Assembly (NCBI GenBank): GCA_044373465.1
Contig: JBILQE010000011.1
Span: forward strand, 7,523 to 71,522
DNA: 64,000 nucleotides
Source: Akkermansiaceae bacterium
Lineage (GTDB): Bacteria > Verrucomicrobiota > Verrucomicrobiia > Verrucomicrobiales > Akkermansiaceae
Direction: 5' to 3'
Part shown: one piece after another, positions 1 through 64,000 of the stretch
Layout of the letters: each line of letters begins with the position of its first letter
Position numbering within the stretch: position 1 is the stretch's first letter
The notes under the pieces: model-generated
The model's database searches: none
The model's input: the letters and a program-made list of their open reading frames with translations, nothing else
What the model was told of the DNA's origin: nothing
Program-made: the position numbers and the translations under genes

Positions 1-197
1 CGCCAGCATCAAGTTTGCCCGGGCGCGGATTTTGCTCCGAGTCTTGCCAACCATCTGCGAGTGACGACAAAACCTAACAAAGTCGTAGACATAGGAGTCA
101 ACAAGGCTTGCTGCGGAGAGGAAATAATGACCAAGTAAGCGGATTTTCACATCAATTAGTGGTTGACGAGCACAAGGGAAGTGGCGGACGGATTGGC

Positions 198-1400
198 TTA
201 TTTTACGATGAGACTTGGCGGGGTCGCGCCGCCGCCGAGGATCCACGTGTAGACTTCCTTGAGGTCGCTGGCGACGTGTTGCCAGGTGAACCGGTCCTCG
301 ACGAGCTGGCGCCCATTGGTGCCGAGAGTGCGCAGGTCGGCGTCATTGAGCGTGGTCAGCTCACGGATGCCGGCGGCGATGCTGGCCACTTCGGTGGTGA
401 TGCGGATGGCGGCGTTGGCGTCGAAGCCTGAGGGAAGGTTGCAGTGGTCGGTCATGAGGACCGGTAGCCGGTAGGCCCATGCTTCCAAGACCGACATCGG
501 CAAGCCTTCGCTAAAGCTTGGGAGGATGAAGGCGGAGGCTTGCCGCAGCAGCGCGTCTTTTTTCTCGCCGAACATCGGGCCGACGAACTGCACGGAGGAA
601 GAAGTGATCAGTGAGCAGTGATCAGTGAGCAGTGGGGAGGACTGCTCGGCGGTTGATGTGTAGGAAAGCTTGAGCTCGTCGCAGAGTTGCTTGAGTTCGG
701 CTTCGTGGCCACCCTGGTCCCAGCCGGCGATGACGAACTGCCAGTCGTCGTGGCGCGCGCTTGCCCATGCGCGCAGGGCGTTGACCAGGCCTTTCTTCGG
801 ATGCAGCCGCCCGAGAAACAGCAAAATCTTCCGCTCCCCCGACCTTCGACTTTCGACTCCCTCCCCCGGCAACTCGATCCCGTTGGGGATGATCGCCACC
901 GGATTGCTCAGGCCAAACGCGCGGATGTCGGCGAGCTCCTTTTCCGTGTTGGCATGCAGGCAGGCCGCGCCGCGGAGCATTGCGTGCTCATAGAGGGCTC
1001 CGGCAATCTTCTTCTTCCACGCCGCATTCCGGAGTGCCCACGGTTCGAGCATGCCGTTTGGGGTTACGACGAATGGCCGCTTGTGACGCTGCCCCCAGCG
1101 GCTCACCGCCACGCTCGGAAACATCCACATCGAGTGGAGGTGGGCCAGGTCGCAGCCGCTCTCCTCAAGGAACCTCGCCAGCGGCGGACAGTAGCCAAAC
1201 GCGCGCGGTCCGCGGCGCGGAAAAACCTCGGCCCGCACCGGCGCCCAGCGAGGCCCGTCCTGGTCCCACCACTCGTCGCGGATCCCAACCGCGCTCGTTT
1301 CCACCCCCAGCCGTTGCAGGTGCTGGGCAAGTGCCAACTCGATTTCGAATATCCCGCCGGCGTTGCGGGTCAACGAGGCGGACACGTGGGTGACTTTCAT
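198..1400 (-). CDS. Glycosyltransferase, GT-B fold (GT4-like)
   Basis: ORF 198..1697 trimmed to the ATG at 1398-1400 (MKVTHVSASLTRNAGG...). The C-terminal half has GT4-type motifs (FLGRLHPKKG ... FILPSFSEGLPMSVLEAWAYRLPVLMTD). The first 99 codons of the ORF are Arg/Pro-rich read-through. Confidence 0.8.
   Translation of the reverse strand: MKVTHVSASLTRNAGGIFEIELALAQHLQRLGVETSAVGIRDEWWDQDGPRWAPVRAEVFPRRGPRAFGYCPPLARFLEESGCDLAHLHSMWMFPSVAVSRWGQRHKRPFVVTPNGMLEPWALRNAAWKKKIAGALYEHAMLRGAACLHANTEKELADIRAFGLSNPVAIIPNGIELPGEGVESRRSGERKILLFLGRLHPKKGLVNALRAWASARHDDWQFVIAGWDQGGHEAELKQLCDELKLSYTSTAEQSSPLLTDHCSLITSSSVQFVGPMFGEKKDALLRQASAFILPSFSEGLPMSVLEAWAYRLPVLMTDHCNLPSGFDANAAIRITTEVASIAAGIRELTTLNDADLRTLGTNGRQLVEDRFTWQHVASDLKEVYTWILGGGATPPSLIVK
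603..637. repeat. Heptanucleotide tandem repeat (AGTGATC/AGTGAGC) x5 inside the glycosyltransferase CDS
   Basis: Read directly: agtgatc agtgagc agtgatc agtgagc agtgggg. It encodes the loop ...PLLTDHCSLITSS... just before the conserved VQFVGPMFGEKK block. The related agtgagcagtgagcag recurs at 24962-24975. Confidence 0.8.
840..860. repeat. Heptanucleotide tandem repeat (CGACCTT CGACTTT CGACTCC) x3 inside the glycosyltransferase CDS
   Basis: Read directly. The 21 nt are in frame and encode ..GEGVESRRSGE.. in the inter-domain linker. The same motif family (reverse complement GGAGTCGAAGGTCG) occurs in the intergenic leaders at 23133-23150 and 27071-27105. Confidence 0.75.
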
Positions 1401-1527
1401 GATGTGGTCGGAGGTCTCGCGCAAAGGCGCAAAGGGGGACGCTAGCTTGGTTTGCTGGGGTTTGCTGGGTTTGCTGGACCGATCTTCATTTGCGGCTTTG
1501 CGCCTTTGCGCGAGACCAGCTTGCCGC

Positions 1528-2718
1528 TCACCGCGCGGCGAGCGCGCGCAGCAGCAGCCGGTCGAGGATCCCCGGCCGACGCGGGCCTGCCTTGACGGCC
1601 ATGGTTCCCGCCTCGACCAGGCCACTGGCGAACCGCTCAGGACCCCAGGCGGCGATTGTCTGGCGGCTTGCCTCGCCCATCGCCGCGCGGGCGGCATCGC
1701 TTAGGGAATTGAATTCGGTGAGCTTAGCGGTCATGTCGGTAATTTTAAACGGGTCAAACGTCCAGCCGTTGACTCCCGGAGACACGAGCTCGGAGGCGCA
1801 GCCGCAGCGATTGGAGATGATGACCGGAAGGTCGCAGGCCATCGCTTCATTCACCACCAGCCCCCATTGCTCGGTCGTACTGGCGTGCACGAAGGCATCG
1901 GCGAGCGCATAGTATTGCGGCAGCTCGTCATATTGCTTGAAGCCCGGAAGATGAACGTGGTCGGCAATTTGGAGTGCTTTGATGCAATCTTCAACCTCCT
2001 GCCGCAGCTCGCCATCCCCAAGAAGGACCAGATCCCTGAGGTTCCCACTAGCGCTCCCTCGGTAGCTTGCGTACGCCTTAAGAAGCGCAACGATGTTCTT
2101 CTTGGCAATAAATCGGCCACTCGCCAAAAAATATGAACGGGGCAGGTCCAGGGTCTGGCGGATTGTCGCAGCCGCGGCGCGGGCCTCACCCGCGCGCGCG
2201 GCGAAATAGGAATTATCTACCACGTCGTATCCGAATGCCACCCGCTCGGGTGAGATCCCAAGCTCGGTAAGATAGGCACGGTGTCCGCTACCTCCAACCA
2301 GCGCGTGTTTCGCCGTCCGGACAAGTTTGCTTTTCACCCATTCCCGCCAAGCGATCCGCGGCTCGTCCCAAGCATTGGACTCTGACATGATTACCATCGG
2401 AATCGCGCGCTCGGTGCTAAGCTTGATCGCTGCAATGGCAAGGGGGCCGCTCCACCCGGGGATAAAAACGCACTTTACAAGTGACCAATCGATAGCCGCC
2501 TTGAGCCGGATGTAGGTCTGCATTCCGGAGAAATCCTCTGAGTCTTGCTCAGCAAAAAGAGTGGCAAGAGGACATCCCAGCTCGGGAGTGATCTCATCCC
2601 AGGCATAAGTCGCATCTTTCGAGCAGCCTTGGATGGCAAGCAGCGGCGCCTGCTGAGCTGCCGCCCGGATCCGCGCTTCATGGTACGGACCAATCCGATG
2701 AAAGATCACTACGTGCAT
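1528..2718 (-). CDS. Glycosyltransferase, GT4-like
   Basis: 396-aa ORF with ATG at 2716-2718. C-terminal motifs: GRFIAKKN...LVLLGDGELR...FVHASTTEQWGLVVNEAMACDLPVIISN. Confidence 0.8.
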   Translation of the reverse strand: MHVVIFHRIGPYHEARIRAAAQQAPLLAIQGCSKDATYAWDEITPELGCPLATLFAEQDSEDFSGMQTYIRLKAAIDWSLVKCVFIPGWSGPLAIAAIKLSTERAIPMVIMSESNAWDEPRIAWREWVKSKLVRTAKHALVGGSGHRAYLTELGISPERVAFGYDVVDNSYFAARAGEARAAAATIRQTLDLPRSYFLASGRFIAKKNIVALLKAYASYRGSASGNLRDLVLLGDGELRQEVEDCIKALQIADHVHLPGFKQYDELPQYYALADAFVHASTTEQWGLVVNEAMACDLPVIISNRCGCASELVSPGVNGWTFDPFKITDMTAKLTEFNSLSDAARAAMGEASRQTIAAWGPERFASGLVEAGTMAVKAGPRRPGILDRLLLRALAAR

Positions 2719-2721
2719 CGC

Positions 2722-3798
2722 CTAACGTTTGGTTAAGAGCTCTTGATACAACCTCACCGACTCGGCCGCACAGCTTTGCCACGTATAGCGCTCGAGAACC
2801 ATGGCGCGGACGGCTTCCAGCGCTTGATCAGCTGGCAACTGGGCAAGTGCATGGTGTAGCTCGGCACCGAGCAAAGCAGAATCGGAAAGCATTTGAGCGC
2901 TGACCATCGCGAGCAACTCGGCCGCGCCCCCTTCGCAGGGGAAGGCCAGCACCGGCAACCTGCTAGCTGCAGCCTCGAGAATCACCAAGCCGAATGACTC
3001 GAACTTCGAGGTAATCAGGAAGGCGCTTGCAGTGGCATACCAACGTTCAGGCGCCGCGGTGAGCCCGACAATCGAGACGACTCCTGCGGCCACCTCTGCG
3101 GCAAGTTCGCGTTCGAGCCACCCACGGTCCGGCCCATCGCCGAGAATCGCACAGGTCCAGCCAGCAGGCAGGTGCTTGGCCACCCGCACAAGACGGTCCA
3201 TCCCCTTGGTCTCCCGGTCGTGCCGCCCAACCCAGAGAAGCACTTTGGAATCTCCCTGAACGGGGCGATCGCTAAGGTCCGTTGCCAAGACGCTGAACCG
3301 CTTAGCGTCAATGCCATTGCGAATTAGCGAAATCTTCTCTGCGGCAAACCCCGAGGCTCGCCAACTCCGGGCCACCCAATCGGAGACAGAAATGAGCGCA
3401 GCTGCTTTCCGACAGATGTACCAATGGGTAAATAGGCCGAACGAAGGCGGCGAAGTGGCCGGGGCGCCGAGGTGGCCATGCACGACCAACGGCACAGCAA
3501 TCCTCGAGGTCACCGTGATAGGCCAGAAGAGACCGTCGTGATGGTGGATAATCGCCGGTTGCTCAGCACTCAGAAGACGGTGCAGCACGCTCCGGCCCTT
3601 GGTGTACCGTGAATTCCGTTGAACTAGGCACGGTAGATCCCAAGCAGCGCTAAGCTCAGCATCAGAATCACTCGCATAAAGATAGGCTACCCGCGCATCA
3701 ATCCCGGCCTGGCGTTGGGCAGCGGCAAGACTCCGCGCCACGACGAGCGATCCGCCGATGGCCGGATCGGAACTCTGGCAAATATGGATGACCTTCAT
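2722..3798 (-). CDS. Glycosyltransferase, GT4-like
   Basis: ORF 2722..3879 trimmed to the ATG at 3796-3798 (MKVIHICQSSDPAIGGS...), which abuts the stop of the upstream gene at 3801. C-terminal motif: FLITSKFESFGLVILEAAASRLPVLAF. Confidence 0.8.
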   Translation of the reverse strand: MKVIHICQSSDPAIGGSLVVARSLAAAQRQAGIDARVAYLYASDSDAELSAAWDLPCLVQRNSRYTKGRSVLHRLLSAEQPAIIHHHDGLFWPITVTSRIAVPLVVHGHLGAPATSPPSFGLFTHWYICRKAAALISVSDWVARSWRASGFAAEKISLIRNGIDAKRFSVLATDLSDRPVQGDSKVLLWVGRHDRETKGMDRLVRVAKHLPAGWTCAILGDGPDRGWLERELAAEVAAGVVSIVGLTAAPERWYATASAFLITSKFESFGLVILEAAASRLPVLAFPCEGGAAELLAMVSAQMLSDSALLGAELHHALAQLPADQALEAVRAMVLERYTWQSCAAESVRLYQELLTKR

Positions 3799-3800
3799 CC

Positions 3801-4868
3801 TTACGTTAGTGCGCGGGAAAGAAAGTCCAGGGACTGCTGCCGGTGAGCTTCCAAATTCGTGCTCAGCTTGTCCCAGCAAATTTCCGGGACTCCGGACCGG
3901 GGTGAGCCGGTCCAGAAAATCTCCTCCGGGACATTGAGCAGATCGCAGAGGTGCCGGATCCTTTCATTTCGCGGCGCCAATGCGCCGGTGAGCGGCACAA
4001 AGATGACAGGCTTGCGCGCGAGCAAGGCAAATACCAGACCGTGAAACGAATTTGTGACCACTCCGGCTGAGTCCCGGATTGCCCCCAGCCAGGTTGCCGG
4101 GCTGTCGGCTTCGACCCGTCGGCCACAGCGCTTCCAAGGGAGCAGCGGTCCGCCGAGGGTGGTAATGGATTTCTTCATGGTACCTGCAAGATACCTCGCA
4201 GCATCGTTGAGCCCCTCGGTGGCTTGCAGCGGAAACAGGACCACCGATTCCCCCGCACGCCTCGGCGGCGCGGAGATTTCCTCGTAGTCGTCGAAAAGCA
4301 AGGTGGGATCCAGAGTCACCTCGATCGGTCGCTTTAGAAGAGACTCTAGCAATGCCTTTGCCCCTGGTTCCCGCACCGAGATGGCATGGAATCCTTCCAG
4401 GGCGCGCTTCAGGTCGGCTGCTGCGTTGCCCTCGGGTGCCCAGCCGCCCATGCTGGCGGCATACGAGATCCTCCGTGCAGACGAGTTCGGGAATGAACAG
4501 AGGAAGGCGGGATCGATCGTTTTGCCCGGAAACAGGTTGGCGTTCCAGACTTGGTCGCTTCCGCTGATGAAGGCGTCCGCCTCCGGGCGGAACCCGGCGA
4601 GTCTTCCGTGCGTCCCCTCGACCGGCTCACACAGCGGAAGGTTCTTCTCCCGGAATGCGGCGTAGTTCGCCAGGGTCCGGTCGCTGTTAGTGGCCCACCG
4701 GAGAATCGCTTGCTTGATGCTGCGCCTCCCTGGTGCGGTTTCCTTTTCGCGCCCCCCTAGGATCGTTGGGTTGTGCCCAAGCGTCCGGAGTGCCCGGTGC
4801 AAGGCATAAGCTTGAAGAACCGCGCCTGGATGCGGAATCTTATAAAATGTGACTGTGCAAACGTTCAT
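3801..4868 (-). CDS. Polysaccharide pyruvyl transferase family protein
   Basis: The N-terminus ...HPGAVLQAYAL..., then ISGSDQVWN, SYAASMGG, ISVREPG, LDPTLL and VVTNSFHG match the order of conserved blocks I recall for the PS_pyruv_trans family. Confidence 0.8.
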   Translation of the reverse strand: MNVCTVTFYKIPHPGAVLQAYALHRALRTLGHNPTILGGREKETAPGRRSIKQAILRWATNSDRTLANYAAFREKNLPLCEPVEGTHGRLAGFRPEADAFISGSDQVWNANLFPGKTIDPAFLCSFPNSSARRISYAASMGGWAPEGNAAADLKRALEGFHAISVREPGAKALLESLLKRPIEVTLDPTLLFDDYEEISAPPRRAGESVVLFPLQATEGLNDAARYLAGTMKKSITTLGGPLLPWKRCGRRVEADSPATWLGAIRDSAGVVTNSFHGLVFALLARKPVIFVPLTGALAPRNERIRHLCDLLNVPEEIFWTGSPRSGVPEICWDKLSTNLEAHRQQSLDFLSRALT

Positions 4869-4889
4869 AGTATGATGGGAAGGATGATC

Positions 4890-6059
4890 TCACTGACAGG
4901 GGCCGAGATGCAAGTCAGCCCGCACGAAGTCCGCCAACTTGGCCTTCCATGTGCGGAACGAATAGGTTTCGGCAGCAAGTTCAAGCCCGTTACGCGCCAA
5001 GCTGGCCCGCAGCTGCGGGTCATTCAGAACCCGAAGGATCGCCCGAGCGATGGCTTCAGCGTCGCGGGTCGGCACAAAGACTCCGCTTTCGCCATCTGCA
5101 AAATCAACCCCGGATGCGCGCGTGGCGACTACCGGGCAGCCGCTCGCCAGCGCCTCCAGCACCACACCTGCCTGTCCCTCTGCAAGCGATGGTAGCACAA
5201 ACACCTGCGCGTGGTTGTATTCCTCATGAATCCGGTCAAGTGGCAGGCGACCGAGGAAGCTTAGGAATTCGGCATTCGGCATTCCGAGTGCGTCCTCGGC
5301 TGCTACTCCGGCAACGACGACCTGGATCTTCGGATCAATCTGCTGCAGAATGCGGGCGGCCTCTGCTAGATAGACAAGCCCTTTGCGGACGATGTCAGTC
5401 CCAACAAAGAGGACCCGCTTTGATTGTCGGTCATGGAGCTCGGTGGCCAGCGGAATGCTGCTTGCAAATGGGATGATCCTGACACGCTCGGCCACGCTCG
5501 GTGCCAGGTCGCGCACGCCATCGGCTACATCTTGACAGGGGCACAAGATGAAATCAGCGGCGGAAAGGTGCTTTTGGAAGTAAGGCTTCATTTGCGCCCA
5601 CTTCGACGGTCGGGTTGGTAGCCATGCGTGCCGGCCGTACTCTTCATCCTCCCGTTGAGAGGAATATGGGTGAATGAATAGATCCAGGACGATCTTCAGC
5701 CCCGCCGCTTTGCAGGAGTCGATGAACGCTGGCTCGGTGCCCCACATCGCATACAAGGCCTTGGCACCCCGTGTTCCTTGCCCCGCAAAATAGGCTGCCG
5801 TCGATTGTTTCAGGTGGAGCGCCCGCTGCCATACCAGACGGTCAGTCGCCACGACCAGCTCTGGCGGAATCCCCACCGTGCTGCGCCCAGCCAACTTCTC
5901 AATCCGCGGCGTGAGCTTCCCTAGCCATGGCGCCACCCGGCCAAGCAGCGTGCGGTCGCAGGAATCGGTGTACAAGGCAGTTAGGCAGCCAAGCTCATGA
6001 AGGAGCCTCGGGACTGCATACCGTCGCCGGGCACCGAGTTGGAAGACGAGAATACTCAT
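4890..6059 (-). CDS. Glycosyltransferase, GT4-like
   Basis: 389-aa ORF. C-terminal motif: VLFVGTDIVRKG...FVLPSLAEGQAGVVLEALASGCPVVATRASG. Confidence 0.8.
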   Translation of the reverse strand: MSILVFQLGARRRYAVPRLLHELGCLTALYTDSCDRTLLGRVAPWLGKLTPRIEKLAGRSTVGIPPELVVATDRLVWQRALHLKQSTAAYFAGQGTRGAKALYAMWGTEPAFIDSCKAAGLKIVLDLFIHPYSSQREDEEYGRHAWLPTRPSKWAQMKPYFQKHLSAADFILCPCQDVADGVRDLAPSVAERVRIIPFASSIPLATELHDRQSKRVLFVGTDIVRKGLVYLAEAARILQQIDPKIQVVVAGVAAEDALGMPNAEFLSFLGRLPLDRIHEEYNHAQVFVLPSLAEGQAGVVLEALASGCPVVATRASGVDFADGESGVFVPTRDAEAIARAILRVLNDPQLRASLARNGLELAAETYSFRTWKAKLADFVRADLHLGPCQ

Positions 6060-6140
6060 AGAGGCGGACTGGATGTGGGATCGACGAATCCGGTGGCGCT
6101 GCTGGCGTCCCCGAGCGGGTTGACAAGAGCTAACGGAGGA

Positions 6141-7166
6141 TCAGCCCGGCCGTTCCTGCGCGCCATTTGCTGCGTGTCCCCGCGCCACCCGCGCTAACGC
6201 GACATTCCCCACCATAGTTTTGCGAATCAGGAAGTAGGATCCGGTTAGCAGTGCAGCCAGAGCGCCGAATCCAAGCAGGCTTATGAACGCGCTGGCCTTC
6301 TCCCAGTCGTATCCGAGGAAGAACGACGCCTTGCGCAGGGCATGGATATACAGCGAGTGGGCCACAAATAGGAACAGCGTCAACTCTGGCTGAACCACCA
6401 CCGCGGTCTTGGGAATAAGCCGCAATGCTAGGCAAACGCCGCTGACTCCGATCAGCGTCTCCGCCAGGAAAATCCCCCGGCCATAGGTCATCAGCACGTA
6501 CCAGCCTGTTGCAAGGATGATCAGATAAAGCGCTGCCCCGCCGCGTCCACGATAAACAAAGCTGTCCAACTCCCTGGGAATTATTCCGACAGCCATGCCC
6601 AACAGCGCCGCAGGGATTGCCTTGCGCCCCAGCCCGAGCGTAATCAAATCGAACTTCAGCGTGCCGAACCATGGGCTGACGGCCAACGCCAGGGCGCTAG
6701 CAGCCAGTAGCCAGGCGATGCTAACAATTAGTTTGCGGGGGAGGCGGCGGATGGCGTAGGCGCTGGCGAAGCCGATACTATTGGCGACAAGGATGAATGG
6801 AATGAACCAAAGTGCATTGTCGTAGCCAGTGAGAAAATACTCGGTCGAACTAAATCCGCGGAAGGTGGTTGGCGCACCCGCGCCGGATGACAGCATCCGC
6901 ATCCCCAAATAGAGGCTGTTCCAAACGAGAAACAAGCTATAGAGGCGGAGCGCCCTGCTCTTCAGCCAACCCCAGAAGTCGGTCTGGTGCAGGCCCGCCC
7001 GCACCGAGAAAAGAACGCTCAATAGGGCAAATGCCGGGACGGCCCCGTGGGTCAGCCGGGTCAACATCCGAAGCTCGGGGGCATGGATCAGGTGTTGAAA
7101 GATGACCGCGAAAATGGCGATCAACTTGATCCACTCGATCCGTGGGTCTCGCTGTCGGGGGTTCAT
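6141..7166 (-). CDS. Acyltransferase family 3 (AT3) membrane O-acyltransferase
   Basis: The N-terminus ...RIEWIKLIAIFAVIFQHL is typical of AT3, followed by about 10 hydrophobic segments. ATGA start/stop overlap with the upstream gene at 7163-7166. Confidence 0.75.
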   Translation of the reverse strand: MNPRQRDPRIEWIKLIAIFAVIFQHLIHAPELRMLTRLTHGAVPAFALLSVLFSVRAGLHQTDFWGWLKSRALRLYSLFLVWNSLYLGMRMLSSGAGAPTTFRGFSSTEYFLTGYDNALWFIPFILVANSIGFASAYAIRRLPRKLIVSIAWLLAASALALAVSPWFGTLKFDLITLGLGRKAIPAALLGMAVGIIPRELDSFVYRGRGGAALYLIILATGWYVLMTYGRGIFLAETLIGVSGVCLALRLIPKTAVVVQPELTLFLFVAHSLYIHALRKASFFLGYDWEKASAFISLLGFGALAALLTGSYFLIRKTMVGNVALARVARGHAANGAQERPG

Positions 7167-8653
7167 GAAACTGGGCTTACGGGCGGCGCGCTAGATTGCC
7201 GGCTGGGCTTGCGGTTGGCGGTCTTTAGCCTGCCAAGTCTTAATTGCATCGGCATCACCCATACGAGCATCCACGCGCTCAGGTTGACCATCGCCGTCAT
7301 CAGGTAGTTGGTGCTGTGGGTGATTGATACGCCCGACATGACTAGCAGATGAGAATAGCTGAAAAGTGCCGGGGCGGATCCGCGGCTAGCTTGGAGAAAC
7401 ACGCTGCGGAGGAATCTCCCGGTTAGGTAGAAGATTCCGGGCCCGAGGAGGAGGAAGGCCTGGAAGGTGTCGCTGAACCCCGTGAAGGTCGATCCTGCGG
7501 TCGAGGGCATTCCCTTGGCCATCACATCCCCTCGACTGACCCGATCGTGATCAATTTGGAGTGACCGCTTGAGGTTTTCGCCAATGATCTGGCCGGGAAC
7601 ATAGCCGTGAACCAAGGCGTTCCAGTAGCTGCATCCGAAGTTTGGCCAGCGGCCTTCAAGATAGCAGGCGACCACGGCCAGGTAGTTGTTGACCTCGACA
7701 TAGCGGAATTCGGGTGTTTGCGCTGCCTCGGTTTCGCGAGCTTCGCTGGAGACCGCCCGCATGACCCCGGCAATGGCACCGGATTCCTTGGCGACGCTGC
7801 GGTAAGTTCCGATGGTCGAGAAAAGGATCGCGCAAAATGCGCCCCCTGCGAGAATCAGCGGTTTCGGAATCGGCTTGCGCAACACAAGGCCCCAGCACAT
7901 TGCCGCGATCACGCCGGCCTCGATGATTTCGTTGCGCTTGCCGCCCAAAATTGGCGGGAGCAAGTAGAAACCGAAGGCAATGAGTCCACAGACCAGGAAG
8001 GCTCGCTTCTTGGTAATCAGATACGCGATGGGCGCCACTGCGGCGATGAAATAGCCGGGCGTGGTGAGCATGAAGTAAATCGTCTGCGGGCCGCTCCACT
8101 GGCTCTGGGCGAGGAGCTCGGAGTCGACCCCGCGTAATTTGTACGCAAAGTAAGCCGAGAATAGCATTGCGCCGCAGCAATAGGTAAGCAGTGACGAGGA
8201 TTTTGGAAACGGCCGCTTTTCGGAAAACAGCCTCCGCACCGAGCCAAACGTATGGGTCCAGCCGAGCATCGAGGCACCCAGGCACAGGGTCACGTAGATG
8301 GACGCTACCGCCATGGTCGTGGTGGGGAAGAGCTTGAACTTCTCCGCGCTGATCAGCCCGGGGACGACGAAGTAGAGCGTCGCGGCCGGCATCATCGTCG
8401 CATACGAGAAGATGAAGTCCTTGCGGCTGTAGCTCCAGATCAAGATCGCGCTGGCGGTCAGGAGCGGTAGGAATGACCAGAACATGGAGGTGATGGGTTG
8501 GTTGCTGAGAAGCTCTGGGAGCACCAAACAGAGGCCCGCGGCAGCAACGGCGGCGCCAAAGGTCAGGATGGATCCGGGCTGGATGTAGGTCCAGATGAGA
8601 ATGCCGATAGCTGCTAGGAGACACCAAATCATGAGACGGAGGGGCCGATGCAA
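7163..8653 (-). CDS. Polytopic membrane protein, candidate repeat-unit polymerase (Wzy-like)
   Basis: 496-aa ORF made almost entirely of hydrophobic segments with one larger loop. It sits between AT3 and flippase genes. TTG at 8653; the first ATG (MIWCLL...) is at 8632. The call rests on context and topology only. Confidence 0.5.
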   Translation of the reverse strand: MHRPLRLMIWCLLAAIGILIWTYIQPGSILTFGAAVAAAGLCLVLPELLSNQPITSMFWSFLPLLTASAILIWSYSRKDFIFSYATMMPAATLYFVVPGLISAEKFKLFPTTTMAVASIYVTLCLGASMLGWTHTFGSVRRLFSEKRPFPKSSSLLTYCCGAMLFSAYFAYKLRGVDSELLAQSQWSGPQTIYFMLTTPGYFIAAVAPIAYLITKKRAFLVCGLIAFGFYLLPPILGGKRNEIIEAGVIAAMCWGLVLRKPIPKPLILAGGAFCAILFSTIGTYRSVAKESGAIAGVMRAVSSEARETEAAQTPEFRYVEVNNYLAVVACYLEGRWPNFGCSYWNALVHGYVPGQIIGENLKRSLQIDHDRVSRGDVMAKGMPSTAGSTFTGFSDTFQAFLLLGPGIFYLTGRFLRSVFLQASRGSAPALFSYSHLLVMSGVSITHSTNYLMTAMVNLSAWMLVWVMPMQLRLGRLKTANRKPSRQSSAPPVSPVS

Positions 8654-8785
8654 AGGCTAGGCGACAGAGGGTTGCCGGTTGGCGGCCAGGTGCAGCATGC
8701 CGACGAACTTCGCATAGATCCGTGGACCAAACAAGTCGAGAGCCATCGGCGTGACCGGTGGCAGTTGGTGGCCATTGCTCAATTC

Positions 8786-9889
8786 TCACAACGTAGGATC
8801 CGCAGCCGTTTGCGGGGCGAGGAGAAGCATTCCGAGGCGCAGGCGCATCACTAGCTGATAGAGGGCGAGCAGGCCGCCGAGCGTCAGTCCGAAGAGCAAC
8901 AGGTTGAACAGCCAATAGCTCTCCGCGTTGGCCGCGGTTTTTGCTGGCATCACCAGATGCCTCAGCACTTGGATGAAAATCCCGTGGGCGACAAAAATGA
9001 AAATGCTCAGCAATGCCGGCGGCCGCCCGATCCTGTCCATCCGCCATCCCATGAACCCGACCAGCAGCGCGATCCCCATCAAGCACTCCCACAGAAAAAT
9101 GTTCCGGTCAAATGAGATGACCGCGGCCGCCCCGAGCAAAAACCCAGCAATCGCGCTAGCCCTGACGGCAGGGCGGCTGGGAAGCTCGGGCCGCCTGACG
9201 AGGAAAATCGCCAGAGCGATCGTCAGCAGCGTCGTCGGAATGTTTTTTAGCGCGATGGTGAAAAAATAGACCGGAAACGTGACCTGTGTGTACCCCGGTG
9301 ACATCGCCAGCGCCAGCGCGATGGCCCCCAGCACTCCGCCCCAAACTCCCAGCCGTCGACCGGTCCTGCTGCCGCGCAGATGCCCGCCCACCACATACGC
9401 GAGGCAGTTGGCGATGCCAATGAACGGCAGGAACCACAGCCCCAGGGTGAACCCGGAAAGCAGCATCCCATCGAGAGTGAATGGGTTAGCCTGGCCGGCA
9501 TGCGCCGCTCCGGCGAGTCGCGCCAGCAACCCGACCGAGTTCCAAATCAAAAACAACCCGTACAGCGCCGTGACCCGGCGCAGCATCCAGCCACCACGCT
9601 CGCCGGCCACCGACCGGTCACCGGCGGCAAATGCCAGATAGCAACTTACCGCGGTGAACGCATGGTTACCAAACCGGGTCAGTTGCATCCCTGCATGGAA
9701 CACCTCTTCAGTACAAGTATGGTTGAACACGACTGCCGTGATCGCCACCAGCTTTAGCACATCCAGCGCCACCACTCGGGCACGGCAAAGCTGCCGGGGG
9801 GTGCCATCATCTACGCCTAGTTGCTCGATGGTTTTCACGGCCGCTAGATGATGACCATGGCTAATGCCCATCGGTGGCCGGTTTGGCAT
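8786..9889 (-). CDS. Acyltransferase family 3 (AT3) membrane O-acyltransferase
   Basis: ...ALDVLKLVAITAVVFNHT then multiple TM segments; a paralog of 6141..7166. The start is uncertain: the ATG at 9889 overlaps the upstream stop by 29 nt, and an alternative ATG lies at 9871. Confidence 0.7.
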   Translation of the reverse strand: MPNRPPMGISHGHHLAAVKTIEQLGVDDGTPRQLCRARVVALDVLKLVAITAVVFNHTCTEEVFHAGMQLTRFGNHAFTAVSCYLAFAAGDRSVAGERGGWMLRRVTALYGLFLIWNSVGLLARLAGAAHAGQANPFTLDGMLLSGFTLGLWFLPFIGIANCLAYVVGGHLRGSRTGRRLGVWGGVLGAIALALAMSPGYTQVTFPVYFFTIALKNIPTTLLTIALAIFLVRRPELPSRPAVRASAIAGFLLGAAAVISFDRNIFLWECLMGIALLVGFMGWRMDRIGRPPALLSIFIFVAHGIFIQVLRHLVMPAKTAANAESYWLFNLLLFGLTLGGLLALYQLVMRLRLGMLLLAPQTAADPTL

Positions 9890-11249
9890 GCACCCTTAAC
9901 GCGTGAAGAATTCTCAGGGCGTCGTAGCGGAGAGCCAGAAGGTCGCGGGGAAGTTCCGCCAGCGATTGCCCCAGGATTCGGCAACTGGCCGGCAGGACGA
10001 ACACAGCCATGAGCACCTCCATGGCCAGAAGCCCCGCAAGCGCACCGGCGACGCCCCAGGAGCCGACCAGGGCGGCGCTGATGGCCACCCCGAGGAGCGC
10101 GCAGGCGACCCCGGCAACGGCATAACGCTCAGGCTGGTTGACCGCGCGAAAGGTGGCCGCCGCCGGCCACCACACCGCGTTGGCGGCGATCCCGGCGAGC
10201 AGCAACAGCCAGGAGTTGGCGGGTGGGTGGAGCATGTCGGCGGTCCACTTCGCATAGATCCATGGGCCAAACAAGCCGAGACCGACAATCCCGCCGGTGG
10301 CCAGCAGCGCGCTGAGTCCCAGCGCGAGCCGGAAGAGGCGCCGGGCACTGGCCATCGCGTGTTCAGCCACGGCGCGCTGGAGTTCGGGAAAGATCGTCGC
10401 TTGGACGGAATTGTACATTTGCGCGATGCTGTTGGCGACGGTCCGCAGGGTGGCGAGGATGGCGACAGCCTCCGCACCAAGGGCGATGCGGGTGACCAGC
10501 AGGGTGCCTTGCAGGTAGATCGAGCGGCGCACCGGCTCCATCAGGAACGCCAGACCCTTGCGGAAAAACAAGCGGACGTCGGCGCGCTCGATTGGCTGCC
10601 CCGCGGGGACCACCGCCGGCAGCAGCCGTCGGCCAGTCAGATAAAGCCCTGCGGCGGACACGCTGGAGATCGCAAGGTCAGCGGTGGCCAGCCAGAGCAT
10701 CCCCTTGCCGGTCATCAGCAAGCCGATGAAAGTCCCGATCTGCAGCAGCGCAAACCCCGCCTCCCACGCAATCGCCAGATGGGCTCTGCCAGCCGCGCGA
10801 AACCACCCGTCGTTGAGCTGGTTGTGGAAACTCACCAAACCCGAGGCGGCAAGCACCCCGACGACCGCCAGCGCAGTCGGTGTGTGGACGTCGGTTGCTG
10901 CCAGCGCGCCGGTCATCCAGAGCGCCGTGAGCAGCACCGCGCTGGCTGCCACACCGAGAACCATCACCAGCAACAACAACGCTTGCCCGGCCCGCATCGC
11001 GCGCGCCGCGCCCGCAAGGTCGCCGCCGAGGTAGCGCAGGACAAAGGTGTTGGCCGCCGCCGATCCGAGCCCGAGGTTGCAGAACGCCAAACTTGCGGGA
11101 ATGGCCGAAAGCGTCAGCCACTCGCCGTAGGCCGCCGCTCCCCAACTCATCAGGAAGAACGGCACAAGCACCAAATGCTGGACCGCCAGCACCCCCTTGT
11201 GGAAGAGCACGGCGCTGCCGTTGAGGACGAGGTTGCGTTTGGTCGACAT
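9861..11249 (-). CDS. wzx: Polysaccharide flippase, MOP/Wzx-like
   Basis: 462 aa with about 12-14 TM segments. N-terminus: MSTKRNLVLNGSAVLFHKGVLAVQHLVLVPFFLMSWGAAAYGEWLTLSAIP. The call rests on topology plus locus context. Confidence 0.65.
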   Translation of the reverse strand: MSTKRNLVLNGSAVLFHKGVLAVQHLVLVPFFLMSWGAAAYGEWLTLSAIPASLAFCNLGLGSAAANTFVLRYLGGDLAGAARAMRAGQALLLLVMVLGVAASAVLLTALWMTGALAATDVHTPTALAVVGVLAASGLVSFHNQLNDGWFRAAGRAHLAIAWEAGFALLQIGTFIGLLMTGKGMLWLATADLAISSVSAAGLYLTGRRLLPAVVPAGQPIERADVRLFFRKGLAFLMEPVRRSIYLQGTLLVTRIALGAEAVAILATLRTVANSIAQMYNSVQATIFPELQRAVAEHAMASARRLFRLALGLSALLATGGIVGLGLFGPWIYAKWTADMLHPPANSWLLLLAGIAANAVWWPAAATFRAVNQPERYAVAGVACALLGVAISAALVGSWGVAGALAGLLAMEVLMAVFVLPASCRILGQSLAELPRDLLALRYDALRILHALRVHAKPATDGH

Positions 11250-11257
11250 GACGCGCG

Positions 11258-12712
11258 CTAGCGACCTTCATAATGGGCCGGCGAGATCTCCTCGTTGCTG
11301 GCGTCCTCGGCCGTCGGCACCGCCGGTTTTTCCGCTGGGCGCTTCGAGCGGCGGCGCAAGGTGCGCCGGAGTTGGGCGAAGATTTCCTGGCGCAGCGCAA
11401 ACACGTCCGCTGGGAGGCGGGCAAGCGGCTGGCCGATGATCTTGCAGGTGGCCGGCAAGACGAAGGCTCCCATCAAGGTCTCCATGACGAGCAGTCCAAG
11501 CAACACCCCGTTGACTCCCATGGGTCCGACAAGGATCGCACTCAGCCCCACGCCGATGCAGGCGGTGAGAATCCCAACAACCCCCGAGGCTTCCGGACGA
11601 TTGACCGCCCGGAACGTGCATCCTGCTGCGCACCAGACGGTCGGAACAAACGCGCCGAGCAGCAGGAAGACCCACGCGTATTGGGGCGGATCAAGCTTTC
11701 CGGTCGTCCATGCATGGTACACATGCGGGCCGAACAAGCTAATCGCCGCACATCCGGCGAGCCCCACGAATATCGACAACCCGGTGCCAAACCGATAAAT
11801 CCGTCGCGCGTCTTCATCCCGCGAGGTGGCGATGGCGTGCTGCAGCTCAGGGAAAATCGTCGCGTTGATCCCCAGCGATGCTTGAGCGAGCGTATTGCCG
11901 ATCGTCCGGAGGGTCGCAATGAGGACCACCGCCTCGGGCCCGAGGGCGATCCGGGTCACAAAGATCATTCCTTGAGCGTGGATGGCTTGGCGCGCTGGAC
12001 TCATGAGGAACGCCAGCCCCTTTTTCAGGAATACGATCAATTCCGCCTTTTCGATTCGTGCGGCCGCTAGATCGATCTCAGGGAGCAATTTGCCGCCCCG
12101 GTGATGGAGCCATCCCACACCAACGATGGCTGAGGCCAGGTTCAAGGAGGCAATCCAGATCATTCCCCCACCTGCAAGCAGTGTCAGAACCGTCAGCCCC
12201 GTGGCGACCAGCGCCGCGACCGAGCCATAATGCGTCGACTCATGGTTGCGGCGCGCCGCGCGGAACCATGCCTCGTTGAGGGAACTGAAAAATCCCACTA
12301 CTGTCGCTAACGCCAGCAGACAGATCACCGCTACCGAGGTGGCCGGTGGTTGCGCGAACTCTGTGAGCAAGCCGCTTGCCGAGGCGATTCCCAACGCGAT
12401 CCCGCCAAGCAGCATGCCGACGCCCACAGCCACGAATACCAATAGCATGCCGCTGCGCATCGCACGCGCGGCACCAGCCAGATCGCCCTTGCCGTAGGCG
12501 AGGACGAACGCGTTGCCGGCGGCCGTTCCCAGGCCGAAGTTGCAAAACGAAATCGAGACCGGAATCGCCGAGAGGGTGATCCATTCACCATAGTGCTCAA
12601 GCCCCCACGAGTGGATGAAGAACGGCACGACGACGAGGTGCCGGGCGGCGATGACCGCCTTCTGAAGCACGGTGGCGGCGCCATTGAGAAGCAAGTGGCG
12701 TATGATTGACAT
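11258..12712 (-). CDS. wzx: Polysaccharide flippase, MOP/Wzx-like (tandem paralog)
   Basis: 484 aa. The N-terminus MSIIRHLLLNGAATVLQKAVIAARHLVVVPFFIHSWGLEHYGEWITLSAIP is colinear with the downstream gene. It also shares ...FLKKGLAFLMSPARQAIHAQGMIFVTRIALGPEAV... versus ...FFRKGLAFLMEPVRRSIYLQGTLLVTRIALGAEAV... Confidence 0.65.
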   Translation of the reverse strand: MSIIRHLLLNGAATVLQKAVIAARHLVVVPFFIHSWGLEHYGEWITLSAIPVSISFCNFGLGTAAGNAFVLAYGKGDLAGAARAMRSGMLLVFVAVGVGMLLGGIALGIASASGLLTEFAQPPATSVAVICLLALATVVGFFSSLNEAWFRAARRNHESTHYGSVAALVATGLTVLTLLAGGGMIWIASLNLASAIVGVGWLHHRGGKLLPEIDLAAARIEKAELIVFLKKGLAFLMSPARQAIHAQGMIFVTRIALGPEAVVLIATLRTIGNTLAQASLGINATIFPELQHAIATSRDEDARRIYRFGTGLSIFVGLAGCAAISLFGPHVYHAWTTGKLDPPQYAWVFLLLGAFVPTVWCAAGCTFRAVNRPEASGVVGILTACIGVGLSAILVGPMGVNGVLLGLLVMETLMGAFVLPATCKIIGQPLARLPADVFALRQEIFAQLRRTLRRRSKRPAEKPAVPTAEDASNEEISPAHYEGR

Positions 12713-12734
12713 TCGGGAATGGCCTTTTCAAGGG

Positions 12735-13703
12735 TTAGCGGCGCACGCGCAAACGGCGTTTGGCGCGGCTGAGGAGGTCGCGCCCATGGTCAAGTGAGCG
12801 ACGCAGGAGGCGCGGCACGGTGGCGAGCGGCCCGTGGTTGAGGAAGTGCGGGATGACCTTGGTGTCGAAGAGCTCGAGCCAATTTTGGGCGAGCGCCTCG
12901 GCGGTGAACGCGCGCGCCTTGGCGGCGCCATTTTCCACAATCCGCGCGTAGACTTCCGGGTCGTCAAGCAGCGCGAGGGCCTCCTCGAACTCCGCGGTCG
13001 TCTGGACCCGCAGGTAGTCCTCGCCTGGCGTGCCGATCTTGGAAAATGCCGAGTCGTAGCCGCCGATGAGCGGGACGCGCGCGTGCCACGCGTTGATCAA
13101 CTTGCTCGGCGGCTTGTCCGGATAGGTCTGGTTGGAAAAGCTGCGGATCCCGACGACCGCGTCGACGTTGGCCATGTTGTGCCATTGCTCCTTGGCGATG
13201 TGGAGGAAGTCGACGGTGCGCCCGTGCAGCGGGAAGTGCGGGCGGTTGAGGAACCCGTCAAGGTTGCGCGCGCCCGGGCGACCGGCGTAGGCGATGCACG
13301 CGAGCCCACGGCGGCCGGGATCCCGCGGGATGATCCCCGGCACCGGCCAATAACAAACGTATCCCTGGGTGGCCGTGCGCACCGCCTCGGGGTTCTGCAG
13401 GATCTCGAAATCCACGTCGAACACCCGCGTGTAGTCCGCCCGCATCGACACCCGGTACTCGCCAATCCGCGCACCCAGCTCGTGCCACGCCGTGACGTGC
13501 GCAATGTTGATCGCCCCGGGTTGCGCCGCGGTCCCGATCGATATCCCGTCACGCCAACCGCGCAGCTGCAAATACGTCTGGACCGGCCAGTTCACCGGCC
13601 CGCCGAGCCAATACGGGAAGTCGACGCCGAGCCGCTTGGCGCACAACTCGGCCAGCTCGCCCGGCGTCAAGCGGTTGACGACAAAATGGATCTTCGGGTG
13701 CAT
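12735..13703 (-). CDS. Hypothetical protein; only the C-terminal half looks like a GT-B glycosyltransferase
   Basis: 322 aa. The C-terminal block ...KPPSKLINAWHARVPLIGGYDSAF...GEDYLRVQTTAEFEEALALLDDPEVYARIVENG... resembles the nucleotide-sugar-binding half of GT1/GT4 enzymes. The N-terminal half is unrecognised. Confidence 0.45.
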   Translation of the reverse strand: MHPKIHFVVNRLTPGELAELCAKRLGVDFPYWLGGPVNWPVQTYLQLRGWRDGISIGTAAQPGAINIAHVTAWHELGARIGEYRVSMRADYTRVFDVDFEILQNPEAVRTATQGYVCYWPVPGIIPRDPGRRGLACIAYAGRPGARNLDGFLNRPHFPLHGRTVDFLHIAKEQWHNMANVDAVVGIRSFSNQTYPDKPPSKLINAWHARVPLIGGYDSAFSKIGTPGEDYLRVQTTAEFEEALALLDDPEVYARIVENGAAKARAFTAEALAQNWLELFDTKVIPHFLNHGPLATVPRLLRRSLDHGRDLLSRAKRRLRVRR

Positions 13704-13724
13704 AGGATATTTTTTGGAAGCTCG

Positions 13725-14222
13725 TTAGGACCTACTCCCCAGATGCTTTTTAACCTTCGCAGGGACCCCAACGGCCAACACGCCCGCGGCGATATCATCG
13801 GCAACCAATGCAAGGGCACCAATAACCGACCCCTGCCCCACAGTGACTCCCGGGACCAAGATCGCCCCGCTGGCAATCCAGGCGCCATCCTCAATCGTGA
13901 CCGCTCCAGCTCGGTGGGCCCTTCGCTCGTCACTGGTATCCAGCTCGCCGGTGTGAATCTGCACACCCGCTGATAAATGCACGTCGGCGCCAATCCAGAT
14001 CTTGCCGCGTGCGTTTAGATGGAGCCCTTCGTTGAGCGTGCAGCCGTCCCCAAGTGTTAGGTTGCGCGGGTCGCCGATGATCGTGAAGCGGCCAAACGCG
14101 CGGACGTTCTTGCCGACATGCGCGCCAAGCGCGCGGAGCCGCAGGACCCGGAGCCGGTTGATCCAGCCGAAGACCTTGCGTTCGGAGAACCGGTAGCACT
14201 TGTGGAGGAATTCGGCGGCCAT
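13725..14222 (-). CDS. Hexapeptide-repeat (LbH) O-acetyltransferase, WcaF/Mac-like
   Basis: 165 aa. Left-handed beta-helix repeats are visible (IGDPRNLTLGDGCTLNEGLHLNARGKIWIGADVHLSAGVQIHTG...VTIEDGAWIASGAILVPGVTVGQGSVIGA). Confidence 0.8.
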   Translation of the reverse strand: MAAEFLHKCYRFSERKVFGWINRLRVLRLRALGAHVGKNVRAFGRFTIIGDPRNLTLGDGCTLNEGLHLNARGKIWIGADVHLSAGVQIHTGELDTSDERRAHRAGAVTIEDGAWIASGAILVPGVTVGQGSVIGALALVADDIAAGVLAVGVPAKVKKHLGSRS

Positions 14223-14265
14223 CGAAATTGTTAGCTGAGAGGGAAATTTTTTGCGTTGGCCTTTC

Positions 14266-14289
14266 CTAGCAGGCTAGCAGGCTAGCAGG
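14266..14289. promoter_or_regulatory. Perfect (CTAGCAGG) x3 tandem octamer upstream of the minus-strand operon
   Basis: Read directly, 44-67 nt upstream of the ATG at 14222. The same heptamer CTAGCAG occurs as an inverted pair at 30737-30756, upstream of ugd. Confidence 0.35.
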
Positions 14290-14302
14290 CGCGGCGGGGA
14301 AT

Positions 14303-14407
14303 TCCGCGGTGGCGGAATCGGCGGGATGGCGGATGTTGGGGGAATTTTTAACAATCCCCCCAAACATGATCAGGAATTACCGGCTAGGAAATTTGGCGTT
14401 GGCGACG
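14303..14407 (+). repeat. 105-bp direct repeat, copy 1 (duplicate of the 5' end of the kinase-like gene)
   Basis: Near-identical to 15939-16043, with a handful of mismatches by eye. It contains ATG at 14366 followed by MIRNYRLGNLALAT..., which then diverges and stops at 14438-14440. Confidence 0.9.
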
Positions 14408-14436
14408 GTCGCGATGGCGGTGCGGCTAGCTGATTG

Positions 14437-15363
14437 CTAGAAGCAATGGCGGAAATATTCGATGGTCCGCTTGAGGCCGTCCTCGAGGGGGATGGTTGGC
14501 TGCCAGCCGAGTTCCTGTTGGGCGAGGGAGATGTCCGGGCGGCGCTGCTTCGGGTCGTCGCCGGGGAGCGGGAGGAAGACGAGTTTGGACGTGCCGCCGA
14601 CCATCTTGATGACCATCTCGGCGAGCTCGAGCATGGAGAACTCGCCGGGGTTGCCGATGTTGACCGGGCCGGTGAGCGTCGGGTGGTTCATCAAGCGGAC
14701 GAAGCCCTCGATGAGATCGTCGACATAGCAGAACGAGCGGGTCTGGGTGCCATCGCCATAGATGGTCAGGTCTTTGCCCTGGAGAGCCTGAACGATGAAG
14801 TTTGAAACCACGCGGCCGTCATCGGGCAGCATCCGCGGCCCGTAGGTGTTGAAGATGCGCACGACGCGGACTTCGACGCCGTTTTGCCGGTGGTAGTCGA
14901 AACAGAGGGTCTCGGCGCAGCGCTTGCCTTCGTCGTAGCAGGCGCGGATGCCGATCGGGTTGACGCTGCCTTTGTAGCTCTCTGGCTGCGGGTGGATTTC
15001 CGGATCGCCGTAGACTTCCGAGGTCGATGCCTGGAACATCCGCGCGCCGACCCGCTTGGCCAGCCCGAGCGCGTGCATCGTCCCCAACACCGAGGTCTTG
15101 ATCGTCTTGATCGGGTTGTGCTGGTAGTGCGGCGGGGACGCCGGGCAGGCGAGGTTGTAGATCTGGTCGACCTCGAACTTGAATGGATCGCAGACGTCGT
15201 GGCGGACGAGCTCGAAACGCGGGTCGCCTAGCAGGTGGGCGACGTTTTGTTTTCGCCCGGTGAAGAAGTTGTCCAGGCAGATGATTTCGTGGCCGGCGCC
15301 AAGCAGGCGCTCGCAGAGGTGGGAGCCGAGGAAGCCGGCCCCGCCGGTGATGAGGATGCGCAT
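14437..15363 (-). CDS. UDP-glucuronate decarboxylase (UDP-xylose synthase)
   Basis: [21 protein letters not shown]..., [20 protein letters not shown] and YDEGKR (YxxxK) are colinear with UXS/ArnA-decarboxylase-type SDR enzymes. 308 aa. Confidence 0.9.
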
Positions 15364-15369
15364 AGGATT

Positions 15370-15397
15370 GGGAGTCGGGAGTCGGGAGTCGGGGGTC
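15370..15397. repeat. Heptanucleotide tandem repeat (GGGAGTC x3 + GGGGGTC) in the uxs 5' leader
   Basis: Read directly. It starts 7 nt upstream of the uxs ATG (15363) on the coding strand. Confidence 0.85.
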
Positions 15398-15518
15398 GGG
15401 GGGGCGAGTCGCCGGTGGCGGGTGCGGGTGCGGGTGCCGGGTACGACTTGTTGCCCCCGCAGCCGCGAGATCGTGGAGGCAAGGAGCCGCGACTTCAGGC
15501 GAGTGTGCGCTGACGAGA

Positions 15519-15534
15519 AGCGACTGAAGTCGCT
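15519..15534. promoter_or_regulatory. 7-2-7 inverted repeat AGCGACT-GA-AGTCGCT (copy 1)
   Basis: Read directly. An identical copy with conserved flanks (GAAGCGACTGAAGTCGCTAsTCCTTGG) lies at 15892-15907. Confidence 0.4.
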
Positions 15535-15555
15535 AGTCCTTGGGCATGGCGTCGG

Positions 15556-15762
15556 TCAGAGTTCGATCAGCGACGAGCTGCTCGAGGACATCACAGACGG
15601 CTTGCATGATTTTTTGATGCGTTCCAGGGCCCGGGTTTCCAGGATAAGTTTGCCGATGAGGGCAATTTTCTCCGCGGCCGGAAGCGTGCGCTGGCGCTCG
15701 CGCCAGCGCGGCATGCCACGGGCGGGTCGAATTTCAAGTGGTTGGGGCGCGCTGTGCTCCAT
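15556..15762 (-). CDS. Small hypothetical protein (68 aa)
   Basis: ORF only, with no recognisable family. It lies between the two AGCGACT-GA-AGTCGCT palindromes and ends with a Ser run. Coding status is uncertain. Confidence 0.25.
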   Translation of the reverse strand: MEHSAPQPLEIRPARGMPRWRERQRTLPAAEKIALIGKLILETRALERIKKSCKPSVMSSSSSSLIEL

Positions 15763-15891
15763 GAGAGAAAGCTGCCCGGCAAATGGGACATTTGCAAGGC
15801 GTGAAGATTTCCGGCGGCTGGCAGTCAGGCCGCGTCGCGGAGCAGTGGCCCGGCCGAGCTAGGGCTCGGCGTTCCGCGTCTGGGGAAGGGA

Positions 15892-15907
15892 AGCGACTGA
15901 AGTCGCT
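15892..15907. promoter_or_regulatory. 7-2-7 inverted repeat AGCGACT-GA-AGTCGCT (copy 2)
   Basis: Read directly, 95 nt upstream of the kinase-like ATG at 16002. Confidence 0.4.
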
Positions 15908-15938
15908 ACTCCTTGGCGGTGATTTCGGGGTAAGAAAC

Positions 15939-16043
15939 TCCGCGGTGGCGGAATCGGCGGGATGGGGAATGTTGGGGGAACTTTTAACAATCCCCCCAAA
16001 CATGATCAGGAATTACCGGCTAGGAAAGTTGGCGTTGGCGACG
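15939..16043 (+). repeat. 105-bp direct repeat, copy 2 (authentic 5' UTR plus first 14 codons of the kinase-like gene)
   Basis: See 14303-14407. Confidence 0.9.
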
Positions 16044-17177
16044 ACGGGTGGCGGCGAGTTGCGCGCGTTGATTGACGCGGAGCTTGAGTCGATCGCGGTG
16101 AGTGGCGATGGCGTGGCGGCGGCGGTGGAGTTCAATTTCCCGGGCGAGTCGCCGGTGGCGGGTGCGGGTGCCGGGTATTTCAAGCCGGTGCGGGTGTGGG
16201 AGGGCGGGTATGTCGCGAGCCAGGGCGACATCGTCTACAAGGTCGAGCCGGGAGGTGGCGCGGCCGGGGCCGGCGGCGGGCGGACGCGGGTGAGCTTGCG
16301 CGCGCGGAAGCCGCGCGAGTCGTTGAAGCGGCGGATGTTGCCGGTCTGGCTGCGGCGCGCGCACCACTGGAACTACTTCACGCCGCTCGACGAGCAGGCG
16401 AAGGGGTTCATGTACAACATCTTCGATTATCTGACCCAGATCGCCAACCTGGACGCGGGGCAGACGTATGTGCACGCGAGCTCGTTTCGCAAGGGCGACC
16501 GGGGAGTGGGGATCTTTGCCTGGGGGGGGATCGGCAAGACCACGGCGATGCTCAAGATGGTCATGCAGGGCGGCTGGCAGTTTCTCAGCGACGACCTCGG
16601 GTTGCTTGATGCGGATGGCACTCTTTGGCGCTCGCCGAAGCGGATGCAGATCTACGCCTACAATTTGGTCGGCCAGCCGAAATTGCGCGCCGCGTTGATG
16701 CGCGACCGGAGCCTGCTTGACCGGTCGGCGTGGGAGTGGCGCCGGCTGCGTTACGGGACCCACCAGGTCCGGCGGCGGGTGTCGGCTGAGGAGTTGTTTG
16801 GGGTTGACGGGGTGGCGAAGTGCGCACCGTTGACCGACGCGTTGTTTGCCGAGCGGGTCGATGCCGAGACCTTCAGCTGCGTGGCGATGGCGCCGAAGCA
16901 GTTCAGCGAGCGCTGCGCGGCGATCGTGATGAGCGAGATCGAGCCGTATTCGGAGATCCTCACCGCGATCCAGGCCGCCGGGTTCTCCGAGCTGCTCCCG
17001 AGCTACCATGACCTGTTGACCCGCAGCCGCGAGATGCTTGCCAGCACCCTCGCGCGCCAGAACATCCAGCCGCTCCTCTGGCGGATCCCGAAACACGCCA
17101 GCCCGGAGGCGATCCACGACGACCTCGTGCGGATCCTCGCAAGCAGGAAGCCGGCGCGGCCGTCACCCGTGAATTGA
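16002..17177 (+). CDS. HPr-kinase-C-terminal-domain-like P-loop kinase (function unknown)
   Basis: ORF 15783..17177 trimmed to the ATG at 16002 (MIRNYRLGKL...). The core ...YVHASSFRKGDRGVGIFAWGGIGKTTAMLKMVMQGGWQFLSDDLGLLDADG... matches the HprK-like pattern hASxx...G.GxGKo(T/S)...G..hhSDD. It is the only plus-strand gene inside the minus-strand arm. Confidence 0.6.
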   Translation: MIRNYRLGKLALATTGGGELRALIDAELESIAVSGDGVAAAVEFNFPGESPVAGAGAGYFKPVRVWEGGYVASQGDIVYKVEPGGGAAGAGGGRTRVSLRARKPRESLKRRMLPVWLRRAHHWNYFTPLDEQAKGFMYNIFDYLTQIANLDAGQTYVHASSFRKGDRGVGIFAWGGIGKTTAMLKMVMQGGWQFLSDDLGLLDADGTLWRSPKRMQIYAYNLVGQPKLRAALMRDRSLLDRSAWEWRRLRYGTHQVRRRVSAEELFGVDGVAKCAPLTDALFAERVDAETFSCVAMAPKQFSERCAAIVMSEIEPYSEILTAIQAAGFSELLPSYHDLLTRSREMLASTLARQNIQPLLWRIPKHASPEAIHDDLVRILASRKPARPSPVN

Positions 17178-17219
17178 ATGGGGATGATCGGACGGATCCG
17201 ACCGATCGGTCCGATCATC

Positions 17220-17927
17220 TCATGTACCAGTCGCATTCTCCCACGGGAAATCGGCACCGGCAGGTGCCGGAAACCCGAGGAAATCCGCCAGGGCGGCGTA
17301 GGCGCCCGGCGCGGCAACATTGAGGACCAGCAGCTTTCCGGGCCTGCCGCGGAACTGGTCGATGACCGCCTGGTTGTGGCGGAGGTAGTTTTGTTGGTAG
17401 AGGTCCGGATCGTAGAGGTCAGCCTGGCCGGTGACGCCGTAGACGAGCGTTTGCCCGTCCCAGCTCCAGCCGGGATAGCAATAGGTGTCGCCCTTGAGGT
17501 CCTCGACGGTCGGGAGCCGGCCTTTGTTGATCCGCTTGGTGGCGAAGCGGGTCACCGAGGCGAACCACTGCGCCGGACTGTCGCGCACCGTGAGGATGAA
17601 TTTTGCCCGCGGAAACGCCGCGTCGAGAACCGCGTGGGTCCCCGGCAGGCTGAACGGGACATCCTGGAAGGCATCGTAGAACCGGCAGAACCAGAGCAGG
17701 CGCCGGAAATCCCGCGCATCCCACTGGCGCAGCATTCGTTCCGCCGGCCATTGCGGCGCCACTTGGTACCCGAACCCGGCAAGCGCCTTGGCCAGCGATG
17801 TCGTCCCGGTCTTGTTGCGCCCGACACAGAACACCGGCTCCGCGGCACCCAGCGACGCGCGCCCGCGCACCACCGCCCCGGCCAAATGCCGCGCCAGACG
17901 CAGCCAGCTGATGCTCTGGTCACTCAC
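17220..17927 (-). CDS. Sulfotransferase family protein (P-loop, Sulfotransfer_4-like)
   Basis: FCVGRNKTGTTSLAKAL is a 5'-PSB-like loop, and ILTVRDSPAQWFAS is an RDP..W..S-type 3'-PB-like block. The ORF extends to 18119, but that part reads through a repeat element. The in-frame GTG at 17927 (VSDQSISW...) is taken as the start, so the start is uncertain. Confidence 0.6.
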   Translation of the reverse strand: MSDQSISWLRLARHLAGAVVRGRASLGAAEPVFCVGRNKTGTTSLAKALAGFGYQVAPQWPAERMLRQWDARDFRRLLWFCRFYDAFQDVPFSLPGTHAVLDAAFPRAKFILTVRDSPAQWFASVTRFATKRINKGRLPTVEDLKGDTYCYPGWSWDGQTLVYGVTGQADLYDPDLYQQNYLRHNQAVIDQFRGRPGKLLVLNVAAPGAYAALADFLGFPAPAGADFPWENATGT

Positions 17928-17936
17928 GCTTTTTGT

Positions 17937-18035
17937 GGAGCGAACTTTTTGTGTAGCGAACTTTGTGAAAAGTTCGGCGGGGTCAAGCGTCTCCCGCCAG
18001 AACGCCCGAACGCGCAAGCGACCTCCCGCCTCCTC
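17937..18035 (+). repeat. REP-A element copy a (GTAGCGAAC family), forward
   Basis: gagcgaactttttgtGTAGCGAACTTTGTGAAAAGTTCGGCGGGGtcaagcgtctCCCGCCAGAACGCCCGaacgcg... shares its 5' two-thirds with copies d-g. The 3' part is divergent. Confidence 0.85.
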
Positions 18036-18149
18036 CAGTGTTGGACTTGCCGAGGGCGCAACCCGTTGGGGTAGATGATTTTTTTGGGGGGCCATTCCCA
18101 GGGTAGGCGGGTACGCCAACCCTGGGCTTCGGGGCGAAACCGCGCTGCG

Positions 18150-18258
18150 GTATCAAGGTGTCGAACATCCAACGTCGAAACGTCGGGAAGTCCTCCGCGG
18201 GTTCGGGCGTTCTGGTGGCAGGTGGTTACCCCGCCGAACTTTTCACAAAGTTCGCTAC
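18150..18258 (-). repeat. REP-A element copy b, reverse orientation
   Basis: The reverse complement begins GTAGCGAACTTTGTGAAAAGTTCGGCGGGGTAACCACCTGCCACCAGAACGCCCG. It is in 111-bp tandem with copy c. Confidence 0.9.
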
Positions 18259-18260
18259 CC

Positions 18261-18369
18261 GTATCAAGGTGTCGAACATCCAACGTCGAAACGTCGGGAA
18301 GTCCTCCGCGCGGCCGGGCGTTCTGGCGGCAGGTGCTTACCCCGCCGAACTTTTCACAAAGTTCGCTAC
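18261..18369 (-). repeat. REP-A element copy c, reverse orientation
   Basis: Near-identical to copy b. It ends 5 nt from the stop of the GT2 gene (18374). Confidence 0.9.
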
Positions 18370-18373
18370 CCAA

Positions 18374-19411
18374 TCACGCGCGGCGGTGGCTGAGCAGAGC
18401 GAGGAGCAGGCTGCGCGGCGGGATGAGGAGGATGACGGCCTGGTAGCGGAGCATCTCGAGCAGCCGGGCGGGACTGCGCCACGGATGCCGGAACGTCCCG
18501 GTGAGTGCCCGGAGGAATTCCCGGAGGTATTTTTTGCTCTGGGGAAAGTCGCCTACGCTCAGCGAGCTCGATAGCGCCCGCCAGGATGCGAAGGCGAGCC
18601 CGAGGCTGGCTTCCAGGACGGCGTCCGGGTGGATACTGTGCATGATCGCGCGGGTCGTCTTGACGAGTTCAGCGCGCCGGCCGTCGGCCGAGCGGGCGGA
18701 CCAAACGCCGCCGGGATGCTGGCGGTAGGCGCCCATGGACCCGCCGACCTGGTGCATTTCCCCGTGGCGCGACATCATCGCAAACAGAAACAAGTCGCCG
18801 GTGACCAGCGGTTCGGGCGGCAGGGGAATTGGCAGGTTGCGAAACACAATCGAGAGCGTCGGGATGAACGCCCGGCGGATCTGCGGGAAGCACTTCAGCT
18901 CGCGGGCCTGGTTGATCCGCCCGTAGGCGAGCATCTGCGATGGCGCCAACACCACCTTGTTCGCGTCAACACCGGCCACATCATGGAATGTCAGCGCCAC
19001 CTCGGGGTGCTTGCGCAGGTAGCCGACCTGCAACTCAAGCTTGCCCGGGTCTGTCCAGTAGTCGTCACCCTCGCAGGCGGCAAGGAACTCGCCGCGGGCC
19101 ATGGCGCGCAGTTGGGGGGCAATGCGGATCCCCTGGGAATACTGGTTGGTCTCCTGCAGGACGGCCCGAATGACGTCCGGATGTCTCGCTTGATACTCGC
19201 GGATGATCTCGGCGGTTGCGTCGGTCGACGCGTCGTCATGGATGATAATCTCAACGGGAAAGCTCGTCTCCTGCATCAGGAACCCTTCGATGGCGTCCCG
19301 AATGAACCCTGCGTGGTTGTACGTCGCGCAGCAGATGCTCAGCGTCGGCACCGTGCCCGCCGGCCAAGCCTGCGCGCGCACGGGCAGCGGATCGGGGGCG
19401 GCGCTCATCAT
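18374..19411 (-). CDS. Glycosyltransferase family 2
   Basis: LSICCATYNHAGFIRDAIEGFLMQETSFPVEIIIHDDASTD is a classic GT2 N-terminal Rossmann block with the DxD region. 345 aa; 4-nt overlap with the downstream GNAT gene. Confidence 0.85.
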   Translation of the reverse strand: MMSAAPDPLPVRAQAWPAGTVPTLSICCATYNHAGFIRDAIEGFLMQETSFPVEIIIHDDASTDATAEIIREYQARHPDVIRAVLQETNQYSQGIRIAPQLRAMARGEFLAACEGDDYWTDPGKLELQVGYLRKHPEVALTFHDVAGVDANKVVLAPSQMLAYGRINQARELKCFPQIRRAFIPTLSIVFRNLPIPLPPEPLVTGDLFLFAMMSRHGEMHQVGGSMGAYRQHPGGVWSARSADGRRAELVKTTRAIMHSIHPDAVLEASLGLAFASWRALSSSLSVGDFPQSKKYLREFLRALTGTFRHPWRSPARLLEMLRYQAVILLIPPRSLLLALLSHRRA

Positions 19412-19998
19412 TCTTCCGGGTCGACAACCTTCAGATAGGGCTCAAAGGCGCCGCGCTGGGCGTCAAACTCGCAGCGCAGCACGCTCATGACGATCACGTC
19501 GTGGAACTTCCCATGCGCAAAAATCTCACTGCGCAACACCCCGTCGCGGGTTGCGCCGAGCCGCTTCGCAATCCTCAGCGGCAGGGGGTTGTCTTTCCGG
19601 ATCTTGGTGTAAATCTTGTTGAGGTTCAGCGCTTGGTGGAGGTGGTCAAGCGCCACGACAACGGCTTCAAAACCGTGGCTAAGTCCCGCGGGCTCACCTA
19701 TGCCGATGTAAACTTCCGCCTTGGCGTTGGGCACATCAATATCGCGGAAGCCAACGTAGCCGACTGGCTGGCAATTTTCTTGAGTGTGGATGATCAGATC
19801 CAGCCGGGTCGGGTCATTGGCGAGCTTTTCGGTCCACAGACGGGTGGATTCCTCGGAGATCGCTGCGGGCAGGTTGAGCTTCCGCCCGATCTCCTCGGAG
19901 TTCATCCAGCGGGTGCGGATGGCGACAAACTCCTCGGCCATCGGGACCAGGAAAATGTGCCTTCCCTCGATGAAATTCGTTCCTGGACTGAGCATCAT
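19408..19998 (-). CDS. GNAT family N-acetyltransferase (RimJ/RimL-like)
   Basis: 196 aa. ...VGYVGFRDID..AEVYIGIGEPAGLSHGFEAVVVALDHLHQALNLNKIYTKIRKDNPLPLRIAKRLG... is a GNAT fold pattern. Confidence 0.75.
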   Translation of the reverse strand: MMLSPGTNFIEGRHIFLVPMAEEFVAIRTRWMNSEEIGRKLNLPAAISEESTRLWTEKLANDPTRLDLIIHTQENCQPVGYVGFRDIDVPNAKAEVYIGIGEPAGLSHGFEAVVVALDHLHQALNLNKIYTKIRKDNPLPLRIAKRLGATRDGVLRSEIFAHGKFHDVIVMSVLRCEFDAQRGAFEPYLKVVDPEE

Positions 19999-19999
19999 T

Positions 20000-21205
20000 T
20001 CAATCGGCTTCCGTCGCCGGCACTCGCTCGACTGACTGCGGGCGACTCAAGCAAAGATCGGCAAAGTGGGCAATCCTCTCGCAGACACGGACAACATCCT
20101 CGGTGCTCACCGCGGTGCCGGTTGGCAGCACCAGCACTTGCTGGCAGAGCTTGTCAGTCGCCGGCAGCGTGGGAGCCGTCGCCTGGCGTGAGACATACGG
20201 TTCCATCCGGTGGCAGCCGGGGAAGAAATACCGGCGGACAAAGATATCCTCCGCATGCAGCGCCGCCATCAGCTCGTCGCGGTTGAAGCCCGCTTCCGCG
20301 GCGTCAATCTCGAGGATCACGTACTGCTGGTTGCTCTCGCCAATCCCCTCGTAGGCATAAACTCTCACGCCGGCCAAGGCGCCCAGCCGGCTCTGGTAGT
20401 GGCTGAAATTCCGCCGGTTGGCTGCCGTGATGGCATCCAAGCCGGCAAAGCACGCCAGCCCCATGGCGGCGTGGATCTCGGACATTTTCGCGTTGGTCCC
20501 AAGGTCCTCGACGCAGTCAAACCCGCTGAAGCCAAAGTTGATCATCAGCCGGATCCGCGCCGCGAGCGCATCGTCGTTGGTCGCGATCGCCCCGCCTTCC
20601 GCGGTGTTGAAAAACTTCGTCGCGTGAAAACTGAACACCTCGCAGCGGCCAAAATTGCCGATCATCTTCCCCCCGTGGCGACAGCCAAACGCATGCGCCG
20701 CATCAAAATACAGCTCCAACCCGTGGCGCTGCGCAATTTCCTCGAGCCGCTCCGGATGGCACCCGCGGCCCCACGTGTGGACCCCGAGAATCGCGCTCGT
20801 CCGTGGCCCGATCAGGCGCTCGACCGCCTCCGGATCCAGTAGATGAGTCACCGGATCAATCTCGCAAAATACCGGCTCCACACCCTGCCAGCGCACCGAG
20901 TGCGCCGTGGCCACAAACGTGAAGGCCGGCATGATCACCTCCCCGGTTAGCTCCAGCGCCTGGCATACCACCTGCAATCCCAGCGTCGCATTGGCCACCG
21001 GAATGCAGTGGCGCACCCCGAGGTACCCGCACAGTTCCGCCTCGAGTTGTTGGACCAACGGCCCGTTGTTGGTTAGCCAGCGCCGCGCAAACATCCCGTC
21101 AACCAGCGCATCAAACACCGCACGCTCACCCAGGTTCGGCCGCCCAACAAATAGCGGGCTTCCGCGCTCAGGCACTGGCGCAACTGGCTTGATCACTTGA
21201 CTCAT
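20000..21205 (-). CDS. DegT/DnrJ/EryC1/StrS-family PLP-dependent sugar aminotransferase
   Basis: FSFHATKFFNTAEGGAI is the PLP-lysine block, with family-typical blocks throughout. The ORF extends to a GTG at 21265 (GTGA overlap with the upstream stop). I prefer the ATG at 21205 because 21228-21252 is a copy of a short hairpin repeat that is otherwise intergenic. Confidence 0.85.
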   Translation of the reverse strand: MSQVIKPVAPVPERGSPLFVGRPNLGERAVFDALVDGMFARRWLTNNGPLVQQLEAELCGYLGVRHCIPVANATLGLQVVCQALELTGEVIMPAFTFVATAHSVRWQGVEPVFCEIDPVTHLLDPEAVERLIGPRTSAILGVHTWGRGCHPERLEEIAQRHGLELYFDAAHAFGCRHGGKMIGNFGRCEVFSFHATKFFNTAEGGAIATNDDALAARIRLMINFGFSGFDCVEDLGTNAKMSEIHAAMGLACFAGLDAITAANRRNFSHYQSRLGALAGVRVYAYEGIGESNQQYVILEIDAAEAGFNRDELMAALHAEDIFVRRYFFPGCHRMEPYVSRQATAPTLPATDKLCQQVLVLPTGTAVSTEDVVRVCERIAHFADLCLSRPQSVERVPATEAD

Positions 21206-21261
21206 TGGACGCGTTCGATCTTGGGCTGGCCGAGCTGGGGCTCGGCGTTCCGTTCCGTCTG

Positions 21262-22221
21262 TCACCCCAGCCGGAGGACGATGTCTTTGTAGCCGCTAAC
21301 TCCGATGGCCGGCTGCAGCCACTCTGGGGCGACGGGTTCTCCGCGCGCCCAGGCGACGAGTGCGGCGGGCACGTTGGCGCCGGCCAGATGTTGGAATGGA
21401 TAGTCGCCGGTGAAGCGCGGGTTGATATCGAGAACGTAACAAACGTCGTTGGACACGATCATATCGATCCCCCAGATGCCCGCATGGTTGGTTAGCCCGG
21501 CGAGCTTGGCGGCAAGCGCGGCGAACTGCTGCGGGTCGACGGTGGTGGCGCGGTCCGACTCGCCGGCGCGCATTGAATCAACCCTGCAGGCAAAGGTCGC
21601 CCTTGGAACCCCGGCGAGATCGTTGACCAGGTTGAGCCGGAATTCGGTACCGACGACAAATTCCTGGAAAATCCGCGGCGCCTCGGCCGCTCGATCTGCC
21701 GCCCCCCAGCACTCAAGCTCCTGCCTGCTCCGGCAGACCCGCAGCCCACCTGAGCCAAACCCGCTGCGCTCCTTGATGACGATTGGCAAGCGGATCTCCC
21801 CGGAGTCAAGCGCGGCTAGCGTCTCGCTCAGCGATGGACTCGTCCACGGGCTGCTTATCCCGTGGCTGCGCAAAAATTGCTGGCACTCTAACTTGTCGAG
21901 GCAGCGTTGCGCCCAGCGCGCGTCCGGCAGGGTGCTCGCGGCGCGGGCAAACCCGCCGCCGAACTGCGCGAGCACCGTGGTGTCCAGGTCATGGAGCGAG
22001 CAGAGCAGGCCGATCTCATGGGTCGCGCAGATCTGCGCGATGCTTTCCGCGTATCCCGCGCTCGCCACCGGCGCGACCACCAAGGCCACGTCGGCCACCT
22101 GCATTCCGGCCGCCTGCGCATGGCTGTTAGTGACCACCACCTGGCCGGTCCCGCCGAGCGCCTGGCGAAAGTAGTCAACCAGATAGGCGCGGCGTCCGAC
22201 GCATGTTAGCAACACGTTCAT
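21262..22221 (-). CDS. ATP-grasp domain enzyme (carboxylate-amine ligase type)
   Basis: 319 aa. MNVLLTCVGRRAYLVDYF... is a pre-ATP-grasp region, then ...LPIVIKERSGFGSGGLRV...FQEFVVGTEF...WGIDMIVSNDVCYVLDINPRFTG, an ATP-grasp pattern. Confidence 0.75.
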   Translation of the reverse strand: MNVLLTCVGRRAYLVDYFRQALGGTGQVVVTNSHAQAAGMQVADVALVVAPVASAGYAESIAQICATHEIGLLCSLHDLDTTVLAQFGGGFARAASTLPDARWAQRCLDKLECQQFLRSHGISSPWTSPSLSETLAALDSGEIRLPIVIKERSGFGSGGLRVCRSRQELECWGAADRAAEAPRIFQEFVVGTEFRLNLVNDLAGVPRATFACRVDSMRAGESDRATTVDPQQFAALAAKLAGLTNHAGIWGIDMIVSNDVCYVLDINPRFTGDYPFQHLAGANVPAALVAWARGEPVAPEWLQPAIGVSGYKDIVLRLG

Positions 22222-22241
22222 TCGCGGTCGGAGGAAGAAGG

Positions 22242-22382
22242 ATTGACCGCGGAGAAGCGGAGGCAGCGGAGAGACGCGGAGGACAGCCGGAATAAGGAAT
22301 CAGCGCATCAGGCACTGGTGCTCATTTTGAAGCTAATCTTAAGATTCTTCTCCGCGTCCCTCCGCTTCTCCGTTTCTCCGTG
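22242..22382. repeat. REP-B element copy A (CGGAGAAGCGGAGG hairpin family)
   Basis: Arms 22248-22285 (cggagaagcggaggcagcggagagacgcggagga) and 22347-22380 (cttctccgcgtccctccgcttctccg...) are mutually complementary. 22242-22286 is the exact reverse complement of 23330-23374. Confidence 0.85.
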
Positions 22383-22402
22383 GTAAGTACCATCATCGCC
22401 CA

Positions 22403-23125
22403 TTAGACCGGCGACTCCCTCGGAAGTTCCAGTTGGCCGGCGAGCACGTGGGACCGCGCTTCGGCCCGGGACGCGCGCATGATGAGGTCGAGGATCGAGA
22501 GGCTGGGGATGAACTCGGCGCTGGCCTGCGGATAGGGACGCAGGACGGGATCGACAAACCTCAATGTTAGTCCGTTCTGCGCAAATTCCGCATGCCTATA
22601 CAGGTGGCGCCCGCCGCCGGAGTTGACATAGGTGGTTGCCCGTTCCTGGCGGCAGATATCAAACAACCGGGCGGTCCCGCGGAGGTGGGCGTTGGCGTAG
22701 CCGGTCGAGGTTTCCACAATCTCGACCGGGAGCCGGAGCCAGCGGCAGATTTCGCGGATGCTCCGCGCGTTGATCGCCGAGATCGGCGCGTCCGGGTCGC
22801 TGAGCCACTCGCCCAACATCGGGAAGATCTCCGCGAAGTTGCGCGCATCGTGGTACCCGTGGGTCACTGTCTTGAGAAACCTCCGCCGCCACGCCCGGAA
22901 CCCGTCCGCCGGGCGAAACTCGTGGATCCTCGCGGTGTGCGGGTGGCGTCGCAGCGGAATCGAAAACTCGTGGCGCTCCCCGCCCATCAGGACCGTGTTG
23001 CTCGCGATCCACCCGCCTTTGATGAACTGCACATCGTCGGCCAAGACCATCTTGTCCACCGCCGCGAGCAACTGGAAATACCCCAGATACGGGAGGAAAT
23101 ACGGCTGCATGATCCCGAGGCGCAT
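22403..23125 (-). CDS. WbqC-like family protein
   Basis: ORF 22403..23215 trimmed to the ATG at 23125. MRLGIMQPYFLPYLGYFQLLAAVDKMVLADDVQFIKGGWI.N... is the characteristic WbqC-family N-terminus as I recall it. Confidence 0.75.
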   Translation of the reverse strand: MRLGIMQPYFLPYLGYFQLLAAVDKMVLADDVQFIKGGWIASNTVLMGGERHEFSIPLRRHPHTARIHEFRPADGFRAWRRRFLKTVTHGYHDARNFAEIFPMLGEWLSDPDAPISAINARSIREICRWLRLPVEIVETSTGYANAHLRGTARLFDICRQERATTYVNSGGGRHLYRHAEFAQNGLTLRFVDPVLRPYPQASAEFIPSLSILDLIMRASRAEARSHVLAGQLELPRESPV

Positions 23126-23129
23126 TGCC

Positions 23130-23482
23130 GAGGAGGGAGTCGAAGGTCGGGGGGCGGCCGGTAGGGCGATGCGTCTCCGCAGCGCCCGCGCATGAAGCCG
23201 CCGATGCTTATGCAATGAACGGACGGCAGACTTCCCATGGGCATCCCATCCTCACCCCATGCGCCGGGCGTCGGGACCCACCGAGAAGCGGAGAAAAATC
23301 CAGGTTTCGCTTTAGAATGAGAACAAGCGCTGTCCTCCGCGTCTCTCCGCTGCCTCCGCTTCTCCGCGGTCAATCCGTCAGGTCGAAGGGATCATTGAGG
23401 AGGCTTCGCGCGCGAGCAATGGCGGTTCATTCGTGGGCGCTGCGGAGACGCATCGCCCTACCGGGCCTTCGACTCCTCCCTC
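23130..23482. mobile_element. 353-bp inverted-repeat-bounded, MITE-like intergenic element (no ORF)
   Basis: The left arm 23130-23187 (gaggagggagtcgaaggtcggggggcggccggtagggcgatgcgtctccgcagcgccc) is the imperfect reverse complement of the right arm 23435-23482. The interior contains REP-B copy B (about 23281-23374). It fills the whole wbqC/LbH intergenic gap. Confidence 0.45.
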
Positions 23483-24152
23483 ACTCGCCAATCTCGCGAA
23501 TGACCTTGCACGGGTTGCCGAAGGCGAGCACCCCCGGGGGAATGTCGCGGGTCACGACGCTGCCGCCGCCGATGATGCTGTTGGCGCCGATTTTGATGTT
23601 GTCGAAAACCACCGCGCCGATGCCGAGTTGGACCGCCTCGCCGAGGTCGCACTGGCCGGCGACATGGGCGCCCGGGTTGACCGAGACGAAGCGTCCGAGG
23701 CGCGTGTGGTGGCCGATGGTGCACCCGCGGTTAAGGGTGACGCCGAAGCCGATCTCGGCAAACGCCGAGACGACCACCCCGGGTTCGAAATAACTTCCGC
23801 GTCCGACCCGCGCACTCGAGGCAATGAACGAGTGCGGCGACACCAGCGTCCCAAAGTCATCCTCGCCCAACGGCTGCGCCGCCGCAAAAAGCTCCAGCAC
23901 CGTCCGCTTCCCGCCCGGCTTCGCCAGCGCAAACCCAAGCCGGTCGCCCCCGCGGGCAAACGTCCAGTCCGCCAGCGCGACCCGCTCGTACCTAACTGCC
24001 GGATGGGCGAACGCCACCTCGTCGCGCGCCGGGATGTTCTCGATGATCCTAACAGGCCCGGCGGCTTTGTTGGCCGCGAGGGTCTCAAAGATCAGAGCCA
24101 GAATGTTCCCGCTGAACCCCAGGAACACGTTCGGTGTTGTAGTATCCTCCAT
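23481..24152 (-). CDS. NeuD/PglD-type hexapeptide (LbH) sugar N-acyltransferase
   Basis: The N-terminal Rossmann-like ...NVFLGFSGNILALIFETL is followed by LbH repeats ...IGHHTRLGRFVSVNPGAHVAGQCDLGEAVQLGIGAVVFDNIKIGANSIIGGGSVVTRDIPPGVLAFGNPCKVI. ATG at 24150-24152 (a TTG at 24158 is also possible). Confidence 0.8.
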   Translation of the reverse strand: MEDTTTPNVFLGFSGNILALIFETLAANKAAGPVRIIENIPARDEVAFAHPAVRYERVALADWTFARGGDRLGFALAKPGGKRTVLELFAAAQPLGEDDFGTLVSPHSFIASSARVGRGSYFEPGVVVSAFAEIGFGVTLNRGCTIGHHTRLGRFVSVNPGAHVAGQCDLGEAVQLGIGAVVFDNIKIGANSIIGGGSVVTRDIPPGVLAFGNPCKVIREIGE

Positions 24153-24954
24153 TGCCAAATTCCTTTGCGGTTAGAAGCGGCCGCTCGTGGAGCTTGCGCA
24201 GCTGGTGGACCCGCTCCAACAGCGCGAGGTTGGTGGCGAGGCGGGTCCGGCGGGCGTCCAACCAGAGGTTGTCCTCGAGGCCGACGCGGACGCCGAGGCC
24301 GAGGGCGACGGCGACGCTGTTGACCCGCCACTGGAACCGGCCGATGCCGCCGAGGGCGACGGTTGCGCCGGCGGGGAGCGCCTGGGTGAGCGCGGCGATT
24401 TCCTGGACGTTGGCCTGGGCGCCGGCAACGTTGCCAAAGATCAGGTTCCAGTAGCTGGGGCCGGTGAGGATCCCCTTGCCGAGCAGATATTTCCCGTAGT
24501 TGACCATCCCCAGGTCAAAGCACTCGAGCTCAGGGTGGACGCCAAACGCGCGCATCTTTGCGGCGAGCGTCTGGATCGTCTGCGGCGCGTTGAGCGACGC
24601 CTGGGTGGGAAAATTCAGCGACCCGAGCGTCAGCGAGCACATGTCCGGGCGCAGCTCGATGACCGCGCCGCGCCGCTCGACGTCCTGGACATCGCGCCCC
24701 GACGTGCTCGCGCAGATGACCAGCTCCGGGCAATGGCGCCGGACGCCGGCAAAGATCTCGGCATAGACATCCGGTTTCCAGGTCGGCGCGCCGGCGGCGT
24801 CGCGCGCGTGAAGGTGGGCGATGGTGATCCCGAGCTCATTGGCCTGGTGGACCTGTTCGATGATCTCCTGCGGATGGACCGGCACATGCGCCGACTCATC
24901 TTTCCCGGGGACCATCCCGGTCGGACAAAAGTTGATGAGCAGCGGGGGATTCAT
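24085..24954 (-). CDS. BKACE family enzyme (3-keto-5-aminohexanoate cleavage enzyme-like, DUF849)
   Basis: ORF 24085..25143 trimmed to the ATG at 24954. MNPPLLINFCPTGMVPGK...HVPVHPQEIIEQVHQANELGITIAHLHARD...PELECFDLGM...GVRVGLEDNLWL... is colinear with the BKACE family, including the HxH and GLEDN blocks. The 3' end overlaps the next gene by 68 nt. Confidence 0.85.
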   Translation of the reverse strand: MNPPLLINFCPTGMVPGKDESAHVPVHPQEIIEQVHQANELGITIAHLHARDAAGAPTWKPDVYAEIFAGVRRHCPELVICASTSGRDVQDVERRGAVIELRPDMCSLTLGSLNFPTQASLNAPQTIQTLAAKMRAFGVHPELECFDLGMVNYGKYLLGKGILTGPSYWNLIFGNVAGAQANVQEIAALTQALPAGATVALGGIGRFQWRVNSVAVALGLGVRVGLEDNLWLDARRTRLATNLALLERVHQLRKLHERPLLTAKEFGNGGYYNTERVPGVQREHSGSDL

Positions 24955-25025
24955 GGGGAAAAGTGAGCAGTGAGCAGACCGGTCTGATGAAGCAGTGGGA
25001 AGTGGGTAGATCCGATCAATCAAAA

Positions 25026-25889
25026 TCACTCCAACAACCGGAGCAGGTAGCCGGCGTAGGTCGTCTCGCCGAGGTCGGCGGCGGCGGCGCGCAGGTCCTC
25101 TGCGCTGAGCCAGCCGTTGCGCCAGGCGATCTCCTCGAGGCACGCGACCTTGAACCCCTGGTGGTGCTCGATGGTCCGGACAAACTGCGAGGCCTCCAAC
25201 AGCGAGTCCGGCGTTCCGGTATCCAGCCAGGTGTGGCCGCGGCCGAGAATCTCGACATGGAGGTCGCCGCGCTCGAGGTAGGCGCGGTTGACGCAGGTGA
25301 TTTCCAGTTCGCCGCGTGGCGACGGTTTGACCGCCTTGGCGATCTCGACCACGTCGCGGTCATAGAAATACAACCCGGTGACGGCCAGGTCCGACTGCGG
25401 GTGGGCCGGCTTTTCCTCGATCGACAGCGCGGTGCCGTTAGAATCGCAGGCGACGACCCCGAAGCGCTGCGGGTCGTGGACCTGGTAGCCGAAGATCGTC
25501 GCGCCGCGCGCGCGCGCCGCCGCCGCCTGGAGCTTTGGCGAGAACCCCTGGCCGTAAAAAATGTTGTCCCCGAGGATCAGCGCGCAGCGGCCGCCGGCGA
25601 TGAATTCCTCACCTAGCAGAAACGCCTGCGCCAGCCCGTCGGGCCGCGGCTGGGCCACATAACTCAGGGATATCCCGAAGCGCCCGCCATCGCCTAGCAG
25701 CCGCTGATAGAGCGGCAGGTCCTCCGGGGTCGAGACGAGCAGGATCTCGCGGATGCCGGCAAGCATCAGCACCGAGAGCGGATAGAAGACCATCGGCTTG
25801 TCATAGACCGGCAGCAGCTGCTTGCTCACCGCAAGCGTGCTCGGGTAGAGCCGCTTGCCGGATCCGCCGGCGAGGATGATGGCTTTCAT
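25026..25889 (-). CDS. rfbA: Glucose-1-phosphate thymidylyltransferase
   Basis: ORF trimmed to the ATG at 25889. [55 protein letters not shown]... is a textbook RfbA/RmlA sequence. Confidence 0.92.
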
Positions 25890-25892
25890 GGG

Positions 25893-26027
25893 CGTAGCGA
25901 ACTTCTTGCGTAGCGAACTTTGTGAAAAGTTCGGCGGGGAGAACTGCCTGCCGCCAGAACGCCCGAACGCGCTAAGGACTTCCAACCTTCCCCCGCCGCA
26001 GCTACAAAACGCGACGAACCTCGCTAC
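25893..26027 (+). repeat. REP-A element copy d
   Basis: cGTAGCGAACTTcttgcGTAGCGAACTTTGTGAAAAGTTCGGCGGGGagaactgCCTGCCGCCAGAACGCCCGaacgcgctaaGGACTTCC...gaacctCGCTACg. It fills the rfbB-rfbA gap and overlaps the rfbB stop codon. Confidence 0.9.
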
Positions 26028-27067
26028 GCAACGCCGCCGCGGCGGGCCAGCGCCGGAGTGGCGGCGATGAGCGGCTGCCACCAGCCAGGATTGTCCAAGT
26101 ACCAGGCGACGGTCTGGCGGATGGCGGCATGCGGGTCGCGGGTCGGCTGCCAGCCGAGGTCACGGCGGATTTTCGCCGGGTTGATCGCGTAGCGGTGGTC
26201 GTGGCCCGGGCGGTCGGCGACCAGGCGGATTTGTTGGGCGTACCCCTGGCCGTCTGGGCGCGGGCGGAGTTCGTCGAGGATCGCGCAGAGGTGATTGACG
26301 AGGTCGATATTCCGCCACTCGTTGTTGCCTCCGATCGCGTAGGTCTCTCCCGGGGTCCCGCGCTCGGCGACGGCCAACAGCGCCGCGGCGTGGTCACCGA
26401 CAAACAACCAGTCGCGGACGTTCTCGCCGGTCCCGTAGACCGGCAGCTGCTCGCCGCCGAGCGCCTTGAGAATCGTTAGCGGAATGAGTTTCTCGGGGAA
26501 CTGGTACGGGCCAAAGTTGTTAGAGCAGTGGGTGACGACCACCGGGATGCCGAACGTCGTGTGCCAGGCGCGGGCGAGGTGGTCGGACGCCGCCTTGCTG
26601 GCCGAGTATGGCGAGTGCGGCTGATAGGGGCTGTGTTCATCGAACGCGCCGGTCGGCCCGAGCGAGCCGAAGACCTCGTCGGTGGAAACGTGGACAAAGC
26701 GGAACCCGGGGTCCGGCTGGGATGTTAGAAATGTCCGGGTAGCTTCCAACAACGTGAACGAGCCGACGATGTTGGCCTGGATGAAGGCGGCCGGGCCGTC
26801 GATGGAGCGGTCGACATGCGACTCGGCGGCGAGGTGGATGAGCCGCTGCGGGCGGAAGCCCGCGAAGGCCGAGTGGACGGCCTGGGCGTCGGCGATGTCG
26901 GCGTGGCGGAACTGATAGGCCGGGTGGTTTTCGAGGTCGGCGAGCGACGCGCGGTTGCCGGCGTAGGTGAGTTTGTCGACGTTGAGGACCTGGTGGCCGT
27001 GGGCGACGAGGAGCCTGACGAGGTTGGAGCCGATGAATCCGGAGCCGCCGGTGACGAGGATGCGCAT
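26024..27067 (-). CDS. rfbB: dTDP-glucose 4,6-dehydratase
   Basis: [20 protein letters not shown]...DKLTYAGN...[11 protein letters not shown] (YxxxK)...; colinear with RfbB/RmlB. 347 aa. Confidence 0.92.
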
Positions 27068-27072
27068 GGAGG

Positions 27073-27105
27073 AGTCGAAGGTCGGAAAGTCGAAGGTCGA
27101 AAGTC
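27073..27105. repeat. Tandem repeat (AGTCGAAGGTCGRA, 14-bp period built from two heptamers) in the rfbB 5' leader
   Basis: Read directly: agtcgaaggtcgga aagtcgaaggtcga aagtc, beginning 6 nt upstream of the rfbB ATG (27067). A related ggagtcgaaggtttcgg...gggtcgggtc lies at 27213-27243. Confidence 0.8.
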
Positions 27106-27243
27106 AATTCAAGGAGCGGCGATCTCCGAATCGCCGAGCCGATGAGATGCCGATGAAATGCGGGCACCTTCCCCCATCGACACTCCATGGTCCTGGCTGA
27201 GCTGCGGGGTGAGGAGTCGAAGGTTTCGGGGCCGGGGGTCGGG

Positions 27244-29166
27244 TCAGCGGGCCGGCGTGGCAAGCAGGGCGAGAAACGCCGGGACCAGCCGGAGGCTGCC
27301 GCGGACGCTGAGATGGTTGGAATCCCGGAAAAACACCCCGTCGCTGTCGGCCACCTGGACGAGTCCGGAGGAATCGCAGAGGGCGGGAAGCGGGTCGAGG
27401 AAGTCGAGCCCGGCAGTGCCGGTGAGAGAAGCGAAGATCGTGTCCTGCGGTGTGACGTCGTGGCGGTGCTCGGCGGCGGTGAACGAGACGCCGAGGGCGT
27501 CCCAGCCGAACATTTCCTTGAGGGCGGTGCTTTGCGGGACGTTCTTCGGCAGGCTGGGGACCTCGCGGAGAATCGTGACCTGGCAGCCGCAGGCGCGGAG
27601 GTCGTCGATGGTGCGCTTGAGTGCGGCGGCGAAGCGCCCGTCGGCGTCCGCCTGGGTGTAGGCGCGCCAGCGGGCGACGAGGATGACCCGCTCGATCGGC
27701 GCAGTTGCCGCGGCGGCGCGGATGTGGTCGAGGACCGCCTGGTTATACGCCGGGGCGCGCTCGCTCAGGCCGAAGTGGTGGACGAAATACCAGCCGAGGA
27801 CCGGGGCGGTGGCGGAGGCGGTTGCCGCCTCGGCGCGGATGCCGGCTTGCTTGCAGGCGGCGTCGATGGCTGGGAGGACTGCCATCGCGTGGCTGTCGCC
27901 CCAAACGAAGATGCGCCGGGTGGCGGCGGGATCGCCGACGGTGGTGAGGTTCTGCGGGATGTCCTCGCGGCGCATCAGCCGGTCATACGGGTTGGCCGCC
28001 GCCCCGCCGGCAAACATGAGCGCCTCGGCCGACAACCGCTGCGGGAACCCGCCGGACCCCCAAACGGTCGTCGCCTGCAGCGCCAGCGCCACCCCGGCGA
28101 GCGCCGCCAGCGCAAATGTCCGGCGCGGCGATTGACCGCTGCGCCGGCCGCGAAACGGCCGCTCGACAAACCGTAACGACAGCCAAGCAAACCCGAGCGC
28201 CACCACCACCAGCGCGCCGCTCAGCGCGTGCGAGTCGAGCCCGAGGCCAAGATAGCGGCGCAGCGCCAACAGCGGCCAGTGCCAGAGGTAGAGCGAGTAG
28301 GAAAGCAACCCGAGAGCCACCAGCGGCGCCCACCCGAGGAGCCGGTGGGCGCTCGAGCGCGGCGACCCACCCGCATCCGGGATGCCGCTCCAGATGAGCA
28401 AGACGGCGCCAAGCACCGGCGGCAGCGCTGCGAGCCCGGGAAACCGCGTGTCCTGTGAATACCACCCGGCGGCCACCGCGATCGCCGCCAACCCGGACCA
28501 CCCCATCACCTCGCGCAGCCCGCGCCGCGCAACCGGCCCGGCAAACGCCAGCAGCCCGCCGGCCGCCAGTTCCCACGCCCGCGTCGGCAGCAGGAAGAAG
28601 CTCGCCTTCGGAATCCGTGGAACCAGGATGATCGCCAGCGCCAAGCTCGCGACCACCCCGAGCGCCAGCAGCGGCGCGCACCAACCGGCCCGCCGGATCC
28701 GGAACAAGCCGATGAGCAGCAGCGGGATGAATAGGTAAAACTGTTCCTCGAGCGAGAGCGACCAGGTGTGGAGCAGCGGTTGCTGTTCGGCGGCCGCGCC
28801 AAAATACCCGGTCTCGCGCCAAAACCACAGGTTCGCCGAAAATCCCAGCAGCGCCAATACCTGCTTCCCGAGGTCCTCCAAGTGCTCCGGCAGCAGCACG
28901 ATGCTCCCGACGACGAGCACCGTGGCGACCATCACCGTCAGCGCCGGCAAGATCCTCCGCGCCCGGCGTTCCCAAAAGTCCCACAAGGAAAAGGTTCCTG
29001 ACCGCAAGTCTTTGATGATCAGACTTGTAATCAGGAACCCGGAAATCGCGAAAAACACATCCACCCCGACATAGCCGCCCGTCACGCCCAGCCCGGCGTG
29101 GAAGAGGACCACGCTGAGGATGGCTACCGCACGCAGGCCGTCGATGTCGCGCCGGTAGGTGAGCAT
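27244..29166 (-). CDS. AT3-SGNH fused O-acyltransferase (OafA/YrhL-like)
   Basis: ORF trimmed to the ATG at 29166. MLTYRRDIDGLRAVAILSVVLFHAG is an AT3 N-terminus, followed by about 10 TM segments and a C-terminal SGNH-like domain (IFVWGDSHAMA ... FRDSNHLS). Confidence 0.85.
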   Translation of the reverse strand: MLTYRRDIDGLRAVAILSVVLFHAGLGVTGGYVGVDVFFAISGFLITSLIIKDLRSGTFSLWDFWERRARRILPALTVMVATVLVVGSIVLLPEHLEDLGKQVLALLGFSANLWFWRETGYFGAAAEQQPLLHTWSLSLEEQFYLFIPLLLIGLFRIRRAGWCAPLLALGVVASLALAIILVPRIPKASFFLLPTRAWELAAGGLLAFAGPVARRGLREVMGWSGLAAIAVAAGWYSQDTRFPGLAALPPVLGAVLLIWSGIPDAGGSPRSSAHRLLGWAPLVALGLLSYSLYLWHWPLLALRRYLGLGLDSHALSGALVVVALGFAWLSLRFVERPFRGRRSGQSPRRTFALAALAGVALALQATTVWGSGGFPQRLSAEALMFAGGAAANPYDRLMRREDIPQNLTTVGDPAATRRIFVWGDSHAMAVLPAIDAACKQAGIRAEAATASATAPVLGWYFVHHFGLSERAPAYNQAVLDHIRAAAATAPIERVILVARWRAYTQADADGRFAAALKRTIDDLRACGCQVTILREVPSLPKNVPQSTALKEMFGWDALGVSFTAAEHRHDVTPQDTIFASLTGTAGLDFLDPLPALCDSSGLVQVADSDGVFFRDSNHLSVRGSLRLVPAFLALLATPAR

Positions 29167-29176
29167 GGATGGGGGC

Positions 29177-30571
29177 CTATTCGCCCTTGCCGATGATGAA
29201 CGCCTCGAAGCCGTGTTCGGCGAGCGCGGCAACCGGCAGAATCGCCCGGCCGTCAAAGACAAACGCCGGCTTGAGCATCGCCGCGTAGACCCGTGCCAGG
29301 TCGAGCGTGCGGAACTCGTCCCATTCGGTCAGGGTCGCCAGCGCGTGGGCTCCGGTGACCGCCTCGTACGGGTCGCGGCAAATTTCGACGTTGCTGGCGA
29401 TCAATGCGGGGGCCACCCCGGCGGCGGCCAGGTCGGCGCGGATCGACTCGCCATCGACGCGCGGGTCGTAGATCGCGACGTGGGCGCGCTCAAGCAGCAG
29501 TCCGCGGCAAACGTGGATGGCGGCCGACTCGCGGGTGTCGTTGGTGTCCTTCTTGAAGGCGAACCCGAGCACCGCGATGCGTTTCCCGCTGACCGTATTA
29601 TAGAGTGTGCGGACGATTTTTTCGACGAACCGGGATTTCTGCCAGTCGTTGAGGTGGACGACCTGGCGCCAATACTCGGCGACTTCCGGGAGGCGGAACG
29701 AATCGCACAGGTAGACGAGGTTGAGGATGTCCTTCTGGAAACACGAGCCGCCGAAGCCCACCGACGCCTTCAGGAACTTCGGCCCGATCCGCGAGTCGGT
29801 CCCGATCGCCCGCGCCACCTCGTCGACATCCGCCCCGGTCGCCTCGCACAGCGCCGAGATCGAGTTGATCGACGAGATCCGCTGGGCGAGGAACGCGTTG
29901 GCCACCAGCTTCGAGAGTTCCGACGACCAGAGGTTGGTGGTGATGATGCGCTCCAGCGGCACCCAGCGGGCATACACCGAGACGAGCGCGGCGACCGCGG
30001 CGTGCCCCTCGACGGTCGACTCGCCGCCGATGAGGATCCGGTCCGGCTCGTGAAGGTCGGCAATCGCCGTCCCTTCCGCCAGGAACTCGGGGTTGGAGAG
30101 CACCTGGAAGGTCGCCCCGGATTTGCAATTCGCCGCCAGGATCGACTTGATCGCCGTGGCGGTGCGCACCGGGATGGTGCTCTTCTCAACGATAATCTTA
30201 TCACAGTCGGCGACTTCCGCGATCAAGCGCGCCGCTGATTCGATGTAGCACAGGTCCGCCGCGCGCCCCGCACCGATCCCGTACGACTTCGTCGGCGTCC
30301 CGACCGAGACGAAGATCAGGTCCGCCCCGGCAATCGCCGCGCGCGCATCCGTGGTGAAATGCAGGTTCTTCCCGCGCGCCGCGCTGACAATCTCGTCAAG
30401 CCCCGGCTCGTAGACCGGCAACACCGCCGAGTTCCATGCGTCAATCCGCGCACCGTTGAGGTCCGCCACCGTCACCTGGATGTCCGGGCACTTCGCCGCG
30501 ATCATCGCCATCGTCGGCCCACCGACGTATCCCGCTCCCAAACAACAGATCGATTTGATCCGGATTGGCAT
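29177..30571 (-). CDS. ugd: UDP-glucose 6-dehydrogenase
   Basis: ORF trimmed to the ATG at 30571. [29 protein letters not shown]... plus ...[10 protein letters not shown]... (catalytic Cys block). This is the long, eukaryote-like UGDH type. Confidence 0.9.
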
Positions 30572-30736
30572 CGGCGCGCTTTTCACCGCCGCCGGTGATC
30601 CGCTCACCGCCGCCATTGATTTTGTCTTCGAGTTTGCTGCAGACATTGACTTGGTTTTTCTAATTTTTTTCCCGGCTCCCCGGGTCCGATCCTCCGCTGA
30701 AAATCCTCCCACTCTCCCTCCGCTGGTAGATATTTG

Positions 30737-30756
30737 CTAGCAGGCATTTCTGCTAG
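30737..30756. promoter_or_regulatory. Inverted pair of the CTAGCAG heptamer (CTAGCAG-gcattt-CTGCTAG)
   Basis: Read directly, in the ugd / wecA-like divergent intergenic region. The same heptamer is triplicated at 14266-14289. Confidence 0.35.
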
Positions 30757-31178
30757 GCCGGGTTTTTTCCCGGCACGCTGCGGGCCGCGGATCAACCGCT
30801 TTATCTAACCACGCTGCCGCCCGCGGTCGCTTCCCGTGGACGGGAAAACCTTCAGATGGAATCAGTTAGGCGGTCGGGGCGGTGGCCGGCTTGCACCGGC
30901 GCGCGCAGGGAAAAAAACTAGCCAGGACTCACTGCGGGGGGCGCCCGCCCTGAAATCCGCCACTCCGCCCCTGCGCGGGAGTGCCGTGGCCTAGCTGAAC
31001 AAACCCGCCGCGGTTGTTCAAGAAATTTTGAACGCCGCCATGGCCTTCGGGTTAGCCGGATTTTAATTTAAATCGGCTTGATTTTGTTAGGCCCGCAGGG
31101 TTTCAGATAGACCCTGAAATTTTTGCGAGTTCCGGCTGTTGAGCATTTGATGCTGGGCAGTTGGAGGGTTCCGGCGGG

Positions 31179-33221
31179 ATGAGTTTCCAATGGTTTGATG
31201 TGTCGATGCTGAGTTCATTTGGATTGCTGTCACTGATAGGGCTGCCGGTGCTGCTGGTCGTCTCGATGGTGCTCACGCGGGTGATGATCCGGGTGGCGCC
31301 GCGGGTTGGGTTGATTGACCACCCGTCGGAGCGGCGGATTCACGTCAAGCCGGTCCCGCGGGCCGGCGGGATCGCGGTGTATGCGACGATGGTGCTCGGA
31401 TGCGTGGCGCTGCTGGTGCTCCGGGTCGACCTTGGGACGCAAATTAGCGGGAAGTGGCTGCTGGCGTTTTTAGGGGCGGCGTCGCTGCTGGTGGTCGTCG
31501 GAATCGCCGACGACCGCTGGTCGCTTTCGGCGTGGTTCAAGCTTGGCGTCCAGTGTCTGGCGGCGGCGGTCATGTTCCGGTTCTCGGCCAATCCCGGGCA
31601 GATGTTCGGCTTCCAGATCCCGTGGATCATCGAGTTTGGCGTCCACATGGCCTGGTATGTCGCCCTTATCAACGCCTTCAACCTGATTGACGGGATGGAC
31701 GGGCTGTGCGCCGGCCTCGGGCTCATCGCCCTGACGATTCTCGGGGTGCTCGCGGCGGTGAGCGCCTCGCCGCAGAGCGCCCTGATCATCGGGGTGATGG
31801 CCATGGCGTTGTTGGGTTTCCTGCGCTACAACTTCCACCCGGCGCGAATCTTTTTGGGCGATGCCGGCTCGATGCTGATCGGGTTTTTCATTGCCGCGGT
31901 CGGGGCATCGACGGTCGGGCGCAACGCGGTGATGGCCGGGCTGCTGTTGCCGCTGCTAGTCGCCGGGGTGCCGTTGTTTGACGTGTTTCTTGCCATCTGG
32001 CGGCGTACCGCGCGGCGGCTTGCCAATTCGCGCCCCGGCCAGGCGGCGATCCGGGTGTTTGACCCGGACCGCGACCACCTGCACCACCGGCTGTTAGGCT
32101 GGGGTTTGAGCCAGCGGCAGACGGCGTTGGTGATTTACGGGTTGGCGGTGGGGGCGGCGCTCCTGGCGTTGCTGCCGATGCTTGGTGGTGAGAACTTGCT
32201 GGCGGTTTCTGCGGTCGGAGCGGTGGTCATCGGGCTGGTGGGGTTGAGGTATCTGGCGCCGGTGGAGGTCATCGAGAGCGGTGCGGGGCTGCGAGCGGTG
32301 ATCCGCCGGCCGCGCGGGGCGCGGGGGATGGTGACGCTGTATTTTTGCTATGACGCGGTGGCGCTGGCGGTCTCTGCGCTGGCGGCGTTGTTTTTGCTTG
32401 AGAAAGTGACGATGACGGTGATCGACCGGCAGCCGTTCTGGCTGGCGGTCTCGGTGTTCACGGCCGGCGGGCTTGTCGGGTTGCGGTTTGGCAAAGCGCA
32501 TGTCCGGCGGTGGATGCGCGCGGGGATGTATGACTTTGCCGAGACCCTCATCTGGTTGCTGTGCGGTGCGGGGATGAGCTTCAGCCTGCAGAGCATGGCG
32601 CTGGTGGACTTCAGTTTTCGCCAGCTGGTGTTCCACATATGCGCGCTGGCGCTGGCGGTGCCGCTGATTTTCCTGCCGCGCTGCCTTGGCTCGCTGCTGC
32701 GCGAGTTGGTCATCGACACGATGCACCGGCGGCGGCGGCTGGCGACCAAGAAGGCCACCCGCACCGCGCTGCTCTACGGGGCGGGCGACATCGCCGAGTT
32801 GTTCCTCTGCTACCTGCGGGTTTCGCCGCCGTCACGCTGGGCGGATTTCCACTTTGTCGGATTTCTTGACGACAGCGAGGCGCTCAAAGGCCGGCGCCTT
32901 GGCGGCTTCCCGATCCTCGGCGGGCTTGCCCAACTGCGCGGCATCAGCGCCAGGATGGGGGTCAACTGCCTGGTCATCACCGCCACCTTCGACGACGACC
33001 ACCGCCAGCAACTGCTTGCCGAGGCCGAGCGGCTCGACTTGGAGGTCCACGTGTGGCTGCCTGGCATGGAGCCCCAGCTATTGCGTCAGGTTGCCAGCGG
33101 GCTTGATCGGCCCGCGGCTGAGGATGAGGAACTCGCCATGGATGCCGGGCTCCTCCGGCAGGCCCCGCCAAGCGCCACCGCAGGCGCCTGTTTGGCTGGG
33201 TACAAGGCTTCCGCTTCTTGA
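31179..33221 (+). CDS. Polyprenyl-phosphate HexNAc-1-phosphate transferase (WecA/MraY family) fused to extra TM segments and a WbaP/CapD-N-like Rossmann domain
   Basis: ATG at 31179 (TTG at 31161). ...AFNLIDGMDGLCAG... and ...IFLGDAGSMLIG... are WecA/MraY motifs. The C-terminal ...ALLYGAGDIAELFLCYL...FVGFLDDSEALKGRRLGGFPILGGLAQL...NCLVITATFDD resembles the nucleotide-binding domain found at the N-terminus of sugar transferases and CapD. Confidence 0.75.
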   Translation: MSFQWFDVSMLSSFGLLSLIGLPVLLVVSMVLTRVMIRVAPRVGLIDHPSERRIHVKPVPRAGGIAVYATMVLGCVALLVLRVDLGTQISGKWLLAFLGAASLLVVVGIADDRWSLSAWFKLGVQCLAAAVMFRFSANPGQMFGFQIPWIIEFGVHMAWYVALINAFNLIDGMDGLCAGLGLIALTILGVLAAVSASPQSALIIGVMAMALLGFLRYNFHPARIFLGDAGSMLIGFFIAAVGASTVGRNAVMAGLLLPLLVAGVPLFDVFLAIWRRTARRLANSRPGQAAIRVFDPDRDHLHHRLLGWGLSQRQTALVIYGLAVGAALLALLPMLGGENLLAVSAVGAVVIGLVGLRYLAPVEVIESGAGLRAVIRRPRGARGMVTLYFCYDAVALAVSALAALFLLEKVTMTVIDRQPFWLAVSVFTAGGLVGLRFGKAHVRRWMRAGMYDFAETLIWLLCGAGMSFSLQSMALVDFSFRQLVFHICALALAVPLIFLPRCLGSLLRELVIDTMHRRRRLATKKATRTALLYGAGDIAELFLCYLRVSPPSRWADFHFVGFLDDSEALKGRRLGGFPILGGLAQLRGISARMGVNCLVITATFDDDHRQQLLAEAERLDLEVHVWLPGMEPQLLRQVASGLDRPAAEDEELAMDAGLLRQAPPSATAGACLAGYKASAS

Positions 33222-33252
33222 CAGGGAAGGTAAAATTTCAAACAACAAGTTC

Positions 33253-34524
33253 ATGACGACCCGCCCTCGGACCTCCACGCTCTGCGCAGCCCTCACCGGC
33301 CTGACTCTTGCACTGACGGCGGGTGGCTGGGCGCAGGATGTCATGTATGATCTTGAGAGCGAGGTGGCCACCCCGGTGCCGGTGACCACGGTGCTTCCTG
33401 AGTACGATGGCTCGAATGGCGCGAGCAGGTTTTTCCCGTCCGGCGATGCCATGCGGCTGTTTGATGGCTTGAGTGCCTCGCTCACGTATGGAGGGATGTA
33501 CGATTCGAACCTCCGCCGTGGCTCTGGCGGAACCGGCGTTGCTGCCGGGGACGACTTCATGCTCCACGTGGCGCCGATGCTGAGCTATTCGAATCCGGGG
33601 ACCGATTGGACGGTCACCGCGGCGGCCGGCTTGGAATATTCTGAATACCTGAGCAATTCCGACATTGGCGGCTTGGGCGGGAGTGCGATGGTGGGTCTTG
33701 GCTACGAGGGCGGGAAGGTCGCGCTGCGGGGGACCTTCGGGTTTTCCCGGGAGGTCGGTGGCAACAACCGCAACTACGATTCGGCAGCCGTCGAGCGCGA
33801 CCAGTTCAATCTGGACCTCAGCGGGTCCTATCGGCTGAGCTCGAAAACGACCATTGACGCCGGCTATTCCTACCGCTGGGACGATCCGGAGAGCGGCTTC
33901 GGCGGGACGACCAGCAGCGTTCTGCGTGGTTCGTTGATGTGGCGCTATTCGCCGCTGCTGCGGGTCGGCCCCGGGCTGCGCTACAGCCACCAGACCGGTG
34001 ACATCCAGGCCGACCGTGACACGTTCGGGCCGACGTTGCGCGCCGACTACCAGCTGACCTCGAAAGTGGCCATCAACAGCGAGATCGGCGTCGACTTCGT
34101 CAGCTTCGGTGGCCCGGGTGGGGCATCGGACGAGTTTTTCCATGCGCGGCTGGGAGCCAATTACCGGCTCTCGCCGCTGTGGAGTTTCAACCTTTCGGTG
34201 TTTCGGGATGCGCGGGCTGACTCGGCGATCGCCGACACCTACCGGGAAATCCTTTCGACCCGGGTTGGCGTCACCCGCCGGATCAAGCGCGCTACGCTGG
34301 ATCTCGGGTTGACCTACGAAACGGACGAACAGGTAGCCACCAACGGCGCAGCGATTCTCAACAATGACCGCGATTACCTGATCTTCGACTCGATGCTCTC
34401 GATGCCGGTGTTTGGCGGTCGGAGCAGTCTCGGGATTTTCTACCGCTGGAGGGACGAGAACCGGGGCGCGGGCGACTCGTGGGATGGTTACCAAGTCGGC
34501 CTAAGCCTGACGACCCGATTTTGA
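33253..34524 (+). CDS. Outer-membrane beta-barrel protein of the polysaccharide export arm
   Basis: ORF 32686..34524 trimmed to the ATG at 33253. Signal peptide: MTTRPRTSTLCAALTGLTLALTAGGWAQD. Alternating-hydrophobic Y/G/S-rich strands run throughout, and the protein ends ...GLSLTTRF with a terminal Phe. Confidence 0.65.
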   Translation: MTTRPRTSTLCAALTGLTLALTAGGWAQDVMYDLESEVATPVPVTTVLPEYDGSNGASRFFPSGDAMRLFDGLSASLTYGGMYDSNLRRGSGGTGVAAGDDFMLHVAPMLSYSNPGTDWTVTAAAGLEYSEYLSNSDIGGLGGSAMVGLGYEGGKVALRGTFGFSREVGGNNRNYDSAAVERDQFNLDLSGSYRLSSKTTIDAGYSYRWDDPESGFGGTTSSVLRGSLMWRYSPLLRVGPGLRYSHQTGDIQADRDTFGPTLRADYQLTSKVAINSEIGVDFVSFGGPGGASDEFFHARLGANYRLSPLWSFNLSVFRDARADSAIADTYREILSTRVGVTRRIKRATLDLGLTYETDEQVATNGAAILNNDRDYLIFDSMLSMPVFGGRSSLGIFYRWRDENRGAGDSWDGYQVGLSLTTRF

Positions 34525-34637
34525 TGCGGGTTTGACAGATTGCTTCGGACTACTAAGCTGTCATCTGCCAGTTGGCAGTGGCTTGCCGGCGCCCTCCGTG
34601 AAGCCGTGCCGTCTTGATTTCATCCACCTCCTAGTTC

Positions 34638-35435
34638 ATGCGATTTTTCCTCATCCTCTGTGCGCTGTTGACGATCTGCGGGCACCTATCGGCGCAGCCA
34701 GATCCGGTGTTGAAGCCGGATGACACGCTGAGGATGACGGTGTTTGGCGAGGACGACCTGACCAGCCAGGCGCGGGTGCTGAAGTCCGGTGAGGCATCGT
34801 TTCCGCTGATCGGGCTGGTCAAGGTCGGCGGGCTGACCGTCGCGGAGGCGACCGTGAAACTGCGCGAACTCTATGCGCAGGACTATCTGGTGGATCCGAA
34901 GGTTTCCCTGACGGTCGAATCCTACGCCCAGGAATTCGTCAGCGTCGTCGGGGCGGTGACCACCCCGGGGCAGGTCCCGATCCCAGCCACCGGAACGCTT
35001 GACTTGGCCGCAGCGCTGGCCGCGGCCGGCGGGCTGGCACCCGCAGCCGACCCGAACCGGATCACCCTGACGCGCCCGGACGGGACGAGCACCACCCTCA
35101 GCCTCCAGACGATCCAAGCCGATGGCGGCCCGGAGTTGGGTGCCGGGGACCGAATCATCACCTACATCAGCCCGTTTGCCGGGAAAATTGTGACGATCCG
35201 CGGGCAGGTTCGGCGTCCGGGGCCGCTGGCGCTGCCGATTGACGGGAAACTCGATATCGTCACCGCGCTGGCGCTGGCGGGCGATTTCACCGAGCTGGCC
35301 AACCCGAGGAAGATCACCCTGAGCCGCGGCGGGCGCAACATCCTCCTGAGCTTTCCCGATCTGACCGCCGACGGGGCGCCGAAATTCTACCTTGAGAGCG
35401 GCGATGTCATCCAAGTGGCTGAGCGGTTTTTCTAG
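34638..35435 (+). CDS. wza: Polysaccharide export protein (Wza/Poly_export + SLBB)
   Basis: Signal peptide, then ...LKPDDTLRMTVFGEDDLTSQARVLKSGEASFPLIGLVKVGGLTVAEA...YLVDPKVSLTV... (Poly_export block), followed by two SLBB-like repeats. Confidence 0.8.
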   Translation: MRFFLILCALLTICGHLSAQPDPVLKPDDTLRMTVFGEDDLTSQARVLKSGEASFPLIGLVKVGGLTVAEATVKLRELYAQDYLVDPKVSLTVESYAQEFVSVVGAVTTPGQVPIPATGTLDLAAALAAAGGLAPAADPNRITLTRPDGTSTTLSLQTIQADGGPELGAGDRIITYISPFAGKIVTIRGQVRRPGPLALPIDGKLDIVTALALAGDFTELANPRKITLSRGGRNILLSFPDLTADGAPKFYLESGDVIQVAERFF

Positions 35436-35492
35436 ACCTCCCAGCGAAGCGACCGCGACCACCTTTCCTGCAACCTTTCCGCCCATCTGACC

Positions 35493-37691
35493 ATGCCCCA
35501 AGCGAAGCCCGCAACCACTCAAGCACCCGCTGAAAGTTTCGAAGAGGATGCCATCCAAGCAGGTGCCTACGGTGGAAGCCGCGGGAAGCGGCTGATGCGG
35601 CGGATCTCCAGCCTGGTGTCGCGCTGGCACTGGGTCGCGCTCGGGCTGCTGGTCGGGTTTCTCGGGGCGACCTATTACCTTGCCAAGGCGCCGAAGCGTT
35701 ATTCCTCGGTGTCGACGCTGCTCATCAAGCAGCAGACGAGCACGGTGCTGAGCCGTGACCAGGTCGAGGAAATCGACATGCGGTCGGCCGAAGGGCTCAA
35801 CACCGCCGCGGAGCGGATCCGCCGGCTCGACTTGCTCGAACGGGTCGCTGCACGCCAGGACGTCCGCGCGCTGCCCGGGTTGATGCCCGAGCCGGTCGAG
35901 TGGCTGCCCGAATGGGCGGTGAAATGGCTCAAGAAAGAGAATGTTGAGCAGGTTGCCGCCGGGGTGACGCCGCCGCCGGCCGCCTTGGCGACCTGGCTTG
36001 GATCATGGATGGAAGTGTCGATCCGGCGGGGGACGCGGTTGATTGACATCACCTTCACCCACGAGGTGCCCGAGGTGGCCAAGGCGCTGGCCGACGCGGT
36101 GGCCCGCGAGCACCTCGCGGAGATCGTCGGGACCCGCAACGAAGGGCGGAGCAGCTCGATCGAGTTGCTCATGAAGGAGTCCGAGGAGGCGCGCACGAAG
36201 TTGCAGACCTACGAGAGCGCTCGGGTGATCTACACGCGGGCGTTGGAGATGCACGGGGTGCTTGATGAGAAGGAGGCGGAAGTCCAGCAGCTGGCGCGGA
36301 GGTATTTGCCGAAGCACCCGCGGATGATCGAGTTCAATGCCGAGTTGCAGCGTCTCCAGCAGCGGTTTCTGGATGAATTTGACCTGGCGGTGAAGTCGCA
36401 GGCCGACAAGGTGTATTGGGAGAACCATGTCGACCAGATCGAAGCGGTGCGTGGCGAGCCCGAGGAGCGGCTGCGGATGGCGCGGGGATTGTTGCTGGCG
36501 CGCAACGGGGTGTTGCAGAGTGAGATTGCCAGCCAGATGTCGGTGTTCAACGCGATGTTGACCCGGCTTGAGGAGGCCGGGGTCAACCAGCAGGGGCAGG
36601 AAGCGGGTGCCGAGGTCAGCAGCCTCGCGCGGGTGGCGACGAATCCATCGGCGCCGGATCCGAAGAAAGTTTACGGCCTGGGAGCGGCCGGCGGGATGGT
36701 CATCGGGCTGGCGTTTGCCTCGCTGCTGGTGCGCTTGGACAACAAATACCATACCGTCTCGCAGCTTGAGGCGGAGACCAACCAGCCGGTGCTGGCGGCG
36801 ATTTCGCAGATCAACCGGGTCCGGCTGCAGAAGGCGATCCGCAAGGAAATGCGCAAGGCGTCGCGGAAAGAGGCGGAGGCGTCCATCCCGCTTGAACAGG
36901 AGGACTGGGATCCGAATCTGTTGTTCCGGCCCGGGGCGTCGCGGACGACCTATGCGGAGATGTTCCGGGTGTTGCGCGCCTCGGTGTCGCTCCTCGGGGA
37001 TGAGACCCAGCGGCGGGTCACGTTGTTCACCAGCGCGGTGCCGCGGGAAGGAAAGTCGCTCGTCTCGGTGAACTTCGCGATGGCGGCGGCCGCCCAGGGA
37101 CGGCGCACGCTCTTGATCGACCTCGACTTGCGCAAGCCATCGGTGCACCGCGCGCTCGGCGTCGACCGGACCAGCGTGGTTGGCATCACCGAGCTGCTCG
37201 CCGGACATATCACGTTCGAGCAGGCAATCGTCCAGCAAACCGGCTGTCAGAACCTGCATGTGATTTATGCCGGCGCGCGCGCGCCCAACCCAGGGGAGTT
37301 GCTCAGCGCGGAGCGCCTGCGGGGAATTCTCGACCAGGCGTCACGTGATTACGACACGGTGGTCATCGACAGCGCGCCGCTGTTGCCGGTTCCCGACACC
37401 CGGGTGATCATCCCGTTGGTGGACAACATCGCCCTGGTCGTCCGCGCCGAGTTTGTTCCCAAGGGGGCCGTCGAGCGCGCGCTGCAGTTGCTCGCGGGCT
37501 CTGGCGCGACGGTTTCCGGACTCGTGTTCAACGGGTTCAAGGAGCGACGGCTGTTCGTCGGGCTCAACTACTCGTACGGGAGCTACAGTCGCGGCCGCTA
37601 TGGCTACGGGACCTACGGGGTCTATGGCGAGGACGACGGCGACAACCGCAACGACGCGCGGCGCAAGAAGAAGCGGCGCGCGCAGGTTTGA
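35493..37691 (+). CDS. wzc: Polysaccharide co-polymerase / BY-kinase (Wzc/GumC-like)
   Basis: TM, a long coiled periplasmic domain, then a second TM. Walker A ...SAVPREGKSLVSVN..., A' LLIDLDLRKP, Walker B VVIDSAPLL, and a C-terminal Tyr cluster ...YSYGSYSRGRYGYGTYGVYGEDD. Confidence 0.88.
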   Translation: MPQAKPATTQAPAESFEEDAIQAGAYGGSRGKRLMRRISSLVSRWHWVALGLLVGFLGATYYLAKAPKRYSSVSTLLIKQQTSTVLSRDQVEEIDMRSAEGLNTAAERIRRLDLLERVAARQDVRALPGLMPEPVEWLPEWAVKWLKKENVEQVAAGVTPPPAALATWLGSWMEVSIRRGTRLIDITFTHEVPEVAKALADAVAREHLAEIVGTRNEGRSSSIELLMKESEEARTKLQTYESARVIYTRALEMHGVLDEKEAEVQQLARRYLPKHPRMIEFNAELQRLQQRFLDEFDLAVKSQADKVYWENHVDQIEAVRGEPEERLRMARGLLLARNGVLQSEIASQMSVFNAMLTRLEEAGVNQQGQEAGAEVSSLARVATNPSAPDPKKVYGLGAAGGMVIGLAFASLLVRLDNKYHTVSQLEAETNQPVLAAISQINRVRLQKAIRKEMRKASRKEAEASIPLEQEDWDPNLLFRPGASRTTYAEMFRVLRASVSLLGDETQRRVTLFTSAVPREGKSLVSVNFAMAAAAQGRRTLLIDLDLRKPSVHRALGVDRTSVVGITELLAGHITFEQAIVQQTGCQNLHVIYAGARAPNPGELLSAERLRGILDQASRDYDTVVIDSAPLLPVPDTRVIIPLVDNIALVVRAEFVPKGAVERALQLLAGSGATVSGLVFNGFKERRLFVGLNYSYGSYSRGRYGYGTYGVYGEDDGDNRNDARRKKKRRAQV

Positions 37692-37701
37692 CCGCGGTCG
37701 G

Positions 37702-39414
37702 TTAGAGTCGGCCGGATTGGCGGGCAGCGCGGCGGAACCAGTCGAGTTCGGCGCGGAGCTCGGCGACGTCGCTGATCGAGGTGGCGGTGACCGGGAGGCG
37801 CCAGCGCCAGTTTTTTCCGCCGGCGATCCCCGGGATGTTGCAGCGGTGTTTCCAACCGAACAGGTCGGTGAGCATCACCACGGCGTCGCGCGCGCCGGAA
37901 CCGAGCAGGGCGCTGAGCAGGGCGCGGCGCAGATCACCGGTGTAGCGCGGGAGGCTAGCGTGGGCCCGCAGCCCGGCGAACTCGAGCAGCCGCCGGAGCT
38001 CATCGGCGACCAGCGGGTCGGGAGGGCGCGGCCCGTTGCAGGCATCCAGCCAGCGTGCCAACCCATCGTCCCACATGGCGGCGAGCGGGTCGTGGTCGTG
38101 GGTGGCAAACGTCGCCAAGCTCAGATACGGGAGGTGGCCGGGAGGAACGACCCGGCCGTAACGGTCGGTTTCCCAATGGGGGATGTGAAATCCGGCGATC
38201 CCCAGCGAGGCAAGGTGCGGACGAACGTAGCCCGGCACGCACCCGAGGTCCTCGCCGACGACCTCGGCGGTACCCGCGGCATCCAGCAGCGCGCGCAGCC
38301 GGAGGTCGCCATCGCGGCGGTTGGCGAGCTGGTTCTCGGTGGTGTCGTCGGGGCGCGGCGCCCAGCGCGGGAGCCTGCCGCCGGTGAGCTCGAGCGCTTG
38401 GGCATCGGTGAGGCGGAGAAACTCGCCATTGCGCTGCGGGTGCCACGGGAAGCTGTAGATCCGGTAGAACCCGAGGACGTGGTCGATCCGGAAGTGATGG
38501 AAGATCCTGGTAATCCCGTGGATTCGCCGGCGCCACCATGAGAAATCATCATCGGCCAGCACGTCCCAGCGATAGAGCGGGATCCCCCAGTTCTGCCCCC
38601 AGCGGGCGAGGAATTCATCGTGCTTGAACATCTCCTCGGGCGGGGCGCCGCCGCACCAGTCGAGGTCGAAGAACTGCGGCTCAAAGAAGGCATCGGCGCT
38701 GTGGTAGCTGATTCCGATCGGGACGTCGCCCATCAGGCAGACACCGGCGGCGTCGGCCGCATCCCGGACCCGTTGCCACTGGCCGGCCGCCACCCACTGG
38801 AGCCAGGCGAAAAAGTCCATGGCCGCGGCAACTTCCGGGCCACGCGTCGCGCGGACCTCGGCAAGGTGGCGGCGGGCCGCGGCCGGCGTGGCGAAGGCGG
38901 CGGGCCATTCGTCCCATGCTTCCGAGTCGCCGTCCTCCTGCATGAGCCAGCGGAATGCGGTGTAGTCATCCAGCCAGCCGGCCTCGGCCATGCGGAAGCG
39001 GGAAAACCCGGCCGAGTCCCGCGCGGGGTCGCCACCCCAACGGCCAAACGCCTTGCGCAGAAGCGCGCCCTTGGCGACCCGCACCGCCGGATAATCGATG
39101 AACTCCGCATGGATCTGCGCATCGAGGAGGTCGCGCGCCTCGGCGATGTCCTCCCAGCAGGCGCCCGGCAGCCAGCCGGGGTCAAGGGTCAGCAACAATG
39201 GCTCAAGGGCCATGCTGCTCAGCGTGGTATACGGGCTGTTGCCCGCTCCGGTCTCGTTGATCGGCAGCAGCTGGATGAGCCGGACCCCGCTGGTGGCGGC
39301 CCGCCCGATCCATTCGATCATTCCCGCGGTGTCACCGATTCCGAGATCGCCATCGCGGCGGACTGAAAATGCGGGCAGCAACCAGCCAGCACGGCGATCA
39401 GCGGAGGGGACCAT
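37702..39414 (-). CDS. malQ: 4-alpha-glucanotransferase (amylomaltase, GH77)
   Basis: ...LLPINETGAGNSPYTTLSSMALEPLLL..., ...WGIPLYRWD..., ...FRIDHVLGF... ATG at 39414 (TTG at 39423). Confidence 0.88.
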   Translation of the reverse strand: MVPSADRRAGWLLPAFSVRRDGDLGIGDTAGMIEWIGRAATSGVRLIQLLPINETGAGNSPYTTLSSMALEPLLLTLDPGWLPGACWEDIAEARDLLDAQIHAEFIDYPAVRVAKGALLRKAFGRWGGDPARDSAGFSRFRMAEAGWLDDYTAFRWLMQEDGDSEAWDEWPAAFATPAAARRHLAEVRATRGPEVAAAMDFFAWLQWVAAGQWQRVRDAADAAGVCLMGDVPIGISYHSADAFFEPQFFDLDWCGGAPPEEMFKHDEFLARWGQNWGIPLYRWDVLADDDFSWWRRRIHGITRIFHHFRIDHVLGFYRIYSFPWHPQRNGEFLRLTDAQALELTGGRLPRWAPRPDDTTENQLANRRDGDLRLRALLDAAGTAEVVGEDLGCVPGYVRPHLASLGIAGFHIPHWETDRYGRVVPPGHLPYLSLATFATHDHDPLAAMWDDGLARWLDACNGPRPPDPLVADELRRLLEFAGLRAHASLPRYTGDLRRALLSALLGSGARDAVVMLTDLFGWKHRCNIPGIAGGKNWRWRLPVTATSISDVAELRAELDWFRRAARQSGRL

Positions 39415-39494
39415 GATGGCCAAAGGAACCCCCGGATCGGAGTCGCCGCTACCGGAAATTCTGCTGGAGGACGAATCAGGGGAATTCGATTCGC

Positions 39495-40337
39495 TTGGAT
39501 TTCCTGTTGGGAAACCTGCTCGTCGCGGGGTATCTGAGGAGGGTGAACGCGTTGCGCATGCTCGGCAGGATGCCGCTGGACTTCATCGCCTATCTCGGCG
39601 GGGTCGGCAGCCTGGCTGGCGCGACGGGTGAATCGCTGGTCCGCGGCCGGCGGCGCTGGCGGGTGGTCATCGCCCAGATTGCGGAGATCGGCTACCGATC
39701 GCAGCCGGTGGTGATCATCACCGGGGCGTTCACCGGAGCCGTGCTCGCTGCCCAGGCGTTGTTCCAATTCAGCGCGTTGAACATGGAAACCGCGGGCGGC
39801 GCGCTGGTCAGCGTGGCGATGCTGCGCGAGCTCGGGCCAACGATCACCGCGCTGATGCTCGCCGGGCGCGTCGGCGCCGCCATGGCCGCCGAGATCGGCA
39901 CCATGAAGGTCACCGAGCAAATCGACGCGCTCCGCTCGATGGACGTCCACCCGATCGACTTCCTGGTCGCCCCGCGGTTGTTGGCGATGCTCGTCTCGAT
40001 GCCGTTGCTCATCGCCGAGAGCGCGGCGTTTGGGATTGTCGCGTCGTTCATCGTCGGCGTCTACGCGTTCGATGTCACGGAAGCCTACTGGCTGGCGAAC
40101 ATGCAGAAGTTCACCGTGCTGTCGGACATCTTCATCGCCATGGTCAAGGGGCTGGTGTTCGGCGTCCTCACCGTGATGATCTCCTGCCACCAAGGGCTCT
40201 CAACCACCAACGGCGCCGTCGGCGTCGGCCGCGCCACCACCCGCGCGATGGTCTATTCCTCCCTCGCCATCCTCATCTCCAACTTCTTCCTCACCTTGCT
40301 GATGAACGTGTTCTTCCCAAGTGGGGGGACGAGGTGA
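39495..40337 (+). CDS. mlaE: MlaE-family ABC transporter permease
   Basis: ...IAQIAEIGYRSQPVVIITGAFTGAVLAAQALFQF...LGPTITALMLAGRVGAAMAAEIGTMKVTEQIDALRSM...; colinear with MlaE/TtgB-type permeases. TTG at 39495; alternative ATG at 39558. Confidence 0.8.
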   Translation: MDFLLGNLLVAGYLRRVNALRMLGRMPLDFIAYLGGVGSLAGATGESLVRGRRRWRVVIAQIAEIGYRSQPVVIITGAFTGAVLAAQALFQFSALNMETAGGALVSVAMLRELGPTITALMLAGRVGAAMAAEIGTMKVTEQIDALRSMDVHPIDFLVAPRLLAMLVSMPLLIAESAAFGIVASFIVGVYAFDVTEAYWLANMQKFTVLSDIFIAMVKGLVFGVLTVMISCHQGLSTTNGAVGVGRATTRAMVYSSLAILISNFFLTLLMNVFFPSGGTR

Positions 40338-40340
40338 CGT

Positions 40341-40438
40341 GCGTAGCGAACTTTGTTAAAAGTTCGGCGGGGTCAACCGCCTGCCGCCAGAACGCCCGGG
40401 CTCACCAGAGGACTTCCGGGCGTTACCCCGCCGAAGCA
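40341..40438 (+). repeat. REP-A element copy e
   Basis: gcGTAGCGAACTTTGTTAAAAGTTCGGCGGGGtcaaccgCCTGCCGCCAGAACGCCCGggctcaccagaGGACTTCCgggcgttaCCCCGCCGAAGc. It begins 4 nt after the mlaE stop and overlaps the PIN gene stop. Confidence 0.9.
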
Positions 40439-40935
40439 TCCACTTCGAGCAATTCCCGGCGGATATCGCGGTAAAGGGCAATCGAGATGCGCAGATGGTG
40501 GGATGAAACCGCGGTGTCCACATCAGCCATCGCTTCTTGACCGGTGAGCAACCCGCGCCGGGCAGCAAGGACGAGCAGGCCGAGGGTGCCGATGGTGGCG
40601 ATCCCCTCGTGAGCGGCGATGCGGCGCAGCAGTCGTTCGTCAGCCACCAGCCAGTCGGCGCAGTGGCGCACGGCGTAGGCTAAAGTGCGTGCGTCACTCG
40701 CGCTGAGTCTGCCCGACGGCTGGGTTGGCTCCGGGATTGTGACAATCCGGATGCTTCCGAGAAACTCGCGCAGGCGTTGCTGTTCGGCATGGAAGTTTTC
40801 AGCCGGGGCAAGCACCTCGGCGACGACGCCTTGGAGAACGACCACCTCGCCGCCCAGCAGGGAACCGATGAGGGTCAATCGGTCCAGCTTTGCCAAGAAA
40901 ATCAGCGGACTCGCGTCACAAACCACGGTGGTCAT
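40423..40935 (-). CDS. PIN-like nuclease toxin (DUF3368 type)
   Basis: MTTVVCDASPLIFLAKLDRL... and ...ATIGTLGLLVLAARRGLL... match the DUF3368 pattern that partners UPF0175 antitoxins. 4-nt overlap with the upstream gene. Confidence 0.72.
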   Translation of the reverse strand: MTTVVCDASPLIFLAKLDRLTLIGSLLGGEVVVLQGVVAEVLAPAENFHAEQQRLREFLGSIRIVTIPEPTQPSGRLSASDARTLAYAVRHCADWLVADERLLRRIAAHEGIATIGTLGLLVLAARRGLLTGQEAMADVDTAVSSHHLRISIALYRDIRRELLEVDASAG

Positions 40936-41264
40936 GGCAAGCGGCTCAGATCGTCACGGAAGTCGCTGACATCATAGTGCAGGTCGACTTTCGCCGCTTC
41001 CATCAGCGCAAGGAAATCCCATGGGCTAAGGCCCGCGAGCTCCGCGGCGCGCGAGAGGGTCACCTTCTCCTGCCGGTAGGCGTCCACCGCCCGGTCCCGG
41101 CGCAGGTGCTCTAAGCCATTCCTCAGCAAAGTTTTGATGAGCGTCGCCCGATCACACCCTTCCAGCTCAGCCAAGGACTGGATCAGTGCCACTTCCGCAT
41201 CATTCAGACGGGTGGAAACGGTGCTAGTTGCCGGCATGTCTACAGCATCGCACACCGTAAACAT
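40932..41264 (-). CDS. UPF0175-family antitoxin
   Basis: ...AVDAYRQEKVTLSRAAELAGLSPWDFLALMEAAKVDLHY... is the characteristic UPF0175 helix-turn-helix C-terminus. Confidence 0.72.
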   Translation of the reverse strand: MFTVCDAVDMPATSTVSTRLNDAEVALIQSLAELEGCDRATLIKTLLRNGLEHLRRDRAVDAYRQEKVTLSRAAELAGLSPWDFLALMEAAKVDLHYDVSDFRDDLSRLP

Positions 41265-41277
41265 CGCGACAAGTGGT

Positions 41278-41390
41278 GCGTAGCGAACTTGGGGAAAAGT
41301 TCGGCGGGGTCAACCGCCTGCCGCCAGAACGCTCGAGCACGCCAAGGACTTCCCGCCGTCCTCCGCCGAAGCTCTCGCGAGCTTCGCTAC
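41278..41390 (+). repeat. REP-A element copy f
   Basis: gcGTAGCGAACTTggggaAAAGTTCGGCGGGGtcaaccgCCTGCCGCCAGAACGCtcgagcacgccaaGGACTTCCCGCCGTCCTCCGCCGAAGCTCTCGCGAGCTTCGCTAC. It lies between the antitoxin start and the sufD stop. Confidence 0.9.
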
Positions 41391-41397
41391 GAGGGTC

Positions 41398-42687
41398 TTA
41401 GGGGAACTTCGCGTCGAGGAAGCGCAGGGCGGCGTCCTGGAGGGCTGGGTTTGAGAGGCGGTCGATGACGTCGATGGAGAACCCGCGGGCGATGAGCTGG
41501 CGGGCGCGGACCGGGTCGATCCCGCGGGCGCGGAGGTAGAAGATCTCCTCGTCGCTGATCTGTGAGGAGGTGCTGCCGTGGGAGCACTTCACTTGGTCGG
41601 CGTTGATTTCCAGGCCGGGCATCGAGTTGGCCTCGGCGTCGTCGCTCATGAACAGGTTGCGGCAAGTCTGGTAGGCGTCGGTTTGGTGGGCGCCTTCGTC
41701 GACCGAGATCAGGCCGGAGAAGATGGTCCGCGACTTGTCGTACAAGGTGTTCTTGTAGAGCAAGTCTGAGGATGCGCCGGGAGCCACGTGGTGTTGGAAC
41801 GTGCGCTGGTCAAATTCTTGCGTCCCGGTGGGGACCGAGACGGCCAGCATGTCGGAGCGGCCGCCGCGCCCTTCGAGGCGGCTAAGGCTTTCATTGCGCG
41901 CCCAGCTGGCGCCGAGGTTGAGGATGAAGCCGGTGGCGGAGGCGTCGGCGGCCACGCTCGTCTCGTTGACCTGGATGACTTTGCTCGCTTCGTTGAACGC
42001 CTGGATGGCGACGTAGTCGAGCTTTGACCCGGGGCCGGCGATCAAGTCATTGACCGCGATCGCCAAGCCGGGATCGGCCGGGTTGCCGGACTGGAAGTAA
42101 TCGATCACGCTGACCTTCGCGCCGCGGCCGGTGACGATCAGGGTGTGCGGGAAGATCACGACGTTCTCGCCGGCGAGCCAGTGGAAAACTTCGATCGGCT
42201 CCTCAACTTCAACGCCATCAGGAACAAAAACAAACAAGCCGTTGCGCAGGCTCGCCTCGTGCAGCGCGGTGAACTTCGCCGACCCGAGGCGGGTGTCGCG
42301 GCGCATGAAGTGCTCGCGGACGAGCTCGCCGTGGGTCGCAAGCGCCTCGGCCAGCGGCAGGCAGACGACCCCGTCTGGCAGGCGCGAGTCGCTCAGGACC
42401 AGCTCGTCGTTGATGAACACGAACTTCGCCGCAGAAACCTCGAGCGAGCATGAGCGGGCCAGCAGCCGGGCCGCATCCGGAGTTTCTGCGCTAGGCATGA
42501 AGGTGCTGAAATCCAGCTCCTTGAGTGATGAGAACCGCCACTGCTCGTCGCCGCGCTTCGGTTGCGGCGTGGCAAGAAATCGCTGCCACGCGGAATCCTG
42601 GCGCGCGGAAAACCAGGCGGGGAAGCCAGCCGGTGAACTCGGGGCGGTGGTGAGCAGGGAAGTAGGATGGTCGAGCACGGCAGACAT
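41398..42687 (-). CDS. sufD: Fe-S cluster assembly protein SufD
   Basis: ORF trimmed to the ATG at 42687. ...RGDEQWRFSSLKEL... and the C-terminal ...QTCRNLFMSDDAEANSMPGLEINADQVKCSHGSTSSQISDEEIFYLRARGI... are SufD/SufB-fold blocks. Confidence 0.88.
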   Translation of the reverse strand: MSAVLDHPTSLLTTAPSSPAGFPAWFSARQDSAWQRFLATPQPKRGDEQWRFSSLKELDFSTFMPSAETPDAARLLARSCSLEVSAAKFVFINDELVLSDSRLPDGVVCLPLAEALATHGELVREHFMRRDTRLGSAKFTALHEASLRNGLFVFVPDGVEVEEPIEVFHWLAGENVVIFPHTLIVTGRGAKVSVIDYFQSGNPADPGLAIAVNDLIAGPGSKLDYVAIQAFNEASKVIQVNETSVAADASATGFILNLGASWARNESLSRLEGRGGRSDMLAVSVPTGTQEFDQRTFQHHVAPGASSDLLYKNTLYDKSRTIFSGLISVDEGAHQTDAYQTCRNLFMSDDAEANSMPGLEINADQVKCSHGSTSSQISDEEIFYLRARGIDPVRARQLIARGFSIDVIDRLSNPALQDAALRFLDAKFP

Positions 42688-42706
42688 GGGAAAAGCTAGA
42701 GGGGGC

Positions 42707-42880
42707 TCAGGATAATTTTCTGATGATGGAACGAGCGAGAACTTCATTGATCTCGTTATGGCGTGGAACAGCTTGGAAAACTTTAGTGATCGGATTGATG
42801 TACCAGTCGTGTTTGCCCCCATGGCGGACGAGTTCACAACCTAGGTCACTGAGCTTTTTCAGAAGAGCAGTGCGCTTCAT
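42707..42880 (-). CDS. hicA: HicA-family mRNA interferase toxin (57 aa; not in the supplied ORF track)
   Basis: My own translation: MKRTALLKKLSDLGCELVRHGGKHDWYINPITKVFQAVPRHNEINEVLARSIIRKLS*. The G.(K/N)H....P......(I/V)PRH.EI....A..I...L pattern is HicA-like. ATGA overlap with the hicB stop. Confidence 0.8.
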   Translation of the reverse strand: MKRTALLKKLSDLGCELVRHGGKHDWYINPITKVFQAVPRHNEINEVLARSIIRKLS

Positions 42881-43065
42881 GCGATGATCAATTCACCGCG
42901 CTGCCTCACTCCGGGTAAGCTCTTTGAAGTCAGCTCTTTGTACAGGTCGACAAGATGCTCTTTGAGATCATCAAGGCTTTCTCCCTGAGTCTGGTAGTCA
43001 GGAAAGTCGTCCAGAAAACCAAGGAAGAAGTCCCCGTCCTGCCAGTAGGTAAAGCTCGCTTTCAT
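42877..43065 (-). CDS. hicB: HicB-family antitoxin (short form, 62 aa)
   Basis: MKASFTYWQDGDFFLGFLDDFPDYQTQGESLDDLKEHLVDLYKELTSKSLPGVRQRGELIIA matches the YWQD..W.LGYL.E.PDY.TQGE..EEL.E.L.D.Y..L motif of short HicB-like antitoxins. It is the C-terminal part of ORF 42877..43374, which otherwise overlaps sufB. Confidence 0.78.
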   Translation of the reverse strand: MKASFTYWQDGDFFLGFLDDFPDYQTQGESLDDLKEHLVDLYKELTSKSLPGVRQRGELIIA

Positions 43066-43079
43066 TGGCGTAAGAATCG

Positions 43080-44513
43080 TTATCCAACCGAGCCTTCCAT
43101 CTCCAGATCGATGAGGCGCTTGAGTTCGACCGAGTACTCCATCGGGAACTCGCGCACGAGGTCGTTGATGAAGCCATTGACCGCGAGCGACATGGCCGCC
43201 GCTTCGGAGATTCCGCGCTGCTGCATGTAGAACAGCATTTCCTCGGAGACTTGGGAGACGGACGCCTCGTGCTGGGTCGCGTGCTGGTTGCCTTTGACGG
43301 TGATGGCCGGGTAGGTGTCGGTGCGGCTGTGGGAGTTGATCAGGAGCGCGTCGCACTCGGTGTTGTTGCGGCAACCCTTGAGGTGCTTCGGGATGTGGAC
43401 TTGGCCGCGGTAGGTCGCGCGCCCTTGGCCAACCGAGATGGATTTTGAAACGACGTTGGAGGTCGTTTCATCCGCGGCATGGATCATCTTGGCGCCGGTG
43501 TCCTGGTGCTGGCCGTCGTTGGCCAGGGCGATCGAGATGACCTCACCGCGGGCGCGGCGGCCCTTCATGATGACGCCCGGGTACTTCATCGTCAGGCGTG
43601 AGCCGATGTTGCAGTCGATCCAGCGGACTTCGGCGTCCTCCATCGCCAGACCGCGCTTGGTGACCAGGTTGAAGACATTGCTGCTCCAGTTCTGGACGGT
43701 GATGTACTGGATCTTGGCGCCCTTGAGGGCAACGAGCTCGACGACCGCGGAGTGCAGGGTGGCGGTCTCGAACTTCGGCGCGGTGCAGCCTTCCATGTAC
43801 ATCACCTCGGAGCCCTCGTCGGCGATGATGAGCGTGCGCTCAAACTGGCCAAAGTTCTCCGAGTTGATCCGGAAATATGCCTGGAGCGGGTGCTTCACCT
43901 TGACGCCCTTGGGGATGTAGATGAACGACCCGCCGGAGAACACCGCGCTGTTGAGGGCGGAGAACTTGTTGTCGCCCGTCGGGATGACCTTGCCGAACCA
44001 TGGGCGGAAGATCTCCTCGTGCTCGCGCAGCCCTTCGGTGGAGTTGACGAAAATCACGCCTTCCTTGGAGAGCGCTTCCTTCACGTTCGAGTAGGCGGCC
44101 TCGGAATCGTACTGGGCTTCAACGCCGGCCAGGAACTTCCGCTCCTGCTCCGGGATCCCGAGGCGCTCGAAGGTCTCCTTGATTTCATCCGGCACATCGT
44201 CCCACGAGCGCTTCGGCGCCTGGCCGTCGCTGAGGTAGTAGCGGATCTTGTCGAAGTCGATGTTCTCGAGGTCCTTGGTCGCCCAGTGGGTGGGCATTGG
44301 TTTTTCGCGGAACGCCTTGAGCGCCTTGTGGCGGAACTCGAGGAGCCACGGCGCCTCCTTCTTGACCTCCGAGATGTAGTCGATGGTCGCCTCGGTCAAA
44401 CCGACGCCGGCATCGAACTTGTGGCGTTCCGGAAACCGGAAGTCGCCCTTGCCGCGGTCGATCTCGATCGCGCTGCGGGTTTCGGCATCTAGCACTGGGG
44501 CTTCGTAGGACAT
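43080..44513 (-). CDS. sufB: Fe-S cluster assembly scaffold SufB
   Basis: 477 aa. ...[24 protein letters not shown]...[20 protein letters not shown]...[23 protein letters not shown]... is unmistakable SufB. Confidence 0.95.
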
Positions 44514-44551
44514 GGAAGTGGGTGGGTGGCCGCGGGTGCGGCGGGGTTTGG

Positions 44552-45307
44552 TCAGGCGTTTACAAGCGCCTCGTCTTTCAGGAAGTCGTAGCCTTTTTCC
44601 TCGAGTTCGAGGGCAAGTTCCGGGCCGCCGGAGCGGACGATCCGCCCCTCGGCCATGACGTGGACGTGGTCCGGCTTGATGTAGTCGAGCAGCCGCTGGT
44701 AGTGGGTGATGAGCAGGAAGCCGCGGGTGGGCGAGCGCATCTCGTTGACGCCCTTGGCGACGATCCGAAGCGCGTCGATATCGAGCCCGGAGTCGGTCTC
44801 GTCCAAGATAGCATACCCTGGCTCAAGCATCATGAGCTGGAGGATTTCGTTGCGCTTTTTTTCGCCGCCGGAGAACCCTTCGTTGACCGCGCGGGCGGTG
44901 AACTTGCGGTCCATCTCGAGGATGTCCATCTTGGCGTAGAGCTCCTTGTAGAAAGCGACGGCGTCAATTTCCTCGCCCTTCGGCAGGCGTGCCTGGCGCG
45001 CGGCGCGGAGGAAGTTCGCGTTGGAAACTCCGGGGACTTCTGCCGGATATTGGAAGGCGAGGAAGATCCCGGCGCGCGAGCGTTCATCGACCGACATCGC
45101 CAGCAGGTCGAGCCCGTCCATCGTCACCGAGCCACCGGTCACCTCGTAGCTCTCGTGGCCGGCAATGATTTTCGAGAGCGTCGACTTCCCGGACCCGTTC
45201 GGGCCCATGATCGCGTGCACCTCGCCGCGGGGGATTTCCAGGTTGACCCCTTTGAGGATCTCGGTTTCGCCGATGCGGGCGTGCAGGTCGTGGATCAGTA
45301 GGCTCAT
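44552..45307 (-). CDS. sufC: Fe-S cluster assembly ATPase SufC
   Basis: [44 protein letters not shown]...[36 protein letters not shown]... Confidence 0.95.
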
Positions 45308-45337
45308 GAAAGTTGCTCAGGGTGAAAGGTTGCTCGG

Positions 45338-45763
45338 CTAGGCGCTCGGCAGCTTGCCGCGCAGGGTGATCTCGACGTGCTCGATGACCGCGCCCTCGGG
45401 AAGGATGATGAAGTCGGAAAGTTCCACGCCCGGCTTGAAGACCACGTCGTGGATCGTGTTGCTCGCGAGGTCGTGGAAATGCCCGTGCTCGGTCAGGTTC
45501 GGGCAGTAGCGCGACGGCCCGCGCTCAAAGTTGACCTGCCGGACGAGCCGGTGCTGGACCAACGCTTCCAGGCAGTTGTAGACCGTCGCCAGGGACACCG
45601 AGGGGAGCCCCTCCTTGACCTTCATGAACACGTCGTTGGCCGTCGGGTGGTCGAGATCCCGATTCAGCACCCGGAACACCTCGCGGCGCTGCCGGGTCAT
45701 GCGCAAGCCACCCACCGCTTCGAGCGGCCCGTGGGAATCCGAATGATGCTCGTGGTTGACCAT
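45338..45763 (-). CDS. Fur-family metalloregulator
   Basis: ...RMTRQRREVFRVL....HPTANDVFMKVKE..PSVSLATVYNCLEALVQHRLVRQVNF... is a winged helix, followed by the ...EHGHFHD... metal site. The N-terminal MVNHEHHSDSHG is His-rich. No CxxC pairs are present. Confidence 0.8.
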   Translation of the reverse strand: MVNHEHHSDSHGPLEAVGGLRMTRQRREVFRVLNRDLDHPTANDVFMKVKEGLPSVSLATVYNCLEALVQHRLVRQVNFERGPSRYCPNLTEHGHFHDLASNTIHDVVFKPGVELSDFIILPEGAVIEHVEITLRGKLPSA

Positions 45764-45801
45764 GACGGCGGCAACCTAGGCGACCACCGGCCGGTTTCAA
45801 G

Positions 45802-45820
45802 AATAATTCTAATTTTAATT
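45802..45820. promoter_or_regulatory. AT-rich Fur-box-like site / promoter upstream of the fur-suf operon
   Basis: aataattctaattttaatt is an isolated AT block in GC-rich DNA, 39-57 nt upstream of the fur-like ATG. By my own alignment it matches GATAATGATAATCATTATC at 12 of 19 positions. On the coding strand it reads as three AATTAN hexamers and contains a TAGAAT -10-like hexamer. Confidence 0.4.
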
Positions 45821-46113
45821 CCAGATCTTTCCCGCGAGCGTGGACGCAATGGCGGGTCGTGGGGGAATTGGCAAGCCAAGAGCGCGGCCCATGATGCTTT
45901 GCGCGGGCGGAACCGCGTTGCGGTTCTAATAGCTTGCTGGCGGATCCCAGGGTAGGCCGCATTCGGCCAACCCTGGGCTGAAGGGCGCAAGCCCGCTGGG
46001 CTTGGGAGCGTCCTTCGGCCGGGTTGCGCCGCCCGCGCGGAACCAGCCGGCGCGGCGTGACGGACCGATGAACCGGCTTGCTGGAGCGGTAGAAAAAACA
46101 AGGCTGTCGGCCT

Positions 46114-46482
46114 ATGGCACCCGATTTTGCAAAGATATTTTTCGATGGTGGGCCGGTGATGATCTTGGTCGCGCTGGCGACCCTGGCGTGGGTTGCCGCG
46201 ATGGTGGTGTGCTTGCTGTGGAAATGGCCGTATGCGAAGCGCTTGGCGGTGATGGCGGTGTTTCCGCTGGCGTTTGTGATCCTTGGAGCGCTGAAGGCGG
46301 CGCTCAACGAGCACGCCGCGGCGCTCTATGGCATCCGGTACGGCCTGGTCGACCCGGGAATGTATTATGAAGATTTGTTGGCAGCGAGCCGTTCGAGCAT
46401 GATGATCCTGGCCATGGCCGGGTTATCAATGCTGGTGTTCGTGGTCGGGTGCTTTCTGCCGCTCGGCGCGGAAAAAAAGTAA
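46114..46482 (+). CDS. Small integral membrane protein (hypothetical)
   Basis: 122 aa with 3-4 clear hydrophobic segments (ILVALATLAWVAAMVVCLL, LAVMAVFPLAFVILGAL, MMILAMAGLSMLVFVVGCFL). No family recognised. Confidence 0.5.
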   Translation: MAPDFAKIFFDGGPVMILVALATLAWVAAMVVCLLWKWPYAKRLAVMAVFPLAFVILGALKAALNEHAAALYGIRYGLVDPGMYYEDLLAASRSSMMILAMAGLSMLVFVVGCFLPLGAEKK

Positions 46483-46557
46483 CCTTGCCCGGCGTCCCGC
46501 GCCGGAGCTCCCACGAGCGCGCGCTGCCGTCGCGCTTCCCACCCTTGGTGTCCGCGC

Positions 46558-47403
46558 TTACGCCAGCGCCTTGCGGAGGAATTTGACGCCGTTGATGGCG
46601 ATGTCTTCGCGGCGGGGTTCCATCATGCGCCAGATCGAGGCGGCCTTGGCGATGACGAGGACGTCCGGGGTGAACGACTCGATGACGACGTGGCCGTCAA
46701 AGCCGACCTCCTTGAGGGCGGCGGCGATCGAGACCCAGTCGGTGTGGTCGCCGCCGGGAGTCCCGCGGTCGCTGCCGCAGGCGTGGAAGTGTTTGAGGTG
46801 CTTGCCGGCGCGGCGGATGGCGGCGGCCGAGTGTTTTTCCTCGATGTTCATGTGGAACGTGTCGAGGTGGACGCTGAGCGCCGGGCTGGCGACATCGGCA
46901 ACCATCTGGAGCGCTTGGTCGCAGGTGTTGATGAAGTCGGTCTCGAAGCGGTTGAGTGGCTCGAGGCAGATTTGGATCCCTTTTTCCTGGGCGTAGGCGC
47001 AGACGGTTTTGAGGTTCTTGACCACGCTGGCCCACTGGGCCGGGCGTTCCTCGTCAGGGACATACTCGGCGCGGCCGACAGCCGAGTAGACCGGGCCGAT
47101 GATGCTCGGGCAGCCGAGGACGACGGCGGCGTCGATGAGGCCTTTTTGGTAGGTGATGGAGATTTGCTGTTGTTCCTCGGTCCCGCGGAGGTCGCGGTCC
47201 GGGCCGAAGGCGCCGCAGATCGACCCGCAGACGAGGCCGTTGCGCTCGAGCTCGGCCTTGACGAAGGCCGGGTCGATGTGGCTCGGGTCCTCAAGGGCGA
47301 TCTCGACGGAGTCGAAGCCCCATTCCTTGAACTGGGGGAACAACGCGGTGCTCTCGTTGGTGAACGGGGAGGCGAAGAGAAAGGTGTTGATGCCGATTTT
47401 CAT
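46558..47403 (-). CDS. Sugar phosphate isomerase/epimerase (xylose-isomerase-like TIM barrel; ketose 3-epimerase-like)
   Basis: MKIGINTFLF...WGFDSVEIAL...ICLEPLNRFETDFINT...VHLDTFHMNIEE...HFHACGSDRGTPG...; colinear with the AP_endonuc_2 / D-tagatose-psicose 3-epimerase family. Confidence 0.8.
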   Translation of the reverse strand: MKIGINTFLFASPFTNESTALFPQFKEWGFDSVEIALEDPSHIDPAFVKAELERNGLVCGSICGAFGPDRDLRGTEEQQQISITYQKGLIDAAVVLGCPSIIGPVYSAVGRAEYVPDEERPAQWASVVKNLKTVCAYAQEKGIQICLEPLNRFETDFINTCDQALQMVADVASPALSVHLDTFHMNIEEKHSAAAIRRAGKHLKHFHACGSDRGTPGGDHTDWVSIAAALKEVGFDGHVVIESFTPDVLVIAKAASIWRMMEPRREDIAINGVKFLRKALA

Positions 47404-47549
47404 GAGGACTGGTGTTTGGTGGCCGGATGAATTCCCGGCATGCGCGGAGGATTCCCAAACGAGCGGGGTCGGTCAACACCGCGGTTTGGCGGCGGATTGG
47501 CCAGCTATCCCCTTGAATTTGATGGCGGTGGCGAGTCAGCTAGCGGCGG

Positions 47550-48851
47550 ATGAGCGCAGCGGAAGAACAGGTGGTGATTGTCGGCGGCGGGCCGGCCGGC
47601 TGCACCCTGGCGGCGCTGTTGGCGATGCGGGGGATAGCGGTGGTCGTTTGCGATGACGAGAAGCGGCCGGAGTTGTTGGTCGGCGAGTCGCTGCTGCCCA
47701 CGGTGGTGGCGGTGTTGCGGCGGCTGGGGATCGAGGAGCGGGCGGCGGCGTTCTGCGAGCGCAAGCCGGGCGTCGGGCTCATCGACGCATTTGGCGGGCG
47801 GGTCGACTTCCAGTTTCCGGCCGGCGCGTTCGGCGACCTGCCAAATTACGCGTACAACGTCCCGCGGCCGCAATTCGACGACCTGCTGCGGGCGCGGGCG
47901 GTCGAGCTGGGTGTCCGGTTTGTCAGCCACCGGGCGGTGGTCGTGGTCGGCGGTCCGGGTGAGCCGGAGCTGGTCCTCAGCGCGGCGAGCCAGGAGGCGC
48001 TTGGGCTCGGGCGGCGGCCGGCATTGCTGGTCGATGCGACCGGGCGGGCGCGGACATTTGCGCGGGCGCTCGGGGTCGGCGCGCGCCGCGGGAAGCGCAA
48101 CGATGTTGCGTATTTCGCCCATTTTGAGGATTTCAAAGACGATTCGAACCAGCCCGGGCAGGTCGTCATCAGCGTGCTTGAGCGCGGCTGGTCGTGGCGG
48201 ATCCCGCTCCCCGGGCGGCTCTCGGTTGGGGTGGTCATCCCGGTGGCGCGGGCCCGCGAGCTGGGCGCAACCGCGGCGGAACGGCTCACGAACCTCATCG
48301 AGCTTGAGCCGGTGTTGCGGGCCGCCGGAGCGCGCGCGCGGCGCGTCAGCGAGGTGATGACCTACACGAACTACCAGCTCATCTCCGAGCGCGGCCATGG
48401 CCCCGGCTGGGTGATGGCCGGGGATGCCTATGGATTTGTCGACCCGATGCTTTCCCCGGGGCTGTTCATGGCCATGGAGTCGGCCACCTTGCTTGACCGC
48501 TTGGTGTTTGCCGGCGGTCCCGCGGTGCTCGCCGACCCGGCCCGCTGCGCCGCCGGGTTTGACCGCTACGTCGCGGAGCTGGAAGCGTGGCACACCGCAT
48601 GGGCCGAGCTGATCGAGTACTTTTACGACGGGAGGATTTTCTCGCTCGCCGAGGCCGGTAGGAAAATCCGCGCCGCCTCGGCAGCCAACGGGCTCATCGC
48701 CCGCTTCGACCGGCTCCTGACCCGCCAGATCGCGGGGATGGCCGCCGGCGTCTGGACCCGCCGGCGGATTAGCCGCCACCTGCTGAGGTTCTTTGCCCAG
48801 TACATGCTCCGGGATGTCCGCGAGCCGGCCGAGTATGCGATCCCTTCCTGA
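47550..48851 (+). CDS. FAD-dependent enzyme with flavin-dependent halogenase motifs
   Basis: N-terminal VVIVGGGPAGCTLAALLA...VVVCDDE...LVGESLLP is a GxGxxG dinucleotide fold, and an internal ERGWSWRIPLPG matches WxWxIP. Confidence 0.7.
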   Translation: MSAAEEQVVIVGGGPAGCTLAALLAMRGIAVVVCDDEKRPELLVGESLLPTVVAVLRRLGIEERAAAFCERKPGVGLIDAFGGRVDFQFPAGAFGDLPNYAYNVPRPQFDDLLRARAVELGVRFVSHRAVVVVGGPGEPELVLSAASQEALGLGRRPALLVDATGRARTFARALGVGARRGKRNDVAYFAHFEDFKDDSNQPGQVVISVLERGWSWRIPLPGRLSVGVVIPVARARELGATAAERLTNLIELEPVLRAAGARARRVSEVMTYTNYQLISERGHGPGWVMAGDAYGFVDPMLSPGLFMAMESATLLDRLVFAGGPAVLADPARCAAGFDRYVAELEAWHTAWAELIEYFYDGRIFSLAEAGRKIRAASAANGLIARFDRLLTRQIAGMAAGVWTRRRISRHLLRFFAQYMLRDVREPAEYAIPS

Positions 48852-48854
48852 GGG

Positions 48855-49066
48855 CGTAGCGAACTTTCCACGTAGCGAACTTCGGGAAAAGTTCGGCGGG
48901 GCGAACTGTCTGCCGCCAGAACGCCCGGACGCGCCAGGGACTTCCCGCCGTCCCCCGCCGAAGCTCTCACGAGCTTCGCTACCGAACGCCTCAACGCGTT
49001 AGGGATTCCCGCCGTCCTCCGCCGAAGCTCTCACGAGCTTCGGTGCCAGAGCACGAGCTTCGCTAC
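48855..49066 (+). repeat. REP-A element copy g (one full unit plus a partial duplicated 3' module)
   Basis: cGTAGCGAACTTtccacGTAGCGAACTTcgggaAAAGTTCGGCGGGGcgaactgtCTGCCGCCAGAACGCCCGgacgcgccagGGACTTCCCGCCGTCCCCCGCCGAAGCTCTCACGAGCTTCGCTAC, then ...GGGATTCCCGCCGTCCTCCGCCGAAGCTCTCACGAGCTTCGg...GAGCTTCGCTAC. It overlaps the rlmN stop codon. Confidence 0.9.
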
Positions 49067-50157
49067 CGCAGCTTGATCGGCGCTTCGATGATGCCCTCGG
49101 CGGTTTCTTGTTTGAGGCGGAGTTGGCCGCAGGCGGCGGCGATGTCGTGACCTTTTTCGAGGCGGAGGGAGGCGAAGTTCCCTGACCCGCGGACGATGTC
49201 GGCGAACGTGCGGCAGTGGACGGCGGGCGGGCGCTTCCACGGGAGTCCCTCGACGGTGTTGTAGGGGATCAGGTTGACCTTGGCGCGCAGTGAGCGGGCA
49301 AGTTTGGCGAGGATCCGCGCCTGGTCGAGCGAGTCGTTGACCCCGTCGATGAGGATATACTCAAAGGTGATCTTTTGCTTCTTCTTTGACGACCAGTAGT
49401 GGAGCGCGTCCATCAGCTCGGCGACCGGCCACTTTTTGTTGATCGGCATGATCCGGTTGCGGACCTCGTCGGTGGCGCCGTGGAGCGAGATGGCCAGGCG
49501 GATCTGGCGCGGGTTCTCGGCGAGCTCGCGGATTTGCGGGACGAGTCCGGAGGTCGAGATCGTCAGGTGGCGCGCGCCGATGTTGAGGCCCCACGGCGAG
49601 GTGATGATCTCGATGGCCTTGAGGAGGTTGGGGAGGTTCGCGAGCGGTTCGCCCATGCCCATGAAGACGAGGTTGTTGACCTTCTCGCCGGAGAGCGCCT
49701 CGGCCATCAGGATCTGGCTGGTGATCTCATCGGCGGTCAGATTGCGGGTGAAGCCGGCCAACCCGGAGGCGCAGAATTTGCAGCCAAACGCGCAGCCGAC
49801 CTGGGAGGAAACGCAGAGGGTCCGGCGGTCGGCGCTTTCGCCGTAGAGCGCCGGGTTTGCGGGGATCAGGACCGCCTCGACATAGCGGCCGTCATGGAGG
49901 CGGAAGAGGTATTTGAACGTGGTGTCCTGGGAGCCGGTCTCCCCGGCGGCGACGAGCGTCTGGAGCCGGAACCTGCGGGCCAGCGACTCGCGCAAGGCGG
50001 CGGGCAGGTTGGTCATCTCTGCAAAGGTCGCGGCGCGGCGCTGGTAGACCCAGTCGAGGACCTGTTTCGCGCGGTATGCGGGCTGCCCTTCCTCGGCGAG
50101 GATGGCGGCGACTTCATCGGCAGTCAGGCCGGTCAGGGCGGGCAGCGGGGCGGACAC
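49063..50157 (-). CDS. rlmN: 23S rRNA/tRNA (adenine-C2)-methyltransferase RlmN (radical SAM)
   Basis: ...YRAKQVLDWVYQR..., ...CVSSQVGCAFGCKFCASG..., ...MGMGEPLAN..., ...ISLHG... are colinear with RlmN. Confidence 0.9.
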   Translation of the reverse strand: MSAPLPALTGLTADEVAAILAEEGQPAYRAKQVLDWVYQRRAATFAEMTNLPAALRESLARRFRLQTLVAAGETGSQDTTFKYLFRLHDGRYVEAVLIPANPALYGESADRRTLCVSSQVGCAFGCKFCASGLAGFTRNLTADEITSQILMAEALSGEKVNNLVFMGMGEPLANLPNLLKAIEIITSPWGLNIGARHLTISTSGLVPQIRELAENPRQIRLAISLHGATDEVRNRIMPINKKWPVAELMDALHYWSSKKKQKITFEYILIDGVNDSLDQARILAKLARSLRAKVNLIPYNTVEGLPWKRPPAVHCRTFADIVRGSGNFASLRLEKGHDIAAACGQLRLKQETAEGIIEAPIKLR

Positions 50158-50254
50158 GGGGGCAAGCTAGCGCGGCGGCGGCGGTTTGGCACGGGGAAAC
50201 GGGCCGGGATTTTTTTGCGTGCCGGGCTGCCGGCAACCCGCTTCGATTGGCGCC

Positions 50255-50659
50255 GTGATCGAGGTTGTTTGCGCATTGGTTGAGGACGGCCGCGGGCGGG
50301 TGCTTGCCTGTTGCCGCGGGCCGGGGCGGGCGCTTGCCGGCCAATGGGAGTTTCCCGGCGGCAAGGTGGAGCCACAGGAGGATGCCCAACTGGCGCTGGT
50401 CCGCGAGATCCGCGAGGAACTCGGCTGCAGCGTCCATCTCGTCGAGCCGCTCACCCCGGTCGAACACCACTACCCGGAGGTCCACATCCGCTTGCTGCCG
50501 TGGCGCGCCGCGCTTCTCGACGGCTCAGTCCCAGAGGCCCGCGAGCACGCCGAGCTCCGCTGGGTCGGCGCGGTGGATGGCGAGGGCCTCGCCTGGGCGC
50601 CCGCGGACGTCCCGGTTTGGCGCGAGTGGTGCTCCCGCCAGGCGCGCCACGGGTGCTAG
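50255..50659 (+). CDS. NUDIX hydrolase (MutT/CTP pyrophosphohydrolase-like)
   Basis: Nudix box GQWEFPGGKVEPQEDAQLALVREIREELG. The start is uncertain: GTG at 50255 is taken, and the ORF begins at TTG 50186. Confidence 0.78.
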   Translation: MIEVVCALVEDGRGRVLACCRGPGRALAGQWEFPGGKVEPQEDAQLALVREIREELGCSVHLVEPLTPVEHHYPEVHIRLLPWRAALLDGSVPEAREHAELRWVGAVDGEGLAWAPADVPVWREWCSRQARHGC

Positions 50660-51378
50660 AACCCGTCGGCCAGGCGCAGCGCGAGCATTTCCGGGAGCCC
50701 GGCGGCGAGGATCTTCCCCTGGGCTTTTTCAACGTCATACTCGAGCCGGCGGAACGTCACCGTGCGCGTCGGCAGGTCGTAGATCGCGTAGCACGCGCGC
50801 CAGTCGCCATCGCGCGGCTGGCCGACCGAGCCGACGTTGATGAAGTATTTCGACCCGTCCTGGATGGTCACCGGATCGGCCGGAATCTGTTGGACCTTCT
50901 GGCCCTTGATGAACACCCGCGGGACGTGGGTGTGGCCGTGGAAGCAGACCTGGGTGAACTGGTAGGAGAAGTTCGACATCGCGTCGAACTTGTTGGTCAC
51001 GTAGTTCCAGCTTTGCGGCTGGTCGAGGGTCGAGTGAACGATGGTAAAGTCGGCGACTTGGCGGACCATCCGGAGCTTTGCCAGCCAGGCGCGCTGTTCC
51101 TCGCTGAGGTGCTCGCGCGTCCAGCGCAACGCCTGGGCGGCGACCGGATTCATCAGGTCGAGCGAGTGGTCGCCGGCGGCGTCTTCGTCGTGGTTCCCTT
51201 TGACCACCGGGCAGGCCATCTCGCGGATGATCTCCAGGCACGCGCTTGGGTCGGCATTGTAACCAACGATGTCTCCCAGGCAGACATAGTCGCTGCAATT
51301 CTGGGACGACGCATCCCCGAGGACCGCTTCTAGGGCCTCGAGGTTGGCGTGGATATCACCGAAAAGCGCGACTCGCAT
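50656..51378 (-). CDS. Metallophosphoesterase (YfcE/MJ0936-like)
   Basis: MRVALFGDIHANLEALEAVL...YVCLGDIVGYNADP...VKGNHDE...GHTH... are the canonical calcineurin-like motifs. Confidence 0.85.
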   Translation of the reverse strand: MRVALFGDIHANLEALEAVLGDASSQNCSDYVCLGDIVGYNADPSACLEIIREMACPVVKGNHDEDAAGDHSLDLMNPVAAQALRWTREHLSEEQRAWLAKLRMVRQVADFTIVHSTLDQPQSWNYVTNKFDAMSNFSYQFTQVCFHGHTHVPRVFIKGQKVQQIPADPVTIQDGSKYFINVGSVGQPRDGDWRACYAIYDLPTRTVTFRRLEYDVEKAQGKILAAGLPEMLALRLADGF

Positions 51379-51476
51379 GGAAACCGGTTTGGGGAAAGGT
51401 GGGGAAGCATTAGAGTCCGTCGCCGTGGGTGTCGAGTGAAACTCCTGCCATGGCGAGGGCGGCGGCGGCCTGATTG

Positions 51477-52403
51477 TTAGGGTGACTTGACAAAGATGCT
51501 TTCGGCGGGAGGGACGCCGAGGGATTGTTCGAGCTCGGTGAGTGCCTGGCGGACCCCGTCCATCGGCGCGCCCCTGGCGCGGTTGAGCCAGTAGGTGCAG
51601 AGGCTCTGGTAGGCCAGCGCGGGGGTCGGGTGGAGTTCGGCAAGCGAATGGCGCTCGGCGGGCGGGACATCCGGGTGGTGTTCCAGGGCGTAGAGGTGGG
51701 CAAGGAGGTTCGGGACGCGGTGGACGCCGTCGGGATGGGAGAAGAGGTCGCGTGCCATGGCCAGCGCCTGTTGGCGGCGCAGCGGGTGGCGCGCGACCAG
51801 GTAGAGATGCTGGCGGGCGACGTGCTCCGGGACGCGCGGCCGGCTCACGGCAAGGTCCATCCAGGCGACGGCGGCGTCCAAGTCGGGGAGCTTGGCTGGG
51901 TCGTCGTAGATTCCGGCGAGTTGGTAGGGGATTTCCCAGCTGTCGGGGTTGTTGTCAGCGCCCCGCTTGAGGAATCCTATACCCCTCTGGATGAACGACC
52001 GGCGGAGTTCAGCACGGCGTGGCGCGGGGAGTTCCGAGTCCTCCCGGTAGAACGATGCGGCATTGGTGGCCATGTGCCAGCCGCCGCTTTGCCAGTAGGA
52101 AACGGTGCGCGGAGCCAGGGTGGTGATGGTGTCGTAGGTGTCGGCGACGCGGGTCCAGTCCTGTTCCTGGAACGCGGCGTGGGCGCGGATGTTCTGGAAG
52201 GCCGCAACGATCGTCCGCAGCCCGCCAAGGGCAACCGCCGCGCTGGTCTGCCCGAGCTTCGCCTGGGTCCCCACGTCGAGTGGCTTGAGGAGCAGCCCGC
52301 GGTCCCGCATGGCGCTCGTCAGGGCGATCTCGAACGGCAGGCGCAGGACCCCGAGGACGACCACGGCGGCGGCGAGGACCAGCACTGGAGGGACGCGGAT
52401 CAT
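51477..52403 (-). CDS. Hypothetical N-terminally anchored helical-repeat protein, coupled to the ABC-2 exporter
   Basis: 308 aa with one N-terminal TM (VPPVLVLAAAVVVLGVL), then helix-rich, TPR-like sequence. Its start codon directly abuts the upstream permease stop (52403/52404). Confidence 0.55.
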   Translation of the reverse strand: MIRVPPVLVLAAAVVVLGVLRLPFEIALTSAMRDRGLLLKPLDVGTQAKLGQTSAAVALGGLRTIVAAFQNIRAHAAFQEQDWTRVADTYDTITTLAPRTVSYWQSGGWHMATNAASFYREDSELPAPRRAELRRSFIQRGIGFLKRGADNNPDSWEIPYQLAGIYDDPAKLPDLDAAVAWMDLAVSRPRVPEHVARQHLYLVARHPLRRQQALAMARDLFSHPDGVHRVPNLLAHLYALEHHPDVPPAERHSLAELHPTPALAYQSLCTYWLNRARGAPMDGVRQALTELEQSLGVPPAESIFVKSP

Positions 52404-53333
52404 TCAGAACTCCTTGCGGGCGAAGACAAACCACGAGAACACCGCGTAGATGGCGGTGTAGAAGAAGGCGATTCCGGTAAGGCTCGCGGTGACGCTCAAG
52501 GCGATGAATTTCCCCTCGATGGCGGCATCGACGACGTTGAACAACTGGAAGTCAGGGAAAACCAAGGTCATCGCCAGCGAGCCGACGCGTGCCAGCGGGC
52601 TTTGGCCGACCTCCGGGGAGGCGAGCCAGTAGTCGCGCGCCTCGGCCTGGAAGTTGCCGATGAAGTAGATGAGCGTGGTGGTGATGGTGGTGAAGAGGGT
52701 GCTGGTGGCGAAGGTGGAGATGAACAAGGCCACTGCGGCCACCACCGCGCCCTGGAGGAAAATCGCCCATACCCCGGCCTGCAGGCTGCCGGTCACCGCA
52801 TGCATCGCGACGCTGGTGCGGATCGACTCCTTGACCGCCTCCGACCAGCCGAGCTGGGTGGCGAGCGCCAGCTGGGTTTCGAGCACCCGGTGGGCGCGGA
52901 ACTGGAGCATCACGGACATGAGCAAGTCCATCAGCGCCAGCGACACGAAGATCAATGCCAGGACCCCGAGGAGCTTCCCGAGCAGGTAGTCGAGCCGCGG
53001 GACCGGCTTGGCGAGGATCGTGTAGAGCGTCCGGTCCTCGACGTCCTTGGGCAGCAAGAGCGCGGTGGCAACAATCGCGAAGATCACCGTGAAGAGCTTC
53101 ATGGTCCCCATCCCGGCGCTCTTGAGCATCCGCAACTGGTTCTCGATGAACGCTAGCGGCCCGGCATCCGGGGGCGCAAGCTGGGGCAGGATGAGGAAGT
53201 TGCTGGCAATGACGACGACCGCGAAGAAGGCGAGGAAGTAGAACACCTTCATGCGCACCAGCTGGGTGAAGGTGTGGCTGGCAATGACCGCGGTGCGGGC
53301 TGGGGAAAACAAGGGCGGGCGGGTGGCACTCAT
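52404..53333 (-). CDS. ABC-2 type transporter permease
   Basis: 309 aa with about 6 TM segments, and a 4-nt overlap with the upstream ATPase gene. The call rests on topology plus context. Confidence 0.7.
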   Translation of the reverse strand: MSATRPPLFSPARTAVIASHTFTQLVRMKVFYFLAFFAVVVIASNFLILPQLAPPDAGPLAFIENQLRMLKSAGMGTMKLFTVIFAIVATALLLPKDVEDRTLYTILAKPVPRLDYLLGKLLGVLALIFVSLALMDLLMSVMLQFRAHRVLETQLALATQLGWSEAVKESIRTSVAMHAVTGSLQAGVWAIFLQGAVVAAVALFISTFATSTLFTTITTTLIYFIGNFQAEARDYWLASPEVGQSPLARVGSLAMTLVFPDFQLFNVVDAAIEGKFIALSVTASLTGIAFFYTAIYAVFSWFVFARKEF

Positions 53334-54199
53334 CGGGGTTGGCTTTCGCTCTGGCGGGCAGCCTCGCGCAAAAACAGCCGCTCAAGGGTGCTGCGCGGCC
53401 GGCCGGTCTTCACCAGCCGGGTGGCCGGCTCGGCGGCCACCAGCGCATGGATCCGGGCGAGCAGTTCGGGCGGGGCGTTCTCAAGGATCAGCTCGGTCTG
53501 GTCCTCGATGGCGATGAGGTCGTCGAGCCGGCCTTCCTTGACCAATTGGCCATGGAAGATGATCCCGACCCGGTCGCAGACTTCCTGGACCTGCTCAAGC
53601 AGGTGGGAGCACAGAAACACCGTGATCCCGCGCTCGCGCAGCGAGAAAATCAAATCCCGGATCTGGCGCGAGCCGACCGGGTCGACGCCGGCAGTTGGCT
53701 CGTCGAGGATGACCAGCCGGGGGTCTTGGACAAGCGCCTGGGCCAGGCCGATGCGCTGCAACATCCCCTTGGAATAGCCGCCGAGCCGCCGGTCGCGCGC
53801 CGACTCGAGCCCGACGAGGGCGAGCAGCTCGTCGATCCGGGCACGCAGCGGCGCGCCGCGCAGCCCGCAGAGCCGGCCATAGAAGCGGATCGTCTCCGCG
53901 CCGGTGAGGTGCTTGTAGAAATACGGATTCTCCGGAAGAAACCCGACGTCGTTGCGCGAATCGACCTTGAGCGAGTCCCGTCCGAAGATCGCGCAGCTTC
54001 CCGACGTCGGCGCAACCAGCCCGAGCAGTGCCTTCATCGTCGTCGATTTCCCCGACCCGTTCGGGCCGATGAGCCCGTAAACCTCCCCGGCCTTGATCTC
54101 CAGACTCACCCCGTTGACCGCGCGCACCGGCAGGCGCCGGAAGGACGTCTTGAAATCCTTGACGAGGTTGTCGATTTTTACGGCGGGCGCGGCGGACAT
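53330..54199 (-). CDS. ABC transporter ATP-binding protein
   Basis: Walker [10 protein letters not shown], signature YSKGMLQR, Walker B LVILDEPTAGVD, H-loop CSHLL. Confidence 0.9.
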   Translation of the reverse strand: MSAAPAVKIDNLVKDFKTSFRRLPVRAVNGVSLEIKAGEVYGLIGPNGSGKSTTMKALLGLVAPTSGSCAIFGRDSLKVDSRNDVGFLPENPYFYKHLTGAETIRFYGRLCGLRGAPLRARIDELLALVGLESARDRRLGGYSKGMLQRIGLAQALVQDPRLVILDEPTAGVDPVGSRQIRDLIFSLRERGITVFLCSHLLEQVQEVCDRVGIIFHGQLVKEGRLDDLIAIEDQTELILENAPPELLARIHALVAAEPATRLVKTGRPRSTLERLFLREAARQSESQPR

Positions 54200-54285
54200 G
54201 GGCGGGTGGCGAGGCCCAGCATAGCCGCCGCCGGCCTCTCGTCCATGGGTTTTGGTGTCCCCACCGCCCGCCGGAAATAATAATC

Positions 54286-54315
54286 CCCCCGCCGCAGAAA
54301 TCTCCGGCAGGGGGA
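54286..54315 (-). terminator. Candidate rho-independent terminator after the Q/P-rich protein gene
   Basis: On the minus strand: CCCCCTGCCGG-agatttctg-CGGCGGGGGG followed by ATTATTATTTCC. The stem is about 9 bp with one mismatch, 30 nt downstream of the stop at 54347. Confidence 0.45.
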
Positions 54316-54346
54316 ATGTTTCAAGGAATCATGGATCCGGCGCCAA

Positions 54347-55834
54347 TCATTGCGGACCTTGCTGCAGCCCCTGATACGGCTCGCTCGGCACCTGCTGTTG
54401 CTGCTGTTGCTGCTGGCGCTGCTCGTGGTGTTGCGGGTGCATCATCCGCTGCGGCGGCTGCTGGGCGCGGGGCGGGCGGGGCAGCTGGGTCGACTCGCCG
54501 TCGACGCTTATTTGTTTGGCGACGAGGATCGACTTGCCGTCGATGAACTCGCGCTCGCCGCGCACCCGGACCTGTGAGTTGCTCTGAAGGTTGAGGTCTT
54601 CAAGGGTGGTGTCCTTGCCGAAGTCAACCACCACCGCGCTGCCGTCCTCCATCTCCAGCCTGACCAACAGGCTGTCCTGCCGCGCTTGGGCGAGGTCGAT
54701 CCGGCTCACGTCGGTGATCTTCCCGAAAACCTCGCGGCGCTGGTCGTCCCGGGCAATGTTGAATGACTGCTCGCCGGACTGGATCTGGTCGGCGATGACG
54801 ACCTTCTTGTTGTCGACCTGACCCTCGTGGCCACGGACCTGGATCTGCTGGCCTTGTTCCAGATCGATGTTTTCAAGGTCCATGCGCCGGCCGATGTCGA
54901 CGACCGACTCGCTGCCGTTCTCCAGGCGGATGCGCACCAGGGTGTGGTCCTGCCATAGCCCCGAGTCGTCGCGGATGCCCACCTCGCGGAACCCTTCAAT
55001 GCGCCCGTCCAGGGACACCTCGCGCAACTCCCCAGGCTGCTGGCGCTTCGCCTGCTGGTCGCCGCGCTGGCGCCTCCCCTCGCGCGCCTCCTTGGCTGGC
55101 TTCCCCGGCTTGGCCGGCTTGGACGCCTGCTGCGGCGCGGGCTGCGGCGCGGGCTGCGGCGCGGGCTGCGGCGCGGGCTGCACGCCTGATTGTTCGGCCT
55201 GGGGTTCGGCCTGCGGCTCCTGCTGTTGGACCGTGAACCGCTGGTCATCAGCCTGTTGCTGAAGCTGCTGGTGTTCGGCGGGGCTGAGCCGCTGGATTTT
55301 TTCCGGGTCGGCCACCGGCGGGATTTCGCCGCGCTGGAGCGCCTGGTAGTGCTCGGTGACGAGGTTGCGATCGATGATGATCCACGTCTGGGTCTGCGGG
55401 TCCCAGACATGGAAGGGCGCGCCGGTGCTCGGCGGGGTCGGCTTCCAGCTTTCCCGGCCCGCCTCGACCGGGGTCTTGAACCATGCCTCGCCCGAATGCC
55501 ACTGGCCTACCTCCGGCTCGTCGGTCGGGCGCACCTGCGGGCGCTCCCGGGCGGCTTCCCGGGCCGCTTGTTCAAGCCGCTCGGCGTTCTGGGCGCGCTC
55601 CGGGTTTTGAGGCGGGACGTCGCCGAATGGCTGTGCCACCGGCGGCTGGAATGGCTGGAATGGCTGGGCGGCTTCCTGGGATGGCTGGCGGCCAGGGTCG
55701 CCACCCGCGGTCTGGGCGCCGGCGGGTGCAAGCTGGATCACCAGGCCGGCGGCAACAAGGGACGCCAGACAGCGCGGGACGCGTGGCGTGAGCAGCGGGG
55801 CATGGACAAGCTGGGGGGTGTTTTTCATGTTCAT
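54347..55834 (-). CDS. Secreted Gln/Pro-rich protein with two copies of a roughly 80-aa beta-rich domain
   Basis: ORF trimmed to the ATG at 55834 (MNMKNTPQLV..., signal-like LASLVAAGLVIQLAPAGAQT). It contains (APQP)n and Q8 runs. The internal duplication is ...HTLVRIRLENGSESVVDIGRRMDLENIDLEQGQQIQVRGHEGQVDNKKVVIADQI versus SLLVRLEMEDGSAVVVDFGKDTTLEDLNLQSNSQVRVRGEREFIDGKSILVAKQI. Confidence 0.65.
   Translation of the reverse strand: MNMKNTPQLVHAPLLTPRVPRCLASLVAAGLVIQLAPAGAQTAGGDPGRQPSQEAAQPFQPFQPPVAQPFGDVPPQNPERAQNAERLEQAAREAARERPQVRPTDEPEVGQWHSGEAWFKTPVEAGRESWKPTPPSTGAPFHVWDPQTQTWIIIDRNLVTEHYQALQRGEIPPVADPEKIQRLSPAEHQQLQQQADDQRFTVQQQEPQAEPQAEQSGVQPAPQPAPQPAPQPAPQQASKPAKPGKPAKEAREGRRQRGDQQAKRQQPGELREVSLDGRIEGFREVGIRDDSGLWQDHTLVRIRLENGSESVVDIGRRMDLENIDLEQGQQIQVRGHEGQVDNKKVVIADQIQSGEQSFNIARDDQRREVFGKITDVSRIDLAQARQDSLLVRLEMEDGSAVVVDFGKDTTLEDLNLQSNSQVRVRGEREFIDGKSILVAKQISVDGESTQLPRPPRAQQPPQRMMHPQHHEQRQQQQQQQQVPSEPYQGLQQGPQ
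55131..55181. repeat. Perfect 12-bp tandem repeat (TGCGGCGCGGGC) x4.25 inside the CDS
   Basis: Read directly. It encodes APQPAPQPAPQPAPQ on the minus strand. Confidence 0.9.
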
Positions 55835-56198
55835 CGGGGGGTTTTCTGGAGGTGTTGGAAAGCTGGGCCCGCGCTCACCGTCGGGCGCCCTGGCGCGCGC
55901 GGCCGCCGCCCGTCTTGCTAGCCGCAGCGGCCATGCCAAACCCCCGCTCTAACACCCTCGCGGGGTTCACCAGCGACCCGCCATGGGCGCACCTCCAGAG
56001 ACATCCGCCCCCGCGCCGCGACCCGTGGCGACCCCGCCGGCGGGGCCCGCGGCGCCCGGCCGCGGCGCCGGGCCGCGGCATCCTGCGGCGCCCGCGCCGA
56101 TGTTAGGAGCAGATTGCACAGCCGCCCCCGGCGGGATTTCCTTTCTTGCCAACCGCCCGGAATCGCGGATGCTCGGCCCAACCCCTAACAAAAAAACA

Positions 56199-57020
56199 AT
56201 GCGTAACAAACTTATCGGTCTGCTCGGCGGACTTGTGGCGATTTTTGGCCTTAACTCGTGCTTGCAGAACGAGTCGGTGATGACCCTGAAGAAGGATGGC
56301 AGCGGCACGATCGTCGAGGAGACGGTGATGGGTGCGCAGGTCGTGGCGATGATGGAAGGGATGGGCGCGGCGGCCGGCGAGGGAGCCGCCGAGGGCGCAG
56401 CTCCCGATCCGCTTGCCGAACTCTATGACGAGGCGAAATACAAGGCCGCCGCGGCCGGCTACGGCGAGGGTGTCGAGTTTGTCAGCGTTGAGAAGGTCGC
56501 CCGGGATGGCGGCAAGGGAGTGAAGGTGACCTACAAGTTTGCCGACATCAACAAGGTGAAGTTCAACCCGGGCGGTTCGCTCCAGGAAATGGGCGGCGGC
56601 GAGGGCGAGGCGGCCGAGGGCGACAAGCCCAAGGAGGAACCGATCGGCTTCGTCTACGCCGGGGGCAAGCTGACCATCAAGTTCCCTGATCCGGAGAAGC
56701 CGGCCGCCGAGGAGGACACCGAGATGCCTGCCGAGGACGACCCGCAGGCGGCCATGGCCATGGCCATGATGAAGGACATGCGCATCTCCGCACGCCTCGT
56801 CGTCGAACCGGGCATCGCCAAGACCAATGCCACCTACGTCAAGGACAACGCCATCACCCTCGTCGACATCCGCTTCGGCGAACTGCTCGCCAACGAGGGC
56901 GGCATGAAGGTCATGAAGAAGCTTGAAACCAACGACCGCGCCGCCCTGGCCGCCGCCGTCAAGGGGCTCAAGGGCATCGAGCTTGAAACCCAGAAGGAAG
57001 TCAGCGTCGAGCTGAAGTAG
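56199..57020 (+). CDS. Lipoprotein (hypothetical, acidic)
   Basis: ORF 55983..57020 trimmed to the ATG at 56199. MRNKLIGLLGGLVAIFGLNSCLQ has a lipobox (L-N-S-C). No family recognised. Confidence 0.65.
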   Translation: MRNKLIGLLGGLVAIFGLNSCLQNESVMTLKKDGSGTIVEETVMGAQVVAMMEGMGAAAGEGAAEGAAPDPLAELYDEAKYKAAAAGYGEGVEFVSVEKVARDGGKGVKVTYKFADINKVKFNPGGSLQEMGGGEGEAAEGDKPKEEPIGFVYAGGKLTIKFPDPEKPAAEEDTEMPAEDDPQAAMAMAMMKDMRISARLVVEPGIAKTNATYVKDNAITLVDIRFGELLANEGGMKVMKKLETNDRAALAAAVKGLKGIELETQKEVSVELK

Positions 57021-57062
57021 CCGCCGCGCCGGCGGTGTTAGACCGCCCTGTTGGATGTTCCG

Positions 57063-57098
57063 GTCCCCGGGAGGCGCGCCTCCCGGGGACTTTTTTTT
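57063..57098 (+). terminator. Rho-independent terminator
   Basis: GTCCCCGGGAGG-cgcg-CCTCCCGGGGAC is a perfect 12-bp stem followed by T8, 43 nt after the stop at 57020. Confidence 0.88.
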
Positions 57099-57299
57099 GG
57101 CGCCCGGGGCGCCAGCATGTGGCTGTTAATCTATTGGTTGGTATGGCTGCTGCTAGGTTGGGCAGGCGCCGCGCGCGCTAACAGGAGGAAAAAAAGGTTT
57201 GCCGGGGGTCCGGCGGCTAAGTATCCACCCTGAGTCTTTTCAATTGCGGGCGGGCGACGACCCGTGGAACTCCCAACAAACTCCACCCAACCTAACATC

Positions 57300-57965
57300 A
57301 TGCTGCGGCCCCTCACCCTGTTGGCAGCCCTCGTAGGAGGCGCATTTTTGAGCTCATGCAGCAGCACGACCGGATCGAGCGTGCGGGTGATGTCGCGGGC
57401 GGACTCGACGCAGCTTGTCGGGTTGTTTGGCGGCGGTCAAACCGGGGCGGTGGGCCTTCCTGCGGAGCCCTCGGCGAAGGTGGCGAATGCGGCGGCGGGA
57501 TTGCCGCGGGACCGCCACGGGATGCCGCGCTACGCGCAGAGCGAGCGCAGTCGGCTGGTGCGGACGACGGCGTTTTCCTGCAAGGAGAACGAGCCGGGGG
57601 CCTACAAGAACCTCAACGCGACCGGCACGGAGCTGCGGTATACGAGCAACATCCGGAGCGCGGCGGCCGACTGGTCGCGCTATCCGCTGGGGACGAAGTT
57701 CAAGATCAAGGGGCTGCCGTACACCTACATCGTCGACGACTATGGGTCGGGGCTGGTGGGGGCTGGCACGCTCGACATTTACCACCCGTGCCTTGAGTCG
57801 ATGCGGGCGTGGGGGACGCGCAAGGCGGAGGTCACGGTGATCCAGTGGGGGTCGTTTGAGCGCAGCGCCGCGCTGCTGTCCCGCCGCCAACAGTATCCGC
57901 ACTGCCACGCGATGTACGCCGCGATCCTGCGCCAGCACGGGTCGCAGGTGGCGATGTCCCGGTAG
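57300..57965 (+). CDS. 3D-domain (RlpA/MltA-like double-psi beta-barrel) lipoprotein
   Basis: ATG at 57300. MLRPLTLLAALVGGAFLSSCSS has a lipobox. ...RTTAFSC......GAYKNLNATGTEL......AADWSRYPLGTKFKIKGLPYTYIVDDYGSGLVGAGTLDIY resembles 3D-domain proteins. Confidence 0.6.
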   Translation: MLRPLTLLAALVGGAFLSSCSSTTGSSVRVMSRADSTQLVGLFGGGQTGAVGLPAEPSAKVANAAAGLPRDRHGMPRYAQSERSRLVRTTAFSCKENEPGAYKNLNATGTELRYTSNIRSAAADWSRYPLGTKFKIKGLPYTYIVDDYGSGLVGAGTLDIYHPCLESMRAWGTRKAEVTVIQWGSFERSAALLSRRQQYPHCHAMYAAILRQHGSQVAMSR

Positions 57966-58068
57966 CGGCGGCGGAGTAACCGTTGGAGTTTTCAGCCAAC
58001 AGCTAACAGCTAACCGGTAACAGCCGTGGGCGCGCGGCTGGCCGGCGCGCCCACCACCACCTTGCTAG

Positions 58069-58740
58069 ATGAGGCGCCAGGAGCGAGCGCGGGTGGTAGC
58101 GGAGCGGCTTGAGGCGCTCTATCCGGAGACGCCGGTGCCGCTGGACCACCGGGACGCGTTCACGCTGTTGGTGGCGGTGTTGCTTTCGGCGCAGTGTACC
58201 GACGCGCGGGTGAACCTGGTGACGCCGGGGTTGTTTCGGCGGGCGGGGACGCCCGAAGAGATGCAGCGGGTGCCGGTTGGCGAGGTGTACGAGTTGATCC
58301 GGACGTGCGGGCTGGCGCCGCGCAAGGCGGCGGCGATTGTCGAGTTGTCGCGCTTGTTGGTTGAGCGGCACGGGGGCGAGGTGCCGGCGGATTTTGCGGC
58401 GCTTGAGGCGCTGCCGGGAGTCGGGCACAAGACCGCCTCGGTGGTGATGGCGCAGGCGTTTGGGGTGGCGGCGTTTCCGGTTGACACGCACATCCACCGG
58501 CTGGCGCGGCGCTGGCGGTTGAGCAGCGGGCGGAATGTGGAGACCACCGAAAAGGACCTCAAGGGGCTCTTTCCGCAGGCGAGCTGGAACCAGCTGCACC
58601 TGCGGATGATCTTTTGCGGGCGCGAGCACTGCACCGCGCGCGGGTGCGACGGGACAAAATGCATTCTTTGCCGGGAATTGTTTCCTGCCATTAGTACAAC
58701 GAAGCGTAGGAAACCCGCGGACGGGTCAGGAAGCCGGTGA
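58069..58740 (+). CDS. nth: Endonuclease III
   Basis: ...FTLLVAVLLSAQCTDARVN..., HhH LPGVGHKTASVVM, ...VDTHIHRL..., and a C-terminal 4-Cys cluster CTARGCDGTKCILC. Confidence 0.9.
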   Translation: MRRQERARVVAERLEALYPETPVPLDHRDAFTLLVAVLLSAQCTDARVNLVTPGLFRRAGTPEEMQRVPVGEVYELIRTCGLAPRKAAAIVELSRLLVERHGGEVPADFAALEALPGVGHKTASVVMAQAFGVAAFPVDTHIHRLARRWRLSSGRNVETTEKDLKGLFPQASWNQLHLRMIFCGREHCTARGCDGTKCILCRELFPAISTTKRRKPADGSGSR

Positions 58741-58858
58741 TTTCCTGACCGTGAGTGTCAAAACGCCCAGCGTAAAAGAACGCAGGAATTTATCAAAATC
58801 TTTCTTGTGATCCCGCGATGAATCCAGAGAATCGCCCGCTGTCTACACGAGTAATTCT

Positions 58859-59647
58859 ATGATCAAAAAACTTGCCACCCGAAGGACCCGCACTGCTTTG
58901 GTATCACTCGCCACCCTGGTGCTCGCCGCCCCAGCCGCCTTTGCGCAGGCCGCAACGAAAGCCTCGGAAAAGAGCGCGCTTCAAACCTACGTCATCGACG
59001 GTGGCCCGACGATGGTCTTCATCGGCATCGCGACCATGGCGCTGATCGCGCTGGCGGTTTACAACTACATCACCTTGAGCAAGGCGAAGTTCGTCCCCGA
59101 CGACCTGCGGGTGGCCCTGATGGACCACATGATCAATTGCCGGGTCCGCTCGGCCATCGAGCTCGCCTCATCGCACCCGAGCTACCTTGGGCGGATGGTC
59201 GCCTACTCGATGCCCAACATTGACGCGACCAGCCCGGACGACCTTGGGCGGGAAAACGTCGAGGACGCGATGGCCGACTTCTCGATCAACGAACAGCGGA
59301 AGAACATGATGTGGATCAACTACATCTCGCTCGTCGCCCAGGCCGCGCCGATGCTCGGGCTGCTTGGAACGGTGCTCGGGATGGTCGGCGCCTTCACGAC
59401 CTTGGCGGAATCCGGCCAGGCTGACCCGGGGATGCTGGCGGGCGACATTTCCGAAGCGTTGTTGACCACCCTGTGGGGTCTGATCACCGCGATTCCGGCG
59501 CTGTTGGCTTACTACTTCTTCAAGGCCCGCCTGGGCAACCTGACGGCCGACGCGCAGCACGCGGTTGAGGAGATGCTCAACGCCTCGATCCAGACGGTCA
59601 ACCAGGACGCTTACCTTGCTAAGATTCCTGAAGGGATTGCCGTTTAA
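58859..59647 (+). CDS. exbB: MotA/TolQ/ExbB proton-channel protein
   Basis: Signal/TM, then ...LVAQAAPMLGLLGTVLGMVGAF...ISEALLTTLWGLITAIPALLAYYFF, the ExbB/TolQ core. Confidence 0.85.
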   Translation: MIKKLATRRTRTALVSLATLVLAAPAAFAQAATKASEKSALQTYVIDGGPTMVFIGIATMALIALAVYNYITLSKAKFVPDDLRVALMDHMINCRVRSAIELASSHPSYLGRMVAYSMPNIDATSPDDLGRENVEDAMADFSINEQRKNMMWINYISLVAQAAPMLGLLGTVLGMVGAFTTLAESGQADPGMLAGDISEALLTTLWGLITAIPALLAYYFFKARLGNLTADAQHAVEEMLNASIQTVNQDAYLAKIPEGIAV

Positions 59648-59733
59648 GCCGCAACTGGAGGAGTCCCGCTTGCCGACGACGGCCGGCGGGATGCCTCCGG
59701 GAGGTTTTGAAAATCTATTAGCGTCCCAACGCC

Positions 59734-60180
59734 ATGGCAAAATCAGAGAAACTACGCTCGGCTCAGTCCGACACGGGTGATGAGTGCAAGCTGGACCTCT
59801 CGCCGATGATCGACATGGTCTTCCTGCTGCTGATCTTCTTCCTGGTCAACGCGACGATGATCGTGGTCAAAAAAGACCCGAAGGTGATCCCCGCGGTGGC
59901 CTCGAAGTCGCAGCCGGCGGAGGATGGGACTGGCCGGATCGTCATCAACGTGCGCGAGGACGGGACGTTCACCGATGAGAACGGTCAGACATTGCTCACC
60001 GAGGACGACATGCGCGCCTGGGTGCGGGTCCAGCGCGAGAAGGTCGACCTGAAGGGCAAGACGCCCAAGCTCCACCTGCGCGGCGACCGTGAAACGACCT
60101 TCAGCTTTGCCCGCAAGGCGATTCGCGCGGCGGCGGCCGAAGGCGTCAACCAGGTCGTGTTTGCCGTTTATCTGAAGTGA
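59734..60180 (+). CDS. exbD: ExbD/TolR family protein
   Basis: ...LDLSPMIDMVFLLLIFFLV... is the N-terminal TM, followed by a periplasmic domain. Confidence 0.85.
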   Translation: MAKSEKLRSAQSDTGDECKLDLSPMIDMVFLLLIFFLVNATMIVVKKDPKVIPAVASKSQPAEDGTGRIVINVREDGTFTDENGQTLLTEDDMRAWVRVQREKVDLKGKTPKLHLRGDRETTFSFARKAIRAAAAEGVNQVVFAVYLK

Positions 60181-60216
60181 TTTGAGCCAATCTAAACCCA
60201 TTCCGAACCCACCACT

Positions 60217-60678
60217 ATGGCACGCCGCAAGAGAGCCGAAGCACCGGAGGAAGATGAGCCAGCGTTGGACATCTCCTCGCTGATTGACGTCACGTTCCTG
60301 TTGTTGATCTACTTCTTGGTCACCACAACGATCGGGAAGAAAGAGACGGACTTGAACATGGCGCTGCCCGGGATAGCGACCGAGGGCAAGAAGACCGACA
60401 TCGCCCCGATGTTCATCAAGCTGGATAATTCCGGCGCGGTTTTCACCGGCGCTGGTGGCAACGAGCAGGCGCTCGACACCAACACCGCCAGCCACGACCT
60501 GCCGCAGCTCAGCGCGCAGCTGCAGATCTACGCGGCGGCCTCGCTGGCGACGGCATCGACGCCGCTGGTGCAGGTGTATGTTGAGCCGAACGCGAAGCAG
60601 CAGCGGGTGGTTGACGTGCTCAATGCTCTGGCTGGAGCAAAGATCACGACCATCACGTTCACCGATCTGGTCGAGTAA
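60217..60678 (+). CDS. exbD: ExbD/TolR family protein (second copy)
   Basis: ...LDISSLIDVTFLLLIYFLV..., then a periplasmic domain. Confidence 0.85.
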   Translation: MARRKRAEAPEEDEPALDISSLIDVTFLLLIYFLVTTTIGKKETDLNMALPGIATEGKKTDIAPMFIKLDNSGAVFTGAGGNEQALDTNTASHDLPQLSAQLQIYAAASLATASTPLVQVYVEPNAKQQRVVDVLNALAGAKITTITFTDLVE

Positions 60679-60816
60679 GCTTTAGCAGCCAACGGGAGCT
60701 ATGGGAGCTTGGCGCTTGGCCCGGCTCCGTTGAACCTTCCCCGGTGGGCGGACCCGCCGCAGTTCCACGATTGCCTCCGCACGAGGAAACCCGATTTTCA
60801 ACTCTCCAAAAACCCG

Positions 60817-63800
60817 ATGAATCTCCGTAAATTGTTCCCTGGCCTAATGGCCATTTGCGCATGGATGATGGTGGCCGCGCCGCCAAGCGCCCGCGCCCAG
60901 GACGGGCCGGACCTCTCCACCCTCGTCGACCAGTCGCTCAAGGCGATGAGCGCGGAAAAGTGGGATGAAGCGAACAAGATGCTGGGCGAGGCGATCAAGA
61001 AGCTCGGCCCGAATGTGATGCTCGTCCACGGTCCGCAGGCCGGGGTGTTGTATTACCGCAAGGGGATCTGCGAGATGAAGCTCGGCCAGTTCAAGGAGGC
61101 GATGAGCTCGTTCGAGACCTGCTACAAGGATTTCCCGAACAAGGGCGAGGCCGTCAAGGGGGGTGGCAACCCGTTCAACAAGCGCGCGTTGCTCCGCTGG
61201 GGCGAGGCCGCCCAGGGCAATGAGCAATACCAGGAGGCGATCGACCTCTACAAGAAGTTCATCGCCGAGCGCGACAAGGCTCCGGGCTCTCCGGACACCT
61301 ACGAGCAGGGGGTCTATTTCATCAACATGGCGATCTGCCACTTCAAGGTGAAGAAGATCCCGGAGGGGATCGAGAACCTCGAGATCGCCATCGACAACAA
61401 GGTGAAGTTCAAGACGCCGCCTCCGGGGATCATCGCCGCTTACCAGGCGCTCGTCGAGGCCGCCATCGAGGCGAAGAACGAGCAGGCGATCCTTGATTTC
61501 ATCAACCGCAACCGGGCCCACGTGGCGCTGCGGCCCTACGAGATGGTGACCTACTCGCCGCTGTTTTTGAAGCTGGCGGTGGATGCGTTCGGAGCGGACA
61601 TGGAAGCCGCGGCGCTGGAAATGTACGGGATGATTCCCGACACCAACTTGGCGGTCGCCGACCTGAAGGGGCGCATCGCCGAAGTCGAGCCGCGCAAGGG
61701 GATCGTCGACGGGGTCAACACCCTGAACGTGACCAAGATGAAGGCCGACCTGGCGCGCATCGAGGAAGCCCTCAGCAAGCACCAGTACATGGACGTCTTC
61801 ATCCTCGAGGGCTTGGCGATCCTGCATGAGCGCTCGGAGATCAACCACGCCGCCTACGCGGCCTATCTTGAAATCGAGCAGCGCTTCCCGAAAAACCCGA
61901 AGCGCGAGGACCATCTCTACCATCTCGTCCGGACCTCCTCGGTGGTTGGCGCGGTGCTTGAGACCGAGAAATACGGCGAGCTGTTCCGCAAGGAGTTCCC
62001 AAAGAGCCAGTACATCCCGGCAGTCGAGCAACTCATGCTCAGCTCATTGTTCTACGATGGCGAGTACGAGAAGGTCATCACCGTGGCCACCGCGCTCATC
62101 GACAAGCTCCAGGAGGGGACCGACCAGCACGACATCTGCCTTCACGTGCTCGGCGGCAGCTACTACTACACCGGCCAATACGACACGGCGGCGCCGCTCT
62201 TGGCGAAGCACGTGGAGCTTTATCCGAAGAGCCGGTTTGCGATGGCGGCGCAGTTCTTCGAAGGGTCGAACCAGATCCGTCTGCAGCGGTGGTCGGCGGC
62301 GGCGGCGTTGCTCGACAAGTTCCTCGAGAAATTCCCGGACGCGGCCAACAACCCATACCTGCCGTTCGCGTTGTATGACCGGGCGACCGCCCATTTCTAC
62401 GAGGACCAGCCGGACGAGGCGCTGACCAAGATCGAGCGGATCGAGAAGGAGTTCGGCACCTCGCCGATCATGGCGCCGTCCTACAACCTGCGCGGCAACG
62501 TCCTCCAGTCGAAGGAGGACCTTGCCGGAGCGGAAACCGCCTTCCGGGCCGCTCTGAAGATTGCCGAGGACTCATCCAACCGGATGGTCGCCGGCGAATC
62601 GCTCTCGTATCTCATCTCGCTGCTCGGCGGCGAAAAGATGCCCGAGGAAAGCCTGAAGGCCGCCGCGGAGCTTGCAGACCAGTTCTGGACGAAATACGCC
62701 GACGGCTCGGCCTACAAGATCCAGGTGTCGGTGGGCGGCGTGCGCCCGTACCGCGCGGTCGGCAAGGGCGAGGAAGCGCTTGGGCGCCTGCGCGATGCGA
62801 TCGCCGAACTCGCTGGCCGGGAGAACAACAACGGGATGGAGGAGGCGATCAACTCGTACACCGAGTTCTATCTTGAGGAGCACACGCCCGAGGAGCTCAA
62901 GGAGCACTACTACAACTTCCCGAAGGTGCGGCGCGACGACAAGGCGGCGCGGGCGCTGCTGCACATCGCAGTCATCGGGGTGTTTGAGAAGGAACAGCAA
63001 AAGGCCGGGGAAAACCAGGAGGCTGCCCGGCGTGCCGAGGCGATGATCACCGTGTTGTTCCGCGAGCTGGGCGCCGAGTTCACCCCCAAGGATCTCTCGC
63101 CGTTCATTCTGGTGCGCCTCGGCGATTACCTCCGGGAAAAAACCAAGAAGCCGGAAGAATCGCTCCCGTATTACGACGAGGCGATCGCGCGCAACGACCC
63201 GACGTACCAGTTCAGCGCGTTGTTTGGGCGCGCCGACGTCAAGGGGAAGTCGGCCAGCCCAGCCGACCTTGACCAGGCGATCGCCGACCTGAGCCTGGTC
63301 TACAAGGATGTCACCAGCCGGGCCCAGAAGGAGTCCGCGTTGTACCGCCTCATCGAGATCAGCGCCAAGAAGAAGGACCACGAAAAGGTCGAAAAGCTCA
63401 CCTCCGAGTATCTCGATCGCAAGGGGAACAACTTCGTCAAATGGTCCGGTCCGGTCGGCTTGCTCCGTGGCCAATCGTTTGAGGCGCGCGGCGACACCGA
63501 GTCGGCTCTGGCAACCTATTTGCAGGTCTGGAGTTCCAAGATCGGCACGATCCATATCTCCGCTCCCGCCATCGAGGCGTGGCTCCGGCTCGTCTGGCAG
63601 CGCAACAAGCCGGCGAGCGACAAGGCGCCGGCCGACCGCCAGGGTGCCTACGAGCGCGGCTACGAGTATGTCGAGATGACCCGGCCGTTCCTCGAGAAGA
63701 TGACCCCCGAGGAGAAGGAAATGTGGAAGAAGGTTGAGAACCTTGTCGCCGACTACCAGGCGACGCCGGGGATCAAGTCGATGGAGGAAGTCCGCCGGGA

Positions 63801-63819
63801 GAAAGAAGAACAGCGCTAA
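60817..63819 (+). CDS. Large secreted TPR/helical-repeat protein (about 1000 aa)
   Basis: ORF 60709..63819 trimmed to the ATG at 60817 (MNLRKLFPGLMAICAWMMVAAPPSARAQD, a signal peptide). Repeated ...W..A...L..A......Y...A.Y..G.C...LG.F.EA...F... TPR-like units run throughout. Confidence 0.75.
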   Translation: MNLRKLFPGLMAICAWMMVAAPPSARAQDGPDLSTLVDQSLKAMSAEKWDEANKMLGEAIKKLGPNVMLVHGPQAGVLYYRKGICEMKLGQFKEAMSSFETCYKDFPNKGEAVKGGGNPFNKRALLRWGEAAQGNEQYQEAIDLYKKFIAERDKAPGSPDTYEQGVYFINMAICHFKVKKIPEGIENLEIAIDNKVKFKTPPPGIIAAYQALVEAAIEAKNEQAILDFINRNRAHVALRPYEMVTYSPLFLKLAVDAFGADMEAAALEMYGMIPDTNLAVADLKGRIAEVEPRKGIVDGVNTLNVTKMKADLARIEEALSKHQYMDVFILEGLAILHERSEINHAAYAAYLEIEQRFPKNPKREDHLYHLVRTSSVVGAVLETEKYGELFRKEFPKSQYIPAVEQLMLSSLFYDGEYEKVITVATALIDKLQEGTDQHDICLHVLGGSYYYTGQYDTAAPLLAKHVELYPKSRFAMAAQFFEGSNQIRLQRWSAAAALLDKFLEKFPDAANNPYLPFALYDRATAHFYEDQPDEALTKIERIEKEFGTSPIMAPSYNLRGNVLQSKEDLAGAETAFRAALKIAEDSSNRMVAGESLSYLISLLGGEKMPEESLKAAAELADQFWTKYADGSAYKIQVSVGGVRPYRAVGKGEEALGRLRDAIAELAGRENNNGMEEAINSYTEFYLEEHTPEELKEHYYNFPKVRRDDKAARALLHIAVIGVFEKEQQKAGENQEAARRAEAMITVLFRELGAEFTPKDLSPFILVRLGDYLREKTKKPEESLPYYDEAIARNDPTYQFSALFGRADVKGKSASPADLDQAIADLSLVYKDVTSRAQKESALYRLIEISAKKKDHEKVEKLTSEYLDRKGNNFVKWSGPVGLLRGQSFEARGDTESALATYLQVWSSKIGTIHISAPAIEAWLRLVWQRNKPASDKAPADRQGAYERGYEYVEMTRPFLEKMTPEEKEMWKKVENLVADYQATPGIKSMEEVRREKEEQR

Positions 63820-63847
63820 AGCAACCCCCAACCGGGAAACCCAGATC

Positions 63848-64000
63848 ATGTTTACGACCACTCAAATCAAACTGGCAGCCATCGCGCTGCTGGCGGCAGG
63901 CACCCTTGGGAGCGCCACCGCGGCGCTAGCGCCGGTGCACCTCGTGTTTCCTGACGGGGCGCGCCAGGACGCCTGGGTCGAGGTGGCCACCGAGGTGGCG
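63848..64000 (+). CDS. Partial CDS (5' end): secreted protein of unknown function
   Basis: ATG at 63848. MFTTTQIKLAAIALLAAGTLGSATAALAPVHL... is signal-peptide-like. It runs off the window. Confidence 0.4.
   Translation, partial: MFTTTQIKLAAIALLAAGTLGSATAALAPVHLVFPDGARQDAWVEVATEVA

Follow-up and report, generated by a model that had tools for sequence, protein, structure and literature searches.

A conserved gene pair of a BKACE-family enzyme and a left-handed β-helix acyltransferase in bacterial glycan loci, with a 68-nt dual-coding overlap in an Akkermansiaceae bacterium

A BKACE gene and a sugar acyltransferase gene recur as a pair

A gene of the BKACE (DUF849) family in an Akkermansiaceae bacterium appears to be one copy of a conserved two-gene module, in which BKACE stands immediately upstream of a gene for a left-handed β-helix (LbH) sugar acyltransferase. 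To judge from sequence and gene order, the recurrence of the pair suggests a route, so far undescribed, by which an unusual acyl group is attached to a sugar. In the window, as we call the whole 64,000-nt stretch of DNA that was analyzed, the two genes belong to an operon-like run on the minus strand, whose members are as follows.

26024–27067, minus strand: rmlB, dTDP-glucose 4,6-dehydratase (Pfam GDP_Man_Dehyd, Epimerase)
25026–25889, minus strand: rmlA, glucose-1-phosphate thymidylyltransferase, directly upstream of BKACE (Pfam NTP_transferase, E = 1.6e-70)
24085–24954, minus strand: BKACE-family gene, 289 aa, ATG at 24954, stop at 24087–24085 (Pfam PF05853, PDB matches, AF2 model)
23481–24152, minus strand: LbH sugar acyltransferase, 223 aa, VioB/PerB/PglB-like, ATG at 24152 (Pfam Hexapep)
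22403–23122, minus strand: WbqC-like gene (Pfam PF08889, E = 5e-58)
21262–22221, minus strand: PylC-like ATP-grasp ligase (Pfam ATP-grasp_3, PylC-like_N)
20000–21265, minus strand: DegT-family aminotransferase (Pfam PF01041, E = 2.6e-100)
19408–19998, minus strand: GNAT acetyltransferase, weakly PseH-like (TIGR03585, E = 1e-9)

The nearest model for the DegT-family gene is DesI (dTDP-4-dehydro-6-deoxyglucose 4-aminotransferase, TIGR04427), which it matches with 466 bits, under the cut-off of 650. Together, the genes of the run are predicted to make and decorate dTDP-4-amino-4,6-dideoxyglucose, a viosamine-type sugar. A preliminary description of this DNA had placed BKACE in a glycan locus, and rmlA, rmlB, LbH and the aminotransferase around it agree with that placement. 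The GC content of the BKACE-LbH pair (0.65, with 0.59–0.68 across the window) gives no sign of recent transfer. A promoter and terminator scan of positions 19000–27600 returned nothing above chance, with no promoter-like and six terminator-like hits against 6.8 expected.

The best PDB matches of LbH, which cover its β-helix part, are PerB (4ea7), PglB (4m98) and VioB (7txp); these 4-amino-sugar N-acetyltransferases are its best solved relatives. With the VioB/PerB/PglD-type enzymes (7txp, 4ea7, 3bss) it shares overall size, a position in a 4-amino-sugar pathway and the C-terminal β-helix, which matches over residues 100–217 with E about 1e-17. However, the NeuD/PglB/VioB model TIGR03570 (E = 3e-37) matches only residues 83–216 and scores 128.1 bits, under its cut-off of 160.8, so that the N-terminal ~80 residues fall outside the profile. 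A further difference from these enzymes is that LbH is here systematically partnered with a BKACE.

Searching 185,579 species genomes we found 467 relatives of the BKACE, and Bacteroidota account for most of the best-matching 80 of these. In the 81 loci out of 467 on which our neighborhood counts rest, LbH lies beside or near BKACE 72 times, with 55 loci at position +1 and 11 at +2. The pair is often joined by a GT2 glycosyltransferase, which in 10 of the 11 loci of the latter kind sits between BKACE and LbH. Across 30 diverse loci the neighbors are glycan-biosynthesis genes; DegT aminotransferases, UDP-sugar dehydrogenases, Wzt/ABC transporters, further glycosyltransferases and ATP-grasp enzymes also occur. 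The BKACE loci are glycan loci, mostly of Bacteroidota, with LbH adjacency extending over several phyla. In the LbH tree and in the BKACE tree alike, the window protein falls near the same Chitinophagaceae partners. A homolog of the GNAT gene occupies the same position in L001, one of the related loci, and in a single case (L082) the gene after BKACE encodes a GNAT protein, another CoA-dependent acyltransferase. Cultured carriers of the pair exist, among them the non-pathogenic Algoriphagus aquimarinus DSM 23399, Indibacter alkaliphilus LW1, Marinifilum flexuosum DSM 21950 and Lacibacter cauensis.

BKACEs are known almost only from catabolism, namely lysine fermentation and the breakdown of carnitine, deoxyribonate and phloroglucinol. 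Our literature search for BKACE or DUF849 in connection with polysaccharide or O-antigen returned no paper linking the family to glycan loci or describing a BKACE-LbH pairing. The preliminary description had seen the gene as standing outside its usual context, a view that does not hold for this subfamily with LbH in 72 of 81 loci and glycan genes as neighbors. We consider it very improbable that an ordinary catabolic BKACE, of the lysine, carnitine or 3-oxoadipate type, has come to lie in the locus by chance and is unlinked to the glycan. All characterized BKACEs apart from BsfD are catabolic, as this reading would have it, but the adjacency to LbH across phyla speaks against it, as do the window gene being the sole BKACE in its genome, the lack of catabolic partner genes beside it, and scores under all NCBIfam equivalog cut-offs. 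A chance catabolic passenger was rejected as contradicted by the conserved gene order.

Fold, active site and nearest relatives of the BKACE protein

The protein is a predicted zinc-dependent TIM-barrel enzyme of the BKACE family. It matches Pfam PF05853 over profile positions 1–267 of 274 (E = 2e-74, 250.8 bits against a cut-off of 24.8), and its PDB sequence matches are 3no5, 3fa5, 3chv and the lysine-fermentation enzyme Kce (2y7d). The AF2 model (pLDDT 93.2, pTM 0.91) was aligned by Foldseek with 3no5, 3fa5, 3chv and Kce (2y7e) at target-normalized TM-scores of 0.91–0.93 and rmsd of 1.4–1.9. Membership of the family, proposed in the preliminary description from short motifs, is thereby confirmed: the quoted motifs are present, and PF05853 and the predicted fold agree.

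Within the family, the protein is assigned by its sequence to an uncharacterized subfamily with the signatures NFCPTGM, PDMCSLTL, PELECFD and FGxxG(F/Y)YN. It scores under the cut-off of every NCBIfam BKACE equivalog, with 203 bits against 350 for the canonical 3-oxoadipate:acetyl-CoA acetyltransferase (NF053568, the nearest model), 201 against 382 for Kce and 128 against 430 for the 3,5-dioxohexanoate enzyme. A cysteine at position 81 is invariant in the subfamily, and those at positions 10, 106 and 145 are conserved at ≥90%.

The roles of the BKACE active-site residues, a zinc-binding His-x-His and Glu, a catalytic Glu and an Arg, have been described (PMC11961710). By alignment, the zinc ligands of the window BKACE are H47 and H49 together with the Kce-equivalent E227/D228, while E144 and R223 align with the catalytic E143 and with R226 of Kce (E171 and R254 of PdKce). 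All of these are invariant in a 121-sequence alignment of the subfamily. The canonical tyrosine, Tyr145 in Kce and Tyr173 in PdKce, is absent; its place is taken by Phe146, likewise invariant in the subfamily. In canonical BKACEs this tyrosine is thought to touch the CoA sulfur, and its significance has been discussed (bioRxiv 10.64898/2026.01.15.699783).

Kce and the window BKACE share the predicted TIM-barrel fold (query-normalized TM-score 0.86–0.88, rmsd 1.5–1.7), the H-x-H and Glu zinc ligands, the catalytic Glu and the Arg. Sequence identity is only 28%, however, and apart from the change at Tyr145, Glu14 of Kce, which we take to bind the substrate amino group, aligns with Val15. The two also differ at the C-terminus, which reads FGxxGFYN in the window protein, and in context, a biosynthetic glycan locus as opposed to lysine fermentation. 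The closest solved relatives are Reut_A1631 (3no5), PDEN_3495 (3fa5) and SPOA0042 (3chv), with E = 1e-47 to 1e-44 and 35–37% identity. Like NF053568, they have Phe at the Tyr145 position and the STxGR motif in common with the window BKACE, but the latter differs from this group in its score, in its own Cys, NFCPTGM and FGxxGFYN features and in its gene neighborhood.

Only one DUF849 enzyme, BsfD of flavophos biosynthesis (PDB 9ZSC; bioRxiv 10.64898/2026.01.15.699783), has a documented role in biosynthesis as opposed to catabolism. It shares PELExFDxG, with Phe in place of Tyr, with the window protein. On the other hand, BsfD acts on a phosphonate β-keto acid in a natural-product cluster, has an insertion in the Arg91 loop and is without an acyltransferase partner.

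Proposed donor supply and alternative reactions

The generic BKACE reaction converts a β-keto acid and acetyl-CoA to an acyl-CoA and acetoacetate (PMC11961710; bioRxiv 10.1101/205583). We propose that the module is co-translated and supplies an acyl donor: BKACE would make an unusual acyl-CoA, and LbH would move it onto a sugar. We give this account an even chance. In a first step, BKACE would turn a β-keto acid and acetyl-CoA into acetoacetate and an acyl-CoA two carbons shorter; in a second, LbH would place the acyl group on the 4-amino group of a sugar of the dTDP-4-amino-4,6-dideoxyglucose type or, in loci without an aminotransferase, on a hydroxyl. Locus L083, with no aminotransferase within 10 kb of the pair, is of this kind, so the acceptor may differ between loci.

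In the anthrose synthesis of Bacillus, AntA makes an unusual acyl-CoA that the adjoining LbH N-acyltransferase, AntD, puts on dTDP-4-amino-4,6-dideoxyglucose. BKACE would play toward LbH the role of AntA toward AntD. The likeness is one of analogy only, as AntA is an enoyl-CoA hydratase with no homology to BKACE.

That the product is an acyl-CoA is not guaranteed, because Phe146 replaces Tyr145 of Kce, as in BsfD with its different chemistry. If the pair worked in the manner of BsfD, BKACE would C-acetylate a β-keto acid with loss of CO2 to give a 1,3-diketone, LbH would use acetyl-CoA, and the two would act on successive intermediates of one decoration. The motif PELECFDLG of the window protein resembles PELELFDIG of BsfD at exactly this position, and the BsfD preprint ties loss of the tyrosine to divergent chemistry and demonstrates that a DUF849 enzyme can serve biosynthesis (bioRxiv 10.64898/2026.01.15.699783). 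Its authors could not, however, demonstrate the Tyr/Phe change as the cause of the altered chemistry. BsfD is also more distant (E = 4e-35) than 3no5 (E = 3e-54), the nearest NCBIfam model is a canonical one, and the ~20-residue Arg91 loop insertion is not evident in the window protein, whose 289 aa align to the 275-aa 3no5 with gaps of 1–2 residues. We therefore regard BsfD-like chemistry as unlikely.

The donor-supply account calls for a β-keto acid, and across the 30 diverse loci we saw neither a conserved β-keto-acid-forming dehydrogenase next to the pair nor another conserved nearby enzyme that forms a free β-keto acid. This would suit a BKACE that acts after the LbH or ATP-grasp step, trimming or remodeling a sugar-linked or ATP-grasp-installed acyl or amino-acyl group with a free β-keto acid end. 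ATP-grasp ligases, WbqC-like proteins and extra acetyltransferases do often accompany the pair. Yet the ATP-grasp, WbqC and DegT partners vary while BKACE and LbH form the conserved core, and the BKACE entry channel is reported to be narrow and completely filled by acetyl-CoA (PMC11961710), so that a substrate linked to a nucleotide sugar would be hard to fit. Such late trimming seems to us distinctly unlikely.

Should donor supply by BKACE prove right, the family would have its first role in glycan biosynthesis and a new sugar modification would be implied: many Bacteroidota, and members of some other phyla, would be predicted to carry an undescribed acyl substituent on their O-antigens or capsules. 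The BKACE subfamily as a whole, present in ~470 species genomes, may conceivably be a dedicated biosynthetic enzyme, an assignment that we make only tentatively.

A 68-nt overlap read in two frames

The end of BKACE and the start of LbH share the following features.

24085–24152, minus strand: 68 nt shared by the 3' end of BKACE and the 5' end of LbH and coding for both, LbH frame +1 relative to the BKACE frame
24161–24165, minus strand: AAGGA, a presumed Shine-Dalgarno-like motif 8 nt upstream of the LbH ATG, inside BKACE codons K264-E265
24136–24159, minus strand: BKACE residues 266–273 (FGNGGYYN), conserved end of the last helix, over LbH codons 1–6
24085–24135, minus strand: BKACE residues 274–289 and stop, a lineage-specific tail, which in the other frame reads as the conserved LbH segment PNVFLGFSGNILALIF
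24084–24090, minus strand: CTT TGA G at the BKACE stop, a prfB-like core only, where a +1 slip would lead into the LbH frame; judged incidental

The overlap amounts to 22 BKACE codons and part of the 23rd, read in another frame. Its existence, extent and unusual length had all been noted in the preliminary description, correctly: among 56 loci measured and two more read by hand (L001 and L083), only L083 has a longer one, of 71 nt. A survey covering 2.66 million gene pairs found overlaps of 10–60 nt to be ~4-fold rarer than those of 4, 1 or 8 nt (PMC10666635).

An alternative LbH start, GTG at 24128, is used by some gene callers and yields 215-aa products, but even then the overlap is 44 nt. 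The first conserved LbH strand, NVFLGFSGN, begins 44 nt ahead of the end of the BKACE gene. Past the BKACE stop, the next in-frame start is a GTG at LbH residue 46, with which the conserved N-terminus would be lost, just as the preliminary description had stated for starts downstream of 24085.

Long overlaps in annotations are frequently errors, and the length of LbH differs between gene callers (223 or 215 aa), as one would expect if an assembly indel or a wrongly placed LbH start had created the overlap. Against such an artefact, all 7 independent members of the sequence cluster have 289 aa and the same kind of tail, identical or allelic, in independent JGI, ENA, NCBI and Logan assemblies. 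On one independent contig (94%-identical) the following gene is likewise called as overlapping. More distant relatives, at L001 (74% identity) and L083 (60%), are built the same way, the overlap measuring 38 nt in the former and 71 nt in the latter, and the shortest credible LbH start leaves the 44-nt overlap in place. An artefact is thus hardly credible, and the mis-predicted BKACE end or sequencing error that had been offered as options were rejected, since the 289-aa protein is found again on independent metagenome contigs.

Translation of the overlapping genes

Three readings of the overlap had been put forward: tight co-expression, a mis-predicted end and a programmed frameshift. Only the first stands, backed by direct adjacency in 55 of 81 loci, most often with a 4-nt ATGA overlap. 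The gene family resembles known coupled overlapping pairs (Huber et al. 2019, 2023) in that its commonest arrangement is the classic 4-nt ATGA, and all its longer overlaps are in the −8/−11/−14... phase favored in the survey (PMC10666635). Among genes whose products are subunits of heteromeric complexes, short overlaps are over-represented (PMC10666635). In contrast, the 68 nt of the window lie beyond the demonstrated reinitiation range and beyond the survey's 10–60 nt "long" class. Taking −8 to about +10 nt as the range of termination-reinitiation (criterion of PMC10666635), most relatives are inside it (35 of 56 between −8 and +4, of which 19 at −4) and the window, at −68 nt, falls outside; termination-reinitiation is unlikely at this distance. 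LbH probably initiates at its own AAGGA-N8-ATG, where ribosomes translating BKACE would help by keeping the site unfolded.

A programmed +1 frameshift at CUU UGA G (24090–24084) would instead produce a BKACE-LbH fusion. The CUU-UGA core is that of the prfB site, a +1 slip would bring the ribosome precisely into the frame of LbH, and L083 carries CUU UGA A at the equivalent place. However, no Shine-Dalgarno-like stimulator stands 3 nt upstream of CUU UGA, where the sequence is GGCTCTGAT, and the conserved I/L-F-E codons of LbH account for the motif. The fusion would be without LbH residues 1–22, including the first conserved strand. In most relatives BKACE terminates no later than the start of LbH, so a slip could not give a useful fusion there. 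Fused ORFs occur neither in the 81 loci (longest 332 aa) nor among the 120 listed homologs (267–319 aa). A frameshift was rejected on these grounds, lacking a stimulator, relatives that could support it and fused proteins; the preliminary description had allowed for one, and we give it next to no credence.

Origin of the overlap and constraint in two frames

In the 56 loci with LbH directly downstream, a 4-nt ATGA overlap is the commonest arrangement; most relatives overlap by 4–14 nt, and 7 have a small gap. This shows a short coupling overlap, most often ATGA, to be the ancestral arrangement. Overlaps of 20–71 nt are found in the clade containing the window, whose overlap stands at the extreme end of a continuum among relatives. 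In this clade LbH starts inside the conserved C-terminal motif FGxxG(F/Y)YN of BKACE, and in L001 and L083 its ATG lies in the same FGxxG motif, at the same position or one codon off.

The motif FGNGGYYN (residues 266–273) is the true end of the BKACE fold. Its G267, G270, Y272 and N273 show no variation across 15 sequences and ≥90% conservation across 121, and the AF2 model has a high-pLDDT helix at residues 263–271. Whether the C-terminus is part of the fold had been raised by the preliminary description; the last 16 residues are outside it, as conservation ends at N273 and the tail is modeled at declining pLDDT (mean 79 at 271–280, <50 at 280–289). In relatives, the tail after YN is commonly 2–5 residues, e.g. 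RKK. The 16-residue tail of the window BKACE is variable, apparently unconstrained and predicted to be disordered.

The codons of LbH account for this extension. The window lineage has the LbH motif LGFSG instead of LGYSE, and its codons erased TAG and TGA, the stops at which the BKACE frame closes in relatives, so the BKACE reading runs on to a later TGA, formed here by the LbH codons ATC-TTT-GAG. The length of the overlap follows from these lost stops and is no functional design in itself; the extra residues are free of constraint and, by prediction, disordered.

Constraint is split between the frames. Conserved BKACE residues lie over the unconstrained LbH residues 2–7, of which 3–6 (DTTT) correspond to BKACE GYYN read in the other frame, and the conserved LbH strand lies over the free BKACE tail. 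The overlap may serve to illustrate how long dual-coding stretches arise and persist: stops of the upstream frame are lost through codon choice in the downstream gene, and each conserved part comes to lie over a dispensable part of the other protein. Two alleles of the overlap, compared as proteins, differ by three inferred nucleotide changes, whose pattern agrees with the LbH frame; all three are non-synonymous in BKACE, and in LbH two are silent and one replaces I by V.

The BKACE and LbH genes and their operon

The window encodes a β-keto-acid cleavage enzyme (BKACE, DUF849) that covers profile positions 1-267 of 274 of Pfam PF05853 (E=2e-74). Directly downstream lies the gene for a left-handed β-helix (LbH) sugar acyltransferase, with PerB (perosamine N-acetyltransferase), Neisseria PglB and VioB as its best solved relatives. 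The LbH protein matches TIGR03570, the NeuD/PglB/VioB model, with E=3e-37, yet remains under the cut-off of that model.

Features of the BKACE/LbH gene pair
24954-24085, minus strand: BKACE gene, 289 aa, from ATG 24954 to TGA 24087-24085, Pfam PF05853
24152-23481, minus strand: LbH gene, 223 aa, from ATG 24152, hexapeptide repeats (Pfam)
24085-24152, minus strand: 68 nt shared by both genes, LbH frame +1 relative to the BKACE frame

On the minus strand the genes are ordered rmlB, rmlA, BKACE, LbH, wbqC-like, PylC-like ATP-grasp ligase, DegT aminotransferase (closest to DesI) and GNAT. The same order from rmlA through GNAT is found in L001, a relative's locus with 74% identity. RmlA and RmlB produce dTDP-4-keto-6-deoxyglucose, which a DesI-type enzyme then converts to dTDP-4-amino-4,6-dideoxyglucose; VioB/PerB-type LbH enzymes N-acylate the 4-amino group. 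Between the LbH stop and the wbqC-like start, a unit of ~353 bp (23130-23482) bounded by inverted repeats with 22-nt and 39-nt arm pairs takes up the whole gap, and wbqC is bracketed by a 51-nt, 98%-complementary inverted pair (22237-22287 / 23329-23379). Since the LbH-wbqC gap in L001 measures only 5 nt, the unit looks like a small repeat element inserted into the operon.

A conserved BKACE-LbH module in glycan loci

When one genome from each of 185,579 species was scanned with a pattern, 467 stretches were found to encode a relative of the window BKACE. The best 80 of these are mostly from Bacteroidota (Cyclobacteriaceae, Flavobacteriaceae, Chitinophagaceae, Saprospiraceae and Marinifilaceae) and also include Balneolaceae and one Sericytochromatia genome. 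Of the 81 loci analysed, 72 have an LbH homologue, which takes position +1 in 55 of them and +2 in 11. The third frequent partner is a 305-aa GT2 glycosyltransferase (44/81 loci, mostly at +1 or +2). We tallied the Pfam families of 148 other neighbours in 30 diverse loci, excluding BKACE, LbH and GT2. The commonest were DegT aminotransferases, UDP-sugar dehydrogenases and Wzt-type ABC transporters, joined by ATP-grasp ligases, epimerases/dehydratases and GT1/GT2/GT4. The preliminary description had placed the enzyme out of its usual metabolic context; judged by the frequency of the LbH partner and by these neighbour families, this BKACE subfamily instead normally occurs in a glycan locus alongside an LbH partner. 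It is this conserved BKACE-LbH(-GT2) module, rather than the overlap, that is the noteworthy result. We found no description of it in the searchable literature, and for the BKACE family it predicts a new role in biosynthesis.

The genome of the window has a single BKACE. A search of 39 other relatives, ranging from the same genus to the same order, found no member of the subfamily; one of them has a 40%-identical BKACE. In trees both BKACE and LbH group with Chitinophagaceae sequences. This grouping and the patchy spread among relatives are consistent with the module travelling with variable glycan cassettes, of which patchy distribution is typical. Base composition gave no sign of recent transfer.

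In L010 the BKACE gene is on its own. In L082, from a Chitinophagaceae MAG (L082:3919-5468), a GNAT acetyltransferase takes the place of LbH, 8 nt after the BKACE gene; its surroundings (M1 peptidase, amino-acid kinase) are not obviously a glycan locus. In a Saprospirales MAG (L003:10785-11442) the LbH after BKACE matches in two pieces, 10824-11120 and 11125-11442, which may reflect a frameshift, a pseudogene or an assembly error. Algoriphagus and relatives carry a compact cassette of BKACE, GT2, LbH and PylC-like ATP-grasp (L007, L024, L027, L041, L044, L047, L049 and L050, at about 8700-13500 in each locus). The genes on either side are unrelated (GMC oxidoreductase, GDSL lipase, ABC transporter), and neither an aminotransferase nor Wzx/Wzy is close by. 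L049 and five further loci have a divergent "sugar-transfer associated" ATP-grasp immediately upstream of this cassette.

Putative function of the BKACE

Alignment to solved BKACEs shows that the zinc ligands H47, H49 and E227, the catalytic Glu E144, R223 and D228 are kept. Enzymes of this family convert a β-keto acid and acetyl-CoA to acetoacetate and an acyl-CoA two carbons shorter (PMC11961710; 10.1101/205583; 10.64898/2026.01.15.699783). The simplest reading of the obligate BKACE-acyltransferase pair is that BKACE would make an acyl-CoA which the paired acyltransferase uses, so that BKACE supplies the donor to LbH. Such a supply to a transferase would have a parallel in AntA/AntD of anthrose synthesis. 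The single GNAT substitution in L082 fits the donor-supplier reading, as does the enrichment of subunits of complexes among short-overlap gene pairs (PMC10666635). The window BKACE scores too low to reach the cut-off for any characterised BKACE equivalog, and the tally of 30 diverse loci contained no conserved enzyme making a β-keto acid.

Phe146 occupies the position of Tyr145 in the solved BKACE Kce, a Tyr believed to contact the CoA sulfur. Phe is also found there in BsfD of flavophos biosynthesis. BsfD is the only DUF849 enzyme known to act in biosynthesis, and its activity is C-acetylation and decarboxylation, with no acyl-CoA formed (10.64898/2026.01.15.699783). The closest solved relatives, 3no5, 3fa5 and 3chv, share the Phe, and the curated model closest to the window BKACE is a canonical 3-oxoadipate enzyme. 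On these comparisons, Phe146 reads as a warning about, but not a refutation of, an acyl-CoA product.

Four cysteines are specific to the subfamily: C81 is invariant and C10, C106 and C145 occur in at least 90% of 121 sequences. They adjoin catalytic motifs at β-strand ends, where other BKACEs have Ala, Ile or Gln; possible roles are lining of the substrate pocket or binding of a second metal.

The overlap is a genuine feature

The overlap had been described accurately as 24085-24152 in a different frame: from the alternative start GTG 24128, chosen by some gene callers (215-aa products), it still measures 44 nt, and the distance from the onset of the first conserved LbH strand to the BKACE gene end is likewise 44 nt. 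It was also correctly noted that no downstream start preserves the LbH N-terminus, as the sole in-frame start past the BKACE stop is residue 46, whose use would delete it. An AAGGA motif lies 8 nt 5' of ATG 24152. The LbH ATG falls within a BKACE motif in the window, in L001 (FGEHG, 38-nt overlap) and in L083, a locus with 60% identity (FGNYG, 71-nt overlap); its position is the same in the latter two and one codon earlier in the window. Conservation of this ATG in three lineages, together with the lack of conservation of the GTG, supports 24152 as the LbH start.

A sequencing error or mis-predicted end, both raised earlier, is not supported. All seven members of the 90%-identity cluster around the window BKACE, from independent JGI, ENA, NCBI and Logan assemblies, have 289 aa, and L001 and L083 share the architecture. 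The cluster tails form two alleles, ...VPGVQREHSGSDL or ...VPGIQREHSGAGL, and on the contig of a 94%-identical member the downstream gene is called as overlapping too.

The BKACE fold ends before the tail

Sequence homology to solved BKACE structures stops near residue 265. Beyond it the subfamily has its own motif, FGxxG(F/Y)YN, in which 15 sequences show no variation at G267, G270, Y272 and N273 and a set of 121 retains each of them at 90% or more. From 121 sequences AlphaFold2 gave a model (mean pLDDT 93.2) that places the last helix at 263-271, with mean pLDDT falling to 79 for residues 271-280 and <50 for 280-289. Foldseek aligned about 271-276 columns to 3no5, 3fa5, 3chv and Kce (target-normalised TM-scores 0.91-0.93). 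Relatives typically end 2-5 mostly basic residues past YN, e.g. RKK. From motif, model and these short ends, the C-terminus divides: up to N273 the chain is part of the fold and under selection, while 274-289 form an extra tail.

Origin of the long overlap

We surveyed 56 loci with LbH directly after BKACE (the window and 55 fetched), adding L001 (-38 nt) and L083 (-71 nt) read by hand. Measured from BKACE stop to LbH start, 19 loci have a distance of -4 nt (ATGA), 17 have -8 to -16 nt, 12 have -20 to -41 nt, 7 have 0 to +40 nt, and the window has -68 nt. All overlaps >4 nt are in the -8/-11/-14... phase, bar one at -16. Among 2.66 million gene pairs -4 nt is the commonest distance, this phase is favoured among long overlaps, and overlaps of 10-60 nt are ~4-fold rarer than short ones (PMC10666635).

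The LbH tree puts the window in a 9-member clade with good support (97/92), whose remaining eight members are loci with 23-32 nt overlaps. The LbH codons GGG-TAT-AGC (G-Y-S) of L001 make a TAG that closes its BKACE frame. The window codons GGG-TTC-AGC-GGG (G-F-S-G) contain no stop in the BKACE frame, which therefore runs on to the TGA made by LbH codons ATC-TTT-GAG. Read in the other frame, the conserved BKACE GYYN gives LbH residues 3-6 (DTTT), and the conserved LbH NVFLGFSGNILALIF gives the BKACE tail RVPGVQREHSGSDL; by these readings, the constrained part of each protein sits over a dispensable part of the other. Mapping the protein differences of the two tail alleles onto the DNA of the window gave three nucleotide differences, all altering the BKACE tail (V/I, S/A, D/G); in the LbH frame two are silent and one is a conservative I/V. 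This agrees with constraint on LbH and a dispensable BKACE tail. The 68-nt overlap is an ordinary, though extreme, evolutionary by-product.

Translation of the gene pair

The BKACE stop context CTT TGA G (24084-24090) has the CUU-UGA core of the prfB frameshift site, and slipping by +1 from CUU to UUU would put the ribosome in the LbH frame. A programmed frameshift had been suggested earlier. Unlike the prfB site, this one is without an SD-like stimulator upstream; the motif is imposed by conserved LbH I/L-F-E codons and is also present in L083. LbH residues 1-22 would be missing from the fusion, and no fused BKACE-LbH ORF occurs in the 81 loci or among 120 homologues. We therefore judge the prfB-like core incidental.

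Experiments find reinitiation to be local (PMC10666635), so termination-reinitiation is unlikely at a 68-nt overlap. Translation of LbH probably starts at a site of its own, AAGGA-N8-ATG, with BKACE-translating ribosomes keeping the region unfolded. The tight co-expression originally proposed for the two genes is supported.

Follow-up and report, generated by a model that had tools for sequence, protein, structure and literature searches.

Class 2 hicBA modules are the commonest arrangement in which HicA is found. In these modules hicB precedes hicA, the genes are closely linked, HicB is encoded by 63-103 codons and lacks a DNA-binding domain, and HicA is typically 60-85 aa long (Gerdes 2024, mBio, PMC10865869). 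No member of this class had been tested experimentally by 2024, and the transcription and regulation of the class are unexplained (PMC10865869). The characterised HicAB systems, i.e., those of Escherichia coli K-12 (6HPB), Burkholderia pseudomallei (6G26 and 4C26), and Yersinia pestis (HicA3B3; 4P78), are built differently: hicA comes before hicB, and HicB carries a C-terminal HTH or RHH domain with which it autorepresses its own promoter (PMC10865869). Our literature search turned up no paper that describes toxin-antitoxin genes within suf operons.

The window, by which we mean the whole 64,000-nt stretch of Akkermansiaceae DNA analysed here, carries a hicB-hicA pair at positions 42707-43065, between sufB and sufD of a suf Fe-S assembly operon. 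The features of this operon are as follows:

45338-45763, minus strand: gene for a Fur-family regulator, first in the operon and lying 30 nt upstream of sufC (PF01475 FUR, 73 bits)
44552-45307, minus strand: sufC, Fe-S assembly ATPase (TIGR01978, 357.6 bits vs. a cut-off of 212.8)
43080-44513, minus strand: sufB (TIGR01980, 611 bits vs. a cut-off of 346; 83-90% identical across the family)
43066-43079, minus strand: 14-nt spacer between the sufB stop and the hicB ATG, read from the sequence
42877-43065, minus strand: hicB, 62 aa (63 codons with the stop), assigned from its ORF, its fold, and its pairing with hicA
42707-42880, minus strand: hicA, 57 aa (PF07927), overlapping the hicB stop by ATGA (4 nt)
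42688-42706, minus strand: 19-nt spacer between the hicA stop and the sufD ATG, retaining the conserved TTTTCCC-ATG context of sufD
41398-42687, minus strand: sufD (TIGR01981, 228.9 bits vs. a cut-off of 222)

An earlier sequence-only reading of this DNA had proposed the minus-strand order fur-like, sufC, sufB, hicB, hicA, and sufD, which the ORFs and HMM matches bear out. The ATGA overlap and the 57-codon hicA that it described can both be read in the sequence; its spacers of 15 and 20 nt are each off by one, the actual lengths being 14 and 19 nt. The start assigned to sufD, ATG 42687, is conserved among relatives, and the N-terminus MSAVLDHP aligns with residue 1 of their SufD proteins. For the Fur-like gene, the top NCBIfam matches are PerR/Irr-like, all under their cut-offs; a Fur-family gene likewise precedes sufC in a relative (L022). 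The GC content of the cassette is 0.49-0.52, compared with 0.60-0.68 in the flanking suf genes. An assembly artefact was ruled out by the same arrangement on independent JGI, ENA, and Logan contigs: an identical HicB is encoded on 17 contigs from these assemblies and lies between sufB and sufD at 10/10 places listed. Some gene calls missed hicA, yet the gene is intact on 9/9 independent contigs of the window's species that cover it whole, and we rejected a polymorphism of hicA within the species.

HicA scores 40.6 bits with Pfam PF07927 over residues 6-55, above the cut-off of 27, and a genome-wide scan recovered the same hicA locus at 39 bits. A profile search against the PDB returned one weak match, to E. 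coli HicA (E = 0.22). The predicted structure (pLDDT 93.1) has the elements H3-13, E16-21, E24-29, E34-39, and H46-56. Its top seven Foldseek matches in the PDB are all HicA or HicA-like (6hpb, 6g26, 1whz, 4p78, and 4c26; probability 0.97-1.00) and come from E. coli, B. pseudomallei, Y. pestis, and T. thermophilus. For the four closest structures, the TM score is 0.76-0.85 and the rmsd 1.3-1.7 Å; being so short, the protein reaches E-values of only 0.017-0.22. We noted that His24 of the GGKH motif falls in the loop after strand 1 and is invariant in 19 sequences and also in a set of 10; Gly14, Arg19, and the PRH motif are also intact in the window's HicA. We take His24 to be the counterpart of the catalytic His24 of B. 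pseudomallei HicA. HicA thus has the double-stranded-RNA-binding fold and, judging by its family, would be an mRNA interferase, i.e., a ribosome-independent mRNA-cleaving toxin.

HicB was recognised by other means. The protein gave no match in Pfam (even at E ≤10), NCBIfam, or PADLOC, and comparison with the PDB by sequence (phmmer) and by profile gave spurious matches only. The sequence-only reading had named a failure of HMM searches to support HicA/HicB as evidence against it; HicA has such support (PF07927, 40.6 bits) and HicB does not. Several of the HicB homologs (n = 76, ~63 aa) are named HicB family by NCBI and JGI. The AlphaFold model (pLDDT 93) is a beta-beta-beta-alpha unit (E5-10, E13-18, E21-28, and H31-46) followed by an unstructured but conserved tail (P51, R54, and L59). 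Most of its ten best Foldseek matches are HicB or HicB-like antitoxins (3kwr, 6g1n, 6g1c, 3k6q, 2dsy, 6u0i, and 6hpb), with probabilities of up to 0.97 and E-values of 0.13 or worse throughout, which are weak because the protein is tiny. A co-oriented hicB-hicA pairing recurs at 16 suf-linked intact loci and at dozens of unrelated loci. Outside suf, the gene immediately after a member of the 63-aa HicB family usually encodes a 57-aa HicA, mostly with a 1- or 4-nt overlap; such pairs were found in Verrucomicrobia, Planctomycetota, Acidobacteriota, Dehalococcoidia, and others, in unrelated neighbourhoods. Neither HMM searches nor the predicted model revealed a DNA-binding domain in HicB, so it cannot repress its own promoter. 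We suggest that HicB is a partial RNase H fold and nothing else, and that, as in the solved complexes of its family, it neutralises HicA by direct binding.

We conclude that the pair at 42707-43065 forms a compact type II toxin-antitoxin cassette of the Class 2 hicBA kind and is an added member of this class. It shares with Class 2 the gene order, a small HicB (63 codons with the stop), the lack of a DNA-binding domain, and overlapping genes, and differs only slightly in that its 57-aa HicA falls just under the class-typical 60-85 aa. The Class 2 paper describes neither residence in a housekeeping operon nor co-divergence with one, both of which are seen for the window's cassette (PMC10865869). 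With the characterised HicAB systems it has in common the HicA fold (TM 0.73-0.85, rmsd 1.3-3.4 Å), the fold of the HicB N-terminal domain (TM 0.5-0.66), and the conserved histidine in a G-x-x-H loop. Unlike them, it has the reverse gene order, a HicB without the autorepressing domain, no apparent promoter of its own, and a sequence identity to them of only 21-25%.

How, then, is the cassette expressed? Both genes are most likely on the suf mRNA, since the spacers on either side are just 14 and 19 nt long, and, to judge by the ATGA overlap, translation of hicA would be coupled to that of hicB. A scan of 40300-46300 with the sigma-70 consensus, the only one it knows, found no sigma-70-like promoter on the coding strand, terminator-like sites in the same interval are at chance level (7 vs. 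5.4 expected), and no Rfam element matched in the operon. Around the cassette there is neither room nor motif for a promoter or terminator of its own, which agrees with the earlier view of a co-oriented HicB/HicA module inside the suf operon; an internal promoter may nonetheless lie in the 3' end of sufB. Taken from this layout, hicBA most likely rides the suf transcript, initiated upstream of the Fur-like gene or of sufC. In E. coli, the mazEF pair closes the unit, downstream of relA, and is served by an autoregulated promoter of its own. The window's cassette resembles mazEF-relA in being a type II pair co-oriented with and near a housekeeping or stress gene, but it sits between two subunit genes of a presumed essential Fe-S operon and has no autoregulatory domain. 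For the puzzle of Class 2 transcription, this locus and its ~25 relatives may offer a concrete answer in one lineage, namely, that the transcript of a host operon is borrowed. The same could not be extended to the whole 63-aa HicB family: the idea that all its members are operon-embedded and promoterless is unsupported, as the upstream gaps of non-suf members range from ~10 to 770 nt (from crude ORF calls, noisy in GC-rich DNA).

A survey of 401 sampled genomes of the family by HicB profile and SufB search placed hicB directly after sufB in 18 (18/401), which, with the 10/40 given below, is the only unbiased frequency in this work, the hicBA-bearing loci coming otherwise from a targeted search. 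By genus, the counts are 2/2 in g1, 5/35 in g8, 11/102 in g5, and 0 in the other 17 genera. Outside the family, no suf-linked hicBA occurs among the 30 best HicB matches from 401 order-level genomes. Elsewhere in the family and order, ten loci from other genera have the gene order sufC-sufB-sufD wherever they reach those genes; eight of the ten reach sufC, so that the position of sufC before sufB, singled out in the sequence-only reading, is correct and also normal. In the eight of the ten that lack any cassette and in which sufD was found, sufB and sufD are adjacent or at most ~100 nt apart. Because these two genes adjoin in most relatives, the cassette is an insertion, as had been supposed.

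Several lines of evidence bear on the age of this insertion. First, the cassette is present in a sister species of the same genus (G001) at 91% nucleotide identity, and the metagenome contigs with the closest HicB homologs (>70% identity) all place hicB between sufB and sufD. Second, in a tree of concatenated HicB and HicA, 16/16 suf-linked pairs fall into a single clade (98/92) that excludes the 19 others. The window's hicBA is sister to the remaining suf-linked copies, with a branch length of 0.29, and the AU test does not reject a monophyletic grouping of the g8 copies (p-AU 0.34). Third, pairwise identities of HicBA and SufBD are correlated (Mantel r = 0.91), a value equalled by none of 5000 permutations (0/5000). 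A single clade that co-diverges with SufBD points to a single entry before g1, g5, and g8 split, followed by co-inheritance with suf. The GC content of hicBA is 0.40-0.56, below that of the suf flanks in every lineage; we rejected this dip as a mark of recent arrival, since it is also present in long-diverged lineages. The sequence-only reading had reasoned that an ancient and universal arrangement would speak against an insertion. Of these two properties, ancient holds (one clade, three genera, co-divergence with SufBD), whereas universal does not (18/401).

Both genes have evolved under constraint, with a dN/dS in informative pairs of 0.03-0.18 for hicB and 0.00-0.23 for hicA. Strong long-term purifying selection of this kind is equally predicted by an adaptive role of the cassette. 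Between the window and the sister species G001, hicA shows 12 synonymous and 4 non-synonymous differences (dN/dS 0.08, with the 1-nt insertion of G001 removed). In eight lineages, the toxin was lost first. The decayed loci read as follows:

G001: frameshift in hicA (1-nt insertion) at codon 20-21, also present in the independent contig L157
G208: stop in hicA at codon 23
L020, L021, L023, and L029: hicA lost, hicB kept
L022: hicA lost, with a frameshift in hicB
G232: hicB truncated at residue 51, a remnant only
G118: a hicB remnant with a stop only

In L029, the case examined, approximately the first 13 nt of hicA are retained. An assembly error as the source of the G001 frameshift was rejected because L157 carries the same insertion. 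hicA without hicB was found at no locus, as expected if prior loss of the antitoxin is lethal. On this comparative evidence, the cassette appears to be dispensable, and lineages lose it with the toxin going first. The proposal that the cassette stabilises the operon is unlikely: the window's genome (G000) has a single sufB match, and the cassette is often lost, toxin first.

Such decay raises the question of whether the window's own copy is a dead relic, i.e., whether HicA has been inactivated by substitutions at conserved positions and the pair awaits deletion. The window's HicA does deviate from the family consensus at Asp5, Gln28, Pro37, and Arg42, its copy sits on the long branch noted above (0.29), and all other sampled lineages of the genus have a broken hicA or have lost the gene. 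However, A5, I28, and A37 are common to the sister species (position 42 differs, N vs. T), with a dN/dS of only 0.08 since the split; His24, Gly14, Arg19, and the PRH motif are all in place; and the 9/9 fully covering contigs of the species show no disrupted copy. We give this explanation next to no credence.

Scoring the gap between sufB and sufD at 79 suf loci showed that hicBA is not its only occupant. Empty gaps range from a 17-nt overlap to 124 nt, most often ~35-57 nt; several contain CACTT-type repeats, and most of those in g5 and g8 end in a pyrimidine-rich run before the sufD ATG. Many loci hold an alternative two-gene cassette, in which an ORF of ~70 aa overlaps one of ~150 aa encoding a nucleotidyltransferase with marginal Pfam matches to AbiEii, DUF2204, and DUF6036. 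Copies of this cassette are 38-87% identical to one another, and it is present in 10/40 g5 and g8 genomes chosen regardless of gap content except for being without a suf-linked hicB. The two kinds of cassette also occur together: G404 and G368 have both in tandem, G386 has the small ORF plus hicBA, and in G134, G208, and G364 an 82-aa homolog of the small ORF comes after hicBA.

We therefore distinguished four gap states, i.e., empty, hicBA, nucleotidyltransferase cassette, and both. On a SufBD tree of 60 loci, they require at least 17 changes, compared with a shuffled mean of 23.5, and 0/200 shuffles are as low; gains and losses were counted here on a tree of the flanking genes, which may themselves recombine. 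Sister species separated by branch lengths of 0.02-0.04 differ in gap state. All occupants are co-oriented with suf and tightly packed. Loci with another cassette upstream of hicB left aside, almost every other suf-linked copy has a sufB-hicB spacer of 10-14 nt, the one in L033 being 49 nt. Spacers directly around hicBA are mostly 0-47 nt, and gaps of up to ~750 nt occur only with a second cassette alongside. A C/T-rich motif stands right before the sufD ATG at empty, hicBA-filled, and nucleotidyltransferase-filled gaps alike. Taken together, the sufB-sufD spacer appears to be a swap-prone slot that takes unrelated cassettes. The presence of an unrelated cassette in the same gap of other species points to a property of the site, not to a specific function of HicA with suf.

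No mobile-element signature accompanies this turnover. We found neither direct nor terminal inverted repeats flanking the cassette, nor any integron-like or transposon-like cassette ends. An integron gene cassette was likewise rejected, as the gap has no integrase gene and no flanking repeats; the spacers (14 and 19 nt here, mostly 0-47 nt around hicBA in relatives) are too short to hold an attC site. In one contig, L162, hicA itself is a mosaic whose 5' half is of the G000 type and whose 3' half is of the G001 type.

The slot can be compared with the core-gene-flanked hotspots that lack mobile elements (Oliveira et al., Nat Commun 2017, PMC5635113). Shared features are variable content between conserved core genes, rapid turnover among close relatives, and the lack of integrase, transposase, or repeat boundaries; the mosaic L162 may hint at homologous recombination as well. 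Unlike these hotspots, the suf slot is internal to an operon, where the genes on both sides encode subunits of one complex; it takes small operon-oriented cassettes only, and its occupants may persist and co-diverge with host genes instead of being strain-specific.

The likeness to a hotspot invites an explanation by anti-phage defence. According to this explanation, HicBA would act by abortive infection, perhaps from a weak internal promoter in the end of sufB, its position would be incidental, and the suf gap would be a tolerated landing site. In its favour, Gerdes 2024 makes a case for HicA modules in defence (PMC10865869), the alternative occupant is an AbiEii/DUF6036-like nucleotidyltransferase (by marginal Pfam matches), and the gap turns over quickly, as defence hotspots do. 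Against this, PADLOC matched neither HicA nor HicB, the nucleotidyltransferase matches are weak, and no integrase, phage, or other defence gene was found in the gap. The long co-divergence of hicBA with host genes is also unlike the rapid lateral turnover of defence islands. We regard a defence role as very improbable.

We favour the interpretation that hicBA is a long-lived selfish passenger cassette in a swap-prone operon gap, to which we assign a probability of about 0.7. According to this model, hicBA would have entered the sufB-sufD spacer once, before g1, g5, and g8 diverged, and would thereafter have been co-inherited with the suf genes under purifying selection. Its expression would be borrowed from a presumably indispensable operon, so that no promoter of its own would be needed. 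It would persist because a clean deletion must take the toxin before or with the antitoxin while sparing sufB and sufD. The passenger, adaptive, defence, and relic readings partly overlap.

An adaptive coupling of the cassette to its operon deserves separate consideration. Iron limitation or oxidative stress could raise HicBA through the Fur-controlled suf operon; turnover of a labile HicB would then free HicA, which would cut mRNA and slow growth until the Fe-S supply recovers. Alternatively, HicA might process the suf transcript and so set the SufB:SufD ratio. Four observations would fit: in three genera the cassette has remained in precisely this position while under purifying selection, it brings no regulator with it, the first gene of the operon belongs to the Fur family, and insertions always keep the sufD start context. 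The restriction of the cassette to just 18/401 sampled family genomes, with close sister species in different states, argues otherwise, as does a toxin-first decay of the kind seen at dispensable toxin-antitoxin loci. Moreover, an unrelated cassette occupies the same gap, and the site explains the placement better than a HicA-suf function does. Such a coupling is, in our judgement, rather unlikely. More speculatively, the sufB-sufD spacer might be a dedicated harbour for promoterless toxin-antitoxin cassettes, whose dose is set by iron or oxidative stress through the Fur-family-controlled and presumably indispensable operon, with HicA matching growth to Fe-S supply. We hold this to be distinctly unlikely; were it true, HicA would have a real physiological role tied to Fe-S supply.

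If hicBA is instead the selfish passenger that we propose, an intra-operon gap that exchanges two unrelated toxin-like cassettes is a case for the persistence of selfish genes within a housekeeping operon. The same set of loci also forms a natural decay series, from intact pairs through toxins with a frameshift or stop, deleted toxins, and decaying antitoxins to the empty gap, from which the order of loss of a chromosomal toxin-antitoxin pair can be read without any experiment.

Lastly, the sequence-only reading had also remarked that no sufS follows sufD. This is correct: sufS of the window's genome is found by itself on a different contig (G000:C47, 555 bits), next to a gene for an HtrA-like protease, and a NifU_N and FeS_assembly_P pair lies on a third contig (C17).

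In many species of g5 and g8, two of the genera with hicBA between sufB and sufD, the sufB-sufD gap is occupied by a second two-gene cassette, which is found at the following loci.

L004:889-1462, small ORF plus nucleotidyltransferase, sufB-sufD gap of a relative (G008)
L051, L042, L066, L071, L076, L081, L082, L096, L099, and L102, the same cassette in further sufB-sufD gaps

The first gene, an ORF of ~70 aa (motif SFEEAE...TPxERL...LRxQxYG...PRLQR), overlaps the second, which encodes a minimal nucleotidyltransferase of ~150 aa (motif GGYAV..HG.PRYTGDIDF) with marginal Pfam matches to AbiEii, DUF2204, and DUF6036. Copies of the cassette are 38-87% identical, and the two genes look like an uncharacterised, candidate toxin-antitoxin-like pair. 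An 82-aa ORF homologous to the small ORF lies 3' of hicA in three relatives (G134, G208, and G364; L035:1831-2079, also L034 and L037), and may be a partner gene that stayed behind in the slot as an orphan.

Residue 23 of HicA, immediately before the invariant His24 (codon 23 at 42812-42814 of the window), is Lys, Arg, Cys, or Asn among suf-linked HicAs, with Cys in most g5 copies; in G208, a stop falls exactly at this codon. An intact hicA at L162:392-565 is a mosaic that matches the window exactly over the 5' half but has the sister-species variants in the 3' half, which indicates recombination within the hicBA cassette between the window's species and its sister species.

Outside suf, copies of the same hicBA family often have a broken or absent hicA next to an intact hicB, as listed here.

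hicA with stops: L105, L109, L114, and L121
hicA with frameshifts: L120, L122, L060, and L062
hicB without hicA: L110 and L059

Toxin-first decay, in which hicA is broken or lost while hicB stays, therefore seems general for the family. At L029, the site of hicA loss has a tandem expansion of a 14-nt unit, ACTTTCCACTTCGC. CACTT(T/C) repeats are abundant in several native sufB-sufD spacers, including the empty gap of L074, and repeat sites were noted at L029:526-747, 3' of hicB in L020, L022, and L023, and in further empty gaps.

Variability extends to a second junction of the suf operon: in close relatives of the window's genus, sufC and sufB are separated by a ferritin-like gene (PF00210; L020:861-1343 and L022:2128-2640), whereas the window has a spacer of just 38 nt there. 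In the window's genome (G000), with a single sufB match, suf genes are dispersed.

C47:2612-3805 (L123), sufS, alone, adjoining an HtrA-like protease gene
C17:45241-45597 (L126), NifU_N scaffold gene with a FeS_assembly_P (SufT-like) gene, on a different contig from sufS

The same genome carries just one HicB of the 63-aa family and six additional HicA-family loci, each above the Pfam cut-off.

C73:13321-13485
C68:857-1024
C42:76606-76773
C75:6713-6874
C54:9323-9463
C73:22607-22786
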